Assembly (NCBI GenBank): GCA_964634935.1 | Contig: CAZWJT010000001.1 | Coordinates: 95,480-159,479 of the forward strand | Direction of reading: 5' to 3' | Origin: an uncultured Planctomycetia bacterium | Lineage (GTDB): Bacteria > Omnitrophota > Gorgyraeia > Duberdicusellales > Duberdicusellaceae | DNA: 64,000 bases | Part shown: positions 1-64,000 of the stretch, piece by piece | Numbering within the stretch: position 1 is the first letter of the stretch | How the letters are laid out: every line of letters starts with the position of its first letter | The notes under the pieces: generated by a model | Seen by the model: only the letters and a program-made list of their open reading frames with translations | Told to the model about the DNA's origin: nothing | The model's database searches: none | Program-made: the position numbers and the translations under genes

Positions 1-517
1 CCTGATTCGAGCTTCAATCGTGTATAAATCTCTTCTTGCGGTTCTTCTAAAAAGAAATCTTTCCGGATTACCACTCCACTTTGAATACATTTTCCAGGGA
101 GGCAATCCGGTGATAACGGAAAACCGCAAAATGTTTTTTGGCAGAAACGAGCAAGAACACGATTCGCCTTGCCCAGCGCTGCGTTTGCTTCGAAAACAAT
201 ACTCCGGCCGACCAGAGCTGAAAGAAAAACAACCCAGAATGAATTTCTCCCGCCAAAACCAAAAACATAGGTCGGCCTAAACCAAACAAAGACAAAAAAC
301 GATTGCAGAAAACGGATCATAAGTTCAAAAATAAGGTTGCGGAAACCGAAATCTTCACCTACCACGAGAAAATTCTGAGCACGCAACAGTAACCGGTAGC
401 GCTTATGTGTCCCGTAAAAGATGATTTTCCAGGAAGGAAAACGGACTTTCAGATCACAAGCGCACGCGTATGCCGGATAAAAATGTCCACCGCTTCGATC
501 GCAGGCAAAAAGTAATG

Positions 518-1624
518 TCATTCTCCTTTAGTTGCGTTTAAGAATATCCCCAATAATGATAGGTTGGCGACTGTAGAACTTCCTCCATAACTGATAAAAG
601 GCAAGGGAAGCCCCTTGGTTGGCAGAAGCCCAGTTGCAACAGCCATATTAATACCAGCCTGAATACCGATCGTTAATACACAGCCTAAAGCAACATAAAA
701 ACGGAAAGGATCAGGAACTTGCGAGGTCAACCGAAATGCGGTAACCATGAAAAATAAATACAAAAACAACACACCGACAGTTCCAATCAATCCAAACTCT
801 TCGCCGATGATAGCATAAATAAAATCCGTGTACGCTGCTGGCAAAAAAAACAACTTCTGCCGTCCGGAACCAAGCCCTTCACCGCTCACCCCTCCGGTGC
901 CAAAACTGATTTGAGATTGAACAGCCTGAAAACCCTTACCTTGAGCTGCAGCCCAGGGATTAAAATATGTCATGAGCCTTTCCCGCCGGTATGGACTGAT
1001 TACAATCAATAAAAGCAGAATTACCGCACACCCCAGAGCGATAATACAGAATTTTTTAATATCTGCGCCAGCAATAAAAAGAAAAATCATCATGAGAATG
1101 GACAAAAATACAGCATTTCCGAGATCAGGTTCAAGAAGAATACAAGCAGCCGAAAAAGCAGTAACAATCATCAGCGGCAAAACACCCTTGGAAAAACTCT
1201 TGATCACTGCCTTCTTGCGAGTAATGTAATCCGCAAGATAGAGTAAATAAAAAATCTTGAATATCTCTGACGGTTGAATATTGAAAAAAGAAATTTTAAA
1301 CCATCTGCGCGCTCCAGATACCTTCCGACCGAGCTGCGGAACTAATACGGCGCACAGAAAAACAATTCCGATCAAAAGCAAGGCTTTGGAAAATTTACGC
1401 AATGTGTCTAGGTCTAGAAACATACAGATCACCATTGAGAAAATTCCCAAAACAACGGAAATCAGTTGACGCTTAAGAAAAAAGAGATGATCACCGTATT
1501 GTTTCCAGGCATAGATCGCAGAAGAACTATACACCATAATCAACCCAATAAGTAAAAAAACAAAAGAAATACCGAGAATTCTCTTGCGTAACATATGGAG
1601 TTTTTGTGGATAAATAAAATTCAT
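518..1624 (-). CDS. ftsW: SEDS-family peptidoglycan glycosyltransferase / cell division protein FtsW
   Basis: 368-aa polytopic membrane protein with a SEDS-like C-terminus (…GGSSTVANLSLLGIFLN). Sits at the distal end of the dcw cluster, immediately after murD. Confidence 0.85.
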   Translation of the reverse strand: MNFIYPQKLHMLRKRILGISFVFLLIGLIMVYSSSAIYAWKQYGDHLFFLKRQLISVVLGIFSMVICMFLDLDTLRKFSKALLLIGIVFLCAVLVPQLGRKVSGARRWFKISFFNIQPSEIFKIFYLLYLADYITRKKAVIKSFSKGVLPLMIVTAFSAACILLEPDLGNAVFLSILMMIFLFIAGADIKKFCIIALGCAVILLLLIVISPYRRERLMTYFNPWAAAQGKGFQAVQSQISFGTGGVSGEGLGSGRQKLFFLPAAYTDFIYAIIGEEFGLIGTVGVLFLYLFFMVTAFRLTSQVPDPFRFYVALGCVLTIGIQAGINMAVATGLLPTKGLPLPFISYGGSSTVANLSLLGIFLNATKGE

Positions 1625-1678
1625 GGATATTTCTTTTCAATCCTTCCGCTTATGCCACGCAAGGCATGATGCTTTGTT

Positions 1679-2920
1679 TTAGCCCAATTCTGCGACATAC
1701 TGCCGAAAAACATCTCCTCTTTCTTCGTAATTACGAAACATATCGAAACTGGCACACATCGGAGAAAGAAGCACGCATTCCCCAGGAAGGGCACGCTGAA
1801 AAGCATCTTCAACAGCGCGAAGGAGTGAAGGCGCCTGGATGCATTTCTCCTGCACTAGAAAGGAACGTTTAATCTTTTCCTGGGCTTCACCGATCAAAAT
1901 AAGATTTTTAATCTTATCTTGGTACTGGTTCAAAGGAGCATAATCAAGATTCTTATCCCGACCTCCCGCAATAAGAATAACCTGCTTCGGGGTATTCGCA
2001 AGTGCCCAAAGGGTAGAAGTAACATTCGTTGATTTTGAATCATTAATAAATTCTACACCGCGCAAAATCCTTACTCGTTCCATGCGGTGTGGAAGTCCTT
2101 TAAAATTATCGAAAAAATCACGCATCAGGGTTTCACTGACCCCGTAAATCTTCCCGACTTCAAAAGCAAATGCAAAATTGATATTCAGAAGCCCTTGTTG
2201 ATGAACAAGTATCGTGCGAGATTGAAGATCAGCAAAATATGGAGTGTATTCGGGAAGAAAAAGCGCATAATCAGACTGACCCTGGTTCAAGAAAATATTC
2301 CGTTTCGCTGCAAAATATTCCGCCATATCTTTATGGCGATCAAGGTGATTCTCGGTAATATTCAAAAAACACCCAATATGTGCGTGAAAATACCTTACTG
2401 TTTCCAACTGAAAAGAACTCACCTCCAGACACACAAGATCCTCAGTCTTAAGATGACAAATATATTCAGCGAGCGGAGTCCCGATATTTCCAAGAGTATA
2501 AATCTTCTTTCCGGTTAACTTGAGTACTTCAGAAATAAGAAACGTGGTGGTGGTTTTACCATTTGAACCAGTAATAGCTATGATCGGAGCTGGACAAAAC
2601 CATGAAGCAAATTCAAGCTCACCTGTAAAAGGAATTTTCTTCTTACGCAGAAATTGGGCAGCATTACCGGAAAGAGAAACTCCGGGACTCAACAAAACAA
2701 AATCACACTGCTCTAAAAATTCCTCAGAATGACCTCTCCATTCAACCTGAACTGAAAGAGTGCGTAACGCTTGGTCTACCTCTGGATTACACTCAGCTTG
2801 ATCTGATAAAAATACATCTTTGCCGAATGAACGTGCAAGTTTGGAGAGTGCTAAACCGCTTCTGCCTGCGCCAATAATCCCAACAGTACGAACCTGTTGT
2901 AAAAACCTCTCTTTCTCCAT
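1679..2920 (-). CDS. murD: UDP-N-acetylmuramoylalanine--D-glutamate ligase MurD
   Basis: Mur ligase P-loop (IAITGSNGKTTTT) and an N-terminal Rossmann GIIGAGRSG. Position is between mraY and ftsW. Confidence 0.9.
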   Translation of the reverse strand: MEKERFLQQVRTVGIIGAGRSGLALSKLARSFGKDVFLSDQAECNPEVDQALRTLSVQVEWRGHSEEFLEQCDFVLLSPGVSLSGNAAQFLRKKKIPFTGELEFASWFCPAPIIAITGSNGKTTTTFLISEVLKLTGKKIYTLGNIGTPLAEYICHLKTEDLVCLEVSSFQLETVRYFHAHIGCFLNITENHLDRHKDMAEYFAAKRNIFLNQGQSDYALFLPEYTPYFADLQSRTILVHQQGLLNINFAFAFEVGKIYGVSETLMRDFFDNFKGLPHRMERVRILRGVEFINDSKSTNVTSTLWALANTPKQVILIAGGRDKNLDYAPLNQYQDKIKNLILIGEAQEKIKRSFLVQEKCIQAPSLLRAVEDAFQRALPGECVLLSPMCASFDMFRNYEERGDVFRQYVAELG

Positions 2921-2924
2921 CTTT

Positions 2925-4007
2925 TCAACGTATCTTTAAGGTCAGCAGGCTGAGAACTAAAAACAGTGCTGAAATAATCCATAAACGAGCGATGATCTTC
3001 GGCTCTTTCCATCCTAGTATTGAAAGATGATGATGAAAAGGAGCGGCCTTAAAGATACGCCGCCCAAAAAAACGCACTGAGCAAATTTGTAGAACAACGG
3101 AGAAAGCCTCAAAAACAAATAAACCTCCAGCAATGACCAACAAACATTCTTGACGGATGCAGAGCGCGACAACGCCTAATATCCCTCCTAAGGCGGATGA
3201 GCCGACATCTCCCATAAAAACCTCAGCGGGGTGGGAATTAAACCAAAGAAATCCAAGACCAGCTCCAGCGATAGCAGCACAAACCACTGTCAGTTCTCCT
3301 GCGCGCGGAACATACGGGATAAAAAGATAACTGCTAAATTTAATATGCCCGACAATGTAACTTACAATGCTCAAAACAAGCGCGACCATTACCACTGACA
3401 TAATCGCAAGCCCATCAAAACCATCCGTAAAATTCACCGCGTTTGTCGTAGAAGTAACAACCAGGCAGACCCAAACGACATAAAATATACTTAAGTCAAC
3501 TACAATATTTTTTAAAAACGGGAGGTTCAGGTTTGTAGGAATAACCCGTAATCCGACGAGAAGAACACCCAAGATAATCCCGAAAAGAATCTGTGCTGAA
3601 AGTTTTTCGGAACGCCTTAAGCCTTTTTTGGTTCTCATTTTTCGAGTATCATCAAGAAACCCAAAAAAACCAAACCATACGAGCGCAAAAATACAGAACC
3701 AAACCAATATGGTATCCAAGCGAGCAAGAAGTAATATTGAAATTATGATGCTAAAAATGATTAAAATTCCGCCCATCGTAGGAGTACCTTCCTTACCATT
3801 ATAAATCTTTTCAAGATGAACATGACCATACATATCAATGTGCTCTTGCATCTTCATAGTCTTCAGATGACTAATAAAACGCCTGCCAAGAAAAAGCACA
3901 ATTAAAAATGAAAGTACGAACGCGCAACCGGAGCGAAAAGTAATATATTTAAAGATATTGAACGGGGAAAAGCTATCACGCAAAGCGTAAAAAAGATGAT
4001 ACAACAT
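2925..4007 (-). CDS. mraY: phospho-N-acetylmuramoyl-pentapeptide transferase MraY
   Basis: 360-aa polytopic membrane protein located between murF and murD. Conserved MraY-like loops (…NAVNFTDGFDGLA…, …HHHLSILGW…). Confidence 0.9.
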   Translation of the reverse strand: MLYHLFYALRDSFSPFNIFKYITFRSGCAFVLSFLIVLFLGRRFISHLKTMKMQEHIDMYGHVHLEKIYNGKEGTPTMGGILIIFSIIISILLLARLDTILVWFCIFALVWFGFFGFLDDTRKMRTKKGLRRSEKLSAQILFGIILGVLLVGLRVIPTNLNLPFLKNIVVDLSIFYVVWVCLVVTSTTNAVNFTDGFDGLAIMSVVMVALVLSIVSYIVGHIKFSSYLFIPYVPRAGELTVVCAAIAGAGLGFLWFNSHPAEVFMGDVGSSALGGILGVVALCIRQECLLVIAGGLFVFEAFSVVLQICSVRFFGRRIFKAAPFHHHLSILGWKEPKIIARLWIISALFLVLSLLTLKIR

Positions 4008-4028
4008 ATCTCTGCATTCCTTTCGTCT

Positions 4029-5375
4029 CTATAAGTGTTCGACAATTCTTTCAAGCATGAAACGACGAGAACCTTTAAGAAAAATGCAATCTTTTTGTCG
4101 TGTAATTTTCCGTAAAATCGGAAGTGCTTCGTCCACCTGCGAAACCAATTTCATTTCTATCCCCTTTGCCTCTCCAGAAATTTCGTGCGCAATCGAGGCG
4201 AAAGCTTTGCCAATTATTATAACATAACTAAATCCTGCCTCTACTATCTTTGTCAGAATTTCTTTATGATAACGCGGTGAATTTTTCCCAAGTTCAAGCA
4301 TATCAGCAAAAACTCCAATCTTCCGATGAGCAGGAAAAAGCACTGCCGATGAAAGAAAGGCATTGAATGAGGTGGGATTGGCATTATACGCATCATTCAC
4401 AAAAAGGCGGCCTTTCCGGCGTATCACTTCAATACGCATCTTCGGAAATACAAAATCGGAAAGGTTTTGGCAGGAATGCCTCAAAGAAACCCCCATGATT
4501 TCCCCCGCTAAAACAGCAGCAAGCGCATTATAGATATTGAAAATACCTAAGGTGCGAAGCCGCAGAGAATACTTTTGGTTCACTTTAAAAAAAATCTCGT
4601 TGTTCTTTACTCCCATAAATTCTCCTCGCACGTCAGCGGAAGAATGCATGCCAAAATATCTTTTTTGATTCGGAATTTTTGTTTCTTTCAGGAAAGGACT
4701 GTCGGCATTTAAAATAGCAATCGTCCTTCGATCTTTGAAAAGAGAAATCTTCTCCTGGTAGACCCCGCGCAATGTCTTAAAAGCCTCAAGATGCGAATAT
4801 CCTACACAGGTAAGAATCCCGACATCTGGTCTTGCTATATCCCGCAAATATTCAATCTCTCCTTGATGATTCGTGCCAAGCTCAAGGATACAACACGCAT
4901 CAGCATTGCTCAGCTTAAAGATAGTTTTCGGAACCCCAATCGCATTGTTTTCAGAAATATCGTTCCGGACTGTCCGCCTTGAAAGATGTAACACCTCATA
5001 GAGCATGTCCTTCGTCGTAGTTTTACCAACAGAACCGGTAACAGCAATAAATGTCGCCTTAGATTTTTCCCGTAACCACTGAGCAACCTGCCCAAGAAAG
5101 AGAACAGTATCCTGGACGAGCAAAAGCGGAATCTTAGAATGAAAATTTTTCGGCATGGAATCAACCACAAGAAAAGAAGCGCCTTTGGTGATCGCTTCTG
5201 ATAAAAAATTATGCCCGTCAAATCGTTCACCGCGAAGAGCAACAAAGCCCTCGCCTTTCCGTATCGTCCGAGTATCGATACTGAGGCCGACAACCCTTTG
5301 CTCTTGGAAATTCTCCAAAGCTATGGAATCAAGCTCCAAATTCCTTACTAATTCACCGAGTGATACAGAAAGCAT
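4029..5375 (-). CDS. murF: UDP-N-acetylmuramoyl-tripeptide--D-alanyl-D-alanine ligase MurF
   Basis: Mur ligase fold with P-loop (AVTGSVGKTTTKDM). dcw order places it between murE and mraY. Confidence 0.9.
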   Translation of the reverse strand: MLSVSLGELVRNLELDSIALENFQEQRVVGLSIDTRTIRKGEGFVALRGERFDGHNFLSEAITKGASFLVVDSMPKNFHSKIPLLLVQDTVLFLGQVAQWLREKSKATFIAVTGSVGKTTTKDMLYEVLHLSRRTVRNDISENNAIGVPKTIFKLSNADACCILELGTNHQGEIEYLRDIARPDVGILTCVGYSHLEAFKTLRGVYQEKISLFKDRRTIAILNADSPFLKETKIPNQKRYFGMHSSADVRGEFMGVKNNEIFFKVNQKYSLRLRTLGIFNIYNALAAVLAGEIMGVSLRHSCQNLSDFVFPKMRIEVIRRKGRLFVNDAYNANPTSFNAFLSSAVLFPAHRKIGVFADMLELGKNSPRYHKEILTKIVEAGFSYVIIIGKAFASIAHEISGEAKGIEMKLVSQVDEALPILRKITRQKDCIFLKGSRRFMLERIVEHL

Positions 5376-5387
5376 GATTACACCACC

Positions 5388-6851
5388 TTACTTTAAACAT
5401 TGCTGAACAATCTCATGATCACTGAGATGAATCGTTTTTTTCCTTAAAATCTGATACTCTTCATGACCCTTACCGGCAATCAGCACCGCCGTGCCGCTCG
5501 TATTATGCAAATTGATTGCCCTCTGGATTGCCTTTCTACGATCAAGGATCCTGAGGTATTTTTTCGTGCCAAAACCATTTTCTATCTCCCGACAAATTTG
5601 ACGCGGCTCTTCTGTCCGGGGATTATCTGAAGTAATAAAAGTAAAATCAGCAAGTTTTTCTGCGATCGCGCCCATACGGGGCCTTTTGGTTCGATCACGA
5701 TCACCACCACAGCCAAAAACTAAAATAATCCTTTTAAATCCAACTGCCTTCAGAGTAAGAAGCGCGTTCAGTAAAGCATCAGGCGTATGCGCGTAATCAA
5801 CAAATATACCCGGAGCAACCTGTTCCATTCTACCCCGAGCACCACGGAAAGACGCGATTGTTTTTCTTATCCGCAAATAGGGAATTCGCGCAAAATGAGC
5901 CACAGCACACGCTGCAAGAATATTGGAAATATTATAGCGGCCGATGAGGAACGTAAAAAGAGGAAGTGAAATCTTTGCGTTCCTCAGAATAAATGTACTC
6001 CCTCCGGGTTTCAGACGAATTTTCTCCGCCCACACACAAGCTTTTTGTTGTATCGAATAAGAGCAAGCCGATTGTTTCCTTTGCCGAATCAGTCTAGCCC
6101 CATAAGGATCATCTTGGTTAATTACGGCCAATCCTCCGGCTTCCAGTTTAGAGAATATCTTTTTCTTTGCCTGAAAATATCGCTCCATTGTTGCGTGGTA
6201 GTCAAGATGTTCTGGAGTAAGATTCGTAAAAACTACTGCGGAAAAAACAATTCCTTCAATTCTATCCTCCGCAAGGGCATGGGAAGAAACCTCCATAATG
6301 ACATACCGTATCCCTTGCTTATGAGCTCTGGTAAACAGTTTGGCTAAAATAAACTTATCTGGGGTTGTATTAAAGGAAGTTATCCGTTCGACGCCAATGC
6401 GGTACTCAACCGTACTCAATAAAGCGATCTTTCTGCCTGCCTGAGAAAACAACTCATACAGCAAATAGCTTATTGTGGTTTTCCCATTTGTTCCGGTAAC
6501 TCCGATAATTGTAAGCCCACGAGTTGCCTGGGAATAAAAAAGATGGAACAAAATATTTTTTGCCCGCTCGAGATCATCAACAAAAAGAAAAGGAATATCC
6601 CGAGACCAGAAATGGTTTAGAATTTTTTCCCGTTCTCGTCTATGCACAAGACAAGCCGAAAGAGAATCTTTTAAGTGAGGGATAAACAGGGTAGGATCGC
6701 ATTTTTTCCCGGGGGAACAAACAAAGAGATCATTCTTCTCCAAAACTCGGGTATCGGTAGCAAAACCCTCAACAGTGCGTAACGAAAACTTACTATCCGA
6801 GAGAGTACCGTGTAAAATTTTCGCAAGCGATACCAAAGAATACTTCTTCAT
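5388..6851 (-). CDS. murE: UDP-N-acetylmuramoyl-L-alanyl-D-glutamate--2,6-diaminopimelate ligase MurE
   Basis: Mur ligase P-loop (GVTGTNGKTTISYLL). Located between ftsI and murF. Confidence 0.9.
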   Translation of the reverse strand: MKKYSLVSLAKILHGTLSDSKFSLRTVEGFATDTRVLEKNDLFVCSPGKKCDPTLFIPHLKDSLSACLVHRREREKILNHFWSRDIPFLFVDDLERAKNILFHLFYSQATRGLTIIGVTGTNGKTTISYLLYELFSQAGRKIALLSTVEYRIGVERITSFNTTPDKFILAKLFTRAHKQGIRYVIMEVSSHALAEDRIEGIVFSAVVFTNLTPEHLDYHATMERYFQAKKKIFSKLEAGGLAVINQDDPYGARLIRQRKQSACSYSIQQKACVWAEKIRLKPGGSTFILRNAKISLPLFTFLIGRYNISNILAACAVAHFARIPYLRIRKTIASFRGARGRMEQVAPGIFVDYAHTPDALLNALLTLKAVGFKRIILVFGCGGDRDRTKRPRMGAIAEKLADFTFITSDNPRTEEPRQICREIENGFGTKKYLRILDRRKAIQRAINLHNTSGTAVLIAGKGHEEYQILRKKTIHLSDHEIVQQCLK

Positions 6852-8548
6852 CTTTCCCCTTCCGGTCTCTCTGCTGCGACACTGCGTAAACCTAAATAAT
6901 CAGCGACATACGCCGCAATATCCCGAAAAAGCGGAGCAGCGGTCATGCCGCCAAATCTGTATTTTTTTGGTTCATCAAGATTCACGGCAATAACAACCTG
7001 AGGATTGTCTGCTGGAAAAAATCCCACAAAAGAACCATAGTATTGAGAATGTGAATAGTGTCCGGTTTCGTCTAATTTTTGCGAAGTTCCCGTTTTACCG
7101 GCAATACTTACCCCTTCGACTCGTGCATTCTTCCCGGTTCCCTCATCAACAACCTTCTTAAGAATACGGTGTATTTCCCGCACAGCAGAATCTTTTAAGA
7201 ATGGCCCTCTACGAACTGGCTCGTGCTTACGAATCAACACTCCTTGATTATCCCGCACTTCATCCAACAGGTACGGCTGCACTAAATATCCTCCATTCGC
7301 AATAAATCCATAACCGCGCGCCAGCTGAAGAAGGGTCGAAGCAACCCCTTGCCCGATAGGAATGATATAATGCGATGTTTTTGACCACCGCACATACGGA
7401 GCAAGCATTCCCGGAGCTTCAGAATTAAAATCTATCCCGCTTAATTCGCCAAAGCCTAGTTTTCGTGCGTATTCGTAGATAGTTTTTGGCCCAAGTTCAA
7501 TAGCAATTTTGGCTACACCAATATTACTTGAGTTTTTAAAGACGTCTTCAAACGCGAGCGTGCCAAAGGAATGCCAATCGTGCAAAATACTTCCTTTAAT
7601 TTTATAGCTTCCGTTTTCACAGAAAAAAGAACGGCGCAAGAAATTTTCATTTTTTTCAAGCGCTGCGGTTAACGTAACAACCTTAAAAACTGAACCTGGT
7701 TCATACAAATCGCAGACAGCTTTGTTGCGTAGATATTCCTTGGGGTAACGATGGTAAGAATTCGGATCAAAAAAAGGATAGCTGGCCATCGCCAGAATCT
7801 TACCATCCCGTGGATCCATTACGACTACCGACCCGCCTTTGGCATTGAACTGATGGATAGCTTTTTCTAAGTAATACTCCGCCCAATGCTGAATGTTAAA
7901 ATCGAGTGTGAGAATAAGGTTAAAACCATCTTTGGCCGGCAGTAATTTTTCATAGACTGAAAGCGGTACCCCCCGGCTGTCACGAAGCACAACTGCAAAT
8001 CCTGGCTTTCCTGACAATAATGAATCATAATAAGATTCTAATCCTTCAATTCCTTTATTGTCGACGTTGACAATGCCTAGAAGTTGGCAGGCAAATTCCT
8101 TATGAGGATAGAATCTCTTTTTTTCTTTGATAAATCCAATGCCTTTCAATTTGTGCGCGGCAATGGTCATCTTTTGGTCAAGGGTAAGATGGCGTTTCAA
8201 CCAGACAAATGGTTTTTGAGAACAAATGCGTTGGGATAATGTTTTCTTATCAAGTCCAAGAATCTGGGAAAGACTCTGCGCTAATTGCCCGGGATCCTTA
8301 ACTCTTTTTGGACGGACATAAAGTGAGAAAAAATTCATATCCTCGGCGCAAACAATCCCATTACGGTCAAATATTTTTCCGCGAGTCGGGGCTATGTCAT
8401 ATTTTAAACTGTATTGCTTTGCGGCGATTTCTTTGAGAAATGGCGAACGGATCACATGGAGCCAGACGAGGCGCGAAACGATAATTACTCCCCCAATAAG
8501 AAAAATGACATACACCGTCAGGATGCGGTATGACGAATCTCTATTCAC
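6848..8548 (-). CDS. ftsI: penicillin-binding protein / peptidoglycan D,D-transpeptidase FtsI (PBP3-like)
   Basis: 566 aa with an N-terminal TM anchor and a PBP dimerisation region. Transpeptidase motifs are visible (…IAGKTGTSQK… = KTG box). Follows ftsL in the dcw order. Confidence 0.85.
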   Translation of the reverse strand: MNRDSSYRILTVYVIFLIGGVIIVSRLVWLHVIRSPFLKEIAAKQYSLKYDIAPTRGKIFDRNGIVCAEDMNFFSLYVRPKRVKDPGQLAQSLSQILGLDKKTLSQRICSQKPFVWLKRHLTLDQKMTIAAHKLKGIGFIKEKKRFYPHKEFACQLLGIVNVDNKGIEGLESYYDSLLSGKPGFAVVLRDSRGVPLSVYEKLLPAKDGFNLILTLDFNIQHWAEYYLEKAIHQFNAKGGSVVVMDPRDGKILAMASYPFFDPNSYHRYPKEYLRNKAVCDLYEPGSVFKVVTLTAALEKNENFLRRSFFCENGSYKIKGSILHDWHSFGTLAFEDVFKNSSNIGVAKIAIELGPKTIYEYARKLGFGELSGIDFNSEAPGMLAPYVRWSKTSHYIIPIGQGVASTLLQLARGYGFIANGGYLVQPYLLDEVRDNQGVLIRKHEPVRRGPFLKDSAVREIHRILKKVVDEGTGKNARVEGVSIAGKTGTSQKLDETGHYSHSQYYGSFVGFFPADNPQVVIAVNLDEPKKYRFGGMTAAPLFRDIAAYVADYLGLRSVAAERPEGER

Positions 8549-8634
8549 AGAAATTTATATGCTACGATTTCGCTCTATAGGAAAGAAAACAAAAGAATTC
8601 AAGAAAAAATATTTTTCCGAAACCTTATTTTTTG

Positions 8635-8979
8635 CTACTCAGGCTTTGCCTCTGCTTGTTGAGCAAATTTCGAAAGCCTGGCAATAAGCTTGTTCTGCTT
8701 GTTTGGTACCTGCTCAACAATTTCCGTAGCCTCGGGAACTGTGAGTGCGACAAAATAGCGACCACAGACAAAATCACTCTCAATTTGATTGCTGAATTTC
8801 TTCAGGGATATCTTATTGTGAAGATTGTACAACAACTGAGATTTTTCGTCAGAAAGCTTTTCAAGATTCTGCCTTTCCGCTTCAACAGTATAGGCGAGAA
8901 TAAATACTGCGGTTTTGTGGTATGCGTATACAAAAAATAAAATCCCGATACACAGACTGGCAAAAAAGAATTTCTTCAT
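8635..8979 (-). CDS. ftsL: cell division protein FtsL-like (single TM plus coiled coil)
   Basis: 114-aa bitopic protein, hydrophobic helix then a charged coiled-coil stretch. Sits exactly between rsmH and ftsI as FtsL does in dcw clusters. Confidence 0.5.
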   Translation of the reverse strand: MKKFFFASLCIGILFFVYAYHKTAVFILAYTVEAERQNLEKLSDEKSQLLYNLHNKISLKKFSNQIESDFVCGRYFVALTVPEATEIVEQVPNKQNKLIARLSKFAQQAEAKPE

Positions 8980-8985
8980 CGCTTC

Positions 8986-9873
8986 TTATATTTTTTCTAC
9001 TACTCGTAATTTCGCAGACCGCGCACGATTATTCAAACGCCTCTCGGCAGAGCTTGAGGGTAAAGGTTTTTCGGTAACCAACCGAAAAGTTTTCTTCTTT
9101 TTCAATTCCAAAAACTCGTACTTCACAACCCGATCTTCCAAAGAATGAAAATCGACTACACAAATACGACCTCCTCGAGCCAGTAGATTTGATGCCTTCC
9201 GGAGACCATCTTTTAATACTGCAAGCTCATTATTAACGACAATGCGCAATGCCTGGAATGATTTTGTCACAGGATGAACAGTGTGATGCTGCAAAAAACC
9301 AGGCAATGCAGAAGCAATAATTTCGGTCAATTGGGACGTAGTGGCAATGGGCTGCGCTTTACGCTCTGTGACAATCTTATGAGCAATGCGCTGATGGTAT
9401 CGCTCTTGTCCAAACTGCCAGAGAAGCAAAGATAATTCTCGTTCGCTTAAATTATTCACGAGATCATACGCGGATATGGACGCATATCGATCCATGCGCA
9501 TATCGAGTGGCCCTTCTCTGCGAAAGCTAAATCCCCGCTCGGCAAATTCTAGCTGATACGAAGAAAGACCAAGATCAAAAATGATCCCATCAACCTGAGG
9601 ACACCCTTGCTCCTCAAGAACGCTATCAATGTCTTTAAAATCCCTGTGATGCAAAAATACACGCCCGTTGAATGAAGCTAATTTCTGCTCGGCAATGCTC
9701 AAAGATTCCTCGTCTTTATCCAAACCGATATACGTACCATTGAAACTGCCTTCCTGAAAAATTCTTAAAGCGTACCCCCCCAGCCCAACCGTACAATCAA
9801 CGATCGTCCGGCACCGCTCAGGCCGTACGAACCGAATAATCTCATCCCCCATTACTGGAATATGCTCATACAT
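8986..9873 (-). CDS. rsmH: 16S rRNA (cytosine1402-N4)-methyltransferase RsmH (MraW)
   Basis: MYEHIPVMGDEII… N-terminus typical of RsmH, plus SAM-MTase motifs (VDCTVGLGGY, DLGLSSYQL). Start trimmed to the internal Met so it abuts the mraZ stop. Confidence 0.85.
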   Translation of the reverse strand: MYEHIPVMGDEIIRFVRPERCRTIVDCTVGLGGYALRIFQEGSFNGTYIGLDKDEESLSIAEQKLASFNGRVFLHHRDFKDIDSVLEEQGCPQVDGIIFDLGLSSYQLEFAERGFSFRREGPLDMRMDRYASISAYDLVNNLSERELSLLLWQFGQERYHQRIAHKIVTERKAQPIATTSQLTEIIASALPGFLQHHTVHPVTKSFQALRIVVNNELAVLKDGLRKASNLLARGGRICVVDFHSLEDRVVKYEFLELKKKKTFRLVTEKPLPSSSAERRLNNRARSAKLRVVEKI

Positions 9874-9874
9874 T

Positions 9875-10309
9875 TTATCCAAAGAGGTTCTCGGCCATCT
9901 CCTCAAAACGCTTTCTGTTTTCATCATAAAATTTTTGCCACTTTTCGCGATCCCATATCTCAATTCTGTCTGAAACTCCAATCACCATAACTTCTTTCTT
10001 GATCGCAGCAAACTCCTTCAGTGGAGAAGGAATCAGAATTCTCCCCTGCCCATCAACAGGCACTTCATACGCTCCACTAAAATACAAGCGGTTAAAAAAT
10101 CTGCTCTGCTGCCTGGTGAAAGACTCGGATTTAAATTTTTCTTCGAGCTTTTGCCAATCATCAGACGCAAGCATAAAAAGACACTGGTCGAGACCCCGAG
10201 TAAGATAGAACTGGCTTATTTTCTTTTCGTCTATTGCACGCCGAAATTTTGCGGGCAAAACAAATCTATCCTTTTCATCAAGAGTATGCTCATACTCTCC
10301 GTACCACAT
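9875..10309 (-). CDS. mraZ: transcriptional regulator MraZ
   Basis: Two tandem MraZ/SpoVT-AbrB-like halves (…DEKDRFVLPAKFR… and …DGQGRILIPSPLKEF…). First gene of the dcw cluster. Start set at MWYGEY. Confidence 0.85.
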   Translation of the reverse strand: MWYGEYEHTLDEKDRFVLPAKFRRAIDEKKISQFYLTRGLDQCLFMLASDDWQKLEEKFKSESFTRQQSRFFNRLYFSGAYEVPVDGQGRILIPSPLKEFAAIKKEVMVIGVSDRIEIWDREKWQKFYDENRKRFEEMAENLFG

Positions 10310-10438
10310 CCCACTTCCTCCCACTTTATGCCACAATCACTATATACCACACCACTATTTTGTCAAGAATATTTTGGGGCTTTTTGTTCGTCTTTCAATA
10401 AGTAGTAGGGAAAGTGGAGATAGGCTCAAGATATGGGG

Positions 10439-11359
10439 TTATGAGAAGTAGGAACGGGCGCTCAGAATATCTTTTAAAATACTTTTTTTAAGAATCGCTC
10501 TACTCCTAAATCTGCGTTCTGGACGCAGCCGCTTAAGAAAATATACTTCAACTTTTTGACGATAGATATTTTTATGAAAACGAAAAATAAAAACTTCGAG
10601 CTTTTTTTGTTTATGAGCTGGTTTAATTGTAGGAGCATATCCAAGGCTCGCGACACCACGATACATTTTGTTTTTGTGCTTTACCATAACGACAAAAACA
10701 CCAGGTAAAGGGGTTACCTGACGCCCACAGGCAAGATTGACCGTAGGAACAAACATCTTTTTCCCAAGATGACGACCACGTAGAACACGCCCTGAAATCA
10801 TATATGGCCTTCCTAAAATATTTCTTACTGCATCGAATTGAGAGCCTTCTATCAAAGAACGAATCCGAGAGCTGGCAATTATTGTACCGTTTATTTTTTC
10901 TTTTTCAACGACACTCAGGGAAAAACCGAACGTGCTGGAAGCTTTCTGTAAATCTCGAATCCCCATCTGACGCGCATACCCGAAATGACAGTCTGGACCA
11001 ACGACAACTTTTTGGATATTGAAGTACCGATACAAATAGCGTAAAAAAGAAAATCCACTCTTGAGATATAGCTGCCGAGTAAACTTTATAATCCATACAT
11101 AATCAATGGGAAATTTTTTGAGCAGTAAAAGTTTCTCCTGATCACTGGTGAGCACTCCGGAAAACTTCCGTTGGAACACTTGGTCGGGATGAGGCGAAAA
11201 AGTAACCACGAGTGTTTTAAGATTGTCTTTCGATGCCTGCTTACAGAGTTGCCGCAAAAGAACTCGATGCCCACGATGCACGCCATCAAAAATACCGACA
11301 GTAACTGCAACCTTAGGACGGGAAGTAAAATGCGGGGTCTTGAATATACTTTTCATCAA
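10439..11359 (-). CDS. ribF: bifunctional riboflavin kinase / FMN adenylyltransferase RibF
   Basis: N-terminal nucleotidyltransferase motif VGIFDGVHRGH and a C-terminal riboflavin-kinase domain. Conserved truB-ribF linkage. Confidence 0.85.
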   Translation of the reverse strand: MMKSIFKTPHFTSRPKVAVTVGIFDGVHRGHRVLLRQLCKQASKDNLKTLVVTFSPHPDQVFQRKFSGVLTSDQEKLLLLKKFPIDYVWIIKFTRQLYLKSGFSFLRYLYRYFNIQKVVVGPDCHFGYARQMGIRDLQKASSTFGFSLSVVEKEKINGTIIASSRIRSLIEGSQFDAVRNILGRPYMISGRVLRGRHLGKKMFVPTVNLACGRQVTPLPGVFVVMVKHKNKMYRGVASLGYAPTIKPAHKQKKLEVFIFRFHKNIYRQKVEVYFLKRLRPERRFRSRAILKKSILKDILSARSYFS

Positions 11360-12011
11360 CTTCCTCTAAACGCACGCACTGTTCGATAGAAAGAGCACCA
11401 ATGGCAACACGCCGTATTTCGGTAATACAAGCTCCACAACCTAGTTTCTCTCCAATATCTTCGGCAATCTTCCGAACATATGTCCCCTTGGAACAGTGTA
11501 TCAAAAAATGGATCAAAGGAAGATCAATGTGCGTCGCCCGAATATCGTAAACTGTTATCGTCCGTGGAGCAATTTCTATTTTCTCTCCCTGCCGCGCGAG
11601 CTCATAGAGACGCTTTCCCTTGTGCCGCAAAGCGCTCACCATCGGAGGACTCTGCAAAATTGTTCCCTGAAATGCCGCGAAAGCCTGATGAATCATTTGT
11701 TCGCTCACCGACTGAAAATCCTTTTCTGAAATTATTGCTCCTTCGGTATCTCCAGTTATGGTCGAAACACCGAGCTTCAGTGTCGCCTGATATTTCTTGT
11801 CCAAAGCAGAAAAACGGGAGAAAAGTTTTGTTGCTTTCCCAATCAACAGAACCAAAACTCCCGTGGCCAAAGGATCGAGGGTTCCCGCATGTCCCACTTG
11901 TTTAATCTTAAATTTCTTCCGAACTGCATCAACCACATCATGTGAAGTAATACCGCTTGGTTTATCGACAAGAAGAATTCCGGGCTTGACCTGAGCCTGT
12001 TGCACTTTCAT
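11313..12011 (-). CDS. truB: tRNA pseudouridine(55) synthase TruB
   Basis: GILLVDKPSGITSHDVV…GHAGTLDPLATGVL catalytic Asp motif. 47-nt overlap with the ribF start. Confidence 0.9.
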   Translation of the reverse strand: MKVQQAQVKPGILLVDKPSGITSHDVVDAVRKKFKIKQVGHAGTLDPLATGVLVLLIGKATKLFSRFSALDKKYQATLKLGVSTITGDTEGAIISEKDFQSVSEQMIHQAFAAFQGTILQSPPMVSALRHKGKRLYELARQGEKIEIAPRTITVYDIRATHIDLPLIHFLIHCSKGTYVRKIAEDIGEKLGCGACITEIRRVAIGALSIEQCVRLEEVDEKYIQDPAFYFPS

Positions 12012-12991
12012 TGCGCCCTTCTCTTCTTGGCCAGTGTCTGATATTCACGCAAGTATGCCTCGGCTATAGAAATTACTTCCCGACGTACCAAATTGATCTT
12101 ACCCTTCACCGTCGCCCCGGAAGCATTCGGATGACCTCCCCCGCCAAAAAACGTAGCAAGCCTGTTCACGTCGCATTCGCCTCGAGAACGAAAATTCAAC
12201 TTCACTGTGCCCGGGGAAACCTGTTTTATTAAAATAAAAATGTACGCACTTTGGATGTTGCGCAAAAGTCCAAACAGAAAATCAGTCATATCTCCGCTGA
12301 GCGACTCTTTCCAGTCTGGAATAACCGCAACAACAAGTTTACCTGAAGCTAAAACTTTAAGCCGTGCAAGAATCTTCCCGGCTCGCTGAACATCAGACGT
12401 TGAGAATGAACTATAAACTTCCTGATACACTGTATTAGGCAAAATCCCAAACCGCAACAACTCTGCCGCAATCTGGTGAACCCGACAGGTCGTATTATTG
12501 TATGAAAAATAACCTGTATCAGTAGCGATTCCGGTATAAATACAAAGCGCGGATTTCTTATCTAATACAACACCACAATGAACAAAAAGTTCATAAATCA
12601 TCTCGGCAGCCGAAGAGGCTTTATCATTGACCCAGTTAATATCTCCAAAATGCTCATTGCTGATATGATGATCAATATTAATGATCGTCCCCACATTCAT
12701 CAAAGCCCCCTTAACCCCGCCCGCCCGTTCAATACTCGTACAATCCACAAGACATGCGGCATCAAAATTCTGGGACGGCTTACGGGCAACAATCTGCTTT
12801 ATGCCGGGAAGAAAGCTGTACATCTGAGGAGTAAGGTCCTGGTTATAAATAACCGCATTTTTTCCCATGCGCTTGAGAAGAAAATACAGGGCGAGTTCTG
12901 ACCCTAAGGCATCTCCCTCGGGATGCATATGAGAACTAATCAAAAAACTTCTATGTCTTCTTAGCTCTTTTTCGAGATCGTGTAAGTTCAT
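12008..12991 (-). CDS. nrnA: DHH/DHHA1 phosphoesterase NrnA (oligoribonuclease / pAp phosphatase)
   Basis: DHH motifs (HPEGDALGS, NIDHHISN) and a GGGH DHHA1 motif near the C-terminus. Typical rbfA-nrnA-truB position. Confidence 0.75.
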   Translation of the reverse strand: MNLHDLEKELRRHRSFLISSHMHPEGDALGSELALYFLLKRMGKNAVIYNQDLTPQMYSFLPGIKQIVARKPSQNFDAACLVDCTSIERAGGVKGALMNVGTIINIDHHISNEHFGDINWVNDKASSAAEMIYELFVHCGVVLDKKSALCIYTGIATDTGYFSYNNTTCRVHQIAAELLRFGILPNTVYQEVYSSFSTSDVQRAGKILARLKVLASGKLVVAVIPDWKESLSGDMTDFLFGLLRNIQSAYIFILIKQVSPGTVKLNFRSRGECDVNRLATFFGGGGHPNASGATVKGKINLVRREVISIAEAYLREYQTLAKKRRAQ

Positions 12992-13316
12992 TTTTTACCT
13001 CTTCGATTTTTTGATAGATAGAAACACTATATTCTATGGAATCATCGAAAATGAATTTTAGTTCTGGCAGTACCCTCAACCTCATCCGCTCACCCAAGAG
13101 GTGCCGGATGTGTTTTTGGGTTTTATTCAGAGCAAATTCGACTTTCTCTCGGGTTCCTCCAAGAGTGCTGAAAAAAATACGCGTCTGGGATAAATCTTTT
13201 GTAGTATCCACGCGTACAATGCTGATAAGCCCCAGTTCAGGATCATCAAGCTCGGTTTGAAGAATATGAGTGAGTTCTTTCTGTATTTGGCTATTCACCA
13301 TCTCAATGCGTGACAT
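12951..13316 (-). CDS. rbfA: ribosome-binding factor A
   Basis: 121-aa KH-like protein with an RbfA-type N-terminus (MSRIEMVNSQIQKELTHIL…ISIVRVDTTKDLSQTRIFFS). Confidence 0.8.
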   Translation of the reverse strand: MSRIEMVNSQIQKELTHILQTELDDPELGLISIVRVDTTKDLSQTRIFFSTLGGTREKVEFALNKTQKHIRHLLGERMRLRVLPELKFIFDDSIEYSVSIYQKIEEVKNELTRSRKRAKKT

Positions 13317-13406
13317 AAAAAATCTCCTTTTTCAAAAAGTCATATTGATTCGCTTCCAAAACTCGTGGCAGCTTTCCGCGCTTGCAGCGTAAAATTGGAA
13401 TATTTT

Positions 13407-13416
13407 ATTATACTCA
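13407..13416 (-). promoter_or_regulatory. candidate extended -10 promoter element (TGAGTATAAT) for the rbfA-nrnA-truB-ribF operon
   Basis: The minus-strand reading of the intergenic region gives TGnTATAAT about 90 nt upstream of the rbfA ATG. A GGAG-type RBS lies just before the ATG. Confidence 0.3.
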
Positions 13417-13441
13417 AAACTGCCCAAAATACTATTCCTTT

Positions 13442-14536
13442 TTAAGTTTTTTTCTGGATAGATAGGAGTGACTTTCGCATAATGCGCTTTTCCCGCTGCC
13501 CAACCACTAACCAGTAAAGTATTACTTGTTCTTCGGGAGAAAATTCCTTAAGAAAAGTAAGGACGCGATGCTCCTGGGGAATTTTCTCCAGCTCTTGAGC
13601 CTGCTTGTGCAAAAAAGAAGCTTTGGATATTCTCTTCCAGTAATGCCGAGGTAGTTCTAAAAAATCACAGAACTCCTTTGGATTCATCGACCCAAATACA
13701 GCAAAGCCAAGAAAGTAAAAGAGAGTCGTATCGAATTCATTCCCGCTCCGCAATACAGCAAAACAACGAAGAGCTGAATTAATTGTATCGACTTGATTTG
13801 CGGTTAGTGAAAGGTAATTTTCCAAAAATTTAAATCCGGTAAATTGAAACAAACAGCGCACGGCATCATAGGGATTTTCCTCCTGGAACATGCGTTCAAG
13901 CTCATTTGCAATCCTTTTCCCACTGACCCGTTGAATGCTATTTTCTTTACAGGCATGCTTCATTGCAAGAGCGGTAGCGCCGGAAAGATGAAATTTAAAA
14001 CGCACCAAGAATCGAATTGCTCGAAAGATGCGTGTTGGATCGTCAATGAAACTCCGGGGATGAAAGATACGCAATACTTTGCGCTTTAAATCCCGCAACC
14101 CGCCAAACAAATCAATTACTTCAAGATAGCTCTCTGAAGAAAGGTCGAGTGCAAGCGCATTTACCGTAAAATCTCTCCGGAATAAATCGTCGCGTAAAGA
14201 CCCAGAAGAAACCTGAGGAAGGCTTCCTGAGTGTAAATACATTTCTTTCCGTGCAGTTGCAATATCAACTTGATAATCGGAGGAAAAAATTGTTGCCGTG
14301 CCGAAACGAGGATAGTCCACCAACCGCCCAGAAACTTTTTCTGCAAGTCTCCGGGAAAAAAGTATGCCGTCTCCTTCAACGACCAGATCGATATCTAAAT
14401 TTTCCCGATGAAGAAGCATATCCCGCACACACCCTCCCACAAGATATACGTTCATATCAAGGTCCTGCGCTACAGACATCGCTGCCCCTGCGATAACCTG
14501 AGTCATGCACGGTAGGCGTTTGTTTGTTATTCTCAT
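13442..14536 (-). CDS. cca: CCA-adding tRNA nucleotidyltransferase / poly(A) polymerase family (PcnB/Cca head domain)
   Basis: N-terminal polymerase-beta-like motifs (LVGGCVRDMLL, DIDLVVEGDG) and RxxxR…ERxxxE-like downstream motifs. 364 aa. Confidence 0.75.
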   Translation of the reverse strand: MRITNKRLPCMTQVIAGAAMSVAQDLDMNVYLVGGCVRDMLLHRENLDIDLVVEGDGILFSRRLAEKVSGRLVDYPRFGTATIFSSDYQVDIATARKEMYLHSGSLPQVSSGSLRDDLFRRDFTVNALALDLSSESYLEVIDLFGGLRDLKRKVLRIFHPRSFIDDPTRIFRAIRFLVRFKFHLSGATALAMKHACKENSIQRVSGKRIANELERMFQEENPYDAVRCLFQFTGFKFLENYLSLTANQVDTINSALRCFAVLRSGNEFDTTLFYFLGFAVFGSMNPKEFCDFLELPRHYWKRISKASFLHKQAQELEKIPQEHRVLTFLKEFSPEEQVILYWLVVGQREKRIMRKSLLSIQKKT

Positions 14537-15423
14537 TGAGCGCGCGGGTGAAATTTAGTATGAATGGTTTTTAACCGATTCCTATCCACATGGGTATAAA
14601 TCTGGGTCGTAGAGATGCTTGCATGACCCAAAAGTTCTTGAACACTCCGTAAATCAGCGCCACCCTCAAGTAAATGTGTGGCAAAAGAATGCCTGAAAGT
14701 ATGCGGGGTGACCTCTTTGGTAATTCTGGCAAGCTTTACAGCAACTTTAATCATCTTCCAGATACTTTGCCGGCTTAAACGTTTCTTATACTGAGAAACA
14801 AAAAGAAATTCATTAGAAACCCCTTTCAAGATGCTGGCTCTCACCTCTTTCATATAACGCTCAACAAAATGTTCTGCGGATTTTCCAAGCGGAACAATGC
14901 GCTCTTTTGAACCCTTACCACGGCAACGCAAAAAACCTACCGTAAAATCAATATCCTGAAGTTTCAAAAAAGCAACCTCTGAAATCCGCAATCCGGTCGC
15001 ATACATCAACTCGAGAATTGCCCGATCCCGTAAGCCATTGCGAGTGCGAATATTCGGTTGAACAATAATTTTCTCGATCTCATCAACCGTTAACGTATCC
15101 GGAATCCGCTTCCAAAGCTTTGGAGAATCAAGCAATACTGTTGGATCTTTCGAAATAATGTTTTCCCGAACTAAAAATTTATGGAACGATTTAATTCCGG
15201 AAAGCCGGCGGGACACCGATGAAGCCTGTATTCCCTGACTACGTTCTGCAAATAAAAAATCCTGGATATCTTTTTTTTCGACAGACGTCGGAACCGTGAT
15301 GTTCCGTTTTTTTAAAAACTGTGAATATTTCTGTAAATCGAAGGCATACGCCGCCAGGGTATTCCCCGAAAGTCCACGTTCGACCCGTAAATAATCGAGA
15401 AATGAATCGATATATTCTTGCAT
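14533..15423 (-). CDS. xerD: tyrosine site-specific recombinase XerC/XerD family
   Basis: N-terminal SAM-like domain (…YLRVERGLSGNTLAAY…). C-terminal catalytic box HTFRHSFATHLLEGGADLRSVQELLGHASISTTQIYTHV carries the R…HxxR…Y signature. Confidence 0.85.
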   Translation of the reverse strand: MQEYIDSFLDYLRVERGLSGNTLAAYAFDLQKYSQFLKKRNITVPTSVEKKDIQDFLFAERSQGIQASSVSRRLSGIKSFHKFLVRENIISKDPTVLLDSPKLWKRIPDTLTVDEIEKIIVQPNIRTRNGLRDRAILELMYATGLRISEVAFLKLQDIDFTVGFLRCRGKGSKERIVPLGKSAEHFVERYMKEVRASILKGVSNEFLFVSQYKKRLSRQSIWKMIKVAVKLARITKEVTPHTFRHSFATHLLEGGADLRSVQELLGHASISTTQIYTHVDRNRLKTIHTKFHPRAQ

Positions 15424-15425
15424 CG

Positions 15426-16163
15426 TTACAATAGGTATCCTTCGCGGATATTTTCCTTTCTCAGACTCTTAAAAACATTAAACTTCAGATTTGGAAATTC
15501 CCGTTCAAGCGCAGTAATATGTTCTTGTATTCTCTTCCGCTTGGAGCTATGCGCATAGGGACAAACAAACTGAAAAGGACGAAAACCCATCTTCTCCGCG
15601 GCAGCGTGTATAACTTTCTTCTCAATATAAGAAAATGGCCTGATAATAGCCAATTTTCCGTTGAAAAAAACTTGCTTTGGCCGCATGGTACTTATCTGAC
15701 CGTGCAAGAATAGGTTCATCAATGTAGTTTGTGCAATATCATCCAAATTATGCCCAAGGGCAATTTTATTGCACTCAAATTCTTCAGCTATGTCAAAAAA
15801 TATTTTTCTCCGATTCCATGAACACCAAAAACAGCTACAGTCTTTCCCCGAAAAAATGAGCGGTTTAACAGTAAAAGGAACATCCTGCGCAGAAAGAAAA
15901 TCACAGACAACACCAGTCTGCCCCTGCGACCAAGGAGTTTCTACAAAAACAACATGGAGAGTAAAGTGTAATGGTACGCGTTTCTTTCGCAACAGGAGAA
16001 TTTTGAGCAGTAAAAAACTATCTTCTCCTCCAGAGAAAGCCAGCAGAATCTTATCGCCGCTTGTAATCATTTGATAATCAAAAAGCGCTCTCCCCGTCTG
16101 TTTATAGACAGTCTTGAGAATACCTTTTAATTCCTCTTTTTGTGCTAATAAGATGCCCATCAT
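15426..16163 (-). CDS. ttcA: PP-loop ATPase, TtcA-like tRNA 2-thiocytidine biosynthesis family
   Basis: SGGEDS PP-loop, CxxC cluster (CSCFWCS) plus a distal Cys (CPY), and a GHNLDD…TLMNL block resembling TtcA. Confidence 0.55.
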   Translation of the reverse strand: MMGILLAQKEELKGILKTVYKQTGRALFDYQMITSGDKILLAFSGGEDSFLLLKILLLRKKRVPLHFTLHVVFVETPWSQGQTGVVCDFLSAQDVPFTVKPLIFSGKDCSCFWCSWNRRKIFFDIAEEFECNKIALGHNLDDIAQTTLMNLFLHGQISTMRPKQVFFNGKLAIIRPFSYIEKKVIHAAAEKMGFRPFQFVCPYAHSSKRKRIQEHITALEREFPNLKFNVFKSLRKENIREGYLL

Positions 16164-16948
16164 ACAATAATAGTTACTCTCTGCCCAAGATGAACATTCC
16201 CCAAAGACTGGGCGTGAGAGTTCTTTTTGGCTACTTCCACGAACCCAAAGCTTCCGGGAATAAAAAAGAATTCATCCATTCCTCCTTGGTCATAAGAACG
16301 GAAAAATTTTGAAATTTTGCAGTTGCCAACTGTGGCTTTGAATTGCCGCTGACCCAAGAATAAAAAAAATGACTTACAAGAAATATTCGTCGTGCAATTT
16401 CCGAACCTATCAATGAAAATTATTTCTCCCTCGAGCCGAACCTTAGTTTTCTTTACAGCCGGCAGCTCCAAAACCGTTATGTTCCGCAGAGTCTCGCCGA
16501 ATAAATTCATTGGTATTCCTTGTATGAGCCAACCGCAAACCGGAGCAAAAATATCGCGTCCATGGAATGTCGATGAAACTTCTTTCAAAAAATATTTCTT
16601 GTTGGTCAGATGGATTATCTTTTGAATCGTATCTGCCCTTGCAGCAAGACTAAGAATGCCATTGTCTGGCCCGATAAAATAATAATTCTTTGTTTTAATT
16701 AGAAGTGCTTTCCGCTGCGAACCAACACCCGGATCAATAATCGCCATAAAAACTGTGCCCCGGGGAAAAAATGTATAACTCTGAGCGAGAATAAACGCTG
16801 CCTGTAATATGTTCTGCGGATTGATTTCGTGGGTAATATCAACACAAGCAACACCGGGGGAAATGCGGAGCACAACTCCCTTCACAATTCCCGCAAAAGC
16901 GTCTTGATTCCCGAAATCACTTAAAAATGCTACTACTCTTTGTCTCAT
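16160..16948 (-). CDS. SAM hydroxide adenosyltransferase family protein (DUF62; fluorinase/chlorinase-like SAM hydrolase)
   Basis: Characteristic N-terminus VAFLSDFGNQDAFAGIVKGVVLRISPGVACVDITHEINPQNILQAAF and matching length (262 aa). Confidence 0.7.
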   Translation of the reverse strand: MRQRVVAFLSDFGNQDAFAGIVKGVVLRISPGVACVDITHEINPQNILQAAFILAQSYTFFPRGTVFMAIIDPGVGSQRKALLIKTKNYYFIGPDNGILSLAARADTIQKIIHLTNKKYFLKEVSSTFHGRDIFAPVCGWLIQGIPMNLFGETLRNITVLELPAVKKTKVRLEGEIIFIDRFGNCTTNISCKSFFLFLGQRQFKATVGNCKISKFFRSYDQGGMDEFFFIPGSFGFVEVAKKNSHAQSLGNVHLGQRVTIIV

Positions 16949-17967
16949 CTATCTCGGTAGAGACAGGATTGTTCAGTAAATTTAATAATCTCGTTCATCA
17001 TGGCTACTGCAGCAACTGGGTGTTTTCCAACGGCTGTCTCGGCCGAAAGCATCACAAACGTACTACCATCGAGCACAGCATTCGTCACGTCAGAGACTTC
17101 AGCTCGCGTCGGAGCATGGTTAAAAACCATGCTTTCCAACATCTGCGTTGCGGTAATAACTGGCTTCTTGGCTTGTATGCATTTTTTAATGATCTGCTTT
17201 TGCAGCACCCCCACTGCGTACAAAGGAAAACAGACGCCAAGATCACCTCTAGCAACCAAAATCCCATCAGACACATGAATAATCTCATCAAGATTCCTAA
17301 GTCCCTCGCTACTTTCAATCTTTGCAAAAACTCTCGGCTGGGATACTCCGAGTTGATCGCGCACACTCAAAATATCTTTTTTGTTACGAACGAAAGACTG
17401 CGCGATATAATCAACGGAACGGGAAACGCCGAACTGAATATCCTCTTTATCTTTGCGCGTCATTTCCCCGAAAATCAACTTTGCCTCTGGAATATTAATA
17501 CCCTTGTGTTCTTGAAGTGCCCCACCAAGGATAACCTTCGTTTTAAGTTTTTTCGCATAAACCGCTTTTACTTCTAAAACGATATTCCCGTCATCGATAA
17601 ATATACGATGCCCCCTATGAATACTACGCAAGGAACCTTGATAGTCGAAAGAAATAGTATCCTGGCTTCCTATACTTTCATCCTGCCTGATCCAGAGAAT
17701 TCTATTTCTTTCAAGCATGATCGGTTTCCCCTCAAAGAACTTACCCACCCGGATACGAAACCCTTCAAGATCCTGGAGGACGCGGATATGCCTTCGGTAT
17801 TTACAATTAAGCTCTCGAATGAGCGAAATTCTCTGGGCATGATCGGCATGATGCCCATGAGAAAAGTTGAGCCGCACCATATCAAGACCGGCTTGCATCA
17901 TTTTACGTAAAACGGTACTTGTACTGCTTGCTGGACCAAGAGTCGCAATAATTTTTGCTTTAGCCAT
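16945..17967 (-). CDS. pyk: pyruvate kinase, short form lacking the C-terminal regulatory domain
   Basis: N-terminus KIIATLGPASS…MVRLNFSHGHHADH is classic PK. The barrel and cap domains are recognisable, but the protein ends at about 340 aa just after …AETAVGKHPVAAV…. Confidence 0.75.
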   Translation of the reverse strand: MAKAKIIATLGPASSTSTVLRKMMQAGLDMVRLNFSHGHHADHAQRISLIRELNCKYRRHIRVLQDLEGFRIRVGKFFEGKPIMLERNRILWIRQDESIGSQDTISFDYQGSLRSIHRGHRIFIDDGNIVLEVKAVYAKKLKTKVILGGALQEHKGINIPEAKLIFGEMTRKDKEDIQFGVSRSVDYIAQSFVRNKKDILSVRDQLGVSQPRVFAKIESSEGLRNLDEIIHVSDGILVARGDLGVCFPLYAVGVLQKQIIKKCIQAKKPVITATQMLESMVFNHAPTRAEVSDVTNAVLDGSTFVMLSAETAVGKHPVAAVAMMNEIIKFTEQSCLYRDR

Positions 17968-17968
17968 C

Positions 17969-18748
17969 TTATTCTTTCAAAAAGATTTGCGAAGGGCTGC
18001 TTACTCCGATAGAAACACCGCCTTGCTTACGTATCCTCCCGGTAACCTCTACCCGCTTTCCTTTATAATACGAAAGAGGGTCGATATGCTGCCGCGTGAA
18101 GCTTTCCAACGCATTCTTATAGATTATTATTTTTGTGCTTTGCTTAGCCGATGTATCAAACAGAAGATAAATCTTTTTCTTATCACAGTAGCCATCCAAA
18201 ATCACACCTTCTACCCGGCGAATCTGATTAATAAAACGATGCGCGTCTTGCGCGTGAACAGCCTCATACGTACCCCAAATCCCCTTCTTTTTTTGGCGGG
18301 CATTTGTCTGAGCCTCCACAAAGGTATCAGCATATTTTATGTTTGGAGGAATTGTCAATAAGACTGCAAAACCTTCCTCGAGAAGCTGTTTATTAAGAAA
18401 AACTTCTCCACTTTTCCCCTGAATGAAACAATACCCGAGAGATCGGCCGTAAACATCCCTACGCACAAGGTCATACTCAATCCTTACTTTCTGCCCTTCG
18501 GCAAGTTGCTGAACCAAATTCTTTGCCTCCAAAGCAAACGGCTGAGGATTATAACGAAACTGACCGCGTTCTTTTGTGGTTATTTCTGGAGTATCGATAC
18601 CAATCAAACGAAGTTTTTCTCCACTGCTGAGTGTGAGTGTGTCTCCGTCAGTAACCTTCTCAACTCGTAACGGAGAAAGAAATAACTCCTGGGTGCCCTG
18701 ACAACCCAGCAAGTAAAAAAGAAGGATACAGCAACATATCGTTCTCAC
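17969..18748 (-). CDS. secreted staphylococcal-nuclease-like thermonuclease with a C-terminal extension
   Basis: Lipoprotein-type signal (…LLGCQG), SNase motifs (DGDTLTL…LRLIGIDTPE…), and about 110 extra C-terminal residues. Confidence 0.7.
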   Translation of the reverse strand: MRTICCCILLFYLLGCQGTQELFLSPLRVEKVTDGDTLTLSSGEKLRLIGIDTPEITTKERGQFRYNPQPFALEAKNLVQQLAEGQKVRIEYDLVRRDVYGRSLGYCFIQGKSGEVFLNKQLLEEGFAVLLTIPPNIKYADTFVEAQTNARQKKKGIWGTYEAVHAQDAHRFINQIRRVEGVILDGYCDKKKIYLLFDTSAKQSTKIIIYKNALESFTRQHIDPLSYYKGKRVEVTGRIRKQGGVSIGVSSPSQIFLKE

Positions 18749-18751
18749 TGC

Positions 18752-19141
18752 TCAACGATGAATTCTGCCAACAATCTCAGAGAAAATATTCTGAGCCAGG
18801 GTGAGATTAGCAAATACCCCTGCAGTACGCGCAGAAACCCGTAATGTTTGAGTACGCTCGGTAATTTCCTTTATCTTAATCGTCACGGTATCTTTTTTGA
18901 TTTTTGCCTTGATAATCCCAGCGCGTTTACTGTTTAAAATAAGCTCTCCTTTCGCTTCAAGAAGGTCAATCGAAGCATTCCAAAGCTTATCGTAGCTCAC
19001 TTCAAAACTGCCCTGTACCGCATCTTTTGTAATCATATAACCGCCCACTGCGCCTACTCCAATAAGTACTGGAACACAACCAGCCATGAAAAAAATAATT
19101 CCAATACCGAAAAGGCTCCTCATGGGCTTAAAAAATAGCAT
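18752..19141 (-). CDS. hypothetical small lipoprotein / membrane-anchored protein
   Basis: N-terminal hydrophobic segment with Cys (…FFMAGCVPV…), 129 aa. Tightly spaced between the nuclease and protease genes. Confidence 0.4.
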   Translation of the reverse strand: MLFFKPMRSLFGIGIIFFMAGCVPVLIGVGAVGGYMITKDAVQGSFEVSYDKLWNASIDLLEAKGELILNSKRAGIIKAKIKKDTVTIKIKEITERTQTLRVSARTAGVFANLTLAQNIFSEIVGRIHR

Positions 19142-19278
19142 TTTCTTTCCTCCTTGTTTATCAACATCATTCAGACTTACGATTATTGTATCTTAAAAAC
19201 GGGAAAAAATAAATAAGTTTGAACCGAACGGTATTGTAACACAGGCGAGATTGAAGGAATATTAAAACACTGGATGAT

Positions 19279-20676
19279 TTATTTGTTTCGCAAAAGATCT
19301 TCAAAAAGTTTTACTGATCCTGAATCAGCAGGAAGTGTTTCTTTCATCTTTTCCAAACACCGCGAAGCTTCAGAAATATTTTCACTGAAAAAAGCACACC
19401 GTCCGTATACAAAATAAAGATTGTTCAAAGTCCGCTCTAAGGTTTTTGCATACACCTCATCTGAATAACTCAAATACCGCTTATATAAATTCGCAAACTT
19501 AGCTACTCCTCCTGCTGATTCCATAAGCTGTATGCCTTCAGAAGCCATTCGGCTTGCCGATATAAAAGCTTCATCTGGACTTCTTTTGTGGACCGATGCA
19601 TCATGTACTTGACGCATGAAATCGGTGGCGTAATACGATAAAAAACTAACACAAAACAGATATCTTTCAAAACACCGTCGTTCTTCGAGATTGCGACAAC
19701 TATCAGATATTCTGCGTAAAGAATTATATTGGTCTTGAGAAGATTGCATCGATACTACATCCCAAAAAGCAAGGTCCTCATCCTGTTTTGCATAAAAATC
19801 CTGTAACCCCAAATCTTGTCTTGATTGGAGCAACACCCGGACATCCCTTGCACTTACTGCAAAATTCATATTTTGGACTGCAACCCGCTCATTACCAAGG
19901 AGCGTTTGAGTAACTACTCCTACGACTAAACCTCTCATATCAAACAAGGGACCGCCGCTGTTTCCTGAAGAAATCGGACAGGTAAATTGGAGTAAATTAC
20001 GAATCATCCCGCTTTGTTTTCCCGAAAATATTCCGTCAGAAATTGAATATTCATAACCCATGGGATTTCCTATAACAAATGCTTTTTCTCCGGGTTCGAC
20101 AACGCTATCGTCCTCTAGCTGAAGAAACGGGAGATTATCAGATGAATCTATTTTTAGAATACACAAATCTTTTAGCAGGCTATAAGATACAATACGCGTG
20201 GGAACATACTCCTGCCCATTCTTCATCTTAACCATAATATCTCTTGCTCCAGCAACAACATGGTAGTTGGTCACAATAAGTCCAGTTTTGTCTATGAAGA
20301 AGCCTGAGCCAGTCATCGGTCCATCGGAAGTCGTAGCCTGAATAAACACAACTGCCGGAGAACTCTCTTTAAAAATCTGGGCTGCGGTTTTTTCTCCAAT
20401 GCTTGATGTACTCCTGCTTGAAGAAAAATCTATGGTTGTCTTAGGCAGAGCATTAAACTCAGCTATCTCATCGCGGTAGTAGGTAACAGAAATTCCTTGG
20501 ATATTTATCTTAATATATTCTTCGGTTTGTTCGATAATTTTTCCTTCAATTCGCCTGCCGGATTTAAGTATAAGGGTATCGGCAAATGCCGCAAAACAAC
20601 AACATAAAAAGAACACACTGCTTACAATACTCACTCCATTGCAAGGTATGCGTTTTAATTGAGAAAAACTGATCAT
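19279..20676 (-). CDS. trypsin-like serine protease (S1C/DegP-like catalytic domain, no PDZ) with N-terminal signal anchor and C-terminal helical domain
   Basis: Catalytic triad context: TNYHVV (His), LKDLCILKI (Asp), GNSGGPLF (Ser). The roughly 170-aa C-terminal region has no PDZ-like GLGI pattern. Start trimmed to the internal Met before the hydrophobic anchor. Confidence 0.7.
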   Translation of the reverse strand: MISFSQLKRIPCNGVSIVSSVFFLCCCFAAFADTLILKSGRRIEGKIIEQTEEYIKINIQGISVTYYRDEIAEFNALPKTTIDFSSSRSTSSIGEKTAAQIFKESSPAVVFIQATTSDGPMTGSGFFIDKTGLIVTNYHVVAGARDIMVKMKNGQEYVPTRIVSYSLLKDLCILKIDSSDNLPFLQLEDDSVVEPGEKAFVIGNPMGYEYSISDGIFSGKQSGMIRNLLQFTCPISSGNSGGPLFDMRGLVVGVVTQTLLGNERVAVQNMNFAVSARDVRVLLQSRQDLGLQDFYAKQDEDLAFWDVVSMQSSQDQYNSLRRISDSCRNLEERRCFERYLFCVSFLSYYATDFMRQVHDASVHKRSPDEAFISASRMASEGIQLMESAGGVAKFANLYKRYLSYSDEVYAKTLERTLNNLYFVYGRCAFFSENISEASRCLEKMKETLPADSGSVKLFEDLLRNK

Positions 20677-20692
20677 AAAATTTGTCCGTACA

Positions 20693-21346
20693 TTATCTGG
20701 TTTTTTTGATTTCTTTCTGATACTCAAAATAAGAATACGCGATGACAGAAAATCCAACCAACAGCAAGGGAATAGTTATGAAAAATAAAGCATAATCAGG
20801 GAAAAACAACCCCACAAGCATTCCTGCCCCCGCCTTCTTAAATAACCGCGCTCCAAGCTTATGGGTTTTCTCCCAAACTACATCACTCTGCAATGTCCAA
20901 GGCGTTCTAATGCCGGCGATTGCGTTACGTTGTATCTCGGCACAAAAATTACCCATGAGAAACGAAAACAATGAAAACCAAGCGCACACTATTAACCCTA
21001 TGTGCATAAAAAATCCTTTATTGCTCAAAAGTACGAACAGATGCATGCTCAAAAAGAAAAGCAGAAATAATACTGTAAAATTATCGTAATGTTTCTGGTA
21101 GAGCGCAAGTCCAAACCGAATGCGTTTTATCCGCGGCAGGATAAGAAATATAAACACCTGAATAAACATAAAAATGGGCATGAAAAATAAACCAAAGGAT
21201 TTGTTGACATATCCGTCTATTTCTCCTCTGATATTCCAGTGAGAAGCAACACAGTCAGGCAACTGAGGATAGAGATAGAAACTGGCCAGCAACGAGCCAA
21301 CGGCCATTACAAGAAGAATACTTTCGCTTTTGCGTAGTTTCATCAT
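20693..21346 (-). CDS. SdpI/YhfL-family membrane protein with DUF1648-like N-terminal segment
   Basis: Four to six TM helices, an HWNIRGEIDGY motif (DUF1648-like), and IRTPWTLQSDVVWEKTHK typical of the SdpI immunity-protein family. Confidence 0.55.
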   Translation of the reverse strand: MMKLRKSESILLVMAVGSLLASFYLYPQLPDCVASHWNIRGEIDGYVNKSFGLFFMPIFMFIQVFIFLILPRIKRIRFGLALYQKHYDNFTVLFLLFFLSMHLFVLLSNKGFFMHIGLIVCAWFSLFSFLMGNFCAEIQRNAIAGIRTPWTLQSDVVWEKTHKLGARLFKKAGAGMLVGLFFPDYALFFITIPLLLVGFSVIAYSYFEYQKEIKKTR

Positions 21347-21443
21347 TTTTGACGCTTGTATCTGAAATGAAAAGTTCTTGGCAAAACCCTGCTCGCTGTA
21401 AACCTCTCACCCCAGGTAAAAGAAATTTTCTGCATGGGTAGAT

Positions 21444-21534
21444 TGGCGGAGGGGAAAGGATTCGAACCCTCGGTCCCGGCAAGCGGGACAACGGTTTTCA
21501 AGACCGCCGCTTTAAACCACTCAGCCACCCCTCC
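21444..21534 (-). tRNA. tRNA-Ser (anticodon UGA), 91 nt including an encoded CCA
   Basis: The reverse complement folds as a cloverleaf with a 7-bp acceptor GGAGGGG/CCCCTCC, anticodon loop CU-UGA-AA, a long variable arm (GTTGTCCCGCTTGCCGGGACC) typical of class II tRNA-Ser, T-loop GGTTCGAATCC, and a 3' CCA. Confidence 0.9.
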
Positions 21535-21671
21535 ATCAGAAAGAGCATCAAAAATCACTTAAAAATCATAAGAAAAAGTTTGTATCCATGGAACCAGGAA
21601 AATTTACGCTCAAAGATGCGATGATTATTGTATCAGATACAAGTCCGCAAAACAACATGCGTAATTCGCAC

Positions 21672-21890
21672 TTAACGCCGCTTCTTTTTTTTCCGTTCTT
21701 TACCCAACCAAAGAATCGCAAGTACCAAAAGATGTACGGGATAAAACAATAGAACAATAAGAGCAAAAACCTTATTCACTGAAACTGGCAAAATCTTGTA
21801 AAAGAAAAAACTAAGCAGAAGACTACCCAAAAAGATACCTGCCTCCCGCGCAATTTCTTGCTGAACTCTTCTGCTTCCTCTAGTTTTCAT
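21672..21890 (-). CDS. hypothetical small two-helix membrane protein with a poly-Lys/Arg C-terminal tail
   Basis: 72 aa with two hydrophobic helices, ending …KERKKKKRR. Its start overlaps the stop of the upstream HExxH membrane protein by 4 nt, suggesting translational coupling. Confidence 0.35.
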   Translation of the reverse strand: MKTRGSRRVQQEIAREAGIFLGSLLLSFFFYKILPVSVNKVFALIVLLFYPVHLLVLAILWLGKERKKKKRR

Positions 21891-22465
21891 TCCATATTCC
21901 TGGGTGATACTGCCATTTTATAGAGCACCCAACTACCCGCGATAAGACAAATAAGCATTGAAATACCAGCAAGCATGCGGAACAACAAAGAAAGTGTCCG
22001 ATCGTAGTTTAACAAGTGCATTGCTCCAAGCAAATAATTCCAATCGTGAACCACAAGAGTGCCGAATGGACTTACCAAGGGTAACTCCATTGCCCGAGCA
22101 TCTCCGACATACAGAGCAATGTAGAAAAAATTGGTTGAAAGCCAGCCAAAGCATAGAATGAGCGAGAACCAATCTTTCTGCCGAAAGAAATTAACCATTC
22201 CGAAGATTGGAGCAACGCATTGAGTAAAAGTCCCTCCCAAAACGTTCAGAAACATCCCACAATACATGAAAATAAGATGACCTAATTCGTGAATACCGAG
22301 ATTCAACGGACCAAGGACACTATTGTAAAAAGGATCAAGAAGATGCCGAACAAAAGTATACCCAAAAAAAACTAAGAATGGAAGACGCGCGATCCAATTC
22401 CTGCCTTGGCACCACGCTTCCATCTCGGCTTTTAGTACAGAAAAAAAATGCAACATTGTTTTCAT
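21887..22465 (-). CDS. polytopic membrane protein with intramembrane HExxH motif (putative zinc metalloprotease-like)
   Basis: 192 aa, about five TM segments, with HELGH embedded in a hydrophobic helix (PLNLGIHELGHLIFMYCG). No second M50 motif was identified, so the family call is uncertain. Confidence 0.4.
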   Translation of the reverse strand: MKTMLHFFSVLKAEMEAWCQGRNWIARLPFLVFFGYTFVRHLLDPFYNSVLGPLNLGIHELGHLIFMYCGMFLNVLGGTFTQCVAPIFGMVNFFRQKDWFSLILCFGWLSTNFFYIALYVGDARAMELPLVSPFGTLVVHDWNYLLGAMHLLNYDRTLSLLFRMLAGISMLICLIAGSWVLYKMAVSPRNME

Positions 22466-22526
22466 TATAAACCAAAAACCGACGAATAGAAATCATATTT
22501 GTCCGGACAGGAAAAAAAGAAAAGAA

Positions 22527-22970
22527 TTAAAATGCTGGATCATCTGACGTCTTTTTGGGGTTCACAGGAATCCAGTCCGCATTCAGCTGCACGGTTTTGG
22601 CATCGATAATATGATAGGTTCCAAACTGATATTGTATATCTTTCTTTACTTTTTTACTTTCGGAATCATGAGAAAAAACACATTCATTCCCTCCTTCGGT
22701 CTTCCAGAATCGGAATGTACCATCGGTTAGGAATTCATAATATTCTCCTTGCGTGCAAAAAAAACAAGGATAGCTCTGTGTGCACTTTTCCGGATTTTGC
22801 CAGATCCCTATGACCCAATTCGTTCGATGCTGTTTCTGCCCCTGTAATATACCATTCAAAAGCTTGCCGTCAGAAGAAACTTCCCATTGGGTAACTTTGG
22901 CAAAGCAAATCTGCATACCAAACAACCAAAAAAGAAAAAAGGCGCATTGTCTAGGTATTCTGGAATTCAT
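22527..22970 (-). CDS. hypothetical secreted Cys-containing protein
   Basis: N-terminal signal peptide (…FLFWLFGMQICFA), 147 aa, several Cys and Trp. No recognisable family. Confidence 0.35.
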   Translation of the reverse strand: MNSRIPRQCAFFLFWLFGMQICFAKVTQWEVSSDGKLLNGILQGQKQHRTNWVIGIWQNPEKCTQSYPCFFCTQGEYYEFLTDGTFRFWKTEGGNECVFSHDSESKKVKKDIQYQFGTYHIIDAKTVQLNADWIPVNPKKTSDDPAF

Positions 22971-23328
22971 GTCTCCTCCAAAAACTATAATATGTCAGTA
23001 TATACCAAAGTATACCTAGTACTATCTGGTATATACAGCGACTTGGAATAAAAAATAGGTAAATAGCATGATAGAAAGCACCATGCCATACGCAGGAAGA
23101 AAAACATACTTGATGTAGGACTCCTTGCAATACAATTCGGGTTTACGGATTTGCCAAAGAAACCCGTGCTTCCGTAGAAGGGTTATGGGATTTTGGAAGA
23201 CAGAAAAATCCTTTTTCCTAAAAAAAACCATGCAGAAAAGGTGCGCGAAGAAATTCGCCAGAAAAATGAGAAATATGCCAGAAAAAATTGTTTCGATTCT
23301 CATGTATACACTTGTGCAGAAAAACATC

Positions 23329-23710
23329 TGGTGGAGGTGCGGGGAATTGAACCCCGGTCCTTAAGTAAAATACTTAAAGTCCCTACGCGTGTAGCTTTCC
23401 TTTTAGCTTACTTAAGCCACCCCGGAAAGCAGGGTTGAACTTAAGGCAGCCTTTAAAATTTTTCCCTACCTTCAAAGGCTAACCAGGTAAAGATGAGCCT
23501 GTGCTTTAACCCCCTATGCCTTCCAGGCAAAAGACACAAGGAGCCCTACTAGTTTACTAAACAGGTAGGAGTTAACCCCATAGGAGCTACAAAAGGAGTA
23601 GCCCCAGTAAACATTGGAGTTGCGTTTAGATTTTCGCAGCTGTTTTGCCAGTGGCTGCGGCTGGACGCGCAACCTTAAGCTTTTTGCTTAAGTCGAATCC
23701 GATCACCCCC
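23329..23710 (-). ncRNA. ssrA: tmRNA (ssrA), about 382 nt
   Basis: The reverse complement starts GGGGGTGATCGGATTCGAC… and ends …GGACCGGGGTTCAATTCCCCGCACCTCCACCA (tRNA-like domain with T-arm and CCA). A candidate resume codon GCA sits 5 nt after an upstream UAA, as in the conserved UAGUC-GCA arrangement, and the open frame ends in tandem TAG TAG. Confidence 0.85.
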
Positions 23711-23801
23711 GAATTATAAAAGAGCAATTCTAGTGCAAATATACCATAGAATAATAAAAATATCAATTCCTTGAAGACACCGTCAGGCAGAAAAGAAAAG
23801 A

Positions 23802-24170
23802 TTACTGTTTGGCAAGAATATCTTTAATCGTTGCGACAAGCGCAGCAGCATCAAAAGGCTTTGAAAGATATGCGTCAACTCCCAACTTCAAGACTTTTTC
23901 TTTGTATTCAGGATTTTGCATTCCGGTAAGCACAACGATCGGGATAAATCGCGTTTGGTTAGAAAGCCTAAGGTTCTCTAAAACACCAAGTCCACCACCG
24001 CAAGGAAGCATAAGATCAAGAATAATAAGATTCGGTTTTTCTTTGTGGGTAGACTCAACACCCAAACAAGCATCTGTCGCGATAACGACTTCAAACCCCT
24101 CCGCGGTAAGACGCTTGGAAATAATCTTCCCGATATCAGGATCATCTTCAATAATCAATATTTTATTCAT
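23802..24170 (-). CDS. single-domain response regulator (CheY-like receiver)
   Basis: 122 aa: IIEDDPDIG…, phospho-acceptor region IILDLMLP, and conserved T/K (VVLTG…YLSKP). Confidence 0.8.
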   Translation of the reverse strand: MNKILIIEDDPDIGKIISKRLTAEGFEVVIATDACLGVESTHKEKPNLIILDLMLPCGGGLGVLENLRLSNQTRFIPIVVLTGMQNPEYKEKVLKLGVDAYLSKPFDAAALVATIKDILAKQ

Positions 24171-24236
24171 TGCTCCTACTGCATTTTACTGTTTTATGTT
24201 TATTGTAGCATAAAAAATAAGTAAAAAAATATTTTT

Positions 24237-25364
24237 CTAACGCTTTCTTAAATCAAGCGGCAGAATCACAGTAAACGTTGACCCTTTTGAAACTTTACTT
24301 TCAACAAAAATCTCACCGCAATGCAATTTTACAATATTGTAGCTGATCCATAAACCGAGCCCGGAGCCTTCTCCCTGGGAAGGAATGCTCTGAAACTGGT
24401 TAAAAAGCTTGGTTATAAACTCTTCGCTAATACCACAGCCTGTATCCCGAACAATGATCTTGAGAAAAGCATTGTAGGAAGTATAGGAGACTTCTACCTC
24501 TCCGCCTGCAGGGGTAAACTTAAAGGCATTACCGAGAAGATTGAGCAAAACCTGGATAATCTTTTCCTGGTCACACCAAATTTCGATTATTTCAGAGGAA
24601 GCGTTGGTCCGAAAATGGATATTTTTCCGCTCAGCCAGAGGACAGGATTCCTCGAGTACCCGCGCGAATAGCTCGGAAAAATTTACCTTTTCTCGCTTCA
24701 AAGTCATCATGCCTGATTCAATCTTTGCAATATCCAAAAGACTATTGATGAGCGCGGTTAACCGAGTAATGACGCCAAGCATAGAAGTAAGCACTTCTTT
24801 CTGCTGGGGTAAAACAGCCCCCTCAAGTTCATCGCGTAAGTTTTCTGTGTAACCTTTGATTACAGTCAGAGGGGTGCGAAATTCATGGGCGACCGTGTTT
24901 ACAAACTCAGTCTTTGCCTGACTAATCCGACTCAATTCTTTGTTTTCGCCGACTATTTTCTGCCAGAGAATGCGGTTATCTTTGATCAACTGCGCTCGCT
25001 CTACGGCGCCTTTCAATGCGAGTGTAAGAAGCTCCAAATGACCCATATCCGGTTCTTTGATCAAATAATCAAAAGCCCCTTGCTTAATGGCCTCAACAGC
25101 AATCTTTTCGCTCCCTTGACCAGTGAGGATAATTGCCGGGAGTTCCTCCGGGCGGATCTTCTGATAAATTTGACCCATCACATCAAGCCCAACCGCATCA
25201 GTAAGGAAATAATCAAGAAGCATAGCGTCATAGGTCTCTGCCCATGCTTTCTCCAGGGCTTCTTGGCCTGAAGAAGCGACAATAACTTGAATATTTTCTG
25301 ACTCCAGCCTTTGCTTTACAAGGTACTGCTGGCCTGGATCATCTTCAACCAACAAAACTTTCAT
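24237..25364 (-). CDS. hybrid response-regulator / histidine kinase (REC-HisKA-HATPase_c)
   Basis: N-terminal REC (LLVEDDPGQQ…MLLDYFL…ILTGQ), H-box VAHEFRTPLTVIKGY, N-box NLLGNAFKFT, G-boxes DTGCGI / GSGLGL. Confidence 0.8.
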   Translation of the reverse strand: MKVLLVEDDPGQQYLVKQRLESENIQVIVASSGQEALEKAWAETYDAMLLDYFLTDAVGLDVMGQIYQKIRPEELPAIILTGQGSEKIAVEAIKQGAFDYLIKEPDMGHLELLTLALKGAVERAQLIKDNRILWQKIVGENKELSRISQAKTEFVNTVAHEFRTPLTVIKGYTENLRDELEGAVLPQQKEVLTSMLGVITRLTALINSLLDIAKIESGMMTLKREKVNFSELFARVLEESCPLAERKNIHFRTNASSEIIEIWCDQEKIIQVLLNLLGNAFKFTPAGGEVEVSYTSYNAFLKIIVRDTGCGISEEFITKLFNQFQSIPSQGEGSGLGLWISYNIVKLHCGEIFVESKVSKGSTFTVILPLDLRKR

Positions 25365-25378
25365 AAATTGCTCCTTGT

Positions 25379-27547
25379 TTATAAATTCAATTTCTTAGGT
25401 ATGGTAAAGTAAAATTTTGTCCCGCTGTCCGGCTCTGATTCAACCCAAATATTCCCACCCTGGGAAGTAACGATCTTTTTTACGATTGTAAGCCCCATGC
25501 CCATCCCTGCTGCAACCTGAGGTTCGAGGCGTTGAAACACTTGAAAGATACGATGAAAATTTTTGGGGTGAATTCCCTTGCCGTTATCTTTTACAAAAAA
25601 CTTGTATTCAGAAAAAAGCTCTTCGCAGCCAACTTCGATTATTCCCCCTGTTGGTTTATCCATATACTTTATGGCATTATCAATAAGATTGGTAAAAATT
25701 TCATTCACCCTTACTTCATCGCCGACGATACTGGGTAACGGATGAATAACCAATTGCAACTTTTTTTCTTGAAGTGCATGCGACAAGAACTTACTGATAC
25801 TTGTGAGGTTTTGGTTTAAATCTATCTTATTTTCAGCACGAGGCTCCGTGGTCACCCGCGAAAGCTTCAGGAGACTCTGCACCAAAAGGCTTATTTTCTT
25901 AATACCTTCATCAATAAAAGAAAAATATTCCGATGGTGTCTTCCCAGCAGTCTCCCCTATAGTACCCAAAGTTTCTTTTATTTTATCGCTAAAACCCTTA
26001 ATATTCATAATCGGAGCCTTCAGATCGTGCGAGACGATATAGGTAAAATTTTCCATCTCTTGGTTTACGTCTTCCAGTTTTTTGTTCAAAATCTCCATCT
26101 CGCGAGCGCGCTTCTCAAAGCGGAGGTCTCGAGCTATTAAAACCATTTCTTGCCGTTCGTTCTCGGTGCTCGTTATTTTTTTACCGTTTACGTTCACCGG
26201 GATATATTCTTTTTGCTTTGAAAGAAAAAATAAATCCTTGTCGACAAAGCAATCCTGCCGAAAAAGACCTTCGAGTTCTTTTTTATCTTCATCAAGAGAT
26301 AAAGAATTTCGGATATTGAGAAAGGAGAAAACCGACTGCCCCACCACTTCTATATTCTCATAGCCTAAAAGACGGAGAAAAGCTCCGTTCACAATCCGAA
26401 CAGTAAAGTCTTTGTCAAAAACCAGCAAGGCTTCAAGCATGTTTTCGATAATACCTTTGAGTGATTCGTTTGACTGACGGAGGTTTTTTTCCGAATAGGA
26501 CAGCTCCATTGCCATTCGATTAAAGTTCTGGGCAAGCTCTCCGATCTCATCCCGAGTTCCGATCTCAACCGCTTCAGGAACTTCTCCTTTTGCGAGCGCC
26601 TTGGTTTCTTCAGAAAGAATTCGTAAGGGTATGGAGATACGACGGGAAAAAATAATACCAATGGAAGCCGCGGCAATCGAAAGAAAAATGAGCACAACAA
26701 CGATAAGGGTTAAAGCATTCTTTTCCGCCTGGATAATACTATCAATGGGAATGCTGATAACGCACGCCCCCTGAGCACGCCCATCCTCATCTTTCAAGGG
26801 CACAACTTTTGATTCAAGTAAAAAACCTCCTTCGAGATCAACTCGAACATTCTTAATCTCATCCTCAACCTTCTGACCCTGGTATACATACGATGCTTCA
26901 CCAAGATACGGCACGCGATTACCCTGACTATCAGCGATGCTCGTCGCAACCATCTTTTTGTGAAAAACAAAACTTATGTCTACGCCGGATATCGATTTGA
27001 TATAGTCGGCAATCACGTGGTCAATGACTTTTTCTAAAACCAATTTTTCAAAAAGCGGCGCCTGTTCTACAGAAAGACTGATTTCCTCGCGTAAATACAA
27101 AGAAGATCCCGCGGCAAAGATATCAATCTTTTGATTGTTTTTGTCCGCCGGCAACAACAGGGCAAGCTTTTGTTCATCTTTTTTTATCCCATAGAGGGTT
27201 TCCCTCTGGGGTCCGTAAAAACTTCCGTCTTTGGCAATAAAATAAATTTTTGTGAGCGCTAATTCAGTTTTCTTCAGCGCAAGAATTTGTTCCAGAAAAT
27301 CTGTTTTCGCTGTCCGCAAATATAAAACAATGTCCGGATCTTTCAGTAGTGACTCACCTTGCGTACGAATCGTCTGGCGGTAGTCAACAAGCGTATTCAA
27401 GGCAACCCTCGAGGCAAAAACAGCCTTATCATCAAGAATGCCAAACATCGTTCTACTCACAGTCTTAAGGGTGATCAACCCAACAAAAAATGGTGGAATA
27501 AGCGCAATGCCAGCTAAAAGAATCGGCAGCTTATGGCGTATTCTCAT
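25379..27547 (-). CDS. transmembrane sensor histidine kinase (periplasmic sensor-HAMP-PAS-HisKA-HATPase_c)
   Basis: Two TM helices flank a roughly 260-aa extracytoplasmic domain. A HAMP-like linker, a PAS-like segment (IIENMLEALLVFDKDFTV…), H-box SHDLKAPIMNIKGF, N-box NLIDNAIKY and G-boxes DNGKGI / GMGLTIVK follow. Confidence 0.8.
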   Translation of the reverse strand: MRIRHKLPILLAGIALIPPFFVGLITLKTVSRTMFGILDDKAVFASRVALNTLVDYRQTIRTQGESLLKDPDIVLYLRTAKTDFLEQILALKKTELALTKIYFIAKDGSFYGPQRETLYGIKKDEQKLALLLPADKNNQKIDIFAAGSSLYLREEISLSVEQAPLFEKLVLEKVIDHVIADYIKSISGVDISFVFHKKMVATSIADSQGNRVPYLGEASYVYQGQKVEDEIKNVRVDLEGGFLLESKVVPLKDEDGRAQGACVISIPIDSIIQAEKNALTLIVVVLIFLSIAAASIGIIFSRRISIPLRILSEETKALAKGEVPEAVEIGTRDEIGELAQNFNRMAMELSYSEKNLRQSNESLKGIIENMLEALLVFDKDFTVRIVNGAFLRLLGYENIEVVGQSVFSFLNIRNSLSLDEDKKELEGLFRQDCFVDKDLFFLSKQKEYIPVNVNGKKITSTENERQEMVLIARDLRFEKRAREMEILNKKLEDVNQEMENFTYIVSHDLKAPIMNIKGFSDKIKETLGTIGETAGKTPSEYFSFIDEGIKKISLLVQSLLKLSRVTTEPRAENKIDLNQNLTSISKFLSHALQEKKLQLVIHPLPSIVGDEVRVNEIFTNLIDNAIKYMDKPTGGIIEVGCEELFSEYKFFVKDNGKGIHPKNFHRIFQVFQRLEPQVAAGMGMGLTIVKKIVTSQGGNIWVESEPDSGTKFYFTIPKKLNL

Positions 27548-28742
27548 CAGTAATCTTCCGAGCTAATGAATCCACGTCTTGAAAAATTTTCATGGCGTTC
27601 TTCTTTTCCTGTTCAAAAGCACCCTGGATTTCCTTACCGATATATTCCCATGACTGCTGATAACCTTCTTTTTGGACATAAGCCGCAAGGATCTTCTGAA
27701 TTACCGAAAGAAAATATCCGGCACTCTGCCAATCTGTCCATCGTAAAGAACGCTTGATAAAATAAAGATTCTGGGCCAAAAAGAATGATTCGCCTGCTTT
27801 TTCACCAGAAAGCCTGACCCCCTCTTGAATTACGTACTCCTGGAGCGGATTAAAAAAATCTCGCCGGTTTTTCACGAATGCGTCCTGAGAACCCGAAGCT
27901 AAAACAAAAACTTTTTTTAAAAAATCTCTTTCTTCCCCGCCAATCTCACCAGACTCAGCCCCGTTTTGAGCAAAATCGGTAATTCGCTTCAGAATACGCA
28001 ACGTATATTCTCGGTCTTTTCTCTGGACGCTTGCGCCGAGCGCGTTAAGCTTCTCAAGCAAAAACTCCACTGAAAGAAACCGTCCCCTCTGGTCTTGTTT
28101 CTCCGAGGCGTATTCCTGAAGGAAAAAAACCAATTGATCAATCTTGCGGTTAAAACGCTCCATATCGGCAGTATCAATGAGCGATTCAAAACTTACCGCT
28201 TGGAGAGTATCTTTTATCTGATCAACCATCTTTTTCTCGGAAACACCTAACTGCGCAGAAGAAAACAACGCAAGAATATCAAGCAGCTTATTGACTCGAA
28301 AAGTACAAAGAACATAATCCTTCTCAAGCACCAGTGAATCAATCACAGCCAACTGACGAAGCACATAGAGAACGATCTTTTCTTGGGAATGCTTTTTCCC
28401 AAAAGCTATATGGAGTAGAGCTGACTGAAAATCCTGAGTATTAGAAAAAAGAAGCGGCTTATCTGCGGCAAGGGCAAGGTTATTCTCAAGATTTGCGAAA
28501 TGATAATTTAATCGGCGAAGTTCTTCTCCGCTAAAATCCGCATTTCTTTCCTTGAAACGGGAAAATTCTTCTTCAAAAATTTCAAGCAAAGGAGGAATAG
28601 TACGAAAAGAGCCATGTGCAACATCAGCTTCAACATCCGCAAGAATAAAAGAAAGAGTGCAATTACCGGAACTGATATCATCAGCAAACAACAAAGCTGG
28701 GAATAAAAACACCAGAAACAAGCACAATGCTTTCTTCCTCAT
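27531..28742 (-). CDS. hypothetical secreted/periplasmic all-helical protein, first gene of the sensor-kinase operon
   Basis: Signal peptide MRKKALCLFLVFLFPALLFADD. About 400 aa rich in Leu/Glu/Lys with no recognisable family. Start placed at the Met preceding the signal peptide, which abuts the smpB stop. Confidence 0.4.
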   Translation of the reverse strand: MRKKALCLFLVFLFPALLFADDISSGNCTLSFILADVEADVAHGSFRTIPPLLEIFEEEFSRFKERNADFSGEELRRLNYHFANLENNLALAADKPLLFSNTQDFQSALLHIAFGKKHSQEKIVLYVLRQLAVIDSLVLEKDYVLCTFRVNKLLDILALFSSAQLGVSEKKMVDQIKDTLQAVSFESLIDTADMERFNRKIDQLVFFLQEYASEKQDQRGRFLSVEFLLEKLNALGASVQRKDREYTLRILKRITDFAQNGAESGEIGGEERDFLKKVFVLASGSQDAFVKNRRDFFNPLQEYVIQEGVRLSGEKAGESFFLAQNLYFIKRSLRWTDWQSAGYFLSVIQKILAAYVQKEGYQQSWEYIGKEIQGAFEQEKKNAMKIFQDVDSLARKITDENTP

Positions 28743-28746
28743 TCTT

Positions 28747-29199
28747 CTACCGGTTGAACCTCCGTAACGTTCTTTGCACATAGCGTTTTTCATCCCGTTC
28801 TTTAATGGCCTTGCGTTTATCATATATCCGCCGGCCTTTTCCAAGGCCAATTTCGAGCTTCGCCAGGCCCTTTTCAGTAAAGTATACCTTAAGCGGAACG
28901 AGAGTAAATCCTTTTTGTGAAACAAGGCCCCATAAGCGATGGATTTCTTTCTTATGAAGAAGCAATTTTCGCTCCCGATATGGATCTTCCTTGAAATAAG
29001 AAGTTTTGTCGAACTCGGAAATATGCATATTGGAAACCCTGATCTCGCCATTCCGTAAATACGCATAACTGTCTTGGATATTGACTCTCCCTAAGCGCAA
29101 CGATTTCACCTCGCTTCCTTTCAATTCAATCCCGGCTTCGAAAGTTTCAAGAATTTCGTAGTTTAAGTACGCCTTCTTATTTGTGCTTATAATCTTCAT
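28747..29199 (-). CDS. smpB: SsrA-binding protein SmpB
   Basis: NKKAYLNYEILETFEAGIELKGSEVKSLR… and a C-terminal basic tail typical of SmpB. Start set at MKIIS…. Confidence 0.85.
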   Translation of the reverse strand: MKIISTNKKAYLNYEILETFEAGIELKGSEVKSLRLGRVNIQDSYAYLRNGEIRVSNMHISEFDKTSYFKEDPYRERKLLLHKKEIHRLWGLVSQKGFTLVPLKVYFTEKGLAKLEIGLGKGRRIYDKRKAIKERDEKRYVQRTLRRFNR

Positions 29200-30152
29200 A
29201 AGCCGGCTGAAAGATAAAAAATCTTGATCCAAACCGGAAGGGTCAAAATACTCCCCAAATGGCTGAAAAGCAAATTTTGTGCAATAAACTCAGCATCAAG
29301 ATTTTTCCAGCGAGCAATCACGGTTAAGGATACCGCTGAGGGTACTGCCGCCTGGATGATGAGAAATAACCCAAATATGTCTTGAATACGCAGCACAAGA
29401 AGCACAAAAAAGAAAACAAGAGGAACAACAACAAGCTTTCCAAACGAAACAATACATAACCCGATGAAACGATCAAAAGTAATACCCCGTAAGGCAGAAC
29501 GGGAAAGTTCATATCCTAGCAGAATCATAGAAAGAACAAAACTGACACTTCCGATCGCAGAGAAACAATCTAATACTGTGGCGGGGATAAATCGGTTCAA
29601 TCCCACGAGAACAAAAAGAAGCGATATCACGGTAGCCTGCGTTGGAAGATTGAAAAAATCTTTGAATTCCAGCTTTGTTTTGGAATTTTTAAAGAAAAAA
29701 TGTGGACTCACTGACCAAAAAATAAAATTAAAACCAATAAGATAAATAAAAATATACACCAGAAACATATCCCGAAGACTCTCCGGAAACATAAAATGTG
29801 CAAGCACCATCGGTAAATACCCGCAATTCTGGAAAGCAAGCAGCGAAACTGTTTCTCGAGGAGGAAACCTCTTGGAAAACAAATAAACAAATAAAAATCC
29901 TAACGCTCCCCCCACGATACAGATAAGAAAACTCCAAGCAATAATAAGAAACCAATGGGGCCGCAAAGCGAACGAAAAATTCCGGGAAAGTTCAGAAATA
30001 ATCAATGCGGGGATACAAACATTAATCAGGACATCGGTAAGAAATTGTGCCCTGGTTTCATCAAGAAACTTCTTATGCTGAAGGAAAAAACCAAACCCCG
30101 CCAAAAGCACAAGCTGAAAAACTACCCCAAAAAGAAAGTTCATACTTCCCAT
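29196..30152 (-). CDS. AEC-family (auxin efflux carrier / Mem_trans) permease
   Basis: 318 aa, about 10 TM helices in two inverted halves. N-terminus FGVVFQLVLLAGFGFFL…LINVCIPALI is typical of AEC/malate-permease-like transporters. Confidence 0.55.
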   Translation of the reverse strand: MGSMNFLFGVVFQLVLLAGFGFFLQHKKFLDETRAQFLTDVLINVCIPALIISELSRNFSFALRPHWFLIIAWSFLICIVGGALGFLFVYLFSKRFPPRETVSLLAFQNCGYLPMVLAHFMFPESLRDMFLVYIFIYLIGFNFIFWSVSPHFFFKNSKTKLEFKDFFNLPTQATVISLLFVLVGLNRFIPATVLDCFSAIGSVSFVLSMILLGYELSRSALRGITFDRFIGLCIVSFGKLVVVPLVFFFVLLVLRIQDIFGLFLIIQAAVPSAVSLTVIARWKNLDAEFIAQNLLFSHLGSILTLPVWIKIFYLSAGL

Positions 30153-30237
30153 ATGAGAATTATAACAGAGAATTTTTTGCTTTCAAATGTGGTCTCCTTG
30201 CAAAAAAGATAGCCTTAGATGAAGCAATCCGCCTGGT

Positions 30238-30729
30238 TTATCGAAACAACGCGCAGACCGCAGGATCTATACGCTTCAGAGTTAGACGCACTTTGTCCCG
30301 ATAGGATCGTAGGTGATCCTCTGTGAATAACCGCGGCTCAAGCTCCAGGAGAGGTTTCAGAACAAAAACACGTTGAAACATGCGTGGATGAGGGATGGTT
30401 AGTATTTTCGTCCGGATTTTTTTCCGGTCATAGAGAAGAATATCCAGATCAATCGTTCGAGGACCGTTTTGTATCGAACGGACTCTTTTCAACATCTGTT
30501 CAATCTTTTGCAGCTCATAAAAGAGATACTCCGGAGAAAGCTTCGTCTGAAGCTTTACGACAGCATTTACATAATAAGGCTGAGGCGGACCTTCGGGAGC
30601 TGTTTCATAGAGGGAAGAGATCTTTTTGACAAAAATTGCCGGGTTTTTTCTCAGCAAGCGTACCGCTCTTTGGATATTCTGCGCGCGTCGTCCTAGATTA
30701 GAACCCAATCCGATATAGGCAATGCTCAC
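30238..30729 (-). CDS. folK: 2-amino-4-hydroxy-6-hydroxymethyldihydropteridine pyrophosphokinase (HPPK)
   Basis: 163 aa: AYIGLGSNLG…, …YETAPEGPPQPYYVNAVV…, …RTIDLDILLY… HPPK signatures. Confidence 0.8.
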   Translation of the reverse strand: MSIAYIGLGSNLGRRAQNIQRAVRLLRKNPAIFVKKISSLYETAPEGPPQPYYVNAVVKLQTKLSPEYLFYELQKIEQMLKRVRSIQNGPRTIDLDILLYDRKKIRTKILTIPHPRMFQRVFVLKPLLELEPRLFTEDHLRSYRDKVRLTLKRIDPAVCALFR

Positions 30730-31880
30730 GCGCGTAGCAAATTTTTGGCTTTACGGAGAATCGTTTTATCTACAGTCAGAGCAAAGCGGATAAACCCTTC
30801 CCCATACTTTCCAAAACCAACCCCAGGGGTTGCCACGATACCCCGGGATAAAAGTAAAGAGCTAAACTCAATTGAAGAAGAGAACTTCTTAGGTATTTTG
30901 GCCCAGACGTAAAATGTTGAATCAGCATAAATTTTACCGAATCCGGAATCCGCAAGAAAACCGACAAAAAGATCGCGTCTTTCCCGAATAGTCCTGCGAA
31001 GAACTCTCGTATACTCTTCCTCCCGCTCCAAAGCAACTTTCCCGGCGGATTGAATCGCTTGGAATACCCCTGAATCTACATTGGTCTTTAATTTCAGTAA
31101 TCCCTGGATAAGCTGCGCATTCCCGCATGCCCATCCCAAACGAAATCCGGTCATGCAGAATGTCTTTGAAAAAGAATGAAACTCAATAGACACTTCTTCT
31201 GCTCCTGGGATCTCAAAAATGCTGGACGGTACTTGGTCGAAATACACCTCAGAATAAGCATTGTCATAGGCAATGATGATTCCGTATTTGACGCATAATT
31301 TCACAAGATCTGATAAAAATTCTTTTGGCGCAAGAGCGGTAGTAGGGTTATTCGGATAATTCAGATAGACAAGCTTTGCTCTGCGCAATACTGACTGCGG
31401 GATCTTCCGTAAATCAGGCAAGAAACAATTCTTCTCCAGTAAAGGCATTTCGTAGATGCGCGCTTCTGAAAGCGCACAAGCACCTCGATAACCTGGATAC
31501 CCCGGCGAAGGGACCAAAATAGTATCGCCTCGATTCACAAAAGCCAAAGGAAAATGTACAAGTCCTTCCTTGGAGCCGAGCAAAGGAAGAATCTGGGAAT
31601 TTTGGTCAAATGTTATTCCGAAACGCCGTTTGCACCAGACCGCTATTGCTTCCCGTAAAGCAACTAATCCGGCATCGAGAGCGTACTTCTGATTCTCTTT
31701 CTTTTGAGCGGCACGGTAAAGTTCATCAAGTACATGCCCAGGTGCTAAAATATCAGGATCGCCAATACTCAAATCTAACAGGGCCTTCCCTTGCGATCGC
31801 AGCATTCTTTTCTGCTTATCGATTTCGGCAAATAAATACGGTGGTAGCCTTTCTAACCTCTTGGCAAGTGTAAAAACCAT
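30726..31880 (-). CDS. dapL: class I/II PLP-dependent aminotransferase, probable LL-diaminopimelate aminotransferase (DapL-type)
   Basis: N-terminal LERLPPYLFAEIDK motif, PLP-lysine region (SFSKTFCMTGFRLGW), YLNYPNNPT. Lies immediately downstream of dapA-dapB. Confidence 0.55.
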   Translation of the reverse strand: MVFTLAKRLERLPPYLFAEIDKQKRMLRSQGKALLDLSIGDPDILAPGHVLDELYRAAQKKENQKYALDAGLVALREAIAVWCKRRFGITFDQNSQILPLLGSKEGLVHFPLAFVNRGDTILVPSPGYPGYRGACALSEARIYEMPLLEKNCFLPDLRKIPQSVLRRAKLVYLNYPNNPTTALAPKEFLSDLVKLCVKYGIIIAYDNAYSEVYFDQVPSSIFEIPGAEEVSIEFHSFSKTFCMTGFRLGWACGNAQLIQGLLKLKTNVDSGVFQAIQSAGKVALEREEEYTRVLRRTIRERRDLFVGFLADSGFGKIYADSTFYVWAKIPKKFSSSIEFSSLLLSRGIVATPGVGFGKYGEGFIRFALTVDKTILRKAKNLLRA

Positions 31881-31891
31881 ATTTTCCCCTT

Positions 31892-32617
31892 TCAGGTAAA
31901 AAGAATATCTTGCATTGTATATATCCCTGGCTGCTTATGCACTATCCAAAGAGCAGCCTGCAAGGCACCTTGAACAAAAATATCTCTCGTCTTGGCGGAA
32001 TGAGAAATCACTATAGTATCGACATCGCTCTCAAAAACAATCTTATGATCTCCAATAATCTCGCCTTCGCGGATTGCGCTAATATCCTTATAGGACATTG
32101 TCCGGGAATGCTGGTTTAGAATATCAACTATTTTCTTTGCGGTCCCTGATGGAGAATCTTTCTTGTGAATATGGTGTGCTTCAGTTACAGCAATAGAATA
32201 ATCCCTTTGTAAAATTTTTGCTGCCTGGCCAACCAAGGTAAAGAGCAGGTTGACTCCAACGCTCATATTCGGCGAGAAAACTATCGGAATGTGCACTGCG
32301 GCTTTATGAATTTGAGCCACGCCTTGTTCAGAAAAACCGGTAGTGCCGATAACCAGGGCTTTTTTGCGCTGGACAACGTTTTCTAAATTTGCACCCATGG
32401 CCGTGGGAGTGCTAAAATCAATGAGACAATCAAAATCTGGAAGAAGATCAATTTTCTCAAACAGAGGAAATTCCTTGAAACGAGAAAAATCCGGGTGATC
32501 TTTCCGCTCCAGACCGCCAATGACCAAGAAATCTTTCCGCTCAGCCGCAAGCGCTTTAACGCGCAAGCCCATCTTCCCGAGCGCACCATTAATCGCGATA
32601 CGAATCATACCAATCAC
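31892..32617 (-). CDS. dapB: 4-hydroxy-tetrahydrodipicolinate reductase DapB
   Basis: N-terminal Rossmann motif (IRIAINGALGKMG). C-terminal DapB motifs (…EAHHIHKKDSPSGTA…). Confidence 0.85.
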   Translation of the reverse strand: MIGMIRIAINGALGKMGLRVKALAAERKDFLVIGGLERKDHPDFSRFKEFPLFEKIDLLPDFDCLIDFSTPTAMGANLENVVQRKKALVIGTTGFSEQGVAQIHKAAVHIPIVFSPNMSVGVNLLFTLVGQAAKILQRDYSIAVTEAHHIHKKDSPSGTAKKIVDILNQHSRTMSYKDISAIREGEIIGDHKIVFESDVDTIVISHSAKTRDIFVQGALQAALWIVHKQPGIYTMQDILFT

Positions 32618-33501
32618 GAACTTCTGACCAATTTATAGTTCCGCAGTGTTTCTTTGAGTTTCAACAGGTTTGCCGAATGCATCGCACAAAGCGGTAATCG
32701 TAATACTGGCTCGATCATCCCCATCAGACCCAAAGCGGTTTTTACCGGAATGGGGTTGGTTTCTATAAACATCGCCTTAATCAAATCATTCAGGTACAAC
32801 TGCAGCTTTCTCGCCTGAACAATATTTCCTTCAGCAAAATGATCAACAAGCATATGAGTCTTTTCCGGTTCGACATTCGCTACCACTGAAATGACACCCT
32901 TGCCGCCTAAAGAAAGAATAGGAAGCGTAAGCGCATCGTCTCCAGAAAATAAAAGAAATTTTCCGTCTACCTCACTCATCAACTTGACTACTTGCTCTAA
33001 GATACCGCTTGCCTCTTTAATCCCGATGATATTCTTGCAATCCTGATAAAGACGCACAACTGTTTCAGAAAGAATATTCACCCCGGTCCGTGATGGAACA
33101 TTGTAAAGAACAATAGGGATAGAAACCTCATTGGCAATCTTCTTAAAATGCTGATAAAGCCCTTCCTGGGTCGGCTTGTTATAATACGGAGTAATGATCA
33201 GAGCGCAGTCAGCCTTTACTTCCTTGGCAAATCGGGTAAGTTCTAAAGCTTCTTTGGTTGAATTTGAACCACAACCAGCAACGATAGGAACACGCCCTCG
33301 AGCCTGATCTACAGCAATTTCGATGATCCTCCGATGTTCAGCATGAGTCAACGTTGCCGACTCACCCGTCGTTCCGCCGACTAAAATACCATCGGTCTTA
33401 TTGTGAATATGCCAATCTACGAGATACCTCAATCGCTCTTCATCAATTTCTTCTTTTTTGTTGAAAGGCGTAACCAAAGCCACAATGCTCCCCTTAATCA
33501 T
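32614..33501 (-). CDS. dapA: 4-hydroxy-tetrahydrodipicolinate synthase DapA
   Basis: SIVALVTPF…GILVGGTTGE…, TIM-barrel DapA signatures, catalytic Lys context (…IIGIKEASG…). Confidence 0.85.
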   Translation of the reverse strand: MIKGSIVALVTPFNKKEEIDEERLRYLVDWHIHNKTDGILVGGTTGESATLTHAEHRRIIEIAVDQARGRVPIVAGCGSNSTKEALELTRFAKEVKADCALIITPYYNKPTQEGLYQHFKKIANEVSIPIVLYNVPSRTGVNILSETVVRLYQDCKNIIGIKEASGILEQVVKLMSEVDGKFLLFSGDDALTLPILSLGGKGVISVVANVEPEKTHMLVDHFAEGNIVQARKLQLYLNDLIKAMFIETNPIPVKTALGLMGMIEPVLRLPLCAMHSANLLKLKETLRNYKLVRSS

Positions 33502-33535
33502 ATTGCCTCCTTAACATTGAACACATGCTTTTCTC

Positions 33536-34015
33536 CTATTGATTCCCCTGTAGTTTCTGCACAAGCTGCACAAAGCGTTCAGCGAAACGACGACAGTTCA
33601 CTTCAGCGCGCTTGTCAGGATTTCCAATCGCTACAGGTCCATAGTGATCTCCCTTGGGATCACCCTGTACAACTATTCCATGGATTAACAAAGCCTCCAG
33701 GATCGAAAGCACCGTTGTTTCGTTGCCACCGGCAACATTTGCCGCTGAGCTAAAAGCACCCCCTGCTTTACCATCGAGTTTGCCATGAAATTGTACACTC
33801 TCATCAAGAAGTTTCTTAATTTGGTATGCACACGTACCATAATAAGTCGGCGACCCTATAAGAATTCCGTTATATTCAAGGAGCATCTTTGGATGAACCT
33901 CTTCCACCGGACGTAAATCAACTTCCACATCATCGGCTTGCATGTGTGAAGCGATAATTTCCGCCATCTTTTTCGTGGCACCACCCTGGGAGTAATAAAT
34001 AACTATTATCTTCAT
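33536..34015 (-). CDS. flavodoxin-like fold protein (WrbA / NAD(P)H-dependent FMN reductase family)
   Basis: MKIIVIYYSQGGATKKMAE… FMN-binding N-terminus, …LIGSPTYYG…. 159 aa. Confidence 0.55.
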   Translation of the reverse strand: MKIIVIYYSQGGATKKMAEIIASHMQADDVEVDLRPVEEVHPKMLLEYNGILIGSPTYYGTCAYQIKKLLDESVQFHGKLDGKAGGAFSSAANVAGGNETTVLSILEALLIHGIVVQGDPKGDHYGPVAIGNPDKRAEVNCRRFAERFVQLVQKLQGNQ

Positions 34016-34099
34016 TTTTTATCTCCTTATCTGAATTCTTGAAGAGCGGGTGTATACTATACCATAAAAATCGCCTTTTTGGAATATCCTTGATTAGGA

Positions 34100-35863
34100 T
34101 TATTGCTCCTTGGCCTTTTCATCTGAAGGTACAAGAACTTTTTTCTTTGACTCGTCCTCCTGTTCATCGTTGCTCAAATACTTACTGACAATCCTCATTT
34201 TTTCCTCAATTTGAGGCCGCTTCTCTTTTGGAGCAATCGTGAACGCGCGGTAGTAAGCGTCATACGAATCTTTCGTTTGCCTCAATGCATAGTACACCTC
34301 GGCTAAATGCTCATGGAATAAATAATCATCCTGGCCGCTCTGGGTTAAATTCCAGACTGCCTTTTCAATATAAGATTTCGCTTGGCTGTAATTCTTTTTC
34401 TGGTACCAAACCCAACCAAGTGTATCAAGAAAAAATGGATTCTTGGGATCAGTGAATAAGGCTTTCTGGGCAAAGTTGAGCGCCTGAGAAAATTCTCGGC
34501 GCTCCAAGAAAATATTCGCCAGAAAGTTAAATGCCTCGCCGTTCTTGGCGTCAAATGCCACAGCCTTCCGGAAATAATATTCGGCGAAATAATCCTGATG
34601 TTGATGGTACAGGCATGTCCCAAGAAAGAAATAAGTCCGGCCATAGAAAGGATTGATATTCAAAGACTCTTCAAGCAAAAGACGAGCTTTCTCAAACTTC
34701 TCTTGCTTTAGCAGGAATACTCCGAGGATCCTCAGTAAATCTTCGTCAAAGACATTATGAGCAATAATCTCATCGATGAGACGTTCGATATAATCAGAGT
34801 ACATGCCGTCTTCAAGAAATTTGGAAAGGATAAAAATGCGATAATCCAAAGAAAACTCGCCTAAAGAAAGTTCCTTTAAAAGCATCTGGTAGGTCTTATT
34901 GTCAGTCACCGCTTTTTTTTCTTCCTTCAGCAGAAGAAAAAGCACCCTGCTTAATTCATCTTGAGGATCTTGCTGGATTAATGAAGAAAAGATGCCCTCT
35001 GCGCGCTGATAGTCTCTGGTCAAAACACAAAGCATAGCTATTTTCTGTCTTAGAAATTTGTCTCCAGGGTCAATCACAGAACACCGGTCAAGCATTGCCA
35101 ATGATTGAGCATTTTCACCAGATGACTGGTATAAATCGGCCAATGCCATGCACCCCTGCTTATTTCCAGCGGCTGCCAACTGCTTAAGATAATTTTCTGC
35201 GTCGGATAACTTACCAAAAGCTTTGTATAAAAGTCCCAGCTTCAACAATAGTTCGCTTTTCTCGGACTGATTCTGCGTTGCATCAAGCGCTTTCTCAAAA
35301 TATTCGGCAGCCTGCCGGTAAGCTCCTTGCGCGTAGAGAATCTCTCCTCGCAAACGAAGAAAAAGGAAACCACCGGATTTTGAAAAATACTCATCAAGAA
35401 TATTCAGTGCGCCCTCATAGTCAAAACTCTTCTGACAAGCAAGCACTGCAAAATAGGCAATACTTCTCATACCCTGAGCAATTCGCAGAACAGTTAGATA
35501 CTTTTCCCGGGCCAAAGAAAACATCCCCTGAACATAATAAATATCGCCCAGATAAACAAGCAAGGCTGGGTTGCGAGGATTTTTCTTCTCCAGAATCTCA
35601 AGATATGCCATCGCGTCACCGAGAAGGCCTTGACGAACTAATGCATCGACTTCTCGCAGGTGGATGCGGATCTCCGGAGAATACGATTCGATACCGTAAA
35701 GCGAACTTTCAAAAAGCGTCACTATTCTTTCGGCATCAAGCGGAAGCGTTGCGAAAGCATCGAGTTTTTCTTTAAAAATTGGGAGCTGCTGCTCAGAAAA
35801 GGCAGCATCGCAGCGGTGACAAAAAAAGAAAACAACACAAATCAAATACCAAATTCTTCCCAT
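34100..35863 (-). CDS. secreted tetratricopeptide-repeat (TPR) protein
   Basis: N-terminal signal peptide and multiple 34-aa TPR-like units (recurring A..Y/F..A pairs, e.g. AEYFEKALD, YYRAFTIAPKE). 587 aa. Confidence 0.6.
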   Translation of the reverse strand: MGRIWYLICVVFFFCHRCDAAFSEQQLPIFKEKLDAFATLPLDAERIVTLFESSLYGIESYSPEIRIHLREVDALVRQGLLGDAMAYLEILEKKNPRNPALLVYLGDIYYVQGMFSLAREKYLTVLRIAQGMRSIAYFAVLACQKSFDYEGALNILDEYFSKSGGFLFLRLRGEILYAQGAYRQAAEYFEKALDATQNQSEKSELLLKLGLLYKAFGKLSDAENYLKQLAAAGNKQGCMALADLYQSSGENAQSLAMLDRCSVIDPGDKFLRQKIAMLCVLTRDYQRAEGIFSSLIQQDPQDELSRVLFLLLKEEKKAVTDNKTYQMLLKELSLGEFSLDYRIFILSKFLEDGMYSDYIERLIDEIIAHNVFDEDLLRILGVFLLKQEKFEKARLLLEESLNINPFYGRTYFFLGTCLYHQHQDYFAEYYFRKAVAFDAKNGEAFNFLANIFLERREFSQALNFAQKALFTDPKNPFFLDTLGWVWYQKKNYSQAKSYIEKAVWNLTQSGQDDYLFHEHLAEVYYALRQTKDSYDAYYRAFTIAPKEKRPQIEEKMRIVSKYLSNDEQEDESKKKVLVPSDEKAKEQ

Positions 35864-35877
35864 GAATCGATGCCGAT

Positions 35878-36195
35878 TTATTTCTTTTCACGAAGCATAC
35901 GTTTTATCTCCTCTATATCCCGCTCAAGGGACCGGATCCTACGCAACACATCTTCCTGGTTTAAAAGGACTTTAGCGATATCACCCCGTATATCATCAGT
36001 GGTCGGCTTACGATAAAAATAATTTGATTCATTGTATTCAACTCTGGGAGAAGCCGGATACACCTTTGTGTCTTGATATTCCACTTTGGTATTCTCCACT
36101 ACTTTATTCCCGGAATCTTGAGCAATAATAGTAAAAGCAGAACAAACCCACGCGCTAATGCCAAAAACCAAAAAACCTAAAATGATTTTTTTCAT
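35878..36195 (-). CDS. hypothetical small secreted protein with C-terminal coiled coil
   Basis: Signal peptide (…GISAWVCSA). C-terminus DVLRRIRSLERDIEEIKRMLREKK. Confidence 0.3.
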   Translation of the reverse strand: MKKIILGFLVFGISAWVCSAFTIIAQDSGNKVVENTKVEYQDTKVYPASPRVEYNESNYFYRKPTTDDIRGDIAKVLLNQEDVLRRIRSLERDIEEIKRMLREKK

Positions 36196-36233
36196 ATCGC
36201 CCTCCTTCGTTCATACATTCTTCCCTCTGTAGA

Positions 36234-36584
36234 TCACCGGTGGAAGAAAAGCTTCTTTAGAACATCAGCTTTCACTTCAACCGAAATAATCCCAAAATGG
36301 TTGATGACTCCAAAAATCATAATCACAAAAGCCCCAGCAATGAGAATCGCCACGAAGCGAAAGAACGTACGTTCATTATGGATGCACATTCTCATGATTT
36401 CGTTGAGACTGCGGATAACATAAACCACCTCGTAGCGAAGATGTTTTTTTCCTTGACTCACAAATTCATCCAAAAGCTTCCGCTCCACTTCAAGGTACCG
36501 TGGATCGTGAAAAACCTCGACCCAGAAAAGAAAATAGACCGTTAAAAGAGAAATGATCAAAACCGCGAATAAACCTATCTCCAT
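36234..36584 (-). CDS. hypothetical two-TM membrane protein
   Basis: 116 aa: an N-terminal and a central hydrophobic helix with a charged cytoplasmic loop. Confidence 0.3.
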   Translation of the reverse strand: MEIGLFAVLIISLLTVYFLFWVEVFHDPRYLEVERKLLDEFVSQGKKHLRYEVVYVIRSLNEIMRMCIHNERTFFRFVAILIAGAFVIMIFGVINHFGIISVEVKADVLKKLFFHR

Positions 36585-36647
36585 ATCGTTTTCTATCCCT
36601 ACAAACGAATCATGTTTTATTGTACCATGTTTCCCAAAAAGAAAAAA

Positions 36648-38612
36648 TCATTCCAACGACTGCCTCAGCTGTCGCTCAGCGTCTACTTCATCTCGATTCA
36701 TTCGGAGAAAACATTCCCGGGCTTTCCCGTGGATTGCCGAAGAAAACCCGGGAAAAGACATAAATTCTCTGGCTAATTGCAAAACCATGCGAAAATAGCG
36801 TATTAATTCTCCTTCATCGATATCGGTAATCTTCTCCAGTTGGGCAAACGCAATCCCTTCAAACCAAAGCCTCACAGGCTCCGCTAGGTGGTATGCAAAT
36901 TGCTTACTTGCGGGATAAATCCGGAAATTTTTCTCCCGCCGAAAAATCAATTCATCGATCGCCTGGGTTGCCTCAAAGACCCTACGCACACTGTGGGAAA
37001 GACGCGGTTTTTCCTGACCTCGTCTTGGTTCATACACAAGCGCAGAAAATAAAATAGCAAGTTGCAGCGAAGAAATCGCTTCAAAGAATCCCCGTTCATA
37101 GAGTTCCCCCAGCGGAAGTTCATAGCTATAGAGATGCGAAGCAAGCTCTCCCTTAAAGCTTAATCTCTTTGTCTCAGTAATATACCCCAATTCTTTCAGA
37201 AGCGTGATTTTCCTCCGGGTAAGTTCAACCGCTTTTTGTTTTTCTTTCTCGGAAGCAGAGAAAAAATGGAATGAAAGAGGATATATATCGTAAATCTTCT
37301 CACCCATATCTCGATAGAGATTAAGCAAAGTGGCATAATTACTTTTTAGTTGGCTTTCTATTTCTTCGGGGCGTCCATAAATAATCCGCTTTAAACCTTC
37401 CAGGGAAGCGCCGAGAGAGCTAACACGCAGATACACAAATCCATTATTATCGATGCCTCTCCGGCCAGCGCGGCCGGCAATCTGGTAAAAATCCCTAGTT
37501 TTCAAATAACGGTGGAACGTACCAGAAAATTTTTTGATATCATCAAAAACGACTGCCCGGGCTGGCATATTTATCCCTAAAGCAAATGTCTCTGTGGTGA
37601 AGATCGCTTTCAGCTTGCGAGAAGAAAAGAGCACTTCAATCACTTCTTTCAATGAAGGGAGAAGCCCGGCATGATGAAATGCAACTCCTCGTTGGATGAA
37701 CGGCTTTAAAAAACAAGCTCCGGCATGCGCTGAAAGGTCAAACCTGGAAAGAAGTTGACTATATAATTCTGATATCTCGACGCTCTCTTCAGCGGTAAGA
37801 AAGTTAAAATGCCCTGCCACCTCTTCAGCTAGCATCTCAGTTTTTTTCCGAGAAAAAGAAAAATAAATGCAGGGAAGATGATTTTTCTTTTGAAGCATCT
37901 CGAAAAGCGCATAAATTTTATTCGGCCGCGTGCCTTGAAGACGATTTGAATGCCTCCTCTGAAATAATTTCTTTTCTGAACTAACCAAAATATTCTCCCG
38001 CTCCAGCGCTTTGACATGGTTAAAAATGCGGTTGTTGCATTGGAAAAAAATACTGAGCGGCACCGGACGGGTGTATTCAATGATAGTTTTTATGGGAAAA
38101 TGGTGTATTGAACTCATCCAGGAGGAAATCTCCCGAACGTTGGGTACGGTTGCGCTCAACGCGATAATTTTCATATGTTTAGGCAGCAGCATCAAAGCTT
38201 CCTCCCACACGGTTCCACGCTCAACATCATCAAGATAATGTATTTCATCGAAAATAATCCACTCTTTGTTGCGAAGACGCTCGGGATCAGACAGGATGAC
38301 ATTACGAAAGATCTCCGTTGTCATAATGACCAGGAGCGCATCCGGATTTAAACTGACATCTCCGGTCAGAATACCAACCCGATCGCCATACGTTAAAGAA
38401 AAATCCCTGAATTTTTGGTTACTCAATGCTTTGATCGGAGCAGTATAAACAATGCCTTTTTGATTCTGAAGAGACCGGGTAATTACATATTCAGCAATAA
38501 GAGTTTTTCCCGCTCCAGTAGGAGCGGAAACAACGACAGACGAACCAGATTCTATACTGGCAATCGCCTCTTGCTGAAATCGGTCAAGCGGGAACGGATA
38601 GTGCAATTCCAT
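36648..38612 (-). CDS. Ski2-like DExH-box superfamily-2 RNA/DNA helicase
   Basis: Motif I SAPTGAGKT, motif II DEIHYL (DExH), helicase C-domain motifs (HHAGLLP, QIAGRAGRRG), and a roughly 250-aa C-terminal helical domain. Confidence 0.7.
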   Translation of the reverse strand: MELHYPFPLDRFQQEAIASIESGSSVVVSAPTGAGKTLIAEYVITRSLQNQKGIVYTAPIKALSNQKFRDFSLTYGDRVGILTGDVSLNPDALLVIMTTEIFRNVILSDPERLRNKEWIIFDEIHYLDDVERGTVWEEALMLLPKHMKIIALSATVPNVREISSWMSSIHHFPIKTIIEYTRPVPLSIFFQCNNRIFNHVKALERENILVSSEKKLFQRRHSNRLQGTRPNKIYALFEMLQKKNHLPCIYFSFSRKKTEMLAEEVAGHFNFLTAEESVEISELYSQLLSRFDLSAHAGACFLKPFIQRGVAFHHAGLLPSLKEVIEVLFSSRKLKAIFTTETFALGINMPARAVVFDDIKKFSGTFHRYLKTRDFYQIAGRAGRRGIDNNGFVYLRVSSLGASLEGLKRIIYGRPEEIESQLKSNYATLLNLYRDMGEKIYDIYPLSFHFFSASEKEKQKAVELTRRKITLLKELGYITETKRLSFKGELASHLYSYELPLGELYERGFFEAISSLQLAILFSALVYEPRRGQEKPRLSHSVRRVFEATQAIDELIFRREKNFRIYPASKQFAYHLAEPVRLWFEGIAFAQLEKITDIDEGELIRYFRMVLQLAREFMSFPGFSSAIHGKARECFLRMNRDEVDAERQLRQSLE

Positions 38613-38693
38613 ATCATCCTACCTTTTCACTACTTGTATTATCCATTACTGGAATGTTTTTTCAATATAAAACAAAACTAATACATGAGCCCT

Positions 38694-38722
38694 TGTAAAA
38701 AAAATTAGAAAGATGTTATACT
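38694..38722 (+). promoter_or_regulatory. candidate sigma70-type promoter for the minor-pilin operon (TTGTAA-17 nt-TATACT)
   Basis: -35 TTGTAA at 38694-38699, 17-nt AT-rich spacer, -10 TATACT at 38717-38722. The pilin ATG lies about 23 nt downstream. Confidence 0.4.
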
Positions 38723-38744
38723 ATAGATGTGATATAATTGATTT

Positions 38745-39158
38745 ATGAAGCTGCAAGTCCGGCGAAGAAGAAAAGCGGTAAGCCTCGTTGAAATCCTCCT
38801 TACTGTTGCACTCTTGGCAATCACCCTATGCACAATCCTGGGTAGTTTTACTGCCTGTTTCTTAATTAATGAAACAAACCGCAATATCACCAAAGCAGTA
38901 AGCCATGGGGAATTTGTAATTGAAGAAATTAAGAACGCATCATTTGCAACCCTGCAAACTGCAATTAATTCGGGTAATTTTGATTGGAATACGACCTTTA
39001 TCGCGCAGAAAGGCCTTGAAGCGCTCTCAGAAGAAGGAATTAATACACAAGTACAATCTCTTGGGGCATCTCTGCTCCATGTTACTGTTACCGTTTCTTG
39101 GACGGATCGTAGTGCGAGCAGAACATACACACTTGAAACGCTCATCGCGGATTTATGA
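38745..39158 (+). CDS. type IV pilin-like / pseudopilin (prepilin-type N-terminal helix, Glu5)
   Basis: Charged leader MKLQVRRRRKA followed by VSLVEILLTVALLAITL: a class-III signal-like hydrophobic helix with Glu at +5 of the predicted mature protein. 137 aa. Confidence 0.6.
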   Translation: MKLQVRRRRKAVSLVEILLTVALLAITLCTILGSFTACFLINETNRNITKAVSHGEFVIEEIKNASFATLQTAINSGNFDWNTTFIAQKGLEALSEEGINTQVQSLGASLLHVTVTVSWTDRSASRTYTLETLIADL

Positions 39159-39162
39159 AAAC

Positions 39163-39705
39163 ATGGGAAAAACACTTGCGCTAACTACAAGGGGCAGATT
39201 TCAAAAAAAGGCGTTCACGCTTGCTGAAGCCTTAGTAAGCAGCGTAGTTATGGCTATCCTCCTCAGTGGACTATTTGCTGTTTTCCTCGCAGGAGAAAAA
39301 GGATGGCATTCTGATATAAGCCGAGTAGATCTACAGCAAACGACTCGCCTGGCGCTTTTCGGCATGAGCAGGGAATTACGCCAAACATCCGCCGATACAC
39401 TCTCACTTCCGCAGATTTCAACGATTACCTTCTCGTTACCGAACGTCGGAAATTCGATTACCTATAGTTTTGATGCGGCAAAAAAACAAATTATCAGACA
39501 GCACCCGGCCGGGGTTACCCAGGTAATTGGCCGGGATATCCAGGCACTCAGTTTTTCCTGTCTTGATATTAACAACGCTGTTTTAGCAAGCAACCTCTGC
39601 GGGAATGCCGAAAGTATTCTAATCCAAATAACCGCCCAGAAAGAGGCATTCCAGCGTAGCGTGAGCTTTGCGCTTCAGAAAAAAGTAAAATTACGGAATG
39701 AATAA
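39163..39705 (+). CDS. type IV minor pilin / pseudopilin (GspJ/PilW-like)
   Basis: …RGRFQKKA-FTLAEALVSSVVMAILLSGLFAV: prepilin-type N-terminus with Glu5. About 180 aa. Starts 4 nt after the previous stop. Confidence 0.55.
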   Translation: MGKTLALTTRGRFQKKAFTLAEALVSSVVMAILLSGLFAVFLAGEKGWHSDISRVDLQQTTRLALFGMSRELRQTSADTLSLPQISTITFSLPNVGNSITYSFDAAKKQIIRQHPAGVTQVIGRDIQALSFSCLDINNAVLASNLCGNAESILIQITAQKEAFQRSVSFALQKKVKLRNE

Positions 39706-39764
39706 AGCACACAGAAAACACAATAACTATCGGCAAGAAAGCGTATATAAAAAGTGAGGATTGT

Positions 39765-40781
39765 ATGAGAAAACATGCTTTCACACTGGTCTTTGGGCTT
39801 TTAATCATCGTGGTATTCGCGATACTCCTTACCGGCTTAGTGGCAAAAAGCGTTTCAGAACGGATGATGACGCGGGCTTACGCGGACTCAACCCAGGCTT
39901 TCTGGCTGGCTGAAGCTGGCATAAACCGGGCTTTTGTCGAATTACAAAACAACTATAATCTCTCGGGAGCAAATCTCTTCCCAACCACACTCGGACAAGG
40001 AAGCTACGCCGTCTCTATTGCCACAAACGGACAAAATAAAGTAGTAACCGCTTACGGCTATATTCCCTCTGCGGTAAATCCCCGTATCACCCGCACCTTG
40101 GAAGCAACTTTCCGGAAATCAATTCCTCCTAATTTTTTCGATAACGTTATCTATGGAGCAGGAAACATTGACATTTCTGGAAATAGCTACAGTGTAAACG
40201 GAAACGTTATCTACGCCGACAATTTTACGAATGATGACAACGTCACCGGCAATATCGTTCATGACCCATCAATTAAACCGCTCGCGCGGTTTAATTTCAC
40301 ACAACTTCGCCAAATAAGCGTTAATCAAGGAAACCTCTACACTCAGCAAAGGCTGAACAACAAAGACCCCTTTCCCGTAAGCTTCTGGAATGTACCCCCG
40401 AGCGGAGGCAATCCAGGAATCCCTAATGTTGTCTATATCGAAGGCGACATGGTAGTAAAAGGCAATACAAATGTTGGCGGGTTTTTTGTAGTTGCGGGAA
40501 ATGTTATTACTCAAGCTGACGCAACGGCCGATGCCACATTAAGCGGAAACGTGAATGTTGCTGGAGCAGTCTATACTCGAGGAACTTTCAGGGTGAACGG
40601 CGGAGGAAATAAATTGAATATTGACGGTGGCGTTTGGGCAAGCGCCGTTGATATGAACGGCGGCGTCACCCTGACGTACAATGCCCAATATATGTCAGCT
40701 ATTGCCGGGCTTAATACAAACCCGGAAGTGCAAGTGCTCTTATGGAAAGACCTGGATAAACCGTATAAAATTACCCCGTAA
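39765..40781 (+). CDS. PilX-like type IV pilus minor pilin (PilX_N domain) with Gly/Asn-rich repetitive C-terminal domain
   Basis: MRKHAFTLVFGLLIIVVFAILLTGLVAKSVSERMMTRAYADSTQAFWLAEAGINRAF matches the PilX N-terminal pattern (hydrophobic helix …S..ERM..N…..AF.AAEAG). The C-terminal roughly 200 aa is full of GN/NV repeats. Confidence 0.55.
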   Translation: MRKHAFTLVFGLLIIVVFAILLTGLVAKSVSERMMTRAYADSTQAFWLAEAGINRAFVELQNNYNLSGANLFPTTLGQGSYAVSIATNGQNKVVTAYGYIPSAVNPRITRTLEATFRKSIPPNFFDNVIYGAGNIDISGNSYSVNGNVIYADNFTNDDNVTGNIVHDPSIKPLARFNFTQLRQISVNQGNLYTQQRLNNKDPFPVSFWNVPPSGGNPGIPNVVYIEGDMVVKGNTNVGGFFVVAGNVITQADATADATLSGNVNVAGAVYTRGTFRVNGGGNKLNIDGGVWASAVDMNGGVTLTYNAQYMSAIAGLNTNPEVQVLLWKDLDKPYKITP

Positions 40782-40784
40782 TTT

Positions 40785-40821
40785 AACCGCGGCAGGGTTT
40801 GCGCCCGTGGTTTGCTTTTTT
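40785..40821 (+). terminator. intrinsic terminator of the minor-pilin operon
   Basis: AACCGCGG-(12 nt loop)-CCGTGGTT forms an 8-bp stem (one G-U pair) followed by TGCTTTTTT, 4 nt after the PilX-like stop. Confidence 0.45.
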
Positions 40822-40875
40822 GCTGCGCCAAGAAAGTTTTCCTCTGCGTTTTCTTTTGGACATGCTTCCTCCTTT

Positions 40876-43800
40876 TTATTGTTTGCCAAAAAATACTTCG
40901 ATCTTAAAACATTCATCCTTACGAATGCGTACCGCGTCGGAATGCGCAATCACTCCGCCTGAAACAATCTTTTCTTCGCCGTTACGATAGAAAAGCTTTA
41001 CCGAAGTAATCTTGAGGGTGTTTGAAAAAGTATCTTTCCGTGACGGGTTGTAATACACAACGAGCGTATCTTTCAAGAATTTGAAACAGAAAGTATTCGC
41101 GGGAAGAAAAATATGCTGGTGCTTCTTCTGCCAGTAAACTGATCTTTGCTCTGGTTTTACGGTGAAAAAATCCCCGGGCAAGGCTGGAGCAAAAGAAAGA
41201 AAAAGCTTCCCGTCTCTGGTAAAAAACGGGCTCTTCCCGGCACAAAGGAGAATCCACATATGAACCAGCTCGGCCGTCGAACCCGAAAGACGGGCGACAA
41301 AACCCCGGCCCCAGAGTTTCTTATCTGGATAGGCACTGCTTACGATAAAGGAAGAATTCTCTAGAATATTCCGCCCGTATGTTCCGGGCTGCAAGAAACA
41401 AACAAAGCATTTTTTGATATTTTCATAAAATTCTCGGTACAAACCGGCTTTCAAAAGTTCCAAGAGATACTTGTATTCCATGTGCAACCAGATGGATTCA
41501 TTTTCAAGCCACCCTCGGTTAAATACGCGCATCCTGCCGATTTCCAGGCTCTCCCCAGCCAAAGAACCGTTTAATTTATACATCGATAGCTTCTTATCGA
41601 ACAACTGGCTTTTTTTGACTTCACGAACAATGAGCGGAATTTCATCCTGTTCTGCTACCCGAAGAAGATGAACCACACCTTCAAGAAAAACAGGGAGAGG
41701 ATGTTTTTTGAATTCAAGAGACTTTATTGTTCCATTCACATGTTCATAACGTACAACTTCATGCGTATAAAAAGCATGTACCAAAAGGCCATTCCGAGCC
41801 CAGTTGAGAGCTTGTTGTGTTTTCCGAATAACTTTTCCAACAAACAGAGATATCTCTTCTCTGGTAAGACATACAGTCTCTGAGAATCCAAAGAAAGCCG
41901 CATCTCGGTATAGTTCTTTAGCGGCATTACTCTCATCCCAATATGAAAATGCTCGCGACGCATCCTCTGTTGGATAGCGCTCCAGAAGAACATGGATACA
42001 ACGGATAAAATCAGCAAGCTCTTTCGGACAGGCAATCGCATCCTGTATTTCTGGCGACTCATCGAATGCCCGTTGTAAAAAACGAGCTAACCTCAACAAA
42101 GCCATCGTTTCATTTACTGAAGAACCAAAAAGAGCCGGTAAACCATTTAACGCATCACACCAGCCGGGTTTCCCTGCCTCCATCTCAATGCCGATACCAA
42201 AGGCATCAAGCGTCGCAATTTTATTCACCAAGAGCGTGAGCAACTTTACTACGAGACTCACCTGGACAATTTCCCCTCTTCCTGAACCGTCTCTTACCCG
42301 ATGCTTAAGTGAAGTTCTTTCCTGAAGTAACTTCATTTTTCCGGAATCAAGCACAAGAAAGTTATGTTGGCGAATCTTTCCGTGTATATCTCGATAATAC
42401 TTCGCGCTTCTGGGGTTAATGCGATAAGCGCCATCGTAGAAGTAAAATTTCTCCTTGAAAAGAAGTTGAGACAGCTTCTCCGGATAAATCATCAGATAAC
42501 TTTCGAGCAAATCAATATTGTAGAGCCAATGGTCGATCCAAAATCCTTCGGCAAAGTCGGCGTGCTCATAACGTTCAGCAACCGCAAGAACCTTCTCAAT
42601 GCAACGGTACATTTTTGCTTGAGAAAGTTCTTGTTCACTGAGAAAGCTTGAAAGATTCTCCACGGTAAATTCTGCCTGAAGGAATTCACGGGCTCTTTCC
42701 CGGGAAACGCCGCCGAAAAACTCCTGGATAACCGCCTCCAGTGCAGCCTTATCAGACAATACCAGCAATTCTTGTTTCACTACGAGCGGATTATACCCGA
42801 ATTGATCCTGAAGATTAAAAAACAAACGTATATTTAAATTCTGAATATCCGGGTTAAAGTAAACGTCCAGGCGCCGATTCTGATTAATATCGCGGAAGTT
42901 TCCTTCACCCTGAGAAAAATATACCGAAGGAAGCTTAAACTTATTATAGTCGCGCTCAAGATCACCATGTTTTCGAGAAAAAACATACCAGGTTTTCTGG
43001 GCCCCGACCGTTACCGGCATCCCACCTCTTAAAACATTATCAAGGTAAGTTGTTCGCACATACTCATCAAAGACGCGTACGGCTGAAACGGTAAAGGTAT
43101 TATCTTTAATCGAATCAAGGAGAGCATTCCCCGCCTGAAAGTTATTTTCAATAAACAAAGGAACCTTGACTTTTTTAGAAAATGGTTTCAGGAATTTGAG
43201 ATCTTCGGCTGAACCCACTACTGAATAAAAAGTAAATGCCGATGAAGCTGGAATATCTTTTGCAAAAAAACTCATTGCTGCAGGAGTCTTCCCGTATGTA
43301 ATCTGCTCTGAAGGATAACGAAATTTTTTCTCAAGAAACTTATACGGCAGTGTCAGCGATGAGTTATCTTGAAAAATACAATCAGGATCAACTATGAGCT
43401 TTGAGAATACAACCTTCTTTTCGGTAAAGAACGAAGTATAAAAATTTGCCCCTTGAATATAATGAGTTGCGGCGACATCTTCCGGAGAAATTTTCAGCTT
43501 AAATAACGAAAGTTCCTTTCTACAGTCAACTTCCATCCAGGCTTCGATAGTCCGGGAAAGATCCTTGAGCAGAATATTCTTGATACCGTACGGGATAAGA
43601 ACCGGAAGTCCATCGAGAAGCTGAACGGAAATTTTCTTCCTGGAATGGTTTATGAGTGAAACTTTCCGCACCAACCCAGCAACTGGCTGTTCAGACAATA
43701 CAGAATAACGGACGACGATTTCCAAGCCAAGCTTTTTATTCAACTCCTGTATTTGAAACCATGAAGAATGAATCGTCATCCGCTGGACGATAGAATCAGA

Positions 43801-44100
43801 GGTATGAGCGATAAATGGTTCATAAAAAAGATTCCCTATCTTCAGAAATGTCCTGAAGCCTTTATGAAATACCGCGTAATAGGATTTATTCGCCGGGAGA
43901 AACTCCACGACCGAATGATCTTTATCCTTAAAGCCAAAACTCGCGATTCCCTGGGCACGATTTACATAAAAAGCCCAGAGCGGAATCCCATTCATTCCAG
44001 CGATACCTGGGAGAAAATTCGAGAAAGCTGGAGCATGGTTATAATGTTCAATGGTACAAGAACCGTCTTTCCCGATCATATATGTTGCCTGTTTCATCAA
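40876..44100 (-). CDS. large (1074 aa) cytoplasmic hypothetical protein; weak resemblance to glycoside phosphorylase/hydrolase-type (alpha/alpha)6 enzymes
   Basis: No signal peptide. A long uninterrupted ORF in a GC-typical frame. The segment EAGKPGWCDALNGLPALFG is loosely reminiscent of the GDWNDGMN catalytic loop of GH94-type phosphorylases. The family call is inference only. Confidence 0.35.
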   Translation of the reverse strand: MMKQATYMIGKDGSCTIEHYNHAPAFSNFLPGIAGMNGIPLWAFYVNRAQGIASFGFKDKDHSVVEFLPANKSYYAVFHKGFRTFLKIGNLFYEPFIAHTSDSIVQRMTIHSSWFQIQELNKKLGLEIVVRYSVLSEQPVAGLVRKVSLINHSRKKISVQLLDGLPVLIPYGIKNILLKDLSRTIEAWMEVDCRKELSLFKLKISPEDVAATHYIQGANFYTSFFTEKKVVFSKLIVDPDCIFQDNSSLTLPYKFLEKKFRYPSEQITYGKTPAAMSFFAKDIPASSAFTFYSVVGSAEDLKFLKPFSKKVKVPLFIENNFQAGNALLDSIKDNTFTVSAVRVFDEYVRTTYLDNVLRGGMPVTVGAQKTWYVFSRKHGDLERDYNKFKLPSVYFSQGEGNFRDINQNRRLDVYFNPDIQNLNIRLFFNLQDQFGYNPLVVKQELLVLSDKAALEAVIQEFFGGVSRERAREFLQAEFTVENLSSFLSEQELSQAKMYRCIEKVLAVAERYEHADFAEGFWIDHWLYNIDLLESYLMIYPEKLSQLLFKEKFYFYDGAYRINPRSAKYYRDIHGKIRQHNFLVLDSGKMKLLQERTSLKHRVRDGSGRGEIVQVSLVVKLLTLLVNKIATLDAFGIGIEMEAGKPGWCDALNGLPALFGSSVNETMALLRLARFLQRAFDESPEIQDAIACPKELADFIRCIHVLLERYPTEDASRAFSYWDESNAAKELYRDAAFFGFSETVCLTREEISLFVGKVIRKTQQALNWARNGLLVHAFYTHEVVRYEHVNGTIKSLEFKKHPLPVFLEGVVHLLRVAEQDEIPLIVREVKKSQLFDKKLSMYKLNGSLAGESLEIGRMRVFNRGWLENESIWLHMEYKYLLELLKAGLYREFYENIKKCFVCFLQPGTYGRNILENSSFIVSSAYPDKKLWGRGFVARLSGSTAELVHMWILLCAGKSPFFTRDGKLFLSFAPALPGDFFTVKPEQRSVYWQKKHQHIFLPANTFCFKFLKDTLVVYYNPSRKDTFSNTLKITSVKLFYRNGEEKIVSGGVIAHSDAVRIRKDECFKIEVFFGKQ

Positions 44101-44147
44101 CTACTCCTTCTTCAAAAAACCGTATACCTCAAAATCTGTTTATAAGT

Positions 44148-44786
44148 TTAGACTATTGTAGGTATTTTTCTTAGTGAAGCAAGTATTTTTTTGGGATGAA
44201 CCCGCATAAGGCTTTTCCGAGAAGAAGATCCCCCAGTTACCGCAATCACACTGACTCCAGCGGCAGAACCGGCTTGGACATCTCCTGTCATATCTCCAAT
44301 GTACCAGGTGTCGCGCGGAGAAATTCGAAACATACGCATCGCGCGCAAAATCATCCGGGGCGATGGCTTCCGGTCGGAAACCTTACGGGGACAGAGCACA
44401 CAGGAGAAATATCTGCTGAGTTTGGTCACTTGCAAGATAAAATTGGTAAATTGTTGTGGCCGATTTGAAACAACACCAAGAATGTACTTTCTCCTCTTGA
44501 GTGTGCTGAGAATTTCCTGGGTATACGGTCTGAGTTTTGTAAATCTCTTTAAATCCTGTTTGTGACGGCGGCGGAAAAAAAAGAGCGCTTTCGGTAAACA
44601 CGCAGAACTTACAAAACGGGCTAAGAAATCACTGTCGCCACGACCAACCGCAGACTTGACTTTCCGGAAAGAAACATGTTTGCACCCCAAGGTACTTTGC
44701 ACCGCACAGAGACTTTGGTAGATTGCCTGATATGCATCAACCAACGTCCCATCAAGATCAAAAAGCACAAGTTTCTGATTCGGCAT
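44148..44786 (-). CDS. HAD-superfamily hydrolase (phosphoglycolate-phosphatase-like)
   Basis: N-terminal LVLFDLDGTLVD (motif I), S/T motif II, K…GD…D motifs III/IV near the C-terminus (WYIGDMTGDVQAG). Confidence 0.6.
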   Translation of the reverse strand: MPNQKLVLFDLDGTLVDAYQAIYQSLCAVQSTLGCKHVSFRKVKSAVGRGDSDFLARFVSSACLPKALFFFRRRHKQDLKRFTKLRPYTQEILSTLKRRKYILGVVSNRPQQFTNFILQVTKLSRYFSCVLCPRKVSDRKPSPRMILRAMRMFRISPRDTWYIGDMTGDVQAGSAAGVSVIAVTGGSSSRKSLMRVHPKKILASLRKIPTIV

Positions 44787-44852
44787 CGTACCGTTGCAAC
44801 CGGAAGATTATTCTCCGCCACAAAAATTTCTCAAGTCTCTCAAGGTAGAAGC

Positions 44853-45395
44853 TTATTCTTTCCGGATGAACCGGAGAATCAATGATGCAAAACTCACTTC
44901 CAAGATTGCCTTGGCTACAAAAGGAAATAAACCGAGTACAGCCGCTTGCTGAATATTCGTTTTCAGACAAAAAGCAAGCCAGAAACAGCCTGAACTGTAA
45001 AGTATAATTTGGGCACATAAAAAATAAAGAAAAGAAAGCGTAAGCGAAGAAGGAAAACGGACGCAAGAAAAATAAATTCCCACGAGAACAAAACCCATAA
45101 GATATCCGCCCGTTGGGCCAAGAAGATAACTAAGGCTCGCACCGCCTGCAAAAACAGGAAGTCCGGAAACTCCCATAAAAAACCAAACAGTAACCATAGT
45201 CCATGTCCATCGGCCAAGAATTGCAGAGCTTAGAAACAGGCATAAAGTCTGCAGTGTTACAGGAACCGGAGAAATTGGAAGATAGAATTTTATGTGCGAG
45301 CTTACCGACATGACCGCAGTGAGCAATACAACAGAGCTAGCCATCCGCACGGAACGTAAGGAAAAAAAGTTGCACCAAGATAATAATGCCGTCAT
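44853..45395 (-). CDS. bioY: biotin transporter BioY (ECF S-component)
   Basis: VPVTLQTLCLFLSSAILG, GLPVFAGG, GPTGGYLMGF are BioY hallmarks. 6-TM, 180 aa. Confidence 0.8.
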   Translation of the reverse strand: MTALLSWCNFFSLRSVRMASSVVLLTAVMSVSSHIKFYLPISPVPVTLQTLCLFLSSAILGRWTWTMVTVWFFMGVSGLPVFAGGASLSYLLGPTGGYLMGFVLVGIYFSCVRFPSSLTLSFLYFLCAQIILYSSGCFWLAFCLKTNIQQAAVLGLFPFVAKAILEVSFASLILRFIRKE

Positions 45396-45422
45396 AAATC
45401 CCCTTTCTGGTATTACTTGTTT

Positions 45423-46325
45423 CTAACGTAAAGAAACTGCCTGGAGTACCTTTTTAAAGGGAAACAGAACCGAAGATTTCCGTAATGTCCGCTTCAACAT
45501 GCCTACTTTCTCTTCTGCCTCCCGACGCCCACACTCAACAATCTCATCAATCTTGGAAAAATCTGACCAATCATATTCTTCAACTGCAGGGGCAAAGATA
45601 AAATCAGCCTCTTTTTCAAGCAGCTGGATGATCTTATAATGTCTCACCTCAGAAGCGCTCAGCAGTAAGCTTAAATTGGTGCTCTTACCCGGGATATGAC
45701 GGCGGCGCTCAACATTCACTCCAATCACAAAATCCGACTCACGCTTAACCGCCATGACCGGGATTGACTCCAGAATACCCCCATCCACAAGAAGTTTTCC
45801 TTCATCTTGCAGAGGAGGAAAAATTCCCGGTAAAGACATAGACGCAAGTAGCGCTCGCCACAATGGTCCAGACCTGAGGTACACTTCATTCCCTCCTACA
45901 AGATCTGTCGCAACACAAGTGAAAGGAATATTAAAATCTTGAAAGGTCTTCTCTTGAAAAGCTTCCCGGAAAAGAGCCTCAAAAGGAGCATAATCAATAA
46001 CCCATCCCCGGCGTAAGGCGCTTAAATTCCAATTACAAAATTCCTTGATAAGACTAAACGCCTTTACAAAGGTCAAATCTCCAACAGTCAAAGAACCAAA
46101 CTTACGCTCCAATTCCTGTACAATATCAGATTTAACAAGCGCATCAACTTTTTCATAGACACGGGGAATGTTCTTCTCCTGGACGTAAAAAGCACCGATA
46201 ATCGCACCCATTGAAGTGCCCGAAAGAACATCAAACGAAACACCTTCACGCTCAAGAACCTCTAAGATTCCGATGTGAGCTAACCCACGCGCTCCTCCCC
46301 CTCCGAGAGCTAATCCTATTCTCAT
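45423..46325 (-). CDS. patatin-like phospholipase
   Basis: GLALGGGGARGLAHIGIL (oxyanion Gly-rich loop), GTSMGA (GxSxG nucleophile), and a DGG catalytic Asp motif (LVDGGILES). Confidence 0.8.
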   Translation of the reverse strand: MRIGLALGGGGARGLAHIGILEVLEREGVSFDVLSGTSMGAIIGAFYVQEKNIPRVYEKVDALVKSDIVQELERKFGSLTVGDLTFVKAFSLIKEFCNWNLSALRRGWVIDYAPFEALFREAFQEKTFQDFNIPFTCVATDLVGGNEVYLRSGPLWRALLASMSLPGIFPPLQDEGKLLVDGGILESIPVMAVKRESDFVIGVNVERRRHIPGKSTNLSLLLSASEVRHYKIIQLLEKEADFIFAPAVEEYDWSDFSKIDEIVECGRREAEEKVGMLKRTLRKSSVLFPFKKVLQAVSLR

Positions 46326-46328
46326 CTT

Positions 46329-46520
46329 CTATCGTTTCCGGGAAATCACCAGAAAAATAATTCCAATACAAAACGCTACCATACCCGAGCAACCTTTAAC
46401 AAGCACCATAAATTCCGGCCACCACCCTAACATCATCGCGGTACCGAAAACTAAAAAAAGACAACCCACAATTATTTTCATAAAAGAATGAGAAGAATTT
46501 TTTGGTGTTACCGAGTGCAC
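46329..46520 (-). CDS. hypothetical small two-TM membrane protein
   Basis: 63 aa, two hydrophobic helices. Tightly abuts both the patatin gene and the acyltransferase gene. Confidence 0.35.
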   Translation of the reverse strand: MHSVTPKNSSHSFMKIIVGCLFLVFGTAMMLGWWPEFMVLVKGCSGMVAFCIGIIFLVISRKR

Positions 46521-46548
46521 CGTATATTTCCTTTCACTGAAATCTTAC

Positions 46549-47508
46549 TTAACTTACCGCGAAATCTCTTTGAACTTGGAATTTCTTCTGAAGCACTACC
46601 TCAGAGGGTCGCGATTTCCACCGTCTATGAATCCAACCCCATTGCTCTGGATATGCCCGGATCCAACGTTCAAAAATCTTCGTGATACGGATAGCGTTTA
46701 CAAGAACAGTTTCATCCTTGTCTCCAGCCAGAAGCAATTCGTACTCTTCTTCAATATAAAGGGTATGCGTATCATCCTGATGACGAACGATAAACATCGG
46801 GATAACGGGAGATTTGGTTCTCAAGGCAAAGACAACTGGTCCCACGGGCGTAGCAGCCAGCTTTCCAAAAAAATCAACCCACACCCCTCCTGTTCCAAAA
46901 TTCTGATCCATCTGTAAAATCAAAGTTTCATTGTTCTTTAAAGCCTGTAAAGAACTAAAAACTGCTTCTTTCCGAGGATAGGAAAAAATGGTCCGTACGC
47001 CGGTCGTACTCCGAATCTGCTGCACAAAATCCCCTGCTTTTTCATCGCGCATAGGCCGGACCATTACTGCCGAAGAAAAACCTTCTGACTGTAACTTTAA
47101 CGCCATGAGAGGAAAATTCCCAAAATGAGCAGTAAGAGCAATCACTCCTTTTTTTTGGGAAAGCGCTTTTTGAAGATTCTCAAGACCAAGTATCTTCACC
47201 CTTGTCTTCAACAACGTAGGGTTGTAAACAAACGAAAGAATTTCCCAGGAAGCTGCCCCCAATACTTCGAATGATTTTCGACCGATTTCCTGAAGCCCCC
47301 TGGAATCAACCTGAGGAAAAGCAATTCTTAGACTCTCCAAAGCTATGGCTCGATGCCGACGGGCAACAAAAAAACCAACACGCCCACACCATCTTCCCAG
47401 AAAACAGCACAGATGATACGGAATGAATTTCGCAAAGAACGCGGTAAGACGCAATAAAATAAGTCCTATCTTGCGCCGCAAAAATTTGTTTTCCTCTTTT
47501 CCCATCAC
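46549..47508 (-). CDS. lysophospholipid/lipid A biosynthesis acyltransferase (LpxL/HtrB family)
   Basis: N-terminal membrane anchor, H(X)4D-like acyltransferase region (ALTAHFGNFP), and size typical of Kdo2-lipid IVA late acyltransferases. Confidence 0.65.
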   Translation of the reverse strand: MMGKEENKFLRRKIGLILLRLTAFFAKFIPYHLCCFLGRWCGRVGFFVARRHRAIALESLRIAFPQVDSRGLQEIGRKSFEVLGAASWEILSFVYNPTLLKTRVKILGLENLQKALSQKKGVIALTAHFGNFPLMALKLQSEGFSSAVMVRPMRDEKAGDFVQQIRSTTGVRTIFSYPRKEAVFSSLQALKNNETLILQMDQNFGTGGVWVDFFGKLAATPVGPVVFALRTKSPVIPMFIVRHQDDTHTLYIEEEYELLLAGDKDETVLVNAIRITKIFERWIRAYPEQWGWIHRRWKSRPSEVVLQKKFQVQRDFAVS

Positions 47509-47517
47509 TATTGATAC

Positions 47518-48000
47518 TTAAAGTTTATATCCTATTTTCCGCAGAAAATCTTTTCTCCATTGAATATCCTCCGGCGCCTCTACACCACGCGGAGCGCAAC
47601 CGTCGATAACCCCAAGAATACCCCTGCCTTGTTCGCCTTGATAAACAATTACCGACAATGGGTTTGCTGTCGCGCAGAAAACTCTGCATACCTCAGGAAT
47701 ATTTTTTATCTGGTTTAAAACACTGATCGGAAAGCCATTCTTAAGAAAAACGATAAAACTATGTCCGGCTCCTATCGCCTGGGCATTGTCAACCGCTAAT
47801 CTTTGCAATTCGGTGTCATTCCCAGCATATCGCACTAAAGCTTTTCCGGAAGCCTCACAAAACGCAATACCAAATCGCAGGTTGCTCGATGCGGTTGCAA
47901 GCGCCTCAAAAATATCTTCTATTGTTTTGATAAAATGCGCCTGGCCCAAAATCACATTCAGTTCCTCTGGTTTTTGAATTAGAACAATCTCTATCCCCAT
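47518..48000 (-). CDS. adenosine-specific kinase family protein (PF04008-like)
   Basis: 160 aa: KPEELNVILGQAHFIKTIEDIFEAL…FGIAFCEASG…GNDTEL…IGAGHSFIVFL…FPISVLNQIKNIPEVCRVFCATANP…GRGILGVIDG…EDIQWRKDFLRKIGYKL matches the conserved blocks of that family as I recall them. Confidence 0.6.
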   Translation of the reverse strand: MGIEIVLIQKPEELNVILGQAHFIKTIEDIFEALATASSNLRFGIAFCEASGKALVRYAGNDTELQRLAVDNAQAIGAGHSFIVFLKNGFPISVLNQIKNIPEVCRVFCATANPLSVIVYQGEQGRGILGVIDGCAPRGVEAPEDIQWRKDFLRKIGYKL

Positions 48001-48012
48001 GCTTATCCTCCT

Positions 48013-49536
48013 TCAAAATCCCCTGCTTGCTCGTTGCCCGAGAAAAGCGCTACCGAGAAATAAGAAAAAAATCCAGCTATCACCTATCATATTATACACA
48101 GTTTTATTATAGAATAAAGGGACTTCAAAAGAAATTACTCCCGGAACAAAAACATCTCTCGTATCCCGAATAATCTTTTGGACCACTCTGCCACGGTTTG
48201 AAATAATGCAGCTAATCCCAGAATTTGCTGAACGGACCAGAAATTTATCCTGCTCTATGGCCCGAGCCATGGCAATCCGTAAATGCTGCAAACTCTGAGG
48301 ATATCCACGAAACCAACTGTCATCAGTAATATTAATCAAAAAACCAACAGAGGAATACAAAGTTTCCCGGACAAAATCACTAAAAACATCTTCGAAGCAA
48401 ATTAAAACCGAAAAGTTTCCCTGGAGATGTTTAAAAACTGTGTATTCTTTGCCAGGCTGCATATCTCCAATGGCATTAATCACTTCAAGAAAATTAAAAA
48501 TGCTCCGGAATGGAACATATTCTCCAAACGGAACCAGCTTCATCTTTTTGTATAACTGACTCGGAGTATTTTCTGGTCCAAAAAGAATCGCGGCGTTGTA
48601 ATACCGCCCACCCTCTTTTAAAATAACCCCCCAGAGAATATTTTTGTGATACTGATCAGAGAATCGCTTTAAAACTTCCAATTCATCAACTTCCGAGGCA
48701 AAAGGATACGCTGCTTCAGGAAAAATAACAAGATCGTTTTCTGCACCCTGTAAAAGATCATGGTAAACCTGAAAAAGGGCTGTCTGGGGTAAACCATCAG
48801 CAAAAGGGGTTTTCGGCAAATTGGGTTGAATAACGCTCACTCCCAAGAAGCGCGACGGTTCTTGACGATCCCTTAAACGATAAACACCGTACAGCAAAGC
48901 GGCCGCGAGGCAAACCCCGAAACTAAAAACCGCAAAAAACTGTCGAATCGTCTTCTTTGATGCTATGCAATCGGAAATAACAACATTGGCAAGAACAATG
49001 AGAAAAGAAATACCCTTGACGCCAAACAAACTTGATAATTGCATCAGCGCTTCGTTCTCGGATTGTGTATAACCGAGATAATTCCAGCCAAACCCCCCAA
49101 ATATAATCCCTTCTAGGTATTCTAAAAAAACCCACAGGGCAGGAATATAAATAAACTTTATGCCGTTCAATCTCTGCAGACCACGGATGCAAACTCCAAA
49201 AATACCCCAGTAGAGTGCCAAGTAAGCAACTAAAAAAACGTAGCCTAGTTTCGTGACAAAGCTCACCCAGAAAAGCGCAATGCCATTCGTCAGAAATCCG
49301 GCAAGATAAAAAAGAAGGAAGATTCTCCCCGGGCTTGAATACCCAGCAAGAATAAAAAAAATACCCAATGAAATCCAGGGAAGAAACCAAAAGTCCACAA
49401 AACAAAATGAAATCCCCAGTGCTATTGCAGAAAAAAATCCAGCTACAAGAAGAACTGCGGGCAGTTTCGGGTATGACTCAATTCTGCCCACAGCATCTCT
49501 TGTATTTTTTCCCGCTTCCGCAAGGACACGGTTCAT
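48013..49536 (-). CDS. lnt: apolipoprotein N-acyltransferase Lnt
   Basis: N-terminal polytopic membrane domain, C-terminal CN-hydrolase domain (…VIQPNLP…, …VIFPEAAYPF…, catalytic Cys context VLICFEDVF). The annotated 5' end overlaps the secA 3' end by about 59 nt, so the true start may be downstream at a non-ATG codon. Confidence 0.75.
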   Translation of the reverse strand: MNRVLAEAGKNTRDAVGRIESYPKLPAVLLVAGFFSAIALGISFCFVDFWFLPWISLGIFFILAGYSSPGRIFLLFYLAGFLTNGIALFWVSFVTKLGYVFLVAYLALYWGIFGVCIRGLQRLNGIKFIYIPALWVFLEYLEGIIFGGFGWNYLGYTQSENEALMQLSSLFGVKGISFLIVLANVVISDCIASKKTIRQFFAVFSFGVCLAAALLYGVYRLRDRQEPSRFLGVSVIQPNLPKTPFADGLPQTALFQVYHDLLQGAENDLVIFPEAAYPFASEVDELEVLKRFSDQYHKNILWGVILKEGGRYYNAAILFGPENTPSQLYKKMKLVPFGEYVPFRSIFNFLEVINAIGDMQPGKEYTVFKHLQGNFSVLICFEDVFSDFVRETLYSSVGFLINITDDSWFRGYPQSLQHLRIAMARAIEQDKFLVRSANSGISCIISNRGRVVQKIIRDTRDVFVPGVISFEVPLFYNKTVYNMIGDSWIFFLFLGSAFLGQRASRGF

Positions 49537-52309
49537 TCCTTCCTATTTTGTCCTGCTTCGTGTTTGGAGCAGAAGAACGATTTTTCTGAGGAGTCTTTGC
49601 TGGCTGTGAGTCACGAAAAGAAGAAAACTCGCGGTGTTCGTGGGCATGAGGAGAAAATACGCTACGCACCTCCATGTTCCCGTCACGGATTTCAATCCGG
49701 AATAAAATTTCTACAATCGACTGTTTTGCTGACTCCATCATTTCAACGAACAATTCATACGCACGATGCTGATATTCAATCAATGGATTCTTTTGGGCAT
49801 ATGCTTGCCAATGAATACCCTCACGGATTTCATCAAGATTACGTAAATGCTCTTTCCAGCGGGAGTCGATAGTTTGTAGATAAATCATGCGCGCCATACG
49901 CAGCATAGACTCTGCGCCAAATTTTTTCTGCCGTTCGGAGTATAAAGCGCGCATCTCAACATCAAAAAGTTCTTCGATCTCATCGAAAGTCTTATCCTTT
50001 AGTGCCTCAACGCTGACAACCTTGCCAAAGGTGTGTTTGTACCACTCAAGAATCCCCACAGCCTGATTTTCGATGTCGGTAATACCTCCTTGAAAAGTCT
50101 CATGGGTAAAACGAGAAACCGCTTCCGAACAAAGATCGAGTATCTCTTCGTGTGTAATATTGCCCTCGAGGATTGCCCTTCTCTTGGCATACACTACGGT
50201 TCTCTGCTTGTTCATCACATCATCATATTCAAGTAGATGCTTCCGTAGTTCAAAGTTATGCGATTCTACCCTTTTCTGTGCGATTTCGATAGTGCGATTT
50301 ATCATTCCATGTTCAATTGGTTCATCTTCAGGAAATTTAAATCGCTCCATGATAAAGGAAATACGTTCTGATCCGAATAACCGCATCAAATCATCCTCCA
50401 GAGAGATATAGAAACGAGAAGAACCAGGATCGCCTTGCCTGCCAGAACGTCCGCGCAGCTGGTTATCAATACGCCGAGCTTCATGGCGCTCGGTTCCGAT
50501 TACATGCAAACCTCCAAGCGCAACAACCTTCTCATGGTCTTGTTGAAATTGTTTTTTATATTGCTCAATAAGCCTTTCCTTTTCTGATGGCTGCAACTCT
50601 CCCTGTTGAACGATGCTTTTCAGCATAAAATCGATATTGCCACCAAGAATAATATCCGTTCCTCGCCCAGCCATATTGGTTGCAATGGTAACCTGACCCA
50701 CTCTGCCTGCTTGGGCAACGATATGGGCTTCCTGTTCGTGATGTTTCGCATTTAAGACATTATGCGGAATCCCTTTTTTCTGCAGCAAGAACGATAGTTC
50801 CTCGGAATTTTCAATCGAAGTTGTTCCAACAAGAACAGGCCGTCCGGATGCAAAGAGTTGTTCGATTTCTTTTACTACTGCAGCAAATTTAATCTTTTTT
50901 GTTTTGTAAATCTGATCGGCGAAATTTTTTCTCTGGAGCGTCCTATTAGTGGGGATAGAAACAACGCCCAATTTATAAATGTGTTTAAACTCAACGGCTT
51001 CGGTATAAGCGGTTCCTGTCATTCCAGAAAGCTTTTTATACATTTTAAAGTAATTTTGCAAAGTGATCGTTGCCAGAGTTTGGGTTTCCTCTTGGATCGT
51101 AAGCCCTTCCTTTGCCTCAACAGCTTGATGCAAACCATCTGACCAGCGTCGGCCAGGCATAAGCCTGCCGGTAAATTCATCAACGATAATCACTTGACCT
51201 TCTTTCACAATGTATTCTTTATCACGGTGGAAAAACTCCTTGGCGCGCAATGATTGACGAATATGATGAGGCCATTCTGCTTGCACATCCTGATAAAGGT
51301 CCCCCACCCCCAAAAGCTCTTCACATTTTTTTAAGCCCCTATCAGTCAAAGTAACGCTTTGGGTTTTCTCATCAGCCAAGTAATCAGTGTCTTTTTCAAG
51401 ATCTACCCCTTTGTATTTCGCATCGATTTCATCTTTTTCAAGAATACGCTTTCCTTGCAGTTTACGGGCAACCTTTTCCGCGACATAGTATTTATCCGTT
51501 GATTCATCTGAAGGTCCAGAGATAATCAGCGGAGTCCTTGCTTCATCAACAAGAATAGAATCTACTTCATCAACAATCGCATAAAAATAACCTCGCTGGA
51601 CAAGTTGATCAAGAGCAATAGCCATGTTATCCCGTAAGTAATCAAAACCAAACTCATTATTTGTTCCATAGGTGATATCTGCGGCATAAGCTGCGCGTCT
51701 TTCCCGAAACGGCATAAAACTTTGAATGACGCCGACGGAAAGACCTAAAAATTCATAGATTGGACCCATCCATTCCCGGTCACGCCGGGCAAGATAATCA
51801 TTCACGGTAACAACATGCACACCTTTCTTGACCAAAGCATTCAAATAGGCTGGAAGTGTCGCGACAAGTGTCTTTCCTTCGCCAGTAGCCATCTCAGCAA
51901 TATTGCATTTATGCAGGATGATTCCGCCGAGTATCTGTGAATCAAAATGACGCATTCCGGTAACGCGGCGGGCTGCTTCCCTCACCATCGCAAAAGCTTC
52001 AGGCAAAATTTCGTCCAACACCTTCTCTCGCTCCTGCGCATCGTCGTCATGAATCTGAGCCATCTTTTGAGCAATGATTTCAACAAGCTCCAAAGTTCTC
52101 TGCGGAAAGAAACTATCCGGCTTCTCCTGTAAGGCAGTCTCAAGAAGATTCACTTTCCCCACGAAAGGAGCGTATTCAACGATCTGTCGCATTGACTCAA
52201 GCGGCAGATCATCAGATAAACCAATCTGCAGTTCTGGATGAATCCGCTGGATTTTCCGCTGAAAATGGTGATACGAAAAACCAAATATCTTTTTTAAATT
52301 TTTAAACAT
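49478..52309 (-). CDS. secA: preprotein translocase ATPase SecA
   Basis: 943 aa. Walker A MATGEGKTLVATLP, DEVD (DEAD-like) motor, preprotein cross-linking and scaffold domains, and a C-terminal zinc finger CPCGSGKKYKRCCG. Confidence 0.95.
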   Translation of the reverse strand: MFKNLKKIFGFSYHHFQRKIQRIHPELQIGLSDDLPLESMRQIVEYAPFVGKVNLLETALQEKPDSFFPQRTLELVEIIAQKMAQIHDDDAQEREKVLDEILPEAFAMVREAARRVTGMRHFDSQILGGIILHKCNIAEMATGEGKTLVATLPAYLNALVKKGVHVVTVNDYLARRDREWMGPIYEFLGLSVGVIQSFMPFRERRAAYAADITYGTNNEFGFDYLRDNMAIALDQLVQRGYFYAIVDEVDSILVDEARTPLIISGPSDESTDKYYVAEKVARKLQGKRILEKDEIDAKYKGVDLEKDTDYLADEKTQSVTLTDRGLKKCEELLGVGDLYQDVQAEWPHHIRQSLRAKEFFHRDKEYIVKEGQVIIVDEFTGRLMPGRRWSDGLHQAVEAKEGLTIQEETQTLATITLQNYFKMYKKLSGMTGTAYTEAVEFKHIYKLGVVSIPTNRTLQRKNFADQIYKTKKIKFAAVVKEIEQLFASGRPVLVGTTSIENSEELSFLLQKKGIPHNVLNAKHHEQEAHIVAQAGRVGQVTIATNMAGRGTDIILGGNIDFMLKSIVQQGELQPSEKERLIEQYKKQFQQDHEKVVALGGLHVIGTERHEARRIDNQLRGRSGRQGDPGSSRFYISLEDDLMRLFGSERISFIMERFKFPEDEPIEHGMINRTIEIAQKRVESHNFELRKHLLEYDDVMNKQRTVVYAKRRAILEGNITHEEILDLCSEAVSRFTHETFQGGITDIENQAVGILEWYKHTFGKVVSVEALKDKTFDEIEELFDVEMRALYSERQKKFGAESMLRMARMIYLQTIDSRWKEHLRNLDEIREGIHWQAYAQKNPLIEYQHRAYELFVEMMESAKQSIVEILFRIEIRDGNMEVRSVFSPHAHEHREFSSFRDSQPAKTPQKNRSSAPNTKQDKIGRNEPCPCGSGKKYKRCCGQN

Positions 52310-52312
52310 GGC

Positions 52313-53405
52313 CTACCCGTTCTTTACTGTCCGTAAGTACCCGTTGATAAACTGATCTAAATCTCCATCTAGAACCTTCAAGGCATCACTCGTCTCTAAG
52401 TCAGTCCGATGGTCCTTTACCAGAAGATAGGGATGAAGCACATAAGAACGGATTTGAGAACCCCACTCGATCTTATCTTTACTCCCCCCAAGTTGTTCAA
52501 TCTCGCGTTTCTGTTCATCTACCATTTTCTTATATAATCGTGACTTAAGAATCGCCATGGCAACCTGCTTATTCTGATACTGGGATCTCTCATTCTGACA
52601 CGCCGAGATTATCCCTGTCGGAATATGAATAATCCGTACTGCCGATTCAATCTTGTTGACATTCTGCCCGCCGTGTCCACCAGCACGGAACGTCTCGATG
52701 CGTAAATCATCTGGATTGATCGCTACTTCCACTTCTTCGCCAACCTGAGGAATAACGTCAACAGAAGCAAACGAAGTATGCCGGCGTTTGTTCGCATCAA
52801 AAGGAGAAATCCGGACTAAGCGGTGCACTCCTCGTTCAGCTTTTAAATATCCGTAGGCATACTGCCCTTCGACTAAAAAAGTAATGTTTTTAATACCTGC
52901 TTCTTCTCCTTCGAGAATGTCTGTCACCTTTAGAGTAAAATCTTTTTTCTCGACCCAACGACCATACATCCGAAACAGCATGCTCGACCAGTCGCACGCC
53001 TCAGTTCCACCTGCGCCTGCATTAATACTTACAATCGCAGAGTTCCGGTCAAATTTATCCGAAAGGGTGACGCGCAGTTCAAAACTATCAAGCTGAACAG
53101 TGAGGGTTTGTAGTTCTTGCTCCAAATCCCGAAGAAACTCTGGCTCATCAGCAGAAAAAGCAAGGAGTTCCCCTAAATCATTTATTTTGCACGAAAGCTC
53201 CTGCCAACTGTCAAATTTTTCCTTAAGCTCCTTTAGCTCCGAAATAACCTTCTTGCTTTGTTCGCGGTTATCCCAGAACCCTTCCTGGTTCATCAAATCC
53301 TGTAACTTCTCTTTCTGGCTCTTGCATTTTTCAACGTCAAAGAAAGTCTCCCAATTCTTTGATCTTAGCAAGTAACTTTTGCTGCATACGCGTTAAATCT
53401 TCCAT
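52313..53405 (-). CDS. prfB: peptide chain release factor 2 (RF2) with programmed +1 ribosomal frameshift
   Basis: GGQ motif ([12 protein letters not shown]). The frame-0 start is ATG at 53405, encoding [22 protein letters not shown] and then TGA. The CTT TGA C slippery site lies at about 53333-53339, preceded by the SD-like GGGAGA. The +1 frame continues [11 protein letters not shown]…, matching the 352-aa ORF. Confidence 0.9.
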
Positions 53406-53454
53406 ACTACACTCCTCTGTTGATTGAATAGCATATTCTTTTACGCGAGAACAC

Positions 53455-54516
53455 TTAGATAGTCTGAAGCCGCATCTGTAATTCTTCCTTCTTGTCGGTA
53501 AACTGTAACGCTGTTTCCGTGCTGATTACCGAACTCTTCACCAAACGAAGGAGTGTCTGCTCAAAACTCACCATACCATAGATATCACCTTCTTCAATAT
53601 ACCGAGGAATCTCCCAGATTTTTCCTTCGCGGATTAAGCGTGAAACGCTCGGGCTTAACACCATTACCTCATAGGCAGGAACCAAACCAGCCCCCTTTTT
53701 TTTCGGAACCAAACGCTGAGAAACAACGCCCTTTAAAAGCTGAGAAAGCTGCATTAAAACCTGCGAATGTTGATGCGGGAGAAAATAACTTAAGATGCGC
53801 TCCACTGATTGCGGAGCGTTCACCGTGTGCAACGTAGAAAGAACCAGCACTCCAGTCTCAGCGGCGGTTAACGCTGCTTTCATTGTCTCTTCATCTCGGA
53901 TCTGCCCGATAAAAATCACATCAGGAGAATGCAACGCAAATTGACGAAGCGCGTCAGCGTAACTACGCACATCTTTACCAACCTCACGCTGGTTAATGAT
54001 TGAGTTTTTGTCTTTAAAAGTAAATTCTATCGGCTCTTCAATAGAAAGGATATGCTTTTTGAAGTTTTTATTGATGTATTCGATCATCGAAGCAATGGTT
54101 GTCGATTTACCGCTGCCGGTAGTCCCCGTAAGCAGCACTAAACCTCTTTTCTGTTCACAAAGCGCCTGGAGGGCTGTTCCTGGCAACAGCAATTCATCAA
54201 AAGTTGAAATACGCAGATCGATTTTCCTGATGACAATCGAAGGAGTACCCCGTTGGTAAAAAACGCTGATCCTCAGCCGGATATCCCCGCCAAACCAGAT
54301 TGCCCCCTCATAACCACGTTGCTGCTCAAGCACGGGGCGATCTTGCTCTATAACAACCTCACGAAGAATTTCGTCCATCATTTCCGCAGAAATCACTTCC
54401 ATCATCAGCGGAACGACCTCTCCATATACCCGGGCTAACGGAACAGCATTGAGACGCAAGAATAAATCGGAAGCTTCCATCTTGATCATGCGTTCCACGT
54501 ACTTAGCAAGTGTCAT
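53455..54516 (-). CDS. pilT: type IV pilus retraction ATPase PilT
   Basis: Walker A GTTGSGKST, Asp box IEEPIEF, Walker B/His box (DVIFIGQIRDEET…LVLSTLHT). 353 aa. Confidence 0.85.
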   Translation of the reverse strand: MTLAKYVERMIKMEASDLFLRLNAVPLARVYGEVVPLMMEVISAEMMDEILREVVIEQDRPVLEQQRGYEGAIWFGGDIRLRISVFYQRGTPSIVIRKIDLRISTFDELLLPGTALQALCEQKRGLVLLTGTTGSGKSTTIASMIEYINKNFKKHILSIEEPIEFTFKDKNSIINQREVGKDVRSYADALRQFALHSPDVIFIGQIRDEETMKAALTAAETGVLVLSTLHTVNAPQSVERILSYFLPHQHSQVLMQLSQLLKGVVSQRLVPKKKGAGLVPAYEVMVLSPSVSRLIREGKIWEIPRYIEEGDIYGMVSFEQTLLRLVKSSVISTETALQFTDKKEELQMRLQTI

Positions 54517-54591
54517 ATATTACTCCCTCCCTTATCCTATCGTACCAGAATCTTCATCCGCTCTATGCCCTTAGGAAAATAGGAATCATAG

Positions 54592-54903
54592 CTATTGTAA
54601 CATATCTTTGATTTTTTTCTCTAGTTTTATTAGTCGAGCTTTATAACGCAGGCCCAAGGCGTACCGACCGTAGCCGTTTGCAGATGGAACTACTCGATGA
54701 CAGGGAATAAAAAACAGGAAAGGATTTTTTCTGAGAACAGTACCAACGGCCCGCTGTGCATGAGGATATTTTATTTTTTGCGCAACCCACGCATACGTAC
54801 GTACCTCGCCCAAGGGAATCGAGAGCACGCAACGCAAAACTTTTTTCTCGAATGCAGTGAAAAACAGCAATCTTTTCTTATTGCGCACACGGCTGAACTT
54901 CAT
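54592..54903 (-). CDS. ogt: methylated-DNA--protein-cysteine methyltransferase (Ogt/MGMT), short catalytic-domain-only form
   Basis: …VRTYAWVAQKI…RAVGTVLRKNPFLFFIPCHRVV… (PCHRV active site). 103 aa. Confidence 0.65.
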   Translation of the reverse strand: MKFSRVRNKKRLLFFTAFEKKVLRCVLSIPLGEVRTYAWVAQKIKYPHAQRAVGTVLRKNPFLFFIPCHRVVPSANGYGRYALGLRYKARLIKLEKKIKDMLQ

Positions 54904-54906
54904 AAG

Positions 54907-56163
54907 CTATACTGTCTTCTTTTCCCGTGCTGCATGTATCCTGCCTTGCCGGAGTAAAAGATGATACCGATGCGCGAAACGATGGGCTTCATCTCGCACC
55001 CTTTGAATGATCCGCAAAGCTCCCGGGCTGCCGGAAACACGGACTATCTTGCCTTGCATAATTCTATAAAGCTCCTCTTTACGCTTGGCAATGCTCACTA
55101 ATGCCAATGATTCCAAACCTAAAAGGCGCAATTGCAGTAGCACCGCTGAAAGCTGGGCAGAACCCCCATCAATAATCAAAAGATCGGGTAATTTCCTTGC
55201 CTCAAGCAGCATCCGCTGATAGCGCCGCCGAACCACTTCAGAAATAGCCCCATAATCGTCGTTCTTCTTCGCGCCTTTGATACGGAATCTTCTATATTCT
55301 GACCTTTCCGGAACCCCATTACGAAATACAACAATAGAACCAACAGAATAAAATCCTGAAATATGAGAAATATCAACCCCTTCAATATGCGCAGGCATCT
55401 GGCTTAACCCCAAAACCTCCTTTAACGCAAGAAGTTCGGCAAATTCCCGACATGCTCCATAGAGGTTCGCCAAGGAAAAGTATCGGTCACGCAACAAAGC
55501 GGCCTTTTCAAATTTTAGATTCTTCGATGCCTCAAGAAGAGAAGATTCTAAGCCAGTGAGCAACTCCTTACGCTCACCCTTTAGAATACAAGTTATGCCC
55601 TGAATGGTAACGGCATAATCCCGTTGCGATAACATGCCAGCGCAAACTCCCGGACACAAATGGAGATGATAGTATAGACACGGTTTCTGCGGGAATCGCC
55701 GACAAGAACGAAACGGAAAAATCTTCCGAATAATCTTAAGGGCATCTCGCAATAAACCGCTGTTTGGATAGGGGCCAAAATAAACACTTCCTGGATTATC
55801 AGGAGGCCTCCGCACAATCCGCATGAAAGGAAAATTGTCATCGCTGATTTCAATCCAAGGAAAACTCTTGTCATCCTTTAATGCGGTATTGTAGCGGGGA
55901 GCTTCTTCCTTGATCAAAGCGCGCTCAAGAAGAAACGCCTGGGCTTCAGTATCGCAAACGAGGTAATCGATTTTTTGCACCGAGGTAAAAAAATTTTCTT
56001 TGAGAGGAGAAGAATTTTGTCTCTGAAAATAGGAAAGAACCCTCTTCCGAAGCGATGCAGCTTTCCCGATATACAGAATAATTCCGGAATCATCATACAT
56101 CCGATATACTCCGGGCGTATCCGGAAATAGCTTTACGTTTTGGTAGAGCCTTTCTTGATTCAT
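54907..56163 (-). CDS. uvrC: excinuclease ABC subunit C (UvrC) homolog lacking the C-terminal HhH domain
   Basis: N-terminal GIY-YIG (PGVYRMYDDSGIILYIGKAASLRKR), UVR domain (FEKAALLRDRYFSL), RNase-H-like endonuclease domain (IEGVDISHISG…LLIIDGGSAQL…RDEAHRFA). The protein ends at 418 aa without the HhH2 pair. Confidence 0.75.
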   Translation of the reverse strand: MNQERLYQNVKLFPDTPGVYRMYDDSGIILYIGKAASLRKRVLSYFQRQNSSPLKENFFTSVQKIDYLVCDTEAQAFLLERALIKEEAPRYNTALKDDKSFPWIEISDDNFPFMRIVRRPPDNPGSVYFGPYPNSGLLRDALKIIRKIFPFRSCRRFPQKPCLYYHLHLCPGVCAGMLSQRDYAVTIQGITCILKGERKELLTGLESSLLEASKNLKFEKAALLRDRYFSLANLYGACREFAELLALKEVLGLSQMPAHIEGVDISHISGFYSVGSIVVFRNGVPERSEYRRFRIKGAKKNDDYGAISEVVRRRYQRMLLEARKLPDLLIIDGGSAQLSAVLLQLRLLGLESLALVSIAKRKEELYRIMQGKIVRVSGSPGALRIIQRVRDEAHRFAHRYHLLLRQGRIHAAREKKTV

Positions 56164-57740
56164 TTATTTCTCTTCCGAGAAAAAACCCTCGAGAGCGATA
56201 GCTTCCCCCGCAGAATCCCCAAAACCTGTCTCAGTGATTCCACTCTCAAAAAGAATGCGAAAACAAAAAAGACACAAAAACCACCGATAAAAGCGATGAA
56301 AAATTTGAGCAACAGTGGACGAAGCGGTAGAAATTCCCAGAACACAAAAAGCAAAAGACCCATGCTAAAAGATGCTGCAAGTATCTTGAAAAACTCCCGT
56401 TTCTGTTCAGCGTCGTACCACAGAATTCTTTTCTGGAGCAGATACCCAAGCAAAAAAAAGTTTAAGGAAGCGGAGATGCTGCTGGCCAAAGCTACGCCAC
56501 CGATCTTAAGCGGAAACATCAAAATAAGACTCAAAACAACATTGAGTAATAATGCCAAAGTCGCAGTTTTTGCCGGAATCAACGTGTCTTTCAGCGCATA
56601 AAAAACACTGGTCAGTAAATTAACGCCTCCATAAAAAAATAAACCCAGAGAATAAAACATCAACGCCAATGAAGTGACAAGAACGGAATCAGCATCAAAC
56701 TTGCCTCGCTGAAAAGTGATTTCGATCAGAGGTTTGGCCAGAACAAAAAAAGCCATACTGGTCGGCACGAGCAAAAAAGCAATGGCCCCAAATGCCAATC
56801 TGATTGTTTCCAAAAAATCTTTTGAATTCTTTTCGGCCCAATATGATGCCAGCTTTGGGATGGAAGCACGCGAGACAGCGAGCGAAAAAAGAGCGAGTGG
56901 AAATTGGATAAGTCTGTTGGAATAATAAACTGCCGCGATCGCCCCGGTTCCTACAATCCAGGAAAAAGAAGCAAGGGCGCCATCAACGAGAAGATTAAGC
57001 TGATAAACCGCGACTCCCCAAACACGCGGCAAAGAAAGGCGGAAAATCTTACAGACCGCAGAATCGGAAAAAGCAGCCTTATAGTCAAAATGTATTTTGA
57101 TTTTTCCGCGCAAAAAATATGATTCCCAAGCTGCCTGGAGCACCCCTGAAACAAGAACCATGGCCGCCAGACCGAATGCGGGATTCTTAAGGGCAAGCGC
57201 TGAGATAATGACGCCGACAATAAAAACGATATTTGAAAGAACCGGAGCAAATGAAGGAACAAAAAAATTATTCTCCAGATAGAGAAAACCTCCGGCATTG
57301 GCTGAAAAACCCACGAAAAAAAGATAGAAAAAAACAATTTGGGTGAGTTTGACAGTGAGCGCAAAATGCTCGGGATGAGCGGCAAAACCAGGGGCCATCA
57401 AAAAAACAAGAACTTTGGCAGAAAGAATCCCAATACAGGTAACACCGAATAAAACAACCGAACTGGCCAAAAGGGTGTGCCGAACACGGAGAAAAAAATC
57501 AGGCTTTGTTTTATATTCGCTTAAAACGGGAATAATGACTGAATCCACTGCACCTTCGCCGAGAAGTGCGCGAAACATATTCGGAAAACGGAAAGCTACT
57601 AAGAATGCTTCGACCGTTGGGCTTGTTCCAAAAAAACTAGCGATAAGAATGTCCCTTAAGAATCCAAGAATCCGCGAAATAAATGTCCATAAAGCAATAG
57701 TGAAAGTATTCCGGGCAAGAGTTTTAAAAATCCTTGACAT
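56160..57740 (-). CDS. murJ: lipid II flippase MurJ (MviN)
   Basis: N-terminus …ISRILGFLRDILIASFFGTSPTVEAFLVAFRFPNMFRALLGEGA is the MurJ signature. 14 TM, 526 aa. Confidence 0.85.
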   Translation of the reverse strand: MSRIFKTLARNTFTIALWTFISRILGFLRDILIASFFGTSPTVEAFLVAFRFPNMFRALLGEGAVDSVIIPVLSEYKTKPDFFLRVRHTLLASSVVLFGVTCIGILSAKVLVFLMAPGFAAHPEHFALTVKLTQIVFFYLFFVGFSANAGGFLYLENNFFVPSFAPVLSNIVFIVGVIISALALKNPAFGLAAMVLVSGVLQAAWESYFLRGKIKIHFDYKAAFSDSAVCKIFRLSLPRVWGVAVYQLNLLVDGALASFSWIVGTGAIAAVYYSNRLIQFPLALFSLAVSRASIPKLASYWAEKNSKDFLETIRLAFGAIAFLLVPTSMAFFVLAKPLIEITFQRGKFDADSVLVTSLALMFYSLGLFFYGGVNLLTSVFYALKDTLIPAKTATLALLLNVVLSLILMFPLKIGGVALASSISASLNFFLLGYLLQKRILWYDAEQKREFFKILAASFSMGLLLFVFWEFLPLRPLLLKFFIAFIGGFCVFFVFAFFLRVESLRQVLGILRGKLSLSRVFSRKRNK

Positions 57741-57770
57741 TTGGCTATTTTCTGGTTTAATTCTTACAAT
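57734..57770 (+). promoter_or_regulatory. candidate rpsT promoter in the murJ-rpsT divergent region
   Basis: -35 candidates TTGACA/TTGGCT (57734-57746), -10 candidate TACAAT (57765-57770). RBS AAAGGAG lies 6 nt before the rpsT ATG. Confidence 0.35.
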
Positions 57771-57793
57771 CTATTAATTAAAAAGGAGTTTAT

Positions 57794-58069
57794 ATGCCAC
57801 AGAGAAAAGCTTCCCTCCGCAGCTTACGTAATAGTCAACGAAAAGCGGTATATAATGCCGCGGTGAAAGAAAAAGTAAAAAAAGCAATTAAAAACTATCT
57901 GAAATCACTTCAGAAAAATGAAGTCGATAATGCGAAAAAACTGCTCGCTCTTGCGTATAAAGAACTCGATAAAGCAGCAAGGAAAAATGTGATTCACAGA
58001 AATAAGGCGTCCCGCAAGAAATCACGCTTGAGCAAAAAACTAACTACTGCCATTCAACATCCGGCATAA
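57794..58069 (+). CDS. rpsT: 30S ribosomal protein S20
   Basis: 91-aa highly basic protein. MPQRKASLRSLRNSQRKAVYNAAVKEKVKKAIKN… is a typical S20 N-terminus. Confidence 0.85.
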   Translation: MPQRKASLRSLRNSQRKAVYNAAVKEKVKKAIKNYLKSLQKNEVDNAKKLLALAYKELDKAARKNVIHRNKASRKKSRLSKKLTTAIQHPA

Positions 58070-58723
58070 AAGAGCCGAGAGCACCGAACGCGCCGGGAGA
58101 TTTGTTTCTTTTAAGGCTCGATCCGCCCACCAAAGATAATAGGTATGTGACAATCCGCCGCGCGTCACCCCAAGAGGAATATTCTTTGTCAGATATCCTA
58201 TAACCTTCAAAGCGATTTCCTCTTGTTCCTTCCTTGATGCTGGGATAAAAAGCTCCTCGAGATAAAAAAGACAGCCCTCAAGATTTCGCCGTTTAAAAGC
58301 ATAAGCAAACCCTTGGAACAAGGAGTAAACCCGATTGGATCTCCCAAAACGATAGACAACCGCTTGTTCAAGAATTTTCTGAAAAAGACAATCCTCGCGA
58401 AGAGAACTCTCTTGAATAAGATCAAGGTCGTAGTCAAAAAAGAAGTAATCTTCTCGATTAACGCGCAAAGAGTGTTCGCAAAGATGTTTCTTTAAGTCTT
58501 CCGGGCAAAGTTGGAAATTCTTAAAAATAAAAAGGCGCGGCGCGAATCCAATTGTATCAAAATCAAAACATGCAGTATTTTGAGACAAATCAGGACAGTA
58601 CAGAACAAATGTATTGTGGGGCTGGATACCGAATGACGCAAGCGAGCTCTGGATAGCGGAAATCTTATTCTTCTTCGAGAGATAATCGCTCCCAAAAAAA
58701 ACAAAGATTCTTTTTTCTACCAT
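58040..58723 (-). CDS. holA: possible DNA polymerase III delta subunit (HolA)-like protein, short
   Basis: N-terminus IFVFFGSDYLSKKNKISAI resembles the HolA start (YLLYGEDPFL…). Located directly downstream of an LptE-like gene, as in the conserved lptE-holA linkage. Only 227 aa, so uncertain. Confidence 0.3.
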   Translation of the reverse strand: MVEKRIFVFFGSDYLSKKNKISAIQSSLASFGIQPHNTFVLYCPDLSQNTACFDFDTIGFAPRLFIFKNFQLCPEDLKKHLCEHSLRVNREDYFFFDYDLDLIQESSLREDCLFQKILEQAVVYRFGRSNRVYSLFQGFAYAFKRRNLEGCLFYLEELFIPASRKEQEEIALKVIGYLTKNIPLGVTRGGLSHTYYLWWADRALKETNLPARSVLSALLCRMLNGSS

Positions 58724-59247
58724 TCTTCAACGATGCTCTCAACAATTCTCCGGGAAGCATCATCTAAGAGTTCATCTAATGCGGCACTCTCACTCTTCGC
58801 GTATAACCCAGTAAGTGGATAGGTTACGCTCGTTGATAAACTTTTCGTCTTCACTGAAGTGTCCTGAGCATTAGCCAATGTATAGCGAAAAGACATCTTA
58901 AGACGATACTCATCAACCCGATCATTTGTATCATACCTGAGTACATCTCGAACAAAATCAACAATCTCACAATTGAGAACAAGGTCGGCTGTTTGATCTC
59001 GAACCGTCTTTACATTGCCATCAAAATGGAACCTTTCAATTAAAGACTGGGTAAACATATTCTCTAAAAGAGGCGGAATACTGCGGTACTTCGTATATTC
59101 GGTTGATTCTTCTGCCATCTTCATTGTGTTTTTTACCGGGACTACATACAGCGTTTTCGCCCCGCCCTTGAGAACGCTATGAGTAGTATAACCGCATCCG
59201 GAAATCAAAAGGCAAAAGATTATAAACAATTTACTTATTTTCTTCAT
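58717..59247 (-). CDS. lptE: LPS-assembly lipoprotein LptE-like
   Basis: Lipoprotein signal with lipobox (LLISGCGY), about 176 aa. Size and N-terminus fit LptE, and a holA-like gene follows downstream. Confidence 0.4.
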   Translation of the reverse strand: MKKISKLFIIFCLLISGCGYTTHSVLKGGAKTLYVVPVKNTMKMAEESTEYTKYRSIPPLLENMFTQSLIERFHFDGNVKTVRDQTADLVLNCEIVDFVRDVLRYDTNDRVDEYRLKMSFRYTLANAQDTSVKTKSLSTSVTYPLTGLYAKSESAALDELLDDASRRIVESIVEEW

Positions 59248-60193
59248 ACTGCTTTAGGCCCTCCATTGCCTTTCTTGCGTGCTCGGCCCAAGTCGTTTTT
59301 GAGTGCCTTTCTATCACAATACCATAGTACACAAGAGCGCTTTTGAAATTTTTCTGTTTTTCATAAAACTTTCCGATATTGAAATTCTTCTCAGCGTCTT
59401 TCTCTTTCAGGCGGTTTAACTCTTCCATGGCGGTCTTAGAAAGTTCCGCATCAGGGTGAGCCGCAACAAATTCCTTAAATCTTCGTTTCGCTTCTTCTGT
59501 GTATGCTTGATCATAATCGGATTTCAAAGAAGCCTGAGAGCTGGTTATGGCTAATTGGTATTTTGCCGCATCAGCCCAAGTGCTTTCCGGATGTTTTTCA
59601 ATAAGGGTTTTTAAGGCTTCAATGGCCTCGTCAAATCGCCCGAGAGTGCTATAGAGTATTCCCAAGGTATACTGGGCTTTGATGCCATGCTCGGAATATG
59701 GGGAATTCTCGGCAACTTTCTTGAAAATTTCAATTGAGGGATGTTCAAAGAGATCATCGAGTGCAATACCGAGCCACTTTTTCCGCTCTCGATTCAGAAA
59801 ATGCTCTCCGATCGCGTACTCACGCCCAACAATCTCTTCGATTCTTGTGCTGTAGGGATAAGAATCTATCACTTTTTGGTATTCCTGGTAAGCACGGTAC
59901 ATTTCATTGAGGCCTTCCAAACAGCGGGCACTGTAGTATTGGGCATCAGGAGCCTGCTTAGCGTCAGGATAATGGATGATGACCTTTCGGAATTCTTTAA
60001 ATGCTTGCTTATAATTTTTTTCCTGGAAAAACCCCATCGCCCGATCCATCTGTAACTGCGGCGAAGCTAAAGGAGAATAATGTGGATTTTTCCACTTCTT
60101 TTCCTTAGTCGACCAAATCCAGAACGCTTGAACAGGCGTTGAAGCAAAAAGATAAAAAACAAAAATACTAGTAAAAACAATTATTTTTCTCAT
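59231..60193 (-). CDS. bamD: TPR-like outer-membrane assembly lipoprotein, BamD-like
   Basis: Signal peptide MRKIIVFTSIFVFYLFASTPVQA, then three repeats each ending in an xYP motif (HYPDAKQAPDAQYY, DSYPYSTRIEEI, EKHPESTWADAAKY) arranged as in BamD. Confidence 0.45.
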   Translation of the reverse strand: MRKIIVFTSIFVFYLFASTPVQAFWIWSTKEKKWKNPHYSPLASPQLQMDRAMGFFQEKNYKQAFKEFRKVIIHYPDAKQAPDAQYYSARCLEGLNEMYRAYQEYQKVIDSYPYSTRIEEIVGREYAIGEHFLNRERKKWLGIALDDLFEHPSIEIFKKVAENSPYSEHGIKAQYTLGILYSTLGRFDEAIEALKTLIEKHPESTWADAAKYQLAITSSQASLKSDYDQAYTEEAKRRFKEFVAAHPDAELSKTAMEELNRLKEKDAEKNFNIGKFYEKQKNFKSALVYYGIVIERHSKTTWAEHARKAMEGLKQYEENK

Positions 60194-60354
60194 ATATAAC
60201 TGGTAACTATAACAGAATAGGCTTTGCTTGTCAACACTCAGGCGTTCTTTCTCCCGGCCGAAAACGCTTTCATGAAACTCACCAAACACCTTTCTTTTCG
60301 CCTGTGCGGTACGGTATACTTAAGCTGCCCTTCAAGAGAAGGGTAAGCCACGGC

Positions 60355-60418
60355 CCCCGCTGAAGAAGCGGGGTGTTTTCTTCACCCCGTTGGAATACCA
60401 ACGGGGTTTCCTTTTTTA
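60355..60418 (+). terminator. plus-oriented tandem hairpins, the distal one with a U-tract (terminator-like)
   Basis: CCCCGC-tgaagaa-GCGGGG (60355-60373), then CCCCGTTGG-aata-CCAACGGGG (60385-60406) followed by TTTCCTTTTTT. In the minus orientation the hairpins are not followed by U-runs. Confidence 0.3.
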
Positions 60419-60433
60419 GAATACAAAAATTAT

Positions 60434-61765
60434 TCATTGGAGTTTCTTTCGAAAATATTCAGATAAACATTCGCAGGAGATTCTTTCTTGTATCATCGTA
60501 TCCCGGTCGCGCACGGTAACTTTCCCGTCGCTTAAACTCTCAACGTCAACCGTTACACAGAATGGAGTCCCTATCTCATCCTGACGCCGGTATAATTTTC
60601 CAATAGCGGCAGTATCATCATAAATGGCCTTCCAAAATCGCTTAAGATCACTCTGTATGTTTTTCGCCTTTTCAACAATTTCAGGCCTGTTCTTTAAAAG
60701 GGGAAACACTGCTATTTTATACGGAGAAACTCTCTTGTCAAAACGCAATACGACGCGCGTCTTACCCTGAACTTCCTCTTCCGCGTAAGCATCACTTACT
60801 AAAGCAAGAAATGTCCGATCTACCCCTGCCGAAGGCTCAATCACATAAGGGATAAATTTTTTATTCTGCTTATCGTCAAAATAGGCAAGATCTTTTTTGC
60901 TAAACGACTGATGCTGTTTTAAGTCAAAATCGCCCCGATGCGCGACGCCTTCGAGTTCTTTCCAGCCAAAAGGAAAATTATATTCGATATCAACGCAGGC
61001 TTTCGCATAATGCGCAAGCTCATCAGGCCGATGGTCGCGTAACCGTAAATTTTCTCTCCGGATACCCAATTGGGAAGTATACCAGCCAAAGCGCTCCTGC
61101 CTCCATTGTTCATAGAAAGAATCTGCGTTTTCTGGATCAACAAAATATTCGATTTCCATTTGTTCAAATTCACGTGTTCGAAAGATAAAACTTTTTGTAG
61201 TAACTTCATTTCGAAAAGATTTTCCGATCTGAGCGACTCCAAAAGGTAATTTCTTATGCATAGTATCAAGAATATTCGTGAAGTTGACGAAAATCCCTTG
61301 AGCGGTTTCTGGACGCAAGTACACTACCTGGCTTTCCTCCTCAACAACACCTAAAAAGGTTTTCAGCATCAAATTAAACTTACGGGCAGGAGAACAGGCT
61401 AAATCAATAACACCACCGCACTCGGGACATACAGATGACCCATCAGTATTCGTCTGTAACATTTCGATCTTAAACCGTTTTTTGCACCCCTTACAATCAA
61501 CCAGTGTATCGGTAAATCCGGAAAGATGACCAGATGCTTTAAAAACATCTTCGCTCATAATCAGCGAACTGTCTAAGCCAAGCACATCATCCCGTTTCTG
61601 AACATAAGTATCCCACCAAATATCCTTGATATTTTTTTTCAGCTGAGCCCCCAGCGGACCGTAATCCCAGATACTGGCAAGACGGCCATAGATTTCACAG
61701 GAAGGGAAAACAAACCCCCTCCGGGCACAAAGTGCGACTATCTTCGAAAGCTTATCCTCCTGCAT
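60434..61765 (-). CDS. glyQS: glycine--tRNA ligase (class II, dimeric GlyQS type)
   Basis: …ALCARRGFVFPSCEIYGRLASIWDYGPLGAQLKKNIKDIWW… N-terminal signature, Zn-binding Cys cluster, class II motifs 2/3. Start set at MQEDK… abutting the panB stop. Confidence 0.85.
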   Translation of the reverse strand: MQEDKLSKIVALCARRGFVFPSCEIYGRLASIWDYGPLGAQLKKNIKDIWWDTYVQKRDDVLGLDSSLIMSEDVFKASGHLSGFTDTLVDCKGCKKRFKIEMLQTNTDGSSVCPECGGVIDLACSPARKFNLMLKTFLGVVEEESQVVYLRPETAQGIFVNFTNILDTMHKKLPFGVAQIGKSFRNEVTTKSFIFRTREFEQMEIEYFVDPENADSFYEQWRQERFGWYTSQLGIRRENLRLRDHRPDELAHYAKACVDIEYNFPFGWKELEGVAHRGDFDLKQHQSFSKKDLAYFDDKQNKKFIPYVIEPSAGVDRTFLALVSDAYAEEEVQGKTRVVLRFDKRVSPYKIAVFPLLKNRPEIVEKAKNIQSDLKRFWKAIYDDTAAIGKLYRRQDEIGTPFCVTVDVESLSDGKVTVRDRDTMIQERISCECLSEYFRKKLQ

Positions 61766-62615
61766 CATTAATATCCTCCATAAATTTTTGAAATTCTTCA
61801 TCGGTAATAAGAAAAGTTTCTTTGTCGGAAGGAAATGTTTCCTTCTGCACATCTTCACAAAACTGCCTTACTGCGCCCACGACCAAGGTTGCTCCATCCA
61901 GGTATTTTCTTGAAAAACGAGGATGAAATTGCTTGAAAAAACCAAGCAGATCGTAACCAACGAGTACTTGACCATCACAATTTTTTCCCGAACCAATACC
62001 AATAGTAGGAATCTTAAGCGCCCGGGTAATAACCTCAGCTACCCGGTCAGGAATACATTCCAGCACTATACTAAAACATCCCAGCTCCTGGCAAGTGTGC
62101 GCTTGCCTGTACAGCATAGAAGCCTGTTCCCGAGTCTTTCCCTGCACTTTATGCTTACCAAACTTTTCCGCATTCTGAGGCGTAAACCCAATATGAGCCA
62201 TCACTGGAATTCCGGCCTTAACCAGCTGGCTGGCAACCAACTCGAATGCTTCACACCATTCAAGCTTTACGCATTGAGCCTGCCCTTCCAGAAGAAATCT
62301 CTGGGCGCATGAATATGCGTTCTCTGTATTACTCTGATACGCATGAAACGGCATATCGGCGATAACAAATGCCTGACGGACTCCCCGAGCCACTGCCTGC
62401 GTATGGAGAAGCATCTCTTCAAAGCTCACTCCTTTTGTATCTGAAAGACCAAGAATAACATTTGCCAAGGAATCCCCCACCAAAATCCCGTCTACGCCTG
62501 CTTCATCGAATAACTGCGCAAAGGAAAAATCATACCCTGTAAGCAGGCTAATTTTTCTGCCCTCTTGTTTCCGGCGCCTAAAAAACGCCACAATGTCTCT
62601 TTCAGGCATACCCAT
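61752..62615 (-). CDS. panB: 3-methyl-2-oxobutanoate hydroxymethyltransferase (ketopantoate hydroxymethyltransferase) PanB
   Basis: KISLLTGYDFSFAQL…GILVGDSLANV…VIADMPFHAY… PanB signatures. 287 aa. Confidence 0.85.
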   Translation of the reverse strand: MGMPERDIVAFFRRRKQEGRKISLLTGYDFSFAQLFDEAGVDGILVGDSLANVILGLSDTKGVSFEEMLLHTQAVARGVRQAFVIADMPFHAYQSNTENAYSCAQRFLLEGQAQCVKLEWCEAFELVASQLVKAGIPVMAHIGFTPQNAEKFGKHKVQGKTREQASMLYRQAHTCQELGCFSIVLECIPDRVAEVITRALKIPTIGIGSGKNCDGQVLVGYDLLGFFKQFHPRFSRKYLDGATLVVGAVRQFCEDVQKETFPSDKETFLITDEEFQKFMEDINDAGG

Positions 62616-62634
62616 ATGTCTTGTGTATCAAAAA

Positions 62635-63390
62635 CTACCGCACTTTGATATTCCGTGCGCGAAGATAGTTCTTTACCTGGTTTATCCTAAGTTTCCGAAA
62701 ATGGAATAATGAGGCGGCAAGTGCTGCAGAAGCGCGAGTTTTGGAAAATACCTCATAAAAATCCCTGAGCCTCCCCGCCCCTCCAGAAGCAATAACTGGA
62801 ATCGAAACACATTCAGAAAGACAGCGAGTTAACGCACAATCGTAACCCGCTTTTGTTCCATCAAAATCCATACTCGTCAACAATATCTCACCTGCTCCTA
62901 GCTTTTCCACGGTACGGGCCCAACGAAAAACATCAATTCCCGTTGCAACTCTCCCTCCATGGGTAAATACTTCCCACTTTTCTGATTGAACACGTTTGGC
63001 ATCAATAGCCACTACAACACACTGGGAACCGAACAAACATGCTGCCTCGTGAATAAAATATGGATTTTCAACCGCGGCAGTATTTAAAGAAATTTTATCC
63101 GCTCCTGCCTTAAGAATCTTTCGAATATCCTGCACACTGCGAATGCCTCCTCCAACCGTAAACGGCAAGAAAACTTTCTCAGCAACACGCCGAACAACAT
63201 CAAGCATAATGGAGCGCTTTTGAGCGCTTGCGGTAATATCAAGAAAAACAAGCTCATCGGCTCCTTCCTGGTCATAAAAAATAGCATTTTCCACGGGACA
63301 ACCCGCATCTTTTAAGTTGACAAACTGAACCCCTTTGACCACCCTTCCGGCATCCACGTCTAAACACGGTATTATCCGTTTTGTAAACAT
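62635..63390 (-). CDS. hisF: imidazole glycerol phosphate synthase cyclase subunit HisF (or close HisA/HisF-family barrel)
   Basis: [55 protein letters not shown]… classic HisF N-terminus, and C-terminal [20 protein letters not shown]. Start set at the internal MFTKR. Confidence 0.75.
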
Positions 63391-63499
63391 ACGCAAAATT
63401 ATACCACAGAGCCTAAAAAGAGCAATGAACCAGAGATAAAACACAATGTGAATAAACAATAAAAAATATTATCTTTTATCGATCTTTTGCCTTATAATC

Positions 63500-64000
63500 A
63501 TGGGTACCATGAAGATAAAAAATACCCTGGTACGTTCGAAAAGAATAATCCTGGTTTTAACTGGCGTAATGATCTCTTTGGGATTGCTGGCTATTGGGTG
63601 GATCAAGCTTAAAGAGGTATATCTCCCAGAAAGAATCAAGAGTTTTGCCGAAAAAAACATTACCGCAATACTCAACAAAACCTGCACCATTGAAAAAGTG
63701 ACAATAGGATTTTTGGGGAAACTAACATTAAAAAATATCCGCATTGTTGAACCAGGTAATACCGATGTATTTTTTGCGGCAGAAGAAGCGCAAGCCACAT
63801 TCCTCGCCCCTCCGCTTTCAAAAAATCAAATACTCCTCTCGTCAGTAAGCTTTAAGAAGCCTCAAATCAGGATAATCCGCGATGAACAGGGAAACTGGAA
63901 CTTCCTTCCTCAACGAAACCTATCACAAAAAGAAACCATTCCGCATTTTATCATACGAGCAATCGCGATAGAAAATGGGATTGTTGCCTTCTCTGATCAA
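63500..64000 (+). CDS. partial (N-terminal) AsmA/TamB-like outer-membrane biogenesis protein, runs off the window end
   Basis: Manual translation from ATG 63500: MGTMKIKNTLVRSKRIILVLTGVMISLGLLAIGWIKL… (signal anchor), then …LTLKNIRIVEPGNTDVFFAAEEAQATF…KKPQIRIIRDEQGNWNF…, the repetitive pattern typical of AsmA/TamB N-termini. There is no stop before position 64000. Confidence 0.45.
   Translation, partial: MGTMKIKNTLVRSKRIILVLTGVMISLGLLAIGWIKLKEVYLPERIKSFAEKNITAILNKTCTIEKVTIGFLGKLTLKNIRIVEPGNTDVFFAAEEAQATFLAPPLSKNQILLSSVSFKKPQIRIIRDEQGNWNFLPQRNLSQKETIPHFIIRAIAIENGIVAFSDQ

Follow-up and report, generated by a model that had tools for sequence, protein, structure and literature searches.

Does the tmRNA gene at positions 23329 to 23710 of this 64,000-nucleotide stretch of DNA (the window) add a genuinely unusual tag to the proteins that it rescues, or has the reading frame of an ordinary tag been misassigned? 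tmRNA itself is a textbook system. A reading of the window from sequence alone had found a frame ending in Leu-Val-Asn and left both answers standing. The terminal ...ALAA that serves as the ClpX and ClpA signal is described as conserved except in Mycoplasma, in which Lon reads long tags that end in ...AFA (PMC3985003), and the curators of the tmRNA database describe the last tag residue as hydrophobic "as usual," with Carsonella as the only charged case (PMC4131195). We found that the unusual tag is the better answer, on the basis of the alignment to Rfam RF00023, the spacing of the U-A element that precedes the resume codon, and a homologous tag in a related tmRNA.

The ssrA gene and its tag frame

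ARAGORN and Rfam RF00023 both identify a tmRNA gene here, with the exact coordinates given by the sequence-only reading and on the minus strand. The RF00023 match covers the whole model (positions 1 to 374 of 374) and scores 162.8 bits (E 2e-64), above the gathering score of 47. The ends quoted in that reading match the reverse complement, GGGGGTGATCGGATTCGAC being its first 19 bases and GGTTCAATTCCCCGCACCTCCACCA its last 25. The features of the gene, with the evidence for each, are as follows.

23329..23710, minus strand: ssrA, one-piece (standard-form) tmRNA of 382 nt with its CCA end encoded (ARAGORN; Rfam RF00023)
23692..23710, minus strand: 5' part of the tRNA-like domain, acceptor strand GGGGGUG and then GAUCGGAUUCGAC (Rfam alignment, sequence)
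23635..23666, minus strand: pseudoknot 1, stems CCAG/CUGG and GCAGC/GCUGC (Rfam alignment)
23624..23628, minus strand: UAAAC frame-setting element (gene positions 83 to 87)
23621..23623, minus strand: resume codon GCA (Ala; gene positions 88 to 90), aligned to the consensus GCa of RF00023
23552..23623, minus strand: predicted tag frame of 24 sense codons, ATPMFTGATPFVAPMGLTPTCLVN (translation; homologous to a tag in a related tmRNA, see below)
23583..23605, minus strand: 8-bp hairpin within the tag frame, GGGGCUAC-UCCUUUU-GUAGCUCC (Rfam alignment)
23545..23569, minus strand: helix 5 (CCUAC ... GUAGG), which closes the tag frame ahead of pseudoknot 2 (Rfam alignment)
23546..23551, minus strand: tandem stops UAG UAG, the first beginning at the 3' side of helix 5, straight after the Asn codon AAC
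23329..23353, minus strand: T arm, 3' acceptor strand, and CCA (GGUUCAAUUCCCCGCACCUCCACCA) (Rfam alignment, sequence)
23738..23766, minus strand: promoter-like site TTGATA, 17-nt spacer, TG-TATATT (consensus match at 10 of 12 positions)

The acceptor strands, GGGGGUG and CACCUCC, form a 7-bp stem whose third pair, G3 with U, is the alanine identity pair; the T arm reads CGGGG-UUCAAUU-CCCCG, and the 3' CCA is encoded. The full-length RF00023 score, the tRNA-like domain, the spacing of pseudoknot 1 and the resume codon, a tag frame that stops at helix 5, and an encoded SmpB partner are those of a standard one-piece tmRNA. Like the tmRNA of Escherichia coli (tag, ANDENYALAA), it combines a G3-U tRNA-like domain with pseudoknot 1, a U-A element, and a GCA 12 nt on (PMC2481249), and it shares with canonical tmRNAs generally the closure of the tag frame at helix 5, three more pseudoknot regions, and the smpB partner. 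It differs from them in the length of its tag (24 residues versus ∼10), in a Leu-Val-Asn end where ClpX and ClpA read Ala-Leu-Ala-Ala (PMC3985003), in a 32-nt in-frame insertion that carries a hairpin, and in having UAG at both stops. That 8-bp hairpin falls in the insertion relative to the Rfam consensus. The promoter-like site lies ∼25 to 30 nt upstream of the mature tmRNA 5' end and is plausible by position alone, its match count being not above chance for the region. GGUUCAAUUCCCCGCACCUCCACCA occurs only once within the 64-kb window, and no repeat of the ssrA 3' end that could be the attachment site of a downstream island is present there.

In the RF00023 alignment the consensus resume codon falls on the same GCA that the sequence-only reading had picked for its position after an upstream UAA. 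This GCA (23623-23621) follows UAAAC, lies 12 nt past pseudoknot 1, which ends at gene position 76, and has U at −5 and A at −4; an identical UAAAC precedes GCA in both relatives described below. Mutagenesis in E. coli established that the U/A element sets the frame, which is fixed four nucleotides downstream of A86 (PMC2481249). From GCA, 24 codons run to UAG UAG, as that reading had also claimed. The +1 frame from the same site gives QLQCLLGLLLL*, the third frame is a 35-codon read-through into pseudoknot 2, and a conventional ...AA tag end is found in none of the three. A 24-codon open frame is not improbable by itself in sequence of 42% G+C. What supports the frame is where its resume codon lies and how it compares with the relatives; its length does not.

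Relatives of the window tmRNA and their tags

Direct searches for related tmRNAs were largely fruitless. In the viral collection, the tmRNA 3'-end pattern found no relatives, its matches being for the most part two-piece tmRNAs from Alphaproteobacteria or cyanobacteria along with isolated attachment sites, and the 5' pattern and SmpB profile found canonical tags only. The combined 5' and 3' pattern, run on the genome collection, found only a Pseudomonadota metagenome-assembled genome (MAG) with a canonical tag and a Candidatus Endomicrobiellum, neither of them close to the window. A metagenome scan with the 5'-end pattern (at least 120 loci) showed no close relative among the matches listed, as judged by BLAST and MAFFT identity; the same scan brought out the group of ...SLN tags taken up in the next section. 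The response regulator that neighbors ssrA, when used as an anchor, led to homologs that were at most 60% identical and not syntenic. Relatives were reached through SmpB homologs as anchors once smpB had been located in the window, where its ORF is partly hidden beneath a longer one and was revealed by tblastx comparison.

28747..29232, minus strand: smpB, the protein partner of tmRNA (Pfam SmpB, 191 bits, profile positions 1 to 142 of 143; NCBIfam equivalog)
23802..28746, minus strand: gene cluster between smpB and ssrA (Pfam)

The NCBIfam equivalog score of SmpB is 195.8 bits against a cutoff of 130. Its longest ORF has 161 aa; the database form has 150 aa and starts at 29199. The gene sits 5 kb upstream of ssrA, and the intervening cluster comprises an unassigned ORF, a PAS/HAMP histidine kinase, a receiver-kinase hybrid, and a single-domain response regulator.

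The best homolog of window SmpB (P0032) is P0033, which is 63% identical and is found on three contigs, L286, L287, and L288, that carry an identical tmRNA. Gene order is shared between these contigs and the window: SmpB, ssrA, tRNA-Ser(uga), SNase, pyruvate kinase, SAM_HAT, PP-loop ATPase, and on to an integrase-family recombinase and poly(A) polymerase. The two tmRNAs are 65.7% identical across 370 aligned positions, and among 86 predicted pairs there are 21 that differ at both bases yet remain paired; these include pairs in helix 2, pseudoknot 1 (where one stem pair, C-G in the window, is U-A in L286), helix 5 (A-U to G-C), and the T arm. Such compensatory change argues that both RNAs are under structural selection. 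The third-position G-U of the acceptor is kept in L286 as well, and a comparable nested hairpin (GGGGCC/GGCUCC) lies at the equivalent place in its tag frame.

The L286 tag, ATPFTGAFAAPFAGVMPAYLPN, was called independently by ARAGORN and shares its frame, start, core, and Leu-x-Asn end with the window tag, L286 ending in Leu-Pro-Asn. The two align as ATPMFTGAT--PFVAPMGLTPTCLVN (window) and ATP-FTGAFAAPFAGVM---PAYLPN (L286). Within the ATP.FTGA block the genes differ at three nucleotides, each a synonymous substitution in the third codon position (CCA/CCT, ACT/ACA, and GCT/GCC), and gaps in the nucleotide alignment of the tag frame are 3 nt each. Aligned globally with BLOSUM62, the peptides score 53 in frame 0 as against 13 and 30 in the two remaining frames, and not one of 5,000 shuffles came up to the frame 0 score. 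The frames close on GUA AAC UAG in the window and CCA AAC UAA in L286, with AAC at the 3' end of the helix 5 loop. Because L286 has a homologous tag in the same frame with a Leu-x-Asn end, the frame is right and the unusual end inherited: as judged from these comparisons, the tag is ATPMFTGATPFVAPMGLTPTCLVN, and its Leu-Val-Asn end is a lineage trait rather than a reading-frame mistake.

It is highly improbable that the real tag lies in another frame, or begins at another codon, and has a conventional end. ARAGORN does report a different tag, AATGKTAAKI, and the sequence-only reading had looked to that program, or to the RF00023 model, to fix the resume codon. Its detection of the gene stands, but its placement of the resume codon is wrong and puts a false tag inside pseudoknot 1.

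23626..23658, minus strand: ARAGORN's tag call, AATGKTAAKI*, false, spanning both stems of pseudoknot 1

We regard this call (gene positions 53 to 85, overlapping pseudoknot 1 at 45 to 76) as an artifact; the same frame shrinks to AAG* in L286. The +1 frame would give an 11-residue hydrophobic peptide whose stop falls in the 3' strand of the 8-bp hairpin. Against it, translation would begin on CAA, a codon that does not start with G, contrary to the U-A ruler (PMC2481249); L286 reads QLLLQGPSRLHLLE* in that frame, which is not conserved (score, 13 versus 53 for frame 0); and helix 5 would end up ∼45 nt downstream of the +1 stop. Neither of these frames, nor any other, offers an ...AA end.

A sequencing or assembly error or a decaying tmRNA copy is just as remote an explanation: the source is a metagenome-assembled contig, and the proteins looked up were singletons at 90% identity with no second copy to compare, but an identical ortholog on three contigs from different records has the same frame and the same Leu-x-Asn end, the tmRNA is full length in Rfam with 21 pairs preserved through compensatory change, smpB is intact, and a single-base indel gives no conventional tag in any frame.

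Comparison of the window tmRNA extended to one close relative (L286 to L288) and one distant relative; from three of the six SmpB homologs retrieved, no tmRNA could be reached. The more distant relative (contigs L292, L293, and L294; SmpB, 57% identical) has a tmRNA of 463 nt. ARAGORN did not detect it in L293, where the Rfam alignment shows UAAAC and then GCA; the tag, ANDNSRLLADRYSKVPAFAGAAMLPAALAIP, is proline terminated (...LAIP). The tags form a lineage-specific family of long tags (22 to 31 residues) that start with ATP(M)FTGA or AND... and share a core of Pro, Phe, Ala, Gly, and Met, PF.(A/G)..M..P(A/T).L, in the window, L286, and L293. None has an Ala-Ala C terminus. Asn is not invariant within the window lineage: the predicted C termini are LVN (window), LPN (L286), and AIP (L293), noncanonical but variable, and the tags differ by several codon indels. 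The spacing of smpB and ssrA also varies: they are 5,036 nt apart in the window, but L286 has only 100 nt between them and L293 only 87.

The Candidatus Endomicrobiellum tmRNA (L043) also has a tag, identified by eye as NNDKFVPMQSVKPFMGFGAMPIAA, of the same length and in the same UAAAC context, with a PF.G..MP-like core. It is possibly homologous to the window tag, but the match is too weak to claim. ARAGORN miscalled or missed the tmRNAs of the window, L293, and L043, the latter two being missed altogether, and its built-in tag list recognized none of the unusual tags.

As for the host, several of the top SmpB matches are named Candidatus Omnitrophica or Omnitrophota, and the adjacency of Mem_trans and SmpB is common to the window and L291, a contig of a MAG so named. 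As judged solely from these named matches and the shared gene order, the window lineage is probably Omnitrophota-like. The gene content of the window (Lnt, LptE, BamD-like, and lipid A acyltransferase genes) indicates a diderm. Each window protein looked up was a singleton at 90% identity among ∼15 billion sequences; the lineage is isolated.

Asparagine-terminated tags in Bipolaricaulota

At least five metagenome tmRNAs (L070, L155, L102, L165, and L167; four distinct sequences) have tags that end in ...PSLN or ...YSLN: AENNYAFSVPAYSLN, ANQYAVAAPSLN, ADNLAFAVPSLN, and ANTTTANYAFAAPSLN. We place them in Bipolaricaulota because the neighbor gene of L165 is 69 to 70% identical to proteins named Candidatus Acetothermia or Bipolaricaulia. 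The tag frames close on CUA, UUA, or CUG, then AAC, then UAG or UAA. As in the window, the Asn codon is AAC and lies at the 3' end of the helix 5 loop, and the stop opens the 3' strand of helix 5; AAC in this loop, with the adjoining stop pairing with the Leu codon, is found in all six Asn-terminated tmRNAs (window, L286, and four from Bipolaricaulota). The 5' end, GGGGGUGA..GGAUUCGAC, is also shared but was set by the search pattern and so is not independent evidence. Ser-Leu-Asn is kept across codon families (Ser as AGU, UCC, and UCU; Leu as UUA, CUG, and CUA), which suggests selection on the peptide.

In other respects the two groups differ. The Bipolaricaulota tags are from another phylum, have 12 to 16 residues, and consist of a canonical-looking A.N.YAFAA body with a PSLN extension. 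A specific kinship between the tmRNAs was considered and rejected, because the window tmRNA is ∼47 to 49% identical to those of L155, L167, and L070, which is the background of unrelated tmRNAs. The Asn end common to the window lineage and Bipolaricaulota may, on these sequences, be convergence. Among the other tags called by ARAGORN, at more than 150 loci, almost all are alanine terminated, and the remainder are evident miscalls, mostly in interrupted or partial genes. Taken at the level of sequence comparison, tags that end in Asn instead of alanine do occur in at least two uncultivated lineages.

Fate of tagged proteins and significance

The window very probably encodes a functional ssrA of an uncultivated, likely Omnitrophota-like diderm that resumes translation on GCA and adds a long, noncanonical tag. 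By analogy to the established mechanism, the tmRNA would be charged with alanine via its G3-U identity pair, bind SmpB, and enter stalled ribosomes. Translation would then resume on GCA (23623-23621), in the frame fixed by the U-A four bases upstream, and run through 24 codons until it halts at the tandem UAG stops in the 3' strand of helix 5, leaving rescued proteins with the C-terminal sequence (A)ATPMFTGATPFVAPMGLTPTCLVN. Termination at UAG would need RF1; RF2 is the sole release factor in the window, so RF1 must be encoded elsewhere in the genome.

How such proteins would be handled is a separate question. A canonical ClpXP ssrA degron ends in residues of the Ala-Leu-Ala-Ala kind, the last of them hydrophobic (PMC3985003, PMC4131195), whereas the window tag ends in Cys-Leu-Val-Asn; with the ClpX-type ...LAA-COOH determinant absent, any degradation signal is probably read differently, as the sequence-only reading had reasonably supposed. 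At 24 residues and with no LAA end, the window tag does resemble the Mycoplasma-type extended tags (more than 20 residues, no LAA end), in which internal determinants plausibly replace the C-terminal ClpX signal. The likeness has limits: the Mycoplasma terminus is hydrophobic (Ala) and that of the window is polar (Asn), the tags share no sequence similarity, and Mycoplasma lacks ClpXP, ClpAP, and Tsp. The 64-kb window, part of a 353,849-bp contig, contains none of the genes clp, lon, ftsH, sspB, and prc. The tags of Carsonella ruddii end in lysine and, like the window tag, have a last residue that is not hydrophobic; they too were identified only via related sequences after standard tag finding had failed (PMC4131195). 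Carsonella, however, is an endosymbiont that has undergone extreme reduction and whose SmpB is degenerate, whereas the window has a complete SmpB and tmRNA and a normal, free-living-like gene set.

Because the tag is long, with a conserved interior and a variable, polar end, it is closer to the logic of Mycoplasma than to that of E. coli. By that analogy we tentatively favor the idea that its conserved hydrophobic, proline-rich interior may be read by a Lon- or FtsH-type protease or by an adaptor, while granting that this could well be wrong. A coevolved ClpX that accepts Leu-x-Asn-COOH is less likely than interior recognition, and we consider it improbable.

The frame may instead be right and the tag not a degradation signal at all, with tmRNA mainly freeing ribosomes and the C terminus drifting under weak or RNA-level constraint. 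We judge this unlikely, about as much so as a coevolved ClpX. It would account for C termini that vary among three relatives (LVN, LPN, and AIP) amid codon indels, and for the recurrence of AAC plus a stop at a conserved place in helix 5, with pairing between the Leu codon (YUA) and the stop (UAR). An effect of the last tag codons at the RNA level is known from E. coli, in which the final two matter in RNase R recruitment (PMC4176180), and by that precedent part of the conservation of the Asn end could be RNA level. Drift fits poorly, however, with an ATP.FTGA block that differs by synonymous changes only, with a Pro/Phe/Gly/Met core common to the window, L286, L293, and possibly the Candidatus Endomicrobiellum tmRNA, and with a Bipolaricaulota Ser-Leu-Asn whose persistence through changes of codon family points to the peptide as the object of selection.

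If tags do direct degradation in these bacteria, the protease or adaptor that recognizes them must differ from the E. coli model. A further and doubtful possibility is that Leu-x-Asn-COOH in the window lineage and Ser-Leu-Asn-COOH in Bipolaricaulota represent a distinct class of trans-translation C-terminal degron with its own protease or adaptor, coevolved away from the near-universal ...LAA-COOH. Candidate readers may then include a ClpX altered in its pore or in the RKH region, a C-terminal reader of the PDZ type, or Lon.

Curated tag frames are listed in the 2025 tmRNA database for 434 tmRNAs of Omnitrophota and 88 of Bipolaricaulota (PMC11915505), and sequences of the window-tmRNA kind are probably on file there already. 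In the literature searched, we found no account of Omnitrophota or Bipolaricaulota tmRNA tags, of Asn- or Pro-terminated tags, or of their readers. Automated tag annotation appears untrustworthy in such lineages, ARAGORN having been wrong for the window and having missed two related tmRNAs; given its failures on the window, L293, and L043, tags that do not end in ...LAA may be underreported. The window and its relatives set asparagine tag ends in two uncultivated lineages, and a proline end in one relative, against an ...ALAA end that reviews treat as conserved outside Mycoplasma. If such tags do direct degradation, they would amount to a natural experiment in the coevolution of degrons and proteases and may offer an orthogonal degradation tag for engineering.

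Genes around ssrA and smpB in the window

The gap between smpB, which encodes the tmRNA protein partner, and ssrA, the tmRNA gene, is 5036 nt in the window versus 87-100 nt in relatives. Its genes, and those on the other side of ssrA, are as follows.

Window 23802-29232, minus strand: smpB and the genes separating it from ssrA, namely two histidine kinases, one response regulator and an unassigned ORF
Window 21535-23328, minus strand: three small membrane/secreted ORFs between ssrA and tRNA-Ser(uga)
L286:4642-6491, on the contig of the closest relative reached: RHH/PIN toxin-antitoxin pair and a DUF2283 gene, counterpart of the window 21535-23328 stretch

A longer ORF (27531-29066) overlaps smpB in the window and hides part of it; the 5' part of this longer ORF is probably spurious. 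Gene content differs among relatives in the stretch from ssrA to tRNA-Ser(uga), as the window and L286 illustrate. The three small window ORFs had no match in Pfam; one of them, of 192 aa, carries a HELGH motif. We sought a second copy of the ssrA 3' end within the window and found none, which left no island boundary to be drawn.

Across the window (1-64000), nearly all genes have minus-strand orientation and GC skew stays below zero (-0.04 to -0.18), a combination that would fit a single replichore read against the leading strand.

Release factors and membrane proteases

One release factor gene lies in the window.

Window 52313-53371, minus strand: prfB (RF2), 484 bits, adjoining secA

RF1, which the tag stops UAG UAG require, is absent from the window. 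The window prfB ORF has a TTG start, and its profile match begins only at position 9. Genes for RF2 usually have a programmed frameshift at the 5' end, and the same may hold here.

Within 4 kb of L165 (6230-10028), a Bipolaricaulota metagenome contig, the tmRNA has as neighbours a 16S rRNA gene, a tRNA and RNase P RNA; 86 nt are inserted in the 16S rRNA gene near model position 210. A gene for an NfeD-type membrane protease begins 12 nt past this tmRNA, and in L286 an NfeD/ClpP-class protease gene lies ~2 kb upstream of smpB; the proximity of this protease class to tmRNA in one and to smpB in the other is probably a coincidence.

Tag calls and the reach of the long tag

The tag that ARAGORN called in the window tmRNA (23626-23658, minus strand) is false, since it falls within pseudoknot 1. 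ARAGORN also failed to detect two tmRNAs, in L293 (6729-7191), from a more distant relative, and in Endomicrobiellum L043, which Rfam scored at 121 and 179 bits, respectively. Tag calls in such lineages need a covariance model together with comparison among relatives.

A tRNA-like domain having neither tag frame nor pseudoknots occurs at another locus (L119:1259-1322). Its 64 nt comprise the exact first 19 bases of the window tmRNA, GGGGGTGATCGGATTCGAC, followed by a short hairpin, then by a T arm and CACCTCCACCA, and it resembles the CDS-less tmRNA forms of roughly 65 nt mentioned elsewhere (PMC11915505).

L043:1427-1818: tmRNA of Candidatus Endomicrobiellum, Elusimicrobiota

In the window tmRNA the resume codon comes straight after UAAAC; on that model, the putative resume codon here is AAC, and the tag would read NNDKFVPMQSVKPFMGFGAMPIAA. 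Like the window tag, this putative tag has 24 residues; it has a PF.G..MP-like core, but unlike the window tag ends canonically in ...IAA. Because length is shared and the core similar, the long-tag family may reach past the window's lineage.

Follow-up and report, generated by a model that had tools for sequence, protein, structure and literature searches.

A four-gene signalling module with a candidate periplasmic partner protein between smpB and the tmRNA gene

Four consecutive genes on the minus strand, at positions 23802-28742 of the window (the whole 64,000-nucleotide stretch of DNA that was analysed), encode a secreted protein called X, a transmembrane sensor histidine kinase (HK722), a receiver fused to a kinase core (RECHK375) and a bare receiver (REC122). 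It was found that this block lies between smpB and the tmRNA gene ssrA, and that X and its kinase recur as a pair in a second organism with an overlap of the same length. We read the module as an Lvr-type two-component cascade of three proteins, to which a periplasmic partner has been added, a reading held with about even confidence, and from it we infer a direction of phosphotransfer, a contact between X and HK722 and an output through protein-protein binding. Table 1 summarizes the features of the locus.

Table 1. Features of the locus, with positions counted along the window
Feature	Position	Strand	Description
X	27531-28742	(-)	403 aa, secreted; signal peptide MRKKALCLFLVFLFPALLFA, then DD; family not recognised; candidate periplasmic partner/co-sensor of HK722
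HK722	25379-27547	(-)	722 aa transmembrane sensor histidine kinase: TM-sensor-TM-HAMP-PAS-HisKA-HATPase_c
HK722 extracytoplasmic sensor domain	26738-27454	(-)	about 240 aa, orphan sequence
RECHK375	24237-25364	(-)	375 aa, REC-HisKA-HATPase_c
REC122	23802-24170	(-)	122 aa, single-domain response regulator
X stop/HK722 start overlap	27531-27547	(-)	17 nt, ATGAGAATACGCCATAA, coding in both frames
tmRNA (ssrA)	23329-23710	(-)	ARAGORN; Rfam RF00023, 162.8 bits, full length
smpB	28747-29199	(-)	150 aa from ATG at 29199; Pfam SmpB E 1e-56; tblastn matches begin at same Met
Mem_trans (AEC-family) permease	29196-30152	(-)	Pfam PF03547, E 1.5e-28; stop overlaps smpB start (ATGA)
Predicted sigma-70-type promoter, permease gene 5' side	30159-30186	(-)	TTGAAA-16-TATAAT, TG-extended, 11/12; consensus match only
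ssrA own promoter (predicted)	23738-23766	(-)	TTGATA-17-TATATT, TG-extended; between REC122 stop and tmRNA gene

Gene layout and the three signalling proteins

All four open reading frames proposed in a first-pass annotation of this DNA were recovered on the minus strand within the span and in the order given, and the domain architectures given there for the kinases and the receiver agree with Pfam. The genes are closely packed. Only 4 nt part the smpB stop from the X start, 14 nt the HK722 stop from the RECHK375 start and 66 nt RECHK375 from REC122. The three two-component genes are all 66 nt or less apart and so fall well inside the 200-bp limit used for calling two-component genes functionally linked (PMC3018481). 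The tmRNA gene, at which the module was said to end, does follow, 91 nt past the REC122 stop. That annotation missed smpB immediately upstream, which places the module between smpB and ssrA.

In HK722, hydropathy places two transmembrane segments (aa 6-31 and 270-304) on either side of an extracytoplasmic region (aa 32-270), and Pfam places HAMP at 300-349 (E 4.5e-12), PAS at 363-475 (E 4.8e-11), HisKA at 498-567 (E 1.3e-7) with the H-box residue His507, and HATPase_c at 609-719 (E 5.7e-24). RECHK375 carries Response_reg at 3-110 (E 5e-20), HisKA at 150-218 (E 2.8e-18, profile positions 1-66 of 66) and HATPase_c at 265-371 (E 6e-25, positions 2-110 of 111); these three domains and a putatively helical linker fill all 375 residues, with no other sensor domain. 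Its receiver has Glu7-Asp8-Asp9, Asp51, Thr81 and Lys103, and its DHp histidine is His160. REC122 is a single-domain response regulator, with Response_reg at 4-115 (E 3e-23) of its 122 residues and the pocket residues Asp52, Thr82 and Lys104. On inspection of the sequences, the phospho-sites of all three proteins are intact.

It had been claimed that the module lacks a DNA-binding or enzymatic output domain, and this stands: when the four proteins were searched against Pfam and NCBIfam, neither an Hpt domain nor an output domain, whether DNA-binding or enzymatic, came up, and no output-bearing response regulator is present among the 50 larger open reading frames of the window that were scanned. 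There is also no room for a lost output domain after REC122, because the tmRNA gene starts so close to its stop. On the other hand, the multistep phosphorelay suggested in the first-pass annotation does not hold in the defined sense, since no Hpt or Spo0B-like phosphotransferase is present (Hpt, PF01627, gave no match to the four proteins at E <= 0.01), and the protein carrying the second histidine is itself a full kinase that includes an ATP-binding domain. What would be expected instead is a kinase cascade in two tiers, or else a branched circuit resembling RedCDEF. REC122 was also considered as a chemotaxis CheY or a PilG/PilH protein, and this was rejected, as no CheA, CheW or MCP family was found among the 50 larger open reading frames.

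The secreted protein X and its kinase

The secretion proposed for X agrees with its hydropathy profile, in which a single hydrophobic segment lies at the N-terminus (aa 1-26). X has no Pfam match even at E <= 10 and no NCBIfam match; it has no significant PDB match either, the sole one at E <= 10, obtained with a two-sequence profile, having an E value of 0.14. It was a singleton in a search of 5.8 billion proteins, and an exhaustive search of 1.84 billion representative proteins detected one relative, P0124 (E 3e-8). As far as these searches reach, the X family is one of two known members. No internal repeats above shuffled background were found. Around smpB in 80 other genomes, X had no match, and the matches to the kinases showed only generic kinase-core or domain similarity.

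In ExoR-ExoS, CpxP-CpxA, TorT-TorS and LuxP-LuxQ, a secreted protein encoded beside or together with a sensor kinase is thought to act on the periplasmic domain of that kinase. X is like ExoR, CpxP, TorT and LuxP in being secreted and kinase-adjacent, but it matches none of their Pfam families at E values up to 10. Assignments of X to ExoR/Sel1, CpxP/LTXXQ or the periplasmic binding proteins were rejected for want of a family profile match in Pfam (E <= 10) or NCBIfam, and a motif search found the LTXXQ motif absent from X.

The relative P0124 likewise has a signal peptide, and in locus L081 its gene overlaps the start of an HK722-like kinase gene by 17 nt, the same length as in X and HK722. 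The first 71 residues of that kinase are 37% identical to HK722. When the two junctions were aligned over 81 nt, the overlap fell where conservation is highest (21 of 23 nt), a conservation kept despite the different GC contents of the two genomes (42% vs 29%). The P0124 genome also has a helicase orthologue 61% identical to the helicase in this window, and there the pair adjoins the helicase gene, not smpB. Since a second organism has the X gene followed by the kinase gene with an overlap of identical length, the idea that X is a candidate co-sensor or partner of HK722, already raised in the first-pass annotation, gains real support. The overlap itself implies translational coupling. The contigs of L081 and L082 stop 213 nt inside the kinase gene, and therefore the comparative support extends to the X-kinase pair only and not to the whole four-gene module; a metagenome scan with the conserved kinase N-terminus recovered the known contig alone.

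The sensor domain of HK722 is likewise an orphan in sequence. Its membrane-proximal half is weakly Cache-like (sCache_3_3, 17.9 bits, E 0.004, against a curated cut-off of 28.8). It has no PDB match and no homologue among 120 kinase matches, and a word-indexed search with the domain alone returned nothing, the parent protein included. Homology to dCache is not supported by hhalign, which gave a probability below 1% against the dCache_1 set. The description of X as "all-helical" has as its sole basis a single-sequence AlphaFold2 model of low confidence (pLDDT 39), and the corresponding model of the HK722 sensor is mixed alpha/beta (pLDDT 35); both models are too poor to be usable for testing a complex.

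Routes of phosphotransfer

By architecture, RECHK375 matches the Rec-controlled histidine kinases of the LvrB type, with a complete kinase core, and because of this architecture a cascade is most likely, not a His-Asp-His-Asp relay. Residues 4-369 align over the full length with residues 7-375 of the LvrB chain 8vc9_A (E 8.4e-15). Both proteins have the order Rec-linker-DHp-CA and similar lengths (375 aa vs 382 aa in LvrB), with Asp51 and His160 in RECHK375 against Asp56 and His161 in LvrB, so that the Asp-to-His distance is 109 residues in the former and 105 in the latter. The linker (aa 105-160) has no proline beyond Pro105, and 5-7 of 8 a/d positions per 28-residue window are hydrophobic, which is a crude heptad count only. 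The LvrB residue E150, called strictly conserved, sits 11 residues before His161 (PMC13269768); the residue 11 before His160 in RECHK375, found by offset and not by alignment, is Gln149.

In the Leptospira system, the co-operonic kinase LvrA activates LvrB by phosphorylating its N-terminal Rec, whereupon LvrB autophosphorylates and goes on to phosphorylate a regulator further down the pathway (PMC5863495, PMC13269768). Just as lvrB follows lvrA (PMC5863495), the RECHK375 gene comes next after that of a PAS-containing kinase within one operon. The differences are that LvrA is cytoplasmic and hybrid, whereas HK722 spans the membrane, exposes a large extracytoplasmic domain and lacks a receiver; that LvrC carries an output (anti-sigma, Bergerat-fold) domain, whereas REC122 is a bare receiver; and that a secreted protein is present here. 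Sequence identity is also low, and against the NCBIfam models LvrA and HrmK the scores come nowhere near the cut-offs.

In the proposed cascade, translational coupling would hold the ratio of X to HK722 constant. X would be exported to the periplasm and would bind or modulate the orphan extracytoplasmic domain, shaping what the kinase senses. HK722 would autophosphorylate at His507 and pass the phosphoryl group to Asp51 in the receiver of RECHK375. This would switch on the DHp-CA core, as in LvrB, with autophosphorylation at His160 and transfer to Asp52 of REC122. REC122, having no output domain, would then have to act by binding another protein, the target being encoded outside the window.

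The main competitor, which we consider somewhat unlikely, is a branched circuit like RedCDEF of Myxococcus xanthus. Here HK722 would phosphorylate both REC122 directly and the receiver of RECHK375, and the chief role of RECHK375 would be to remove phosphate from REC122~P, as a phosphatase or drain under the control of its receiver, setting the duration of the signal instead of relaying it. The RedCDEF "four-component" system likewise combines, at a single locus, the domain types T, R, T and R, lacks a DNA-binding output and ends in a single-domain regulator; its first kinase phosphorylates the single-domain regulator, and its second kinase-like protein dephosphorylates that regulator after phosphate arrives through the receiver (PMC2755868). 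In addition, the inactive symmetric state of LvrB is a proposed phosphatase form (PMC13269768). However, the RedD receiver and the kinase-like protein RedE are separate, while their counterparts are fused in RECHK375, and RedE has no autokinase activity, while both catalytic domains of RECHK375 look complete; the comparison covers the shared domains.

The relatives of the proteins also bear on this choice. Ranked over all relatives of HK722, a Cloacimonetes kinase comes second, and directly after it lies a single-domain REC that is slightly nearer to REC122 (31% identity) than to the RECHK375 receiver (26%), as the branched circuit would have it, but this gap is marginal. No X-like gene and no Rec-HK was seen around the two kinases most similar to HK722, for one of which the fetched locus ends just past the kinase gene. 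Against the branched circuit, the RECHK375 core finds its nearest match in HK853 (132 bits), whereas the HK722 core is closest to bacteriophytochrome kinase modules and scores 88 bits against HK853. The REC122 receiver is most similar to receivers of the OmpR/PhoB type and to RR468, the single-domain regulator that is cognate to HK853 (65 bits, vs 40 bits for the RECHK375 receiver), with its best NCBIfam and PDB matches all below curated cut-offs. REC122 and the RECHK375 core are nearer to the cognate pair of HK853 and RR468 than HK722 is, which hints at their pairing, although such hints are family-level similarities and not specificity predictions; a receiver identity matrix was not discriminating for pairing.

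It is distinctly unlikely, in our judgement, that two independent systems merely adjoin, with X and HK722 acting on a regulator elsewhere and RECHK375 and REC122 fed by another kinase or by acetyl phosphate, which also activates LvrB (PMC5863495). Only the X-HK722 pair has comparative support, and in the Omnitrophota locus L002 a Rec-HK gene is followed by REC genes with no sensor kinase among the ten open reading frames scanned around them, so cassettes of this kind seem to exist on their own. Nevertheless, no convincing promoter or terminator was found by a scan of the short HK722-RECHK375 gap, and the whole block appears as one insertion relative to the closest Omnitrophota relative (locus L001). 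Moreover, "TRTR" foci are recognised linked units, of which 262 were counted among 29,962 foci, every geometry occurring at least 12 times (Williams and Whitworth 2010, PMC3018481). With its three genes and four domains, the present locus counts as a T-RT-R focus; the survey is confined to counts and covers neither mechanism nor accessory proteins.

Insertion between smpB and ssrA, and significance

In the closest Omnitrophota relative, smpB directly abuts the ssrA promoter with no module between them: the aligned promoter block starts 2 nt past the smpB stop, and both ssrA promoter hexamers are identical. Therefore, as judged by this alignment, the module has been inserted, in a lineage-specific way, after the smpB stop and ahead of the ssrA promoter of a genome that is Omnitrophota-like. 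The permease-smpB adjacency is kept in four Omnitrophota loci (L002, L003, L004 and L042). A mobile-element origin was rejected, as the GC content is flat across the region at about 0.42 and flanking direct or inverted repeats do not exceed chance-level short matches; the sole integrase-family gene (14533-15423), with a XerC/D-type domain pair, is 8 kb distant. The first-pass annotation had also pointed to the pili as a possible output, and this link finds no support, given the distance and the intervening housekeeping genes, the PilT-like ATPase (53455-54516) being 25 kb off and the PilX_N protein (39765-40781) 11 kb off.

The module is probably co-transcribed with smpB, because the X start sits so close to the smpB stop, and the genes from the permease through smpB to REC122 probably form one transcription unit, likely starting at the predicted promoter on the permease side, where promoter-like sites are not above shuffled expectation in number across the region. 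The tmRNA gene has its own predicted promoter, and its adjacency to the module appears incidental. That the position is functional, with the module sensing envelope or translation stress and tuning trans-translation, for example through read-through transcription of ssrA or through contact of REC122 with SmpB or the ribosome, is highly improbable: smpB co-transcription would favour it, as would the lack of any terminator-like site in a scan of the stretch from the REC122 stop to ssrA, but the ssrA promoter is conserved with the module-less relative, the homologous pair adjoins a helicase gene, a tRNA/tmRNA scan found no tmRNA gene in the fetched loci L002, L004 and L042, and just a single genome shows the association.

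The cluster is real but fairly ordinary, as T-RT-R loci have long been catalogued and the mechanism of Rec-controlled kinases has been solved for LvrB, and as a signalling architecture the locus adds little. A more speculative reading, which we hold to be very doubtful, is that X and the orphan HK722 sensor make an undescribed two-protein periplasmic sensor restricted to a small Omnitrophota lineage of nanosized bacteria, in which a helical X would be the actual receptor for a ligand or envelope state and would feed a Rec-controlled kinase cascade with a bare-receiver endpoint; in a bolder version, smpB co-transcription would tie sensing to ribosome rescue. For the proposed cascade, the locus would be a natural case of a Rec-controlled kinase fed by a transmembrane sensor and ending in a single-domain regulator, and it could help to extend the Lvr model beyond pathogens. 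For a phylum that has been little studied, it also records how a block of genes can be inserted cleanly between smpB, just past its stop codon, and the promoter of ssrA, and its two-member secreted family, translationally coupled to a sensor kinase, is a concrete candidate for a new kinase accessory protein.

Gene layout and domain composition

The four signalling genes lie between smpB and the tmRNA gene ssrA. The stop codon of the permease gene overlaps the smpB start, X begins 4 nt after the smpB stop, and X shares 17 nt with the start of HK722. Further along, HK722 and RECHK375 are separated by 14 nt, RECHK375 and REC122 by 66 nt, and REC122 and the tmRNA gene by 91 nt.

Features of the module and its neighbourhood (window coordinates)
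Feature	Position	Strand
DUF1648/SdpI-family membrane protein and 492-aa trypsin-like protease	19279-21346	minus
Three small ORFs	21887-23327	minus
tmRNA gene	23329-23710	minus
Predicted ssrA promoter	23738-23766	
REC122, 122-aa receiver	23802-24170	minus
RECHK375, 375-aa receiver-kinase fusion	24237-25364	minus
HK722, 722-aa histidine kinase	25379-27547	minus
X, 403-aa ORF	27531-28742	minus
smpB	28747-29199	minus
Mem_trans permease	29196-30152	minus
Strongest promoter-like site	30159-30186	
DEAD-box helicase	36648-38612	minus
PilX_N-containing protein	39765-40781	plus
1074-aa ORF	40876-44100	minus

The four-gene cluster and every domain named in the first-pass annotation are borne out by Pfam; no NCBIfam model reached its cut-off for any of the four proteins. 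HK722 carries two membrane segments flanking about 240 extracytoplasmic residues, as seen from its hydropathy, and its cytoplasmic part would be aa 305-722. The phosphorylation sites are intact (His507 in HK722, Asp51 and His160 in RECHK375, Asp52 in REC122), and the receivers of both RECHK375 and REC122 have the acidic pair, Thr and Lys. The annotation had also stated that an output domain is absent, and this holds: Pfam and NCBIfam gave no Hpt, DNA-binding or enzymatic output domain in the four proteins. Also, no output-bearing response regulator was found among the 50 larger ORFs scanned in the window. The suggested output towards pili finds no support and was dropped, as the PilT-like ATPase is 25 kb and the PilX_N protein 11 kb away, with housekeeping genes between. 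The PilX_N-containing protein is adjoined, in divergent orientation, by the 1074-aa ORF, which has no Pfam family.

RECHK375 and the signalling circuit

The module had been described as a multistep phosphorelay. In the defined sense this label does not apply because no Hpt or Spo0B-like phosphotransferase is present in the module (Pfam), and the mechanism needs to be re-read as a Rec-controlled kinase cascade rather than a relay. RECHK375 is similar to LvrB of Leptospira (PDB 8vc9), with which it aligns end to end (query 4-369 versus chain 7-375). The Rec-controlled histidine kinases, or Rec-HKs, have LvrB as their prototype and are described as frequent (PMC13269768). The N-terminal receiver of LvrB is phosphorylated by the kinase LvrA, encoded just upstream, which increases the autokinase activity of LvrB (PMC5863495). 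According to the 2026 LvrB structures, receiver phosphorylation leads to a linker-helix coiled coil and frees the catalytic domains; LvrB in this state has the downstream regulator LvrC as its phosphorylation target (PMC13269768).

By analogy, His507 of HK722 would phosphorylate Asp51 of RECHK375, RECHK375 would then autophosphorylate at His160, and the phosphate would pass from His160 to Asp52 of REC122. This linear cascade is the best-supported model, to which we give an even chance. Some likenesses hint in the same direction, at the level of families and not as a prediction of specificity. HK853 is the closest match to the RECHK375 core (132 bits); the HK722 core reaches 88 bits with HK853, and its own closest matches are bacteriophytochrome kinase modules. 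RR468, the cognate single-domain partner of HK853, matches REC122 with 65 bits and the RECHK375 receiver with 40 bits.

The main rival takes RedCDEF as its example, where the first kinase phosphorylates a bare receiver directly, and dephosphorylation falls to a second kinase that is under the control of its receiver (PMC2755868). In a branched circuit of this kind HK722 would phosphorylate REC122 directly and the receiver-controlled RECHK375 would strip the phosphate; we consider this possible, at about half the likelihood of the linear cascade. That the genes form two independent systems side by side is less probable again. Finally, it is very improbable that the module is functionally tied to trans-translation, because ssrA is served by a conserved promoter of its own and a homologous X-kinase pair lies elsewhere in a related organism.

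The secreted protein X and the HK722 sensor domain

By hydropathy X has one hydrophobic segment, which is N-terminal; the mature protein would be aa 27-403. It has no Pfam match at E <= 10, no NCBIfam match, no LTXXQ motif, no internal repeats and no significant match in the PDB, where the only hit (E 0.14) came through a two-sequence profile. It was a singleton in a search of 5.8 billion proteins, and HMMER, run exhaustively on 1.84 billion representatives, gave one relative, P0124 (E 3e-8, 24% identity). P0124 is encoded on the short JGI contigs L081 and L082; the two contigs are Ga0116237_10049258 and Ga0116144_10019422, of samples 3300010356 and 3300009687. When its reading starts at an upstream ATG, P0124 has 393 aa and a signal peptide and aligns with X from end to end. 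This comparison answers the question of a misplaced start: the start codon of X is correct and the protein is secreted in both organisms. The earlier description of X as secreted and without a recognisable family in Pfam or NCBIfam stands, while "all-helical" comes only from a low-confidence structure model (pLDDT 39).

At its stop, P0124 shares 17 nt with the start of a kinase gene. Over the 71 residues that the contig preserves (MKIRYKLPIL...), this kinase has 37% identity to HK722, in the stretch of the N-terminus and the first membrane segment. In an 81-nt alignment of the two junctions, the 17-nt overlap falls within the best-conserved stretch (21/23 nt). This conservation, despite the different GC of the two genomes (42% for the window versus 29% for L081), fits coding in two frames. 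P0124 has as its neighbour on L081 a bacterial helicase of the DEAD-box type (1375-3354) that ends in a DSHCT (Ski2/Mtr4-type) domain. This helicase and its counterpart in the window share 61% identity, and therefore the L081 contig comes from a related organism. The X-kinase pair is at a different place there than in the window, and X diverges much faster than the helicase (23% versus 61% identity). A joint function of X and HK722 thereby has real, if thin, comparative support, and the proposal of X as a candidate co-sensor is strengthened by the pair in a second organism.

Like X, the extracytoplasmic sensor domain of HK722 is an orphan sequence, covered by none of 120 kinase homologues and without a match in the PDB. 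A sub-threshold sCache_3_3 match (E 0.004) falls in its membrane-proximal half; hhalign against a dCache set gave no support, and the quality of the structure model was too low for use. A Cache-like fold is plausible. With the N-terminal 300 aa of HK722 as query, a word-indexed protein search gave no match and missed even the full-length parent present in the database; negatives of this search on fragments are to be read with care.

Genomic setting and place among known loci

The closest SmpB relatives belong to Candidatus Omnitrophota MAGs (identity up to 63%). The window has the gene content of an ordinary chromosome (dcw cluster, dapAB, secA, prfB, uvrC and others) and a flat GC of about 0.42. 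Its 64 kb are co-oriented throughout: the minus strand carries 54 of the 58 ORFs of at least 150 aa, and GC skew stays negative across the whole window.

In L001, the nearest relative, the tmRNA gene follows smpB after about 100 nt, and then come tRNA-Ser(UGA), SNase, pyruvate kinase, SAM_HAT and PP-loop genes, the run from SNase to PP-loop being common to both. Since L001 passes from smpB to ssrA without the module and shares the downstream run, the four signalling genes are an addition in the lineage of the window. The predicted ssrA promoter (TTGATA-17-TATATT, TG-extended) is conserved in the ssrA upstream alignment with L001, where the aligned block starts 2 nt past the smpB stop. The insertion point of the module therefore lies after the smpB stop codon and before the ssrA promoter. 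As judged from this alignment, ssrA retained its own promoter after the insertion. No repeats, integrase or composition shift were found at the module as marks of the event. The module is probably transcribed together with permease and smpB, as judged from consensus scans only, since the strongest promoter-like site precedes the permease gene and no convincing terminator was found within the permease-to-module block.

For the tmRNA itself, ARAGORN gives the tag AATGKTAAKI, which ends in AAKI and is not of the usual Ala-Ala type, and proposes a very different 22-residue tag for L001 (4502-4873). The tag region is poorly conserved between the two; the remaining tmRNA and the promoter align well. 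On the 3' side of ssrA, the classical side for island integration, three family-less small ORFs (101 aa; 147 aa with a hydrophobic N-terminus; a hydrophobic 192 aa) extend towards tRNA-Ser, and none was matched in L001. The stretch from tRNA-Ser(UGA) to the SNase gene holds the DUF1648/SdpI protein and the protease. For these two, tblastn gave no match in the syntenic L001 region, so they look like another insertion specific to the lineage, close to the first.

The module belongs to the T-RT-R foci. In the survey by Williams and Whitworth, 262 of 29,962 foci were "TRTR", each geometry occurring at least 12 times (PMC3018481). L002, from another Omnitrophota MAG, has four genes in a row (7806-11355), about 5 kb downstream of smpB: one for a Rec-HK of 423 aa, two for single-domain receivers that share 56% identity, and one for a REC-GAF-HD-GYP protein. 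The output of this cassette is likely of the cyclic-di-GMP type. Therefore, Rec-HK cassettes occur in Omnitrophota, sometimes with this type of output. What sets the present locus apart is that its donor kinase spans the membrane and has an orphan sensor domain, that a secreted partner is coupled to this kinase, and that the endpoint is a bare receiver. The module is a genuine gene cluster, correctly described at first, that adds to a known type of multi-kinase two-component circuit, and it would gain in interest if X proved to be a periplasmic partner of a kind new for kinases.

Follow-up and report, generated by a model that had tools for sequence, protein, structure and literature searches.

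The first-pass annotation of the window, the whole 64-kb stretch of DNA analysed here, had described three plus-strand genes amid a minus-strand stretch. This arrangement was confirmed: the three ORFs, I, J and K, lie consecutively on the plus strand where that annotation had placed them, and nearly all other large ORFs of the window are on the minus strand (Table 1). The prepilin-type N-termini quoted for them were all found in the translations, and the reading of the genes as an operon of two pseudopilins and a PilX-like protein is supported, with I-J-K (PilV-W-X) tip or priming set as the sharper name. A six-frame scan of the whole window revealed only two canonical prepilin motifs ([GAS]-x-x-x-x-E), those of I and J. 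The window also carries tRNA-Ser and tmRNA genes 15-17 kb from the trio and a gene for a XerC/D-like integrase 23 kb from it.

Table 1. Features of the I-J-K locus and the PilT/PilU-family gene, in window positions
Feature	Position	Strand	Description	Basis
Promoter candidate	38693..38722	+	sigma-70-like, TTGTAA-18 nt-TATACT, TG extension	9/12 consensus positions
Gene I	38745..39158	+	GspI/PilV-like minor pilin, 137 aa	ORF, motif, remote XpsI match
Gene J	39163..39705	+	GspJ/PilW-like minor pilin, 180 aa, ATG 39163	N_methyl match, model
Shine-Dalgarno-like site	39756..39760	+	GAGGA, 4 nt 5′ of gene K ATG	read from sequence
Gene K	39765..40781	+	PilX/GspK-like cap pilin, 338 aa	PilX_N match, AlphaFold model
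Pilin module of K	39768..40115	+	alpha-1 helix aa 2-62 and four-stranded sheet aa 68-117	model
Beta-solenoid of K	40137..40679	+	~aa 125-305, G/N/V-rich, flanking alpha-helix aa 178-188	
C-terminal beta-strand of K	40731..40751	+	aa 323-329, invariant W327	secondary-structure order, conserved VQxxSWxD motif
Terminator-like hairpin	40785..40821	+	8-bp stem 40785-40792/40805-40812, 12-nt loop, then UGC and U6 (40816-40821)	
PilT/PilU-family retraction ATPase	53458..54516	-		T2SSE E 2.1e-40; TIGR01420 388 bits vs cutoff 319

The promoter candidate sits in the 132-bp divergent intergenic region between a helicase gene and gene I. The sigma70-like promoter and the hairpin/U-tract terminator previously assigned to the operon found no statistical support: six such promoter sites occur in the region against 6.0 in shuffled sequences, and the hairpin did not pass the terminator scan, its stability relative to shuffles giving z values of -0.25 and +0.38. 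Judged from their positions in divergent and convergent intergenic regions, both are plausible candidates. No clear Shine-Dalgarno sequence was found before I or J. The trio is regarded as a candidate operon, its three genes being putatively expressed from a single transcript.

Sequence features and predicted folds of the three proteins

Gene I encodes a leader, MKLQVRRRRKA, followed by a predicted mature N-terminus VSLVE with Glu at +5 (RRRRKA/VSLVEILL, the slash separating leader and mature protein). It scored 17.8 bits against Pfam N_methyl (PF07963), just under the gathering score of 21.2. The NCBIfam XpsI model matched residues 12-125 of 137 (29.7 bits, E 5.5e-7; equivalog cutoff 150), which points to a near full-length but remote XpsI/GspI likeness. 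In related loci 73 homologues of I were found directly upstream of J, and a rough regex count gave 57 of 71 motif-bearing I sequences with G/A/S at -1 and E at +5.

In gene J the leader ends in FQKKA and the predicted mature N-terminus is FTLAE (FQKKA/FTLAEALV). The public annotation starts the gene at GTG 39112, giving 197 aa. J scored 22.4 bits against N_methyl, over the gathering score of 21.2; no match to T2SSJ (PF11612) was obtained up to E 1. One distant J homologue (P0105) carries a precomputed PF11612 match. The predicted model of J matches GspJ/XcpW and has the GspJ-type fold of a pilin helix with two beta-sheets. A search with J as a single sequence found two proteins, and the alignment for the structure model was composed of database homologues. 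By the same rough count, 67 of 74 J homologues have G/A/S at -1 and E at +5.

The N-terminus of K, MRKHA/FTLVFGLLI...SERMMTRAYADSTQAFWLAEAG, likewise consists of a leader and a hydrophobic helix, with Phe instead of Glu at +5, in keeping with a cap pilin. K scored 25.7 bits against PilX_N (PF14341; gathering score 25.5), and 32 of 45 K family members match this model. Of the two Pfam models named in the first-pass annotation as a check on the prepilin reading, PilX_N thus recognizes K and N_methyl recognizes J, while I stays below the N_methyl threshold. Not one motif-bearing K homologue has E at +5 (rough regex count), and no residue reaches 50% at this position of the family alignment (the 'xx' of the consensus LIxxxxVI). 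All three proteins have Ala rather than Gly at -1; by the rough count, Ala is also found there in about one in four homologues of I and J and in ~40% of those of K. Ala at -1 is reported to be tolerated in the P. aeruginosa pilin.

Full-length homologues of K number 68, nearly all from Omnitrophota, and none of the 18 columns that are invariant in the 45-sequence family alignment is altered in K. Its AlphaFold model (pLDDT 91.6) is that of a GspK-like pilin module, with a long alpha-1 helix packed on an antiparallel beta-sheet, joined to an ice-binding-protein (IBP)-like beta-solenoid, the combination that defines ComZ and the cyanobacterial PilX type. The elements follow in the order four strands, solenoid, helix and terminal strand. 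This last strand probably returns to the pilin sheet, in which case the solenoid would be inserted into the pilin module, the topology known from ComZ. The earlier description of a GN/NV-rich C-terminal repeat domain is borne out by composition, residues 125-310 containing 14.5% N, 12.9% G and 12.4% V and all ten GN dipeptides of K lying within residues 133-281. The domain had also been called unusual, which is incorrect, as every K family member has the solenoid. As for its description as a beta-solenoid tip/adhesin module, the high-confidence model shows the solenoid; the tip and adhesin part we infer.

Profile searches against the PDB returned, for I and J, matches limited to the N-terminal helix of full-length pilins or nothing meaningful, and for K nothing meaningful (endothiapepsin). 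Because most solved minor pilins are N-terminally truncated, I, J and K cannot be assigned from sequence alone. Against the GspK model NF037980, K scored 13.1 bits (cutoff 130), and its predicted structure lacks the alpha-domain. Other weak Pfam matches among the 45 K family members were to Bactofilin (21/45) and pAdhesive_15 (1/45). One JGI record labels a K-type protein 'bactofilin'. Membership in a Verru_Chthon cassette (TIGR02599, protein C; TIGR02600, protein A) was rejected, with scores ten-fold under the cutoffs (25.6 bits vs 256.5 for J, 13.1 bits vs 332.3 for K). These alignments span the N-terminal ~60 residues only, and the lengths differ (180 vs 361 aa for J, 338 vs 1296 aa for K).

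Pilus machinery in the window and in related loci

The PilT/PilU-family ATPase gene lies 12.7 kb from the trio, outside the operon. That no other assembly gene is near and that PilT is ~13 kb away, as first noted, was upheld by Pfam scans of 50 of the ~60 window ORFs, which showed PilT alone; the same 50 ORFs contained no Peptidase_A24 (prepilin peptidase) gene. Profile searches for PilM, N, O, P, Q and pilins in all window ORFs of at least 70 aa revealed no further pilus or secretion gene. Apart from PilT, these searches showed no assembly genes, major pilin, adaptor pilin or prepilin peptidase in the 64-kb window.

Searches for relatives found 187 related stretches, and 79 Omnitrophota loci, all in genomes other than the source and with a best identity of 50%, were examined. 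The I-J-K gene order is conserved in these 79 loci, and its recurrence in more than 60 independent loci indicates that the arrangement is more than chance. In ~60% of the judgeable loci the trio is located directly upstream of pilMNOPQ, and ~39 loci show the order major pilin-(h)-I-J-K-PilM-N-O-P-Q(secretin). The genes 3′ of K in relatives match PilM_2 (PilM, PF11104), PilO and Secretin; PilT, two PilB paralogues and PilC are frequently found upstream. The separate PilM-Q, PilB and PilT that distinguish a type IVa pilus (T4aP) system are thus present in the clusters of relatives, together with the PilT of the window. The assignment to T4aP is drawn from this context, the closest solved structures being pseudopilins of type II secretion systems (T2SS).

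These structural matches raise the alternative that the trio is the tip of a T2SS pseudopilus (GspI-GspJ-GspK) driving folded exoproteins through a GspD secretin. The best structural or HMM matches are indeed XpsI for I, XcpW/GspJ/EpsJ for J and GspK/XcpX for the pilin module of K, but top matches are biased to T2SS because the PDB entries for these subunits come mainly from T2SS. The order g-h-I-J-K of relatives equals gspG-H-I-J-K, and the major pilin of one locus (L026) weakly matches T2SSG; the genes that follow, however, are separate PilM, PilN, PilO, PilP and PilQ genes and not GspL, GspM and GspC. A PilT-family retraction ATPase is encoded in the window and beside the cluster in L033, L046 and L051. 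K passes the PilX_N threshold and falls far short of the GspK cutoff, a solenoid replaces the GspK alpha-domain, and an axial solenoid of such bulk fits well with a tip exposed on the surface. Surveys in print also class such clusters as T4aP (PMC10066038). A T2SS pseudopilus is therefore decidedly unlikely. The T4aP assignment agrees with the occurrence of T4aP genes in most Omnitrophota genomes and in every class, with counts of 135/141 for Velamenicoccia, 38/40 for Gorgyraia, 19/23 for Omnitrophia, 11/13 for Aquiviventia and 4/9 for class 2-02-FULL-51-18 (PMC10066038).

The first-pass annotation had stressed an orphan operon far from its machinery. Within the window this is true, but such a position is ordinary, as the trio is likewise detached in ~40% of the judgeable related loci. 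In model organisms minor-pilin operons apart from the machinery are the rule, for example fimU-pilVWXY1E of P. aeruginosa. A mobile island acquired by horizontal transfer was considered and rejected: GC is 0.45-0.46 against ~0.42-0.43 for the window overall, neither integrase nor tRNA adjoins the trio, and its position is kept in relatives. The separation from all assembly genes, the want of a clear Shine-Dalgarno before I or J, and the non-significant promoter and terminator could also be taken as signs that the trio was moved out of its operon, is no longer in use and is now decaying or silent. This is highly improbable, since all three ORFs are intact, K retains its 18 invariant columns and detachment is common among relatives. 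Moreover, the detached position beside a 1074-aa gene recurs in L026, L031 and L080 at ~45% protein identity, which argues for long-term retention under selection.

Besides K, a divergent K′ clade exists in Omnitrophota, and many genomes have a second trio, I-J-K′.

Proposed role of the trio

The direct evidence consists of gene order, motifs, the folds of high-confidence models and the linkage of relatives to pilMNOPQ, pilB, pilC and pilT. We consider it quite probable that I-J-K forms the core set of minor pilins, for priming and for the tip, in an Omnitrophota type IVa pilus, with the likely role of priming pilus assembly and capping the pilus with an adhesive tip. Heterotrimer formation, location at the tip, processing, and an adhesin or plug role we infer.

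In the proposed mechanism, I (GspI/PilV-like) and J (GspJ/PilW-like) would be synthesized as prepilins whose N-terminal helix holds them in the inner membrane, and would probably be cut after Ala -1 by a prepilin peptidase encoded elsewhere. I would pair with J, and K (GspK/PilX-like) would sit on top of both. Glu5 normally salt-bridges to the N-terminus of the next subunit above, so its absence from K is consistent with K being the uppermost subunit. The trimer, probably together with an H/FimU-like adaptor pilin whose gene lies elsewhere, may then nucleate a polymer of major pilin subunits on the platform of PilB, PilC and PilMNOP, exit via the PilQ secretin and remain at the distal tip. There the solenoid of K would project, most likely as plug and adhesin for a surface, host cell or polymer in place of a PilY1-type protein, and the PilT of the window would retract the fibre. 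A further reading goes beyond this and is tentative: the solenoid might be a host- or prey-recognition head as well as a PilY1 substitute, the K′ trios alternative tips, and the detached trio a separately regulated, swappable cassette.

Omnitrophota are uncultured, mostly ultra-small bacteria thought to be attached to or to prey on other cells, and the genes for type IVa pili rank with the most widespread of their putative symbiosis genes (PMC10066038). A solenoid-bearing cap pilin is an architecture already known (Thermus ComZ, PMC6561018; cyanobacterial PilX, bioRxiv 10.64898/2026.02.12.705559), and the overall finding holds no surprise for a pilus specialist. The present analysis adds the identification of the I-J-K tip set with a ComZ/PilX-type solenoid on its cap, phylum-wide and often duplicated with a divergent K′. 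It allows proteins labelled hypothetical or 'bactofilin' to be named, and points to a specific protein surface on which partner recognition can be tested. If the recognition-head reading were true, that surface would be a concrete molecular entry point to the attachment of such ultra-small, host-dependent bacteria to their partners.

Comparison with known systems

Compared with the GspI-GspJ-GspK complexes of T2SS (ETEC, 3CI0; P. aeruginosa XcpV-W-X, 5VTM), K has a beta-solenoid after the fourth strand instead of an alpha-domain, the sequence scores of the window proteins are all far under the equivalog cutoffs, and the machinery of relatives is PilMNOPQ, PilB and PilT rather than GspC/L/M. 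The likeness to the proteobacterial PilX-type minor pilins is that of a homologous priming and tip set of a retractile T4aP, K matching PilX_N. Proteobacterial minor-pilin operons, too, often lie apart from the pilMNOPQ and pilBCD loci. The operon described here differs in having neither a FimU/H-like adaptor gene nor a PilY1 gene, and in the size of K, whose solenoid makes it about twice as large as proteobacterial PilX and may act in the place of PilY1.

The DUF3494/IBP-1 proteins (7BWX, 5UYT, 3WP9, 4NU2) resemble the modelled K solenoid in fold alone. K gave no match to DUF3494 (PF11999) up to E 1, there is no HMM-level similarity, and its solenoid is fused to a pilin. Ice binding is not to be expected. 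That the pilus displays a genuine antifreeze or ice-adhesion domain is extremely implausible, given also that members of the K family come, going by record titles, from groundwater, marine, digester and hot-environment MAGs. This solenoid fold is widespread in proteins that bind no ice. ComZ of a thermophile shares it as well (PMC6561018).

GspK and FfIBP, the types of structure that K resembles, are also the structural relatives of Thermus thermophilus ComZ (PDB 6QVI), which has been argued to fit only at the tip (PMC6561018). As ComZ is the DNA receptor of a competence pilus, the trio could instead be the tip of a DNA-uptake pilus, with K a ComZ-like DNA receptor and not a cell or surface adhesin. 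However, the PDB profile search detected no sequence similarity between the two, nor could the lysines with which ComZ binds DNA be mapped onto K. ComZ is longer (chains of ~500-520 residues), with an irregular solenoid about twice the length of that of K (~380 vs ~180 residues) that has long loops and lacks the flanking alpha-helix of K and the IBPs. Moreover, comEA, comEC and dprA were not seen among the 50 window ORFs scanned, and the literature connects the pili of Omnitrophota with attachment to hosts (PMC10066038). A competence pilus is thus a fairly improbable explanation, and the adhesive T4aP tip is preferred.

The cyanobacterial PilX proteins (PilX-Com and PilX-EPS) share with K the combination of a PilX cap pilin and an IBP-like beta-solenoid. 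The cyanobacterial genomes have no PilY1, and the solenoid of these proteins is inserted before the C-terminal strand and has been proposed to be a PilY1-like tip plug (bioRxiv 10.64898/2026.02.12.705559). They belong to another phylum, are likened to K by architecture, and include an EPS subfamily with much larger solenoids and extra domains. Several paralogous minor-pilin sets are possible in a cyanobacterial genome, comparable to the K and K′ clades of Omnitrophota. The solenoid-capped tip pilin is thereby extended from Thermus and cyanobacteria to a phylum of the PVC group, which supports the view that it is a widespread alternative to PilY1.

I, J and K as a minor-pilin set

Three consecutive plus-strand genes, I, J and K, were found where the first-pass annotation had described them, in a window whose minus strand carries nearly all other large ORFs. 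Four nucleotides separate the I stop codon from the J ATG; the database copy of J (P0069) starts at GTG 39112 and encodes 197 aa. K follows after 59 nt, with GAGGA located 4 nt ahead of its ATG. At the N-termini of I (MKLQVRRRRKA/VSLVEILL) and J (...RFQKKA/FTLAEALV), a basic leader is accompanied by a small residue at -1, and Glu at +5 is followed by about 20 hydrophobic residues. A six-frame motif scan revealed these to be the only two motifs of that type in the window. K begins with MRKHA/FTLVFGLL, with Phe at +5.

Pfam searches upheld the pilin reading for J (N_methyl, 22.4 bits against a gathering score of 21.2) and for K (PilX_N, 25.7 against 25.5), but I, at 17.8 bits, fell slightly under the N_methyl threshold. 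A remote, near full-length match of I to NCBIfam XpsI (GspI) was obtained (E = 5.5e-7, far under cutoff). Weak matches, each well short of its cutoff, linked J to ComGF and Verru_Chthon protein C, and K to GspK, ComGG and Verru_Chthon protein A. A GspK equivalog assignment for K and a Verru_Chthon cassette were rejected, as was, at the sequence level, membership of K in DUF3494.

By a rough pattern count, in which some sequences were mis-registered, the homologues of I and J mostly have Gly, Ala or Ser at -1 and Glu at +5, and Glu at +5 is missing from those of K. The -1 residue is Ala, not Gly, in all three proteins of the window, as it is, by a rough count, in about 40% of the homologues of K and about a quarter of those of I and J; Gly occupies this position in 30 of 33 major pilins of related loci. 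In type II secretion (T2SS) naming the three genes form an I-J-K set, and in type IVa pilus (T4aP) naming they are PilV-W-X.

The operon had also been described as bracketed by its own promoter and terminator. Promoter-like sites were no more frequent than in shuffled sequence (6 observed versus 6.0 expected), and the hairpin was no more stable than its shuffles (z -0.25 and +0.38). Both elements are unproven, although their position makes them reasonable.

Features of the window and their coordinates
Feature	Position	Strand	Remarks
tRNA-Ser(TGA)	21444-21534	-	
tmRNA gene	23329-23710	-	Rfam 162.8 bits; tag peptide AATGKTAAKI
Hybrid receiver-kinase	24240-25364		beside HAMP-PAS kinase
HAMP-PAS histidine kinase	25382-27547		
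511-aa ORF	27534-29066	-	no Pfam or NCBIfam match; directly upstream of HAMP-PAS kinase and hybrid receiver-kinase
DEAD-box helicase	36648-38612	-	C-terminal DSHCT domain (Ski2/Mtr4/HelY type); divergent from I
Promoter-like TTGTAA-18-TATACT	38693-38722	+	coincides with operon start in first-pass annotation
Gene I	38745-39158	+	ORF, 137 aa
Gene J	39163-39705	+	ORF, 180 aa from ATG
Gene K	39765-40781	+	ORF, 338 aa
Hairpin, then U6	40785-40812, U6 to 40821	+	coincides with operon end in first-pass annotation
1074-aa protein	40876-44100	-	convergent with K; no Pfam domain; weak match to GH149 beta-1,3-glucan phosphorylase (94 bits, cutoff 1150)
Adenosine-specific kinase family protein	47521-48000	-	PF04008, E 1.4e-74; between Lnt and LpxL-like acyltransferase genes
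PilT/PilU-family ATPase	53458-54516		388 bits, cutoff 319

Among the 50 of approximately 60 ORFs scanned with Pfam and NCBIfam models, the trio and PilT were the only pilus genes; profile queries for PilM-Q and pilins gave no further match in the window, in agreement with the earlier statement that no assembly gene besides PilT is present. The housekeeping genes include a dcw cluster, dapA/dapB, SecA, a release factor and UvrC, together with MurJ, LptE, a BamD-like gene, a class II aminoacyl-tRNA synthetase, hisF and two histidine kinases. The PF04008 family is mostly archaeal. The 20.8-23.8 kb interval, holding the tmRNA and tRNA-Ser genes, otherwise has few long ORFs.

Fold and relatives of K

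Modelled by AlphaFold from 45 homologues, K reaches a pLDDT of 91.6 and consists, in order, of a helix (2-62), a four-stranded sheet (68-117), a beta-rich domain (about 125-305) that includes a short helix (178-188), and a last strand (323-329). The beta-solenoid predicted earlier from the sequence was correct; N, G and V together make up 40% of residues 125-310. Sixty-eight full-length homologues were found (34-50% identity), and all those with a source name are from Omnitrophota. Among 1.84 billion representative proteins, searching with a profile returned 135 clusters at E <= 1e-30 and 1,516 at E <= 1e-10.

From the 187 related stretches that a genome scan yielded, 79 loci, nearly all from Omnitrophota MAGs, were kept and their ORFs classified by iterated profile searches. 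The I-J-K order is kept throughout. About 39 loci have the order major pilin-(h)-I-J-K-PilM-PilN-PilO-PilP-PilQ, the trio overlapping PilM by a few bases in seven of them (hand recount); about 26 have no PilM within 1.5 kb downstream, and 13 contigs end too early to judge. In many loci PilT, PilC and a tandem pair of PilB-type ATPases are located upstream, both members of the pair bearing an MshEN domain, which binds c-di-GMP (locus L026:1099-8176, minus strand); two ATPase matches per locus were found in about 25 others. L026 adds to its PilB-type pair a protein made of MshEN alone and a cyclase with GAF and GGDEF domains. These data are a hint that c-di-GMP controls the extension of the pilus and that the extension motor is duplicated.

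Many loci carry a longer paralogue, K' (370-580 aa), or an entire second I-J-K' trio (L005, L007, L015, L054, L071, L072 and L073); K-K' precedes PilM in L008, L040, L042, L043, L046, L052, L063, L064 and L079. In a rough neighbour-joining tree, K' falls outside the clade of about 340-aa proteins that holds the window's K. This suggests that the K' paralogues are alternative pilus tips, like the two cyanobacterial PilX subfamilies.

Detachment from the pilus machinery

K also lies near, and convergent with, the 1074-aa gene in loci L026, L031 and L080, the trio being I-J-K in L026 and I-J-K'-K in L031, while L080 is cut inside K. BioY and patatin genes are common to the window, L026 and L080, and LpxL to the window and L026; the shared flanking genes have about 32-63% protein identity. 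The detached arrangement is therefore old. On its other flank, L026 has genes for pilin, PilC, PilB and PilB', one that encodes only MshEN and one with GGDEF/GAF, every one of them divergent from the trio; since the helicase takes this place in the window, complete isolation here reflects further rearrangement. In L065, a homologue of the helicase (50% identity) is found at a distance of about 4.6 kb from the trio.

In Pseudomonas, Neisseria and Myxococcus, too, minor-pilin operons are as a rule detached, so the orphan status is unremarkable. Overall, the first-pass observation is confirmed and its interpretation essentially right, with the novelty overstated.

Proposed role and comparison with known systems

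T4aP have been reported to be common in every Omnitrophota class, and nearly all Velamenicoccia and Gorgyraia have them (PMC10066038). Judged by their homology to core minor pilins of T4aP and to the GspI-J-K and XcpV-W-X complexes of solved structure, and by the work on ComZ, I and J would most likely pair in the inner membrane and be capped by K, whose lack of Glu5 fits a subunit having nothing above it. The complex would then most likely prime polymerisation of the major pilin on the PilB/PilC/PilMNOP platform, leave through PilQ and stay at the tip with the solenoid along the fibre axis, the fibre probably being retracted by PilT. No PilY1-like gene accompanies the trio, and none was recognised adjoining it in the loci surveyed, with a query set lacking a PilY1 model. 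The K solenoid could plausibly serve as both plug and adhesin, as proposed for the solenoid of cyanobacterial PilX (bioRxiv 10.64898/2026.02.12.705559).

K is a phylum-wide representative of the solenoid-capped tip pilins, set in an ordinary detached I-J-K operon. The pilin domain of ComZ is closest to GspK and its solenoid to the ice-binding protein FfIBP, and ComZ has been argued, for steric reasons, to fit only at the tip (PMC6561018). K has no detectable sequence similarity to ComZ but shares its architecture, differing in a solenoid about half as long and in retaining the IBP-like flanking helix. It likewise matches the published description of cyanobacterial PilX, in which a triangular IBP-like solenoid is inserted before the C-terminal strand, as it probably is in K (bioRxiv 10.64898/2026.02.12.705559).

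Follow-up and report, generated by a model that had tools for sequence, protein, structure and literature searches.

A GH161-family phosphorylase, probably acting on beta-1,3-glucans, encoded in a housekeeping neighbourhood of an Omnitrophota genome

We conclude, from sequence comparison and a predicted structural model, that the long minus-strand open reading frame convergent with pilin-like genes in a 64-kb stretch of Omnitrophota DNA (the window) encodes an ordinary member of a known enzyme family, GH161, which is grouped with GH94 and GH149 in clan GH-Q (PMC6484121). By analogy with characterised members of this family, it is quite probable that the gene product is a cytoplasmic inverting phosphorylase, most likely a beta-1,3-glucan or beta-1,3-oligoglucan phosphorylase (EC 2.4.1.97-type). 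The gene is unusual only in that its neighbours in an Omnitrophota genome are housekeeping genes. Assignment of the organism to the Omnitrophota comes from the homologues of its SecA and from synteny.

Membership of a CAZy family is decided by sequence, the criterion being significant full-length similarity to founding or characterised members, and similarity of this kind extends along the entire window protein. A phmmer search aligned residues 7-1068 with PDB 9qqk, a GH161 phosphorylase (E 2e-214), the family profile matched 9qqk and 9sr2, both named 'GH161 phosphorylase', together with 9h8v at E = 0 and 1126 bits, and BLASTP gave 39% identity to the solved GH161 phosphorylase over 972 columns. 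The closest relatives with a solved structure or known biochemistry have no more than about 39-45% identity to the window protein, and the best match in a species-representative genome collection is 45% identical. The AF2 model, with a pTM of 0.90 and with pLDDT below 50 in the active-site loops (residues 377-386, 643-648 and 935-938), contains an (alpha/alpha)6 barrel, and in Foldseek was closest to 9gy9, described as 'bacterial beta-1,3-glucan phosphorylase from family GH161' (TM 0.90), and to 9qqk, which is complexed with a beta-1,3 glucooligosaccharide (TM 0.89), ahead of GH149 (0.76) and a GH94 laminaribiose phosphorylase (0.68). The order of secondary structure elements in the model and the whole-chain Foldseek matches are those of the four-domain GH161 architecture (Table 1), in which the linker ends in an invariant VLRGG segment (R357, G358 and G359 are each invariant in a 26-sequence alignment) and the catalytic barrel carries small beta inserts. 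The same domain order is found in GH149 and GH94 (PMC6771811) and in the GH161 enzyme THA_1941 (bioRxiv 10.1101/2025.04.05.647330). Collinear full-length homology and a common four-domain fold therefore relate the window protein to the GH161 enzymes 9gy9, 9qqk/9sr2 and 9h8v, Paenibacillus polymyxa PapP and Thermosipho africanus THA_1941/TaBGP; we found no paper describing the structures 9qqk, 9sr2, 9h8v or 9gy9. GH161 has neither a Pfam nor an NCBIfam model of its own, which is why the family escapes both motif reading and many annotation pipelines. A Pfam scan of the protein gave no family above threshold; a sub-threshold match to RecJ_OB was dismissed as noise.

The frame is open over 1074 codons when counted from a TTG at 44100, as read from the ORF listing and its translation, but translation almost certainly starts at the ATG at 44097, giving 1073 aa. 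We prefer this ATG because a Shine-Dalgarno-like GAAGGAG lies 6 nt upstream of it, while the TTG would leave 3 nt, and an identical database protein (P0001) also has 1073 aa. Thousands of homologues, as well as solved structures, align end to end with the product, which places the coding status of the frame beyond doubt. The protein lacks an N-terminal signal-like hydrophobic stretch, and its sole hydrophobic peak (Kyte-Doolittle 1.8, residues 610-628) was rejected as a membrane segment, being a barrel helix in the predicted model; as judged by the absence of both features, the protein is probably cytoplasmic. PapP is likewise predicted to have no export signal (PMC6484121). With this small change of start codon, the initial annotation of a real 1074-aa frame without signal peptide or transmembrane segments, convergent with a pilin operon, stands. 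It had ranked the frame second in length to SecA, but at 1073 or 1074 aa it is the longest in the window, SecA having 943 aa.

Table 1. Positions of the GH161 gene, the domains and motifs of its product, and neighbouring features in the window
Feature	Coordinates	Strand	Basis or remark
GH161 phosphorylase CDS	40876..44097	-	1073 aa; stop codon 40876..40878
Shine-Dalgarno-like GAAGGAG	44104..44110	-	6 nt 5' of ATG 44097; sequence reading
N-terminal beta-sandwich domain, ~residues 1-298	43204..44097	-	AF2 strands up to residue 297
Helical linker, ~residues 299-358	43024..43203	-	AF2 helices 300-310, 313-334, 341-358
(alpha/alpha)6-barrel catalytic domain, ~residues 359-955	41233..43023	-	AF2 helix pattern; full-length GH161/GH149/GH94 structural matches
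C-terminal beta jelly-roll domain, ~residues 956-1073	40879..41232	-	AF2 strands 958-1072
Arg-Asp motif R402-D403 (GNFRDINQN)	42889..42894	-	translation; aligned to GH149 R470-D471; invariant in 26
Catalytic loop GKPGWCDALNGLP, residues 642-654	42136..42174	-	translation; Pro_7066 alignment
ENESIWLH, residues 865-872	41482..41505	-	translation; E865 and H872 invariant in 26
Pilin-like gene	38745..39158	+	
Pilin-like gene, N_methyl	about 39190..39705	+	
Pilin-like gene, PilX_N	39765..40781	+	
HAD-IA phosphatase-like gene, 212 aa	44148..44786	-	Pfam HAD_2 2.5e-36; 50 bp upstream of GH161
Promoter-like TTGAGA-16-AATAAT	44807..44834	-	consensus scan; 21 nt upstream of HAD start codon

The catalytic residues of the family are recognisable in the window protein. 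In the profile alignment with the GH149 enzyme Pro_7066, the segment P-G-W-C-D-A-L-N aligns with P-E-W-N-D-A-N-N, such that W646-C647-D648 is the counterpart of W651-N652-D653 (PDB chain numbering +19), a loop in which D653 is the predicted catalytic Asp (PMC6771811). D648 is thus the predicted general acid. In this loop the 26 aligned sequences agree throughout at W646, D648, N651, G652, L653 and P654, and the pattern W-x-D-x-x-N is present in all 120 of the 120 best database homologues. The Arg-Asp motif corresponds by alignment to the GH149 R470-D471 motif that recognises sugar 1-phosphate (PMC6771811). The GH149 profile alignment stops at profile position 815, and the remaining residues were consequently placed by motif and spacing: E865 would correspond to the Glu that binds glucose (GH149 E951, THA_1941 E840) and H872 to the phosphate-site His, GH149 H959 (roles from PMC6771811 and bioRxiv 10.1101/2025.04.05.647330). 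R375, S915/S916 and S938-G939-T941 are also present, with R375, S915, S916, G939 and T941 invariant across the 26 sequences. THA_1941 lost its activity when the equivalent residues (Arg, Arg, Asp and Glu) were mutated (bioRxiv 10.1101/2025.04.05.647330). The W-x-D loop, the R-D motif, the Glu and the His/Arg phosphate site are therefore common to the known GH161 enzymes and the window protein.

The initial annotation had left the protein in an unassigned family, whereas GH161 exists, with biochemically characterised members and solved structures; the likeness to GH94-type phosphorylases that it noted holds at the level of the clan, the family being GH161 and not GH94. It had based this likeness on a GDWNDGMN-like segment, which is indeed present and is the catalytic loop of Table 1, and had considered the catalytic Asp position not to be conserved. 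This was mistaken, since only the Asn between Trp and Asp has been replaced, by Cys. The same substitution is all that could be set beside that motif comparison in favour of a further reading implied by it, that the protein is a relic without activity or a scaffold without a catalytic role. We consider this scarcely credible, as neither D648 nor any other catalytic or phosphate-site residue varies, the frame is unbroken over 1073 codons, and the protein departs from conserved positions about as much as is usual in the family: 13 of the 222 positions conserved at 90% or above deviate here, as compared with 7-15 in other members, and none of the 13 is catalytic. Selection is favoured over decay by the Cys itself, which recurs in 107 of the 120 closest homologues. 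By its sequence the gene is intact, with its catalytic machinery preserved.

Across the family, the middle residue of the loop reads as a clade marker. All 11 members of the clade to which the window belongs have Cys here, most members of another Omnitrophota clade have Phe, and Tyr occupies the position in 9qqk, the solved enzyme, and in Thermotogae and Firmicutes, including a Fervidobacterium homologue with W-Y-D, while the THA_1941 loop is given as W-N-D (bioRxiv 10.1101/2025.04.05.647330). As the W-C-D of the window protein contrasts with the Tyr of 9qqk and with the Asn of GH94 and GH149, details of the subsite may differ.

The steps of the mechanism follow those of the family. The characterised GH161 enzymes PapP and TaBGP use beta-1,3-glucans as substrates in an inverting single-displacement reaction (PMC6484121; PMC8140972), and from these enzymes and the ligand in the title of 9qqk we infer phosphate-dependent, inverting beta-1,3 cleavage or synthesis with alpha-Glc1P. 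Subsite -1 would bind the non-reducing-end glucose of a beta-1,3-gluco-oligosaccharide, held by W646, R402-D403 and E865, and the phosphate pocket would be lined by R375, H872 and the segments S915/S916 and S938-G939-T941, which supply its conserved Arg, His and Ser residues. In one displacement step, inorganic phosphate would then attack C1 as D648 donates a proton to the departing O3, giving, reversibly, alpha-D-glucose 1-phosphate and a glucan shorter by one unit. Glucose released in this way could enter glycolysis via phosphoglucomutase without an ATP-consuming kinase step, which would be useful for an energy-limited anaerobe. We likewise infer which substrate is used, over what range of chain lengths, in which direction flux runs in vivo and how the substrate enters the cytoplasm, in the case of the in vivo substrate and its source because the gene has housekeeping surroundings with no transporter or glucosidase nearby.

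Several public records name homologues of this protein 'cellobiose phosphorylase' (others are 'hypothetical'), and PDB 9h8v also carries this name. [quoted passage not shown] That the protein is a cellobiose or cellodextrin phosphorylase of GH94 is nevertheless very improbable: no GH94 Pfam domain was detected in the protein, the similarity of the family profile to the laminaribiose phosphorylase 6ggy is marginal (E 0.014, as against E = 0 for GH161), and TM-scores to cellobiose phosphorylases are 0.54-0.57, far from the 0.90 to GH161. GH94 enzymes are about 800-900 aa in length. The same mislabel has been corrected for the Thermosipho enzyme, which is beta-1,3-specific (PMC8140972). GH149, represented by Pro_7066 (PDB 6HQ6) and Euglena EgP1, is closer, with the clan, the domain order and the catalytic motifs shared with the window protein, but its similarity to the family profile is confined to three partial stretches (E 5e-37), and the NCBIfam GH149 model NF058639 scores 94.3 bits against an equivalog cut-off of 1150. 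In addition, identity to GH149 is about 17%, and the GH149 chain is about 100 residues longer, with two additional domains, Dom1 and Dom2, inserted in it (PMC6771811).

Assignment to GH161 leaves room for a phosphorylase of this fold with another specificity or role, acting on a different beta-glycoside or donor, or on endogenous, host or prey glucan instead of imported laminarin, in which case the Omnitrophota clade would form a subfamily with a function of its own. The clade-specific loop residue (Cys, Phe or Tyr) is consistent with this, as are an identity to any assayed enzyme of at most about 45% and the several specificities held by clan families such as GH94 (PMC8140972). Gene context also fits, as the Omnitrophota gene is inherited in housekeeping synteny outside carbohydrate loci, unlike that of Fervidobacterium. 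We still regard such a change of function as unlikely: all known Glc1P- and phosphate-binding residues are conserved, every assayed GH161 enzyme makes or cleaves beta-1,3-glucosidic bonds (PMC6484121; PMC8140972; bioRxiv 10.1101/2025.04.05.647330), and in small, streamlined genomes little can be concluded from a lack of gene clustering.

The published genomic signature of bacterial GH161 is an adjacent beta-glucosidase, ABC transporter or GH94 gene. The cluster that is typical of the family, without defining it (beta-glucosidase of GH1, GH3 or GH30, ABC transporter, GH16, GH94), is absent from the 64-kb window, where all genes are housekeeping genes. In the Omnitrophota, GH161 lies in the order Lnt-AdoK-LpxL-patatin-BioY-HAD-GH161 or gatCAB-ctpA-tsaD-...-GH161, with no sugar permease, GH3 or GH16 gene nearby in the Omnitrophota loci examined. 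Across 81 related loci, sugar permeases adjoin GH161 only in Fervidobacterium and Caloramator, and GH3 and GH16 only in Fervidobacterium, whose locus reads ABC permeases-GH3-GH161-GH16-LacI. The Thermotogae and Firmicutes genes are placed in laminarin loci, in contrast to the Omnitrophota genes among housekeeping functions. An Omnitrophota genome preprint and a deep-sea laminarin paper make no mention of a GH161 enzyme.

Within the window, the GH161 gene converges with three plus-strand pilin-like genes, the stop codons lying 94 bp apart, and no convincing terminator was found in this gap. On its other side is the HAD phosphatase-like gene, which is probably co-transcribed with GH161 and is adjacent to it in seven loci of the same clade (the window and six related loci). 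The best NCBIfam and PDB matches of this neighbour are phosphoglycolate phosphatases, all below cut-off; its identification as a beta-phosphoglucomutase or Glc1P phosphatase was rejected, because only generic HAD-IA and phosphoglycolate-phosphatase models match, again below their cut-offs. The promoter-like sequence of Table 1 is a possible promoter of the HAD-GH161 transcript, as a positional hint only, given that the consensus scan found fewer promoter-like sites in the region than in shuffled sequence, and that neither promoter nor terminator scans showed enrichment over shuffled sequence.

The position of the Omnitrophota homologues outside carbohydrate-utilisation loci raises a modest question as to the source of beta-1,3-glucan in bacteria with small genomes. 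It is conceivable, though we think it doubtful, that the Omnitrophota GH161, instead of being an accessory of laminarin loci, is a vertically inherited enzyme with clade-specific loops (W-C-D, W-F-D, W-Y-D) that serves a pathway not yet recognised in these bacteria, which are ultra-small and may depend on hosts. Were this so, the pathway might turn over a beta-glucan reserve of the cell itself, exploit glucan from host or prey, or use a new substrate, and the sugar phosphate might be handled by the neighbouring HAD phosphatase. Phosphorolysis saves one ATP per glucose, and may form part of the core energy economy of the Omnitrophota. For annotation, the present assignment replaces 'hypothetical' and 'cellobiose phosphorylase' with GH161 beta-1,3-glucan phosphorylase, the probable activity, and exposes a gap in the standard domain libraries. 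These enzymes may also interest groups producing beta-1,3-glucans from glucose 1-phosphate.

The minus-strand frame at 40876..44100 is open for 1074 codons counted from a TTG, and the ORF listing and translation bear out the initial annotation in treating it as a real gene. An ATG at 44097 lies one codon 3' of the TTG, with GAAGGAG ahead of it at 44104..44110 (spacing 6 nt); translation from this ATG yields a product of 1073 aa, as long as an identical public protein (P0001, from a 353,849-nt contig). The segment GKPGWCDALNGLP, which had been singled out in the ORF, was found at residues 642-654 (42136..42174). The gene product had been described as lacking a signal peptide and the gene as convergent with pilin genes, and both descriptions hold: hydropathy gave no N-terminal hydrophobic signal, the sole hydrophobic peak (residues 610-628) being a helix within the predicted barrel, and the last of the three plus-strand pilin-like genes ends at 40781. 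It had also been ranked as the longest ORF after SecA, but at 1073 aa it exceeds SecA, at 943 aa.

Motif reading could not place the protein because a Pfam search returned zero matches and the sole NCBIfam match was a GH149 model at 94 bits, versus a cut-off of 1150. Although its family had been called unassigned, both sequence and structure searches of the PDB assign it to GH161. The best hits, 9qqk/9sr2 ('GH161 phosphorylase / GH161A'; E 2e-214) and 9h8v (1.9e-213), cover residues 7-1068, and the GH149 enzyme Pro_7066 (6hq6) comes next at 1.6e-13. For 9qqk, 953 residues were recoverable from the alignment, and a BLASTP comparison with these gave 39% identity over 972 columns. An AlphaFold2 model built with 26 homologues (pTM 0.90, mean pLDDT 84.6) has a beta-sandwich, helical linker, helical barrel and C-terminal beta domain, in that order. 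Its best Foldseek matches in the PDB were 9gy9 ('cryo-EM structure of bacterial beta-1,3-glucan phosphorylase from family GH161'; TM 0.90, E 1.7e-87) and 9qqk ('GH161 phosphorylase in complex with beta-1,3 glucooligosaccharide'; TM 0.89). GH149 came second (TM 0.76) and GH94 was the farthest of the three by fold, with laminaribiose phosphorylase at TM 0.68 and cellobiose, chitobiose and cellodextrin phosphorylases at 0.51-0.57, so that the suspected kinship with GH94-type phosphorylases is real but more distant. The same ranking, GH161 before GH149 before GH94, is published for clan GH-Q (PMC6484121). The window protein is thus firmly an uncharacterised member of a known family, with its catalytic Asp intact. 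Some homologues are labelled 'cellobiose phosphorylase', a name that every test run here fails to support and a known type of mis-annotation for GH161 (PMC8140972).

The catalytic Asp had been reported as not conserved. This was wrong, since D648 aligns with the GH149 catalytic Asp and is invariant in 26 of 26 sequences. In the GH149 profile alignment (PDB chain numbering offset by +19), P-E-W-N-D-A-N-N of Pro_7066 corresponds to P-G-W-C-D-A-L-N and E-G-N-W-R-D to E-G-N-F-R-D, and by this alignment D648 matches the catalytic Asp and R402-D403 the R-D motif. The motif ENESIWLH holds E865 and H872, 7 residues apart. The GH94 Glu/His pair shares this motif and spacing (E659/H666 in Cellvibrio gilvus cellobiose phosphorylase). 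Because the GH149 alignment ends ahead of this region, E865/H872 were assigned by resemblance, and we take them, from the motif and spacing, to be the GH94-type pair; in GH149 the pair (E951/H959) is spaced by 8 residues (PMC6771811). Invariant across the 26-sequence alignment are W646, D648, N651-P654, R357, R375, R382, R402, D403, E865, H872, S915, S916, G939 and T941. In THA_1941, the GH161 of Thermosipho africanus, Glc1P is reported in a preprint to be contacted by W623/N624/D625, R345, R373, E840, S891 and S913, and mutants of R345, R373, D625 and E840 to lose activity (bioRxiv 10.1101/2025.04.05.647330). The window protein differs at 13 of 222 positions conserved to at least 90%, none of them catalytic; in other members the number is 7-15. 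It thus has the look of a functional enzyme, and the analysis shows its fold, residues and intactness.

Within the W-N-D loop only the Asn is changed, to Cys. This position is Cys throughout the window's clade (11 of 11 members), as it is in 107 of the 120 best-matching database proteins. Tyr stands here in 9qqk, as well as in the homologues from Fervidobacterium, Caloramator and Endomicrobia, and a second Omnitrophota clade mostly has Phe. The middle residue of the Trp-x-Asp stretch (42154..42162 in the window) is therefore a clade marker, being Cys, Tyr or Phe by clade across the related loci where GH94 and GH149 have Asn; it could help to define subfamilies or determine specificity.

Characterised GH161 enzymes act by inverting single displacement (PMC8140972), and by homology the window enzyme would do the same. 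Phosphate would attack C1 of the glucose at the non-reducing end, D648 would protonate the leaving O3, and the products would be alpha-Glc1P and a shortened beta-1,3-glucan, in a reversible reaction. Statements on substrate, chain-length range, in vivo direction and substrate supply route are likewise inferred. The W-C-D loop, the approximately 39% identity to the solved enzyme and the lack of an uptake or glucosidase partner alongside GH161 would fit an enzyme whose specificity has diverged or whose substrate is endogenous, but we consider this unlikely.

Co-located beta-glucosidases, ABC transporters and sometimes GH94 are a hallmark of bacterial GH161 (PMC6484121). The Fervidobacterium islandicum locus reproduces this pattern, with two ABC permeases followed by GH3, GH161, GH16 and LacI, whereas none of these hallmark partners is among the annotated genes of the 64-kb window. 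Those genes all have general cellular functions, including the dcw cell-wall cluster, two-component sensors, dapA, dapB, SecA, RF2, LptE, a YfiO-like (BamD-type) TPR lipoprotein, MurJ, and pantoate and histidine biosynthesis enzymes. Among 81 related loci, 34 with at least 5 kb on both flanks, sugar permeases lie near GH161 only in Fervidobacterium and Caloramator; Omnitrophota neighbours are gatCAB, ctpA, tsaD, plsY, pgsA, lepA/B and moxR/batA. This location outside carbohydrate-utilisation loci, within a large Omnitrophota set, is the sole mildly notable aspect. In 16 Omnitrophota loci (L013, L025, L042, L044, L050, L051, L058, L063, L065, L067, L068, L071-L074, L078) a CE4 polysaccharide deacetylase (Polysacc_deac_1, 2.3e-28 for the L051 copy), approximately 212-301 aa long and anchored by a membrane segment at its N terminus, lies directly 5' of GH161 on the same strand, which may reflect either shared ancestry or a functional pair. 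The HAD-GH161 pair recurs in seven same-clade loci (the window and six others), a promoter-like site adjoins the HAD gene on its upstream side, and co-transcription is plausible.

In a neighbour-joining tree of 81 GH161 sequences, L001 and L002 cluster with the window protein, adjacent to a group made up of L003-L009 plus L024. The latter share upstream synteny with the window; the order in L006 is Lnt-AdoK-LpxL-patatin-BioY-HAD-GH161, parts of which occur in several other loci of the group. This grouping and shared gene order indicate that GH161 was inherited vertically in the window's clade. When 1.84 billion cluster representatives were scanned in full with HMMER, 567 matched at E <= 1e-30 and 1154 at E <= 1e-10, a real family of modest size. 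Window SecA has an identical database copy, located on the contig that carries P0001, and a best non-self homologue 68% identical, its named homologues all being Candidatus Omnitrophota. For GH161, the homologues with an organism name in the top 120 database proteins are also Omnitrophota, except Halobacteroides. The nearest non-identical GH161 among these is just 51% identical, so the lineage is sparsely sampled. Records for L002, L003, L005, L006, L007, L011 and others are labelled 'uncultured Planctomycetia/Planctomycetales'; these labels look unreliable because gene order and closest GH161 sequences match Omnitrophota-labelled MAGs. Homologues approximately 40% identical on contigs binned as archaeal (L021, L057, L079, L080; Staphylothermus sp., ANME-2, Hadesarchaea) could reflect lateral transfer or mis-binning.

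Features of the window, with positions and strand
Feature	Position	Strand	Remarks
Tyrosine recombinase	14533..15423	-	Phage_integrase and SAM-like N-terminal domain; housekeeping neighbours
tRNA-Ser(tga)	21444..21534	-	
ORF, 192 aa	21887..22465	-	no Pfam match at E <= 1e-5
tmRNA	23329..23710	-	Rfam 162.8 bits; tag peptide AATGKTAAKI*
ORF, 511 aa	27531..29066	-	no Pfam match at E <= 1e-5
DEAD-box helicase, 654 aa	36648..38612	-	C-terminal DSHCT (Ski2/Mtr4-type), 6.6e-21
ORF, 156 aa	38705..39175	-	shadow of first pilin-like gene
Three pilin/pseudopilin-like genes	38745..40781	+	two N-terminal methylation-type motifs, one PilX_N
HAD-IA phosphatase-like, 212 aa	44148..44786	-	50 bp upstream of GH161; phosphoglycolate-phosphatase models, below cut-offs
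Adenosine-specific kinase family protein	47518..48000	-	PF04008, E 1.4e-74
ORF, 227 aa	58040..58723	-	no Pfam match at E <= 1e-5

The tmRNA and tRNA-Ser(tga) occupy the window's only stretch without long ORFs, and the pilin-like trio are its only clear plus-strand genes, the rest being transcribed on the minus strand. The DSHCT domain of the helicase is best known in eukaryotic and archaeal RNA helicases. The adenosine-specific kinase is flanked by Lnt and a lipid A acyltransferase, an arrangement also seen in L006. The tyrosine recombinase is more likely XerC/D than part of a mobile element.
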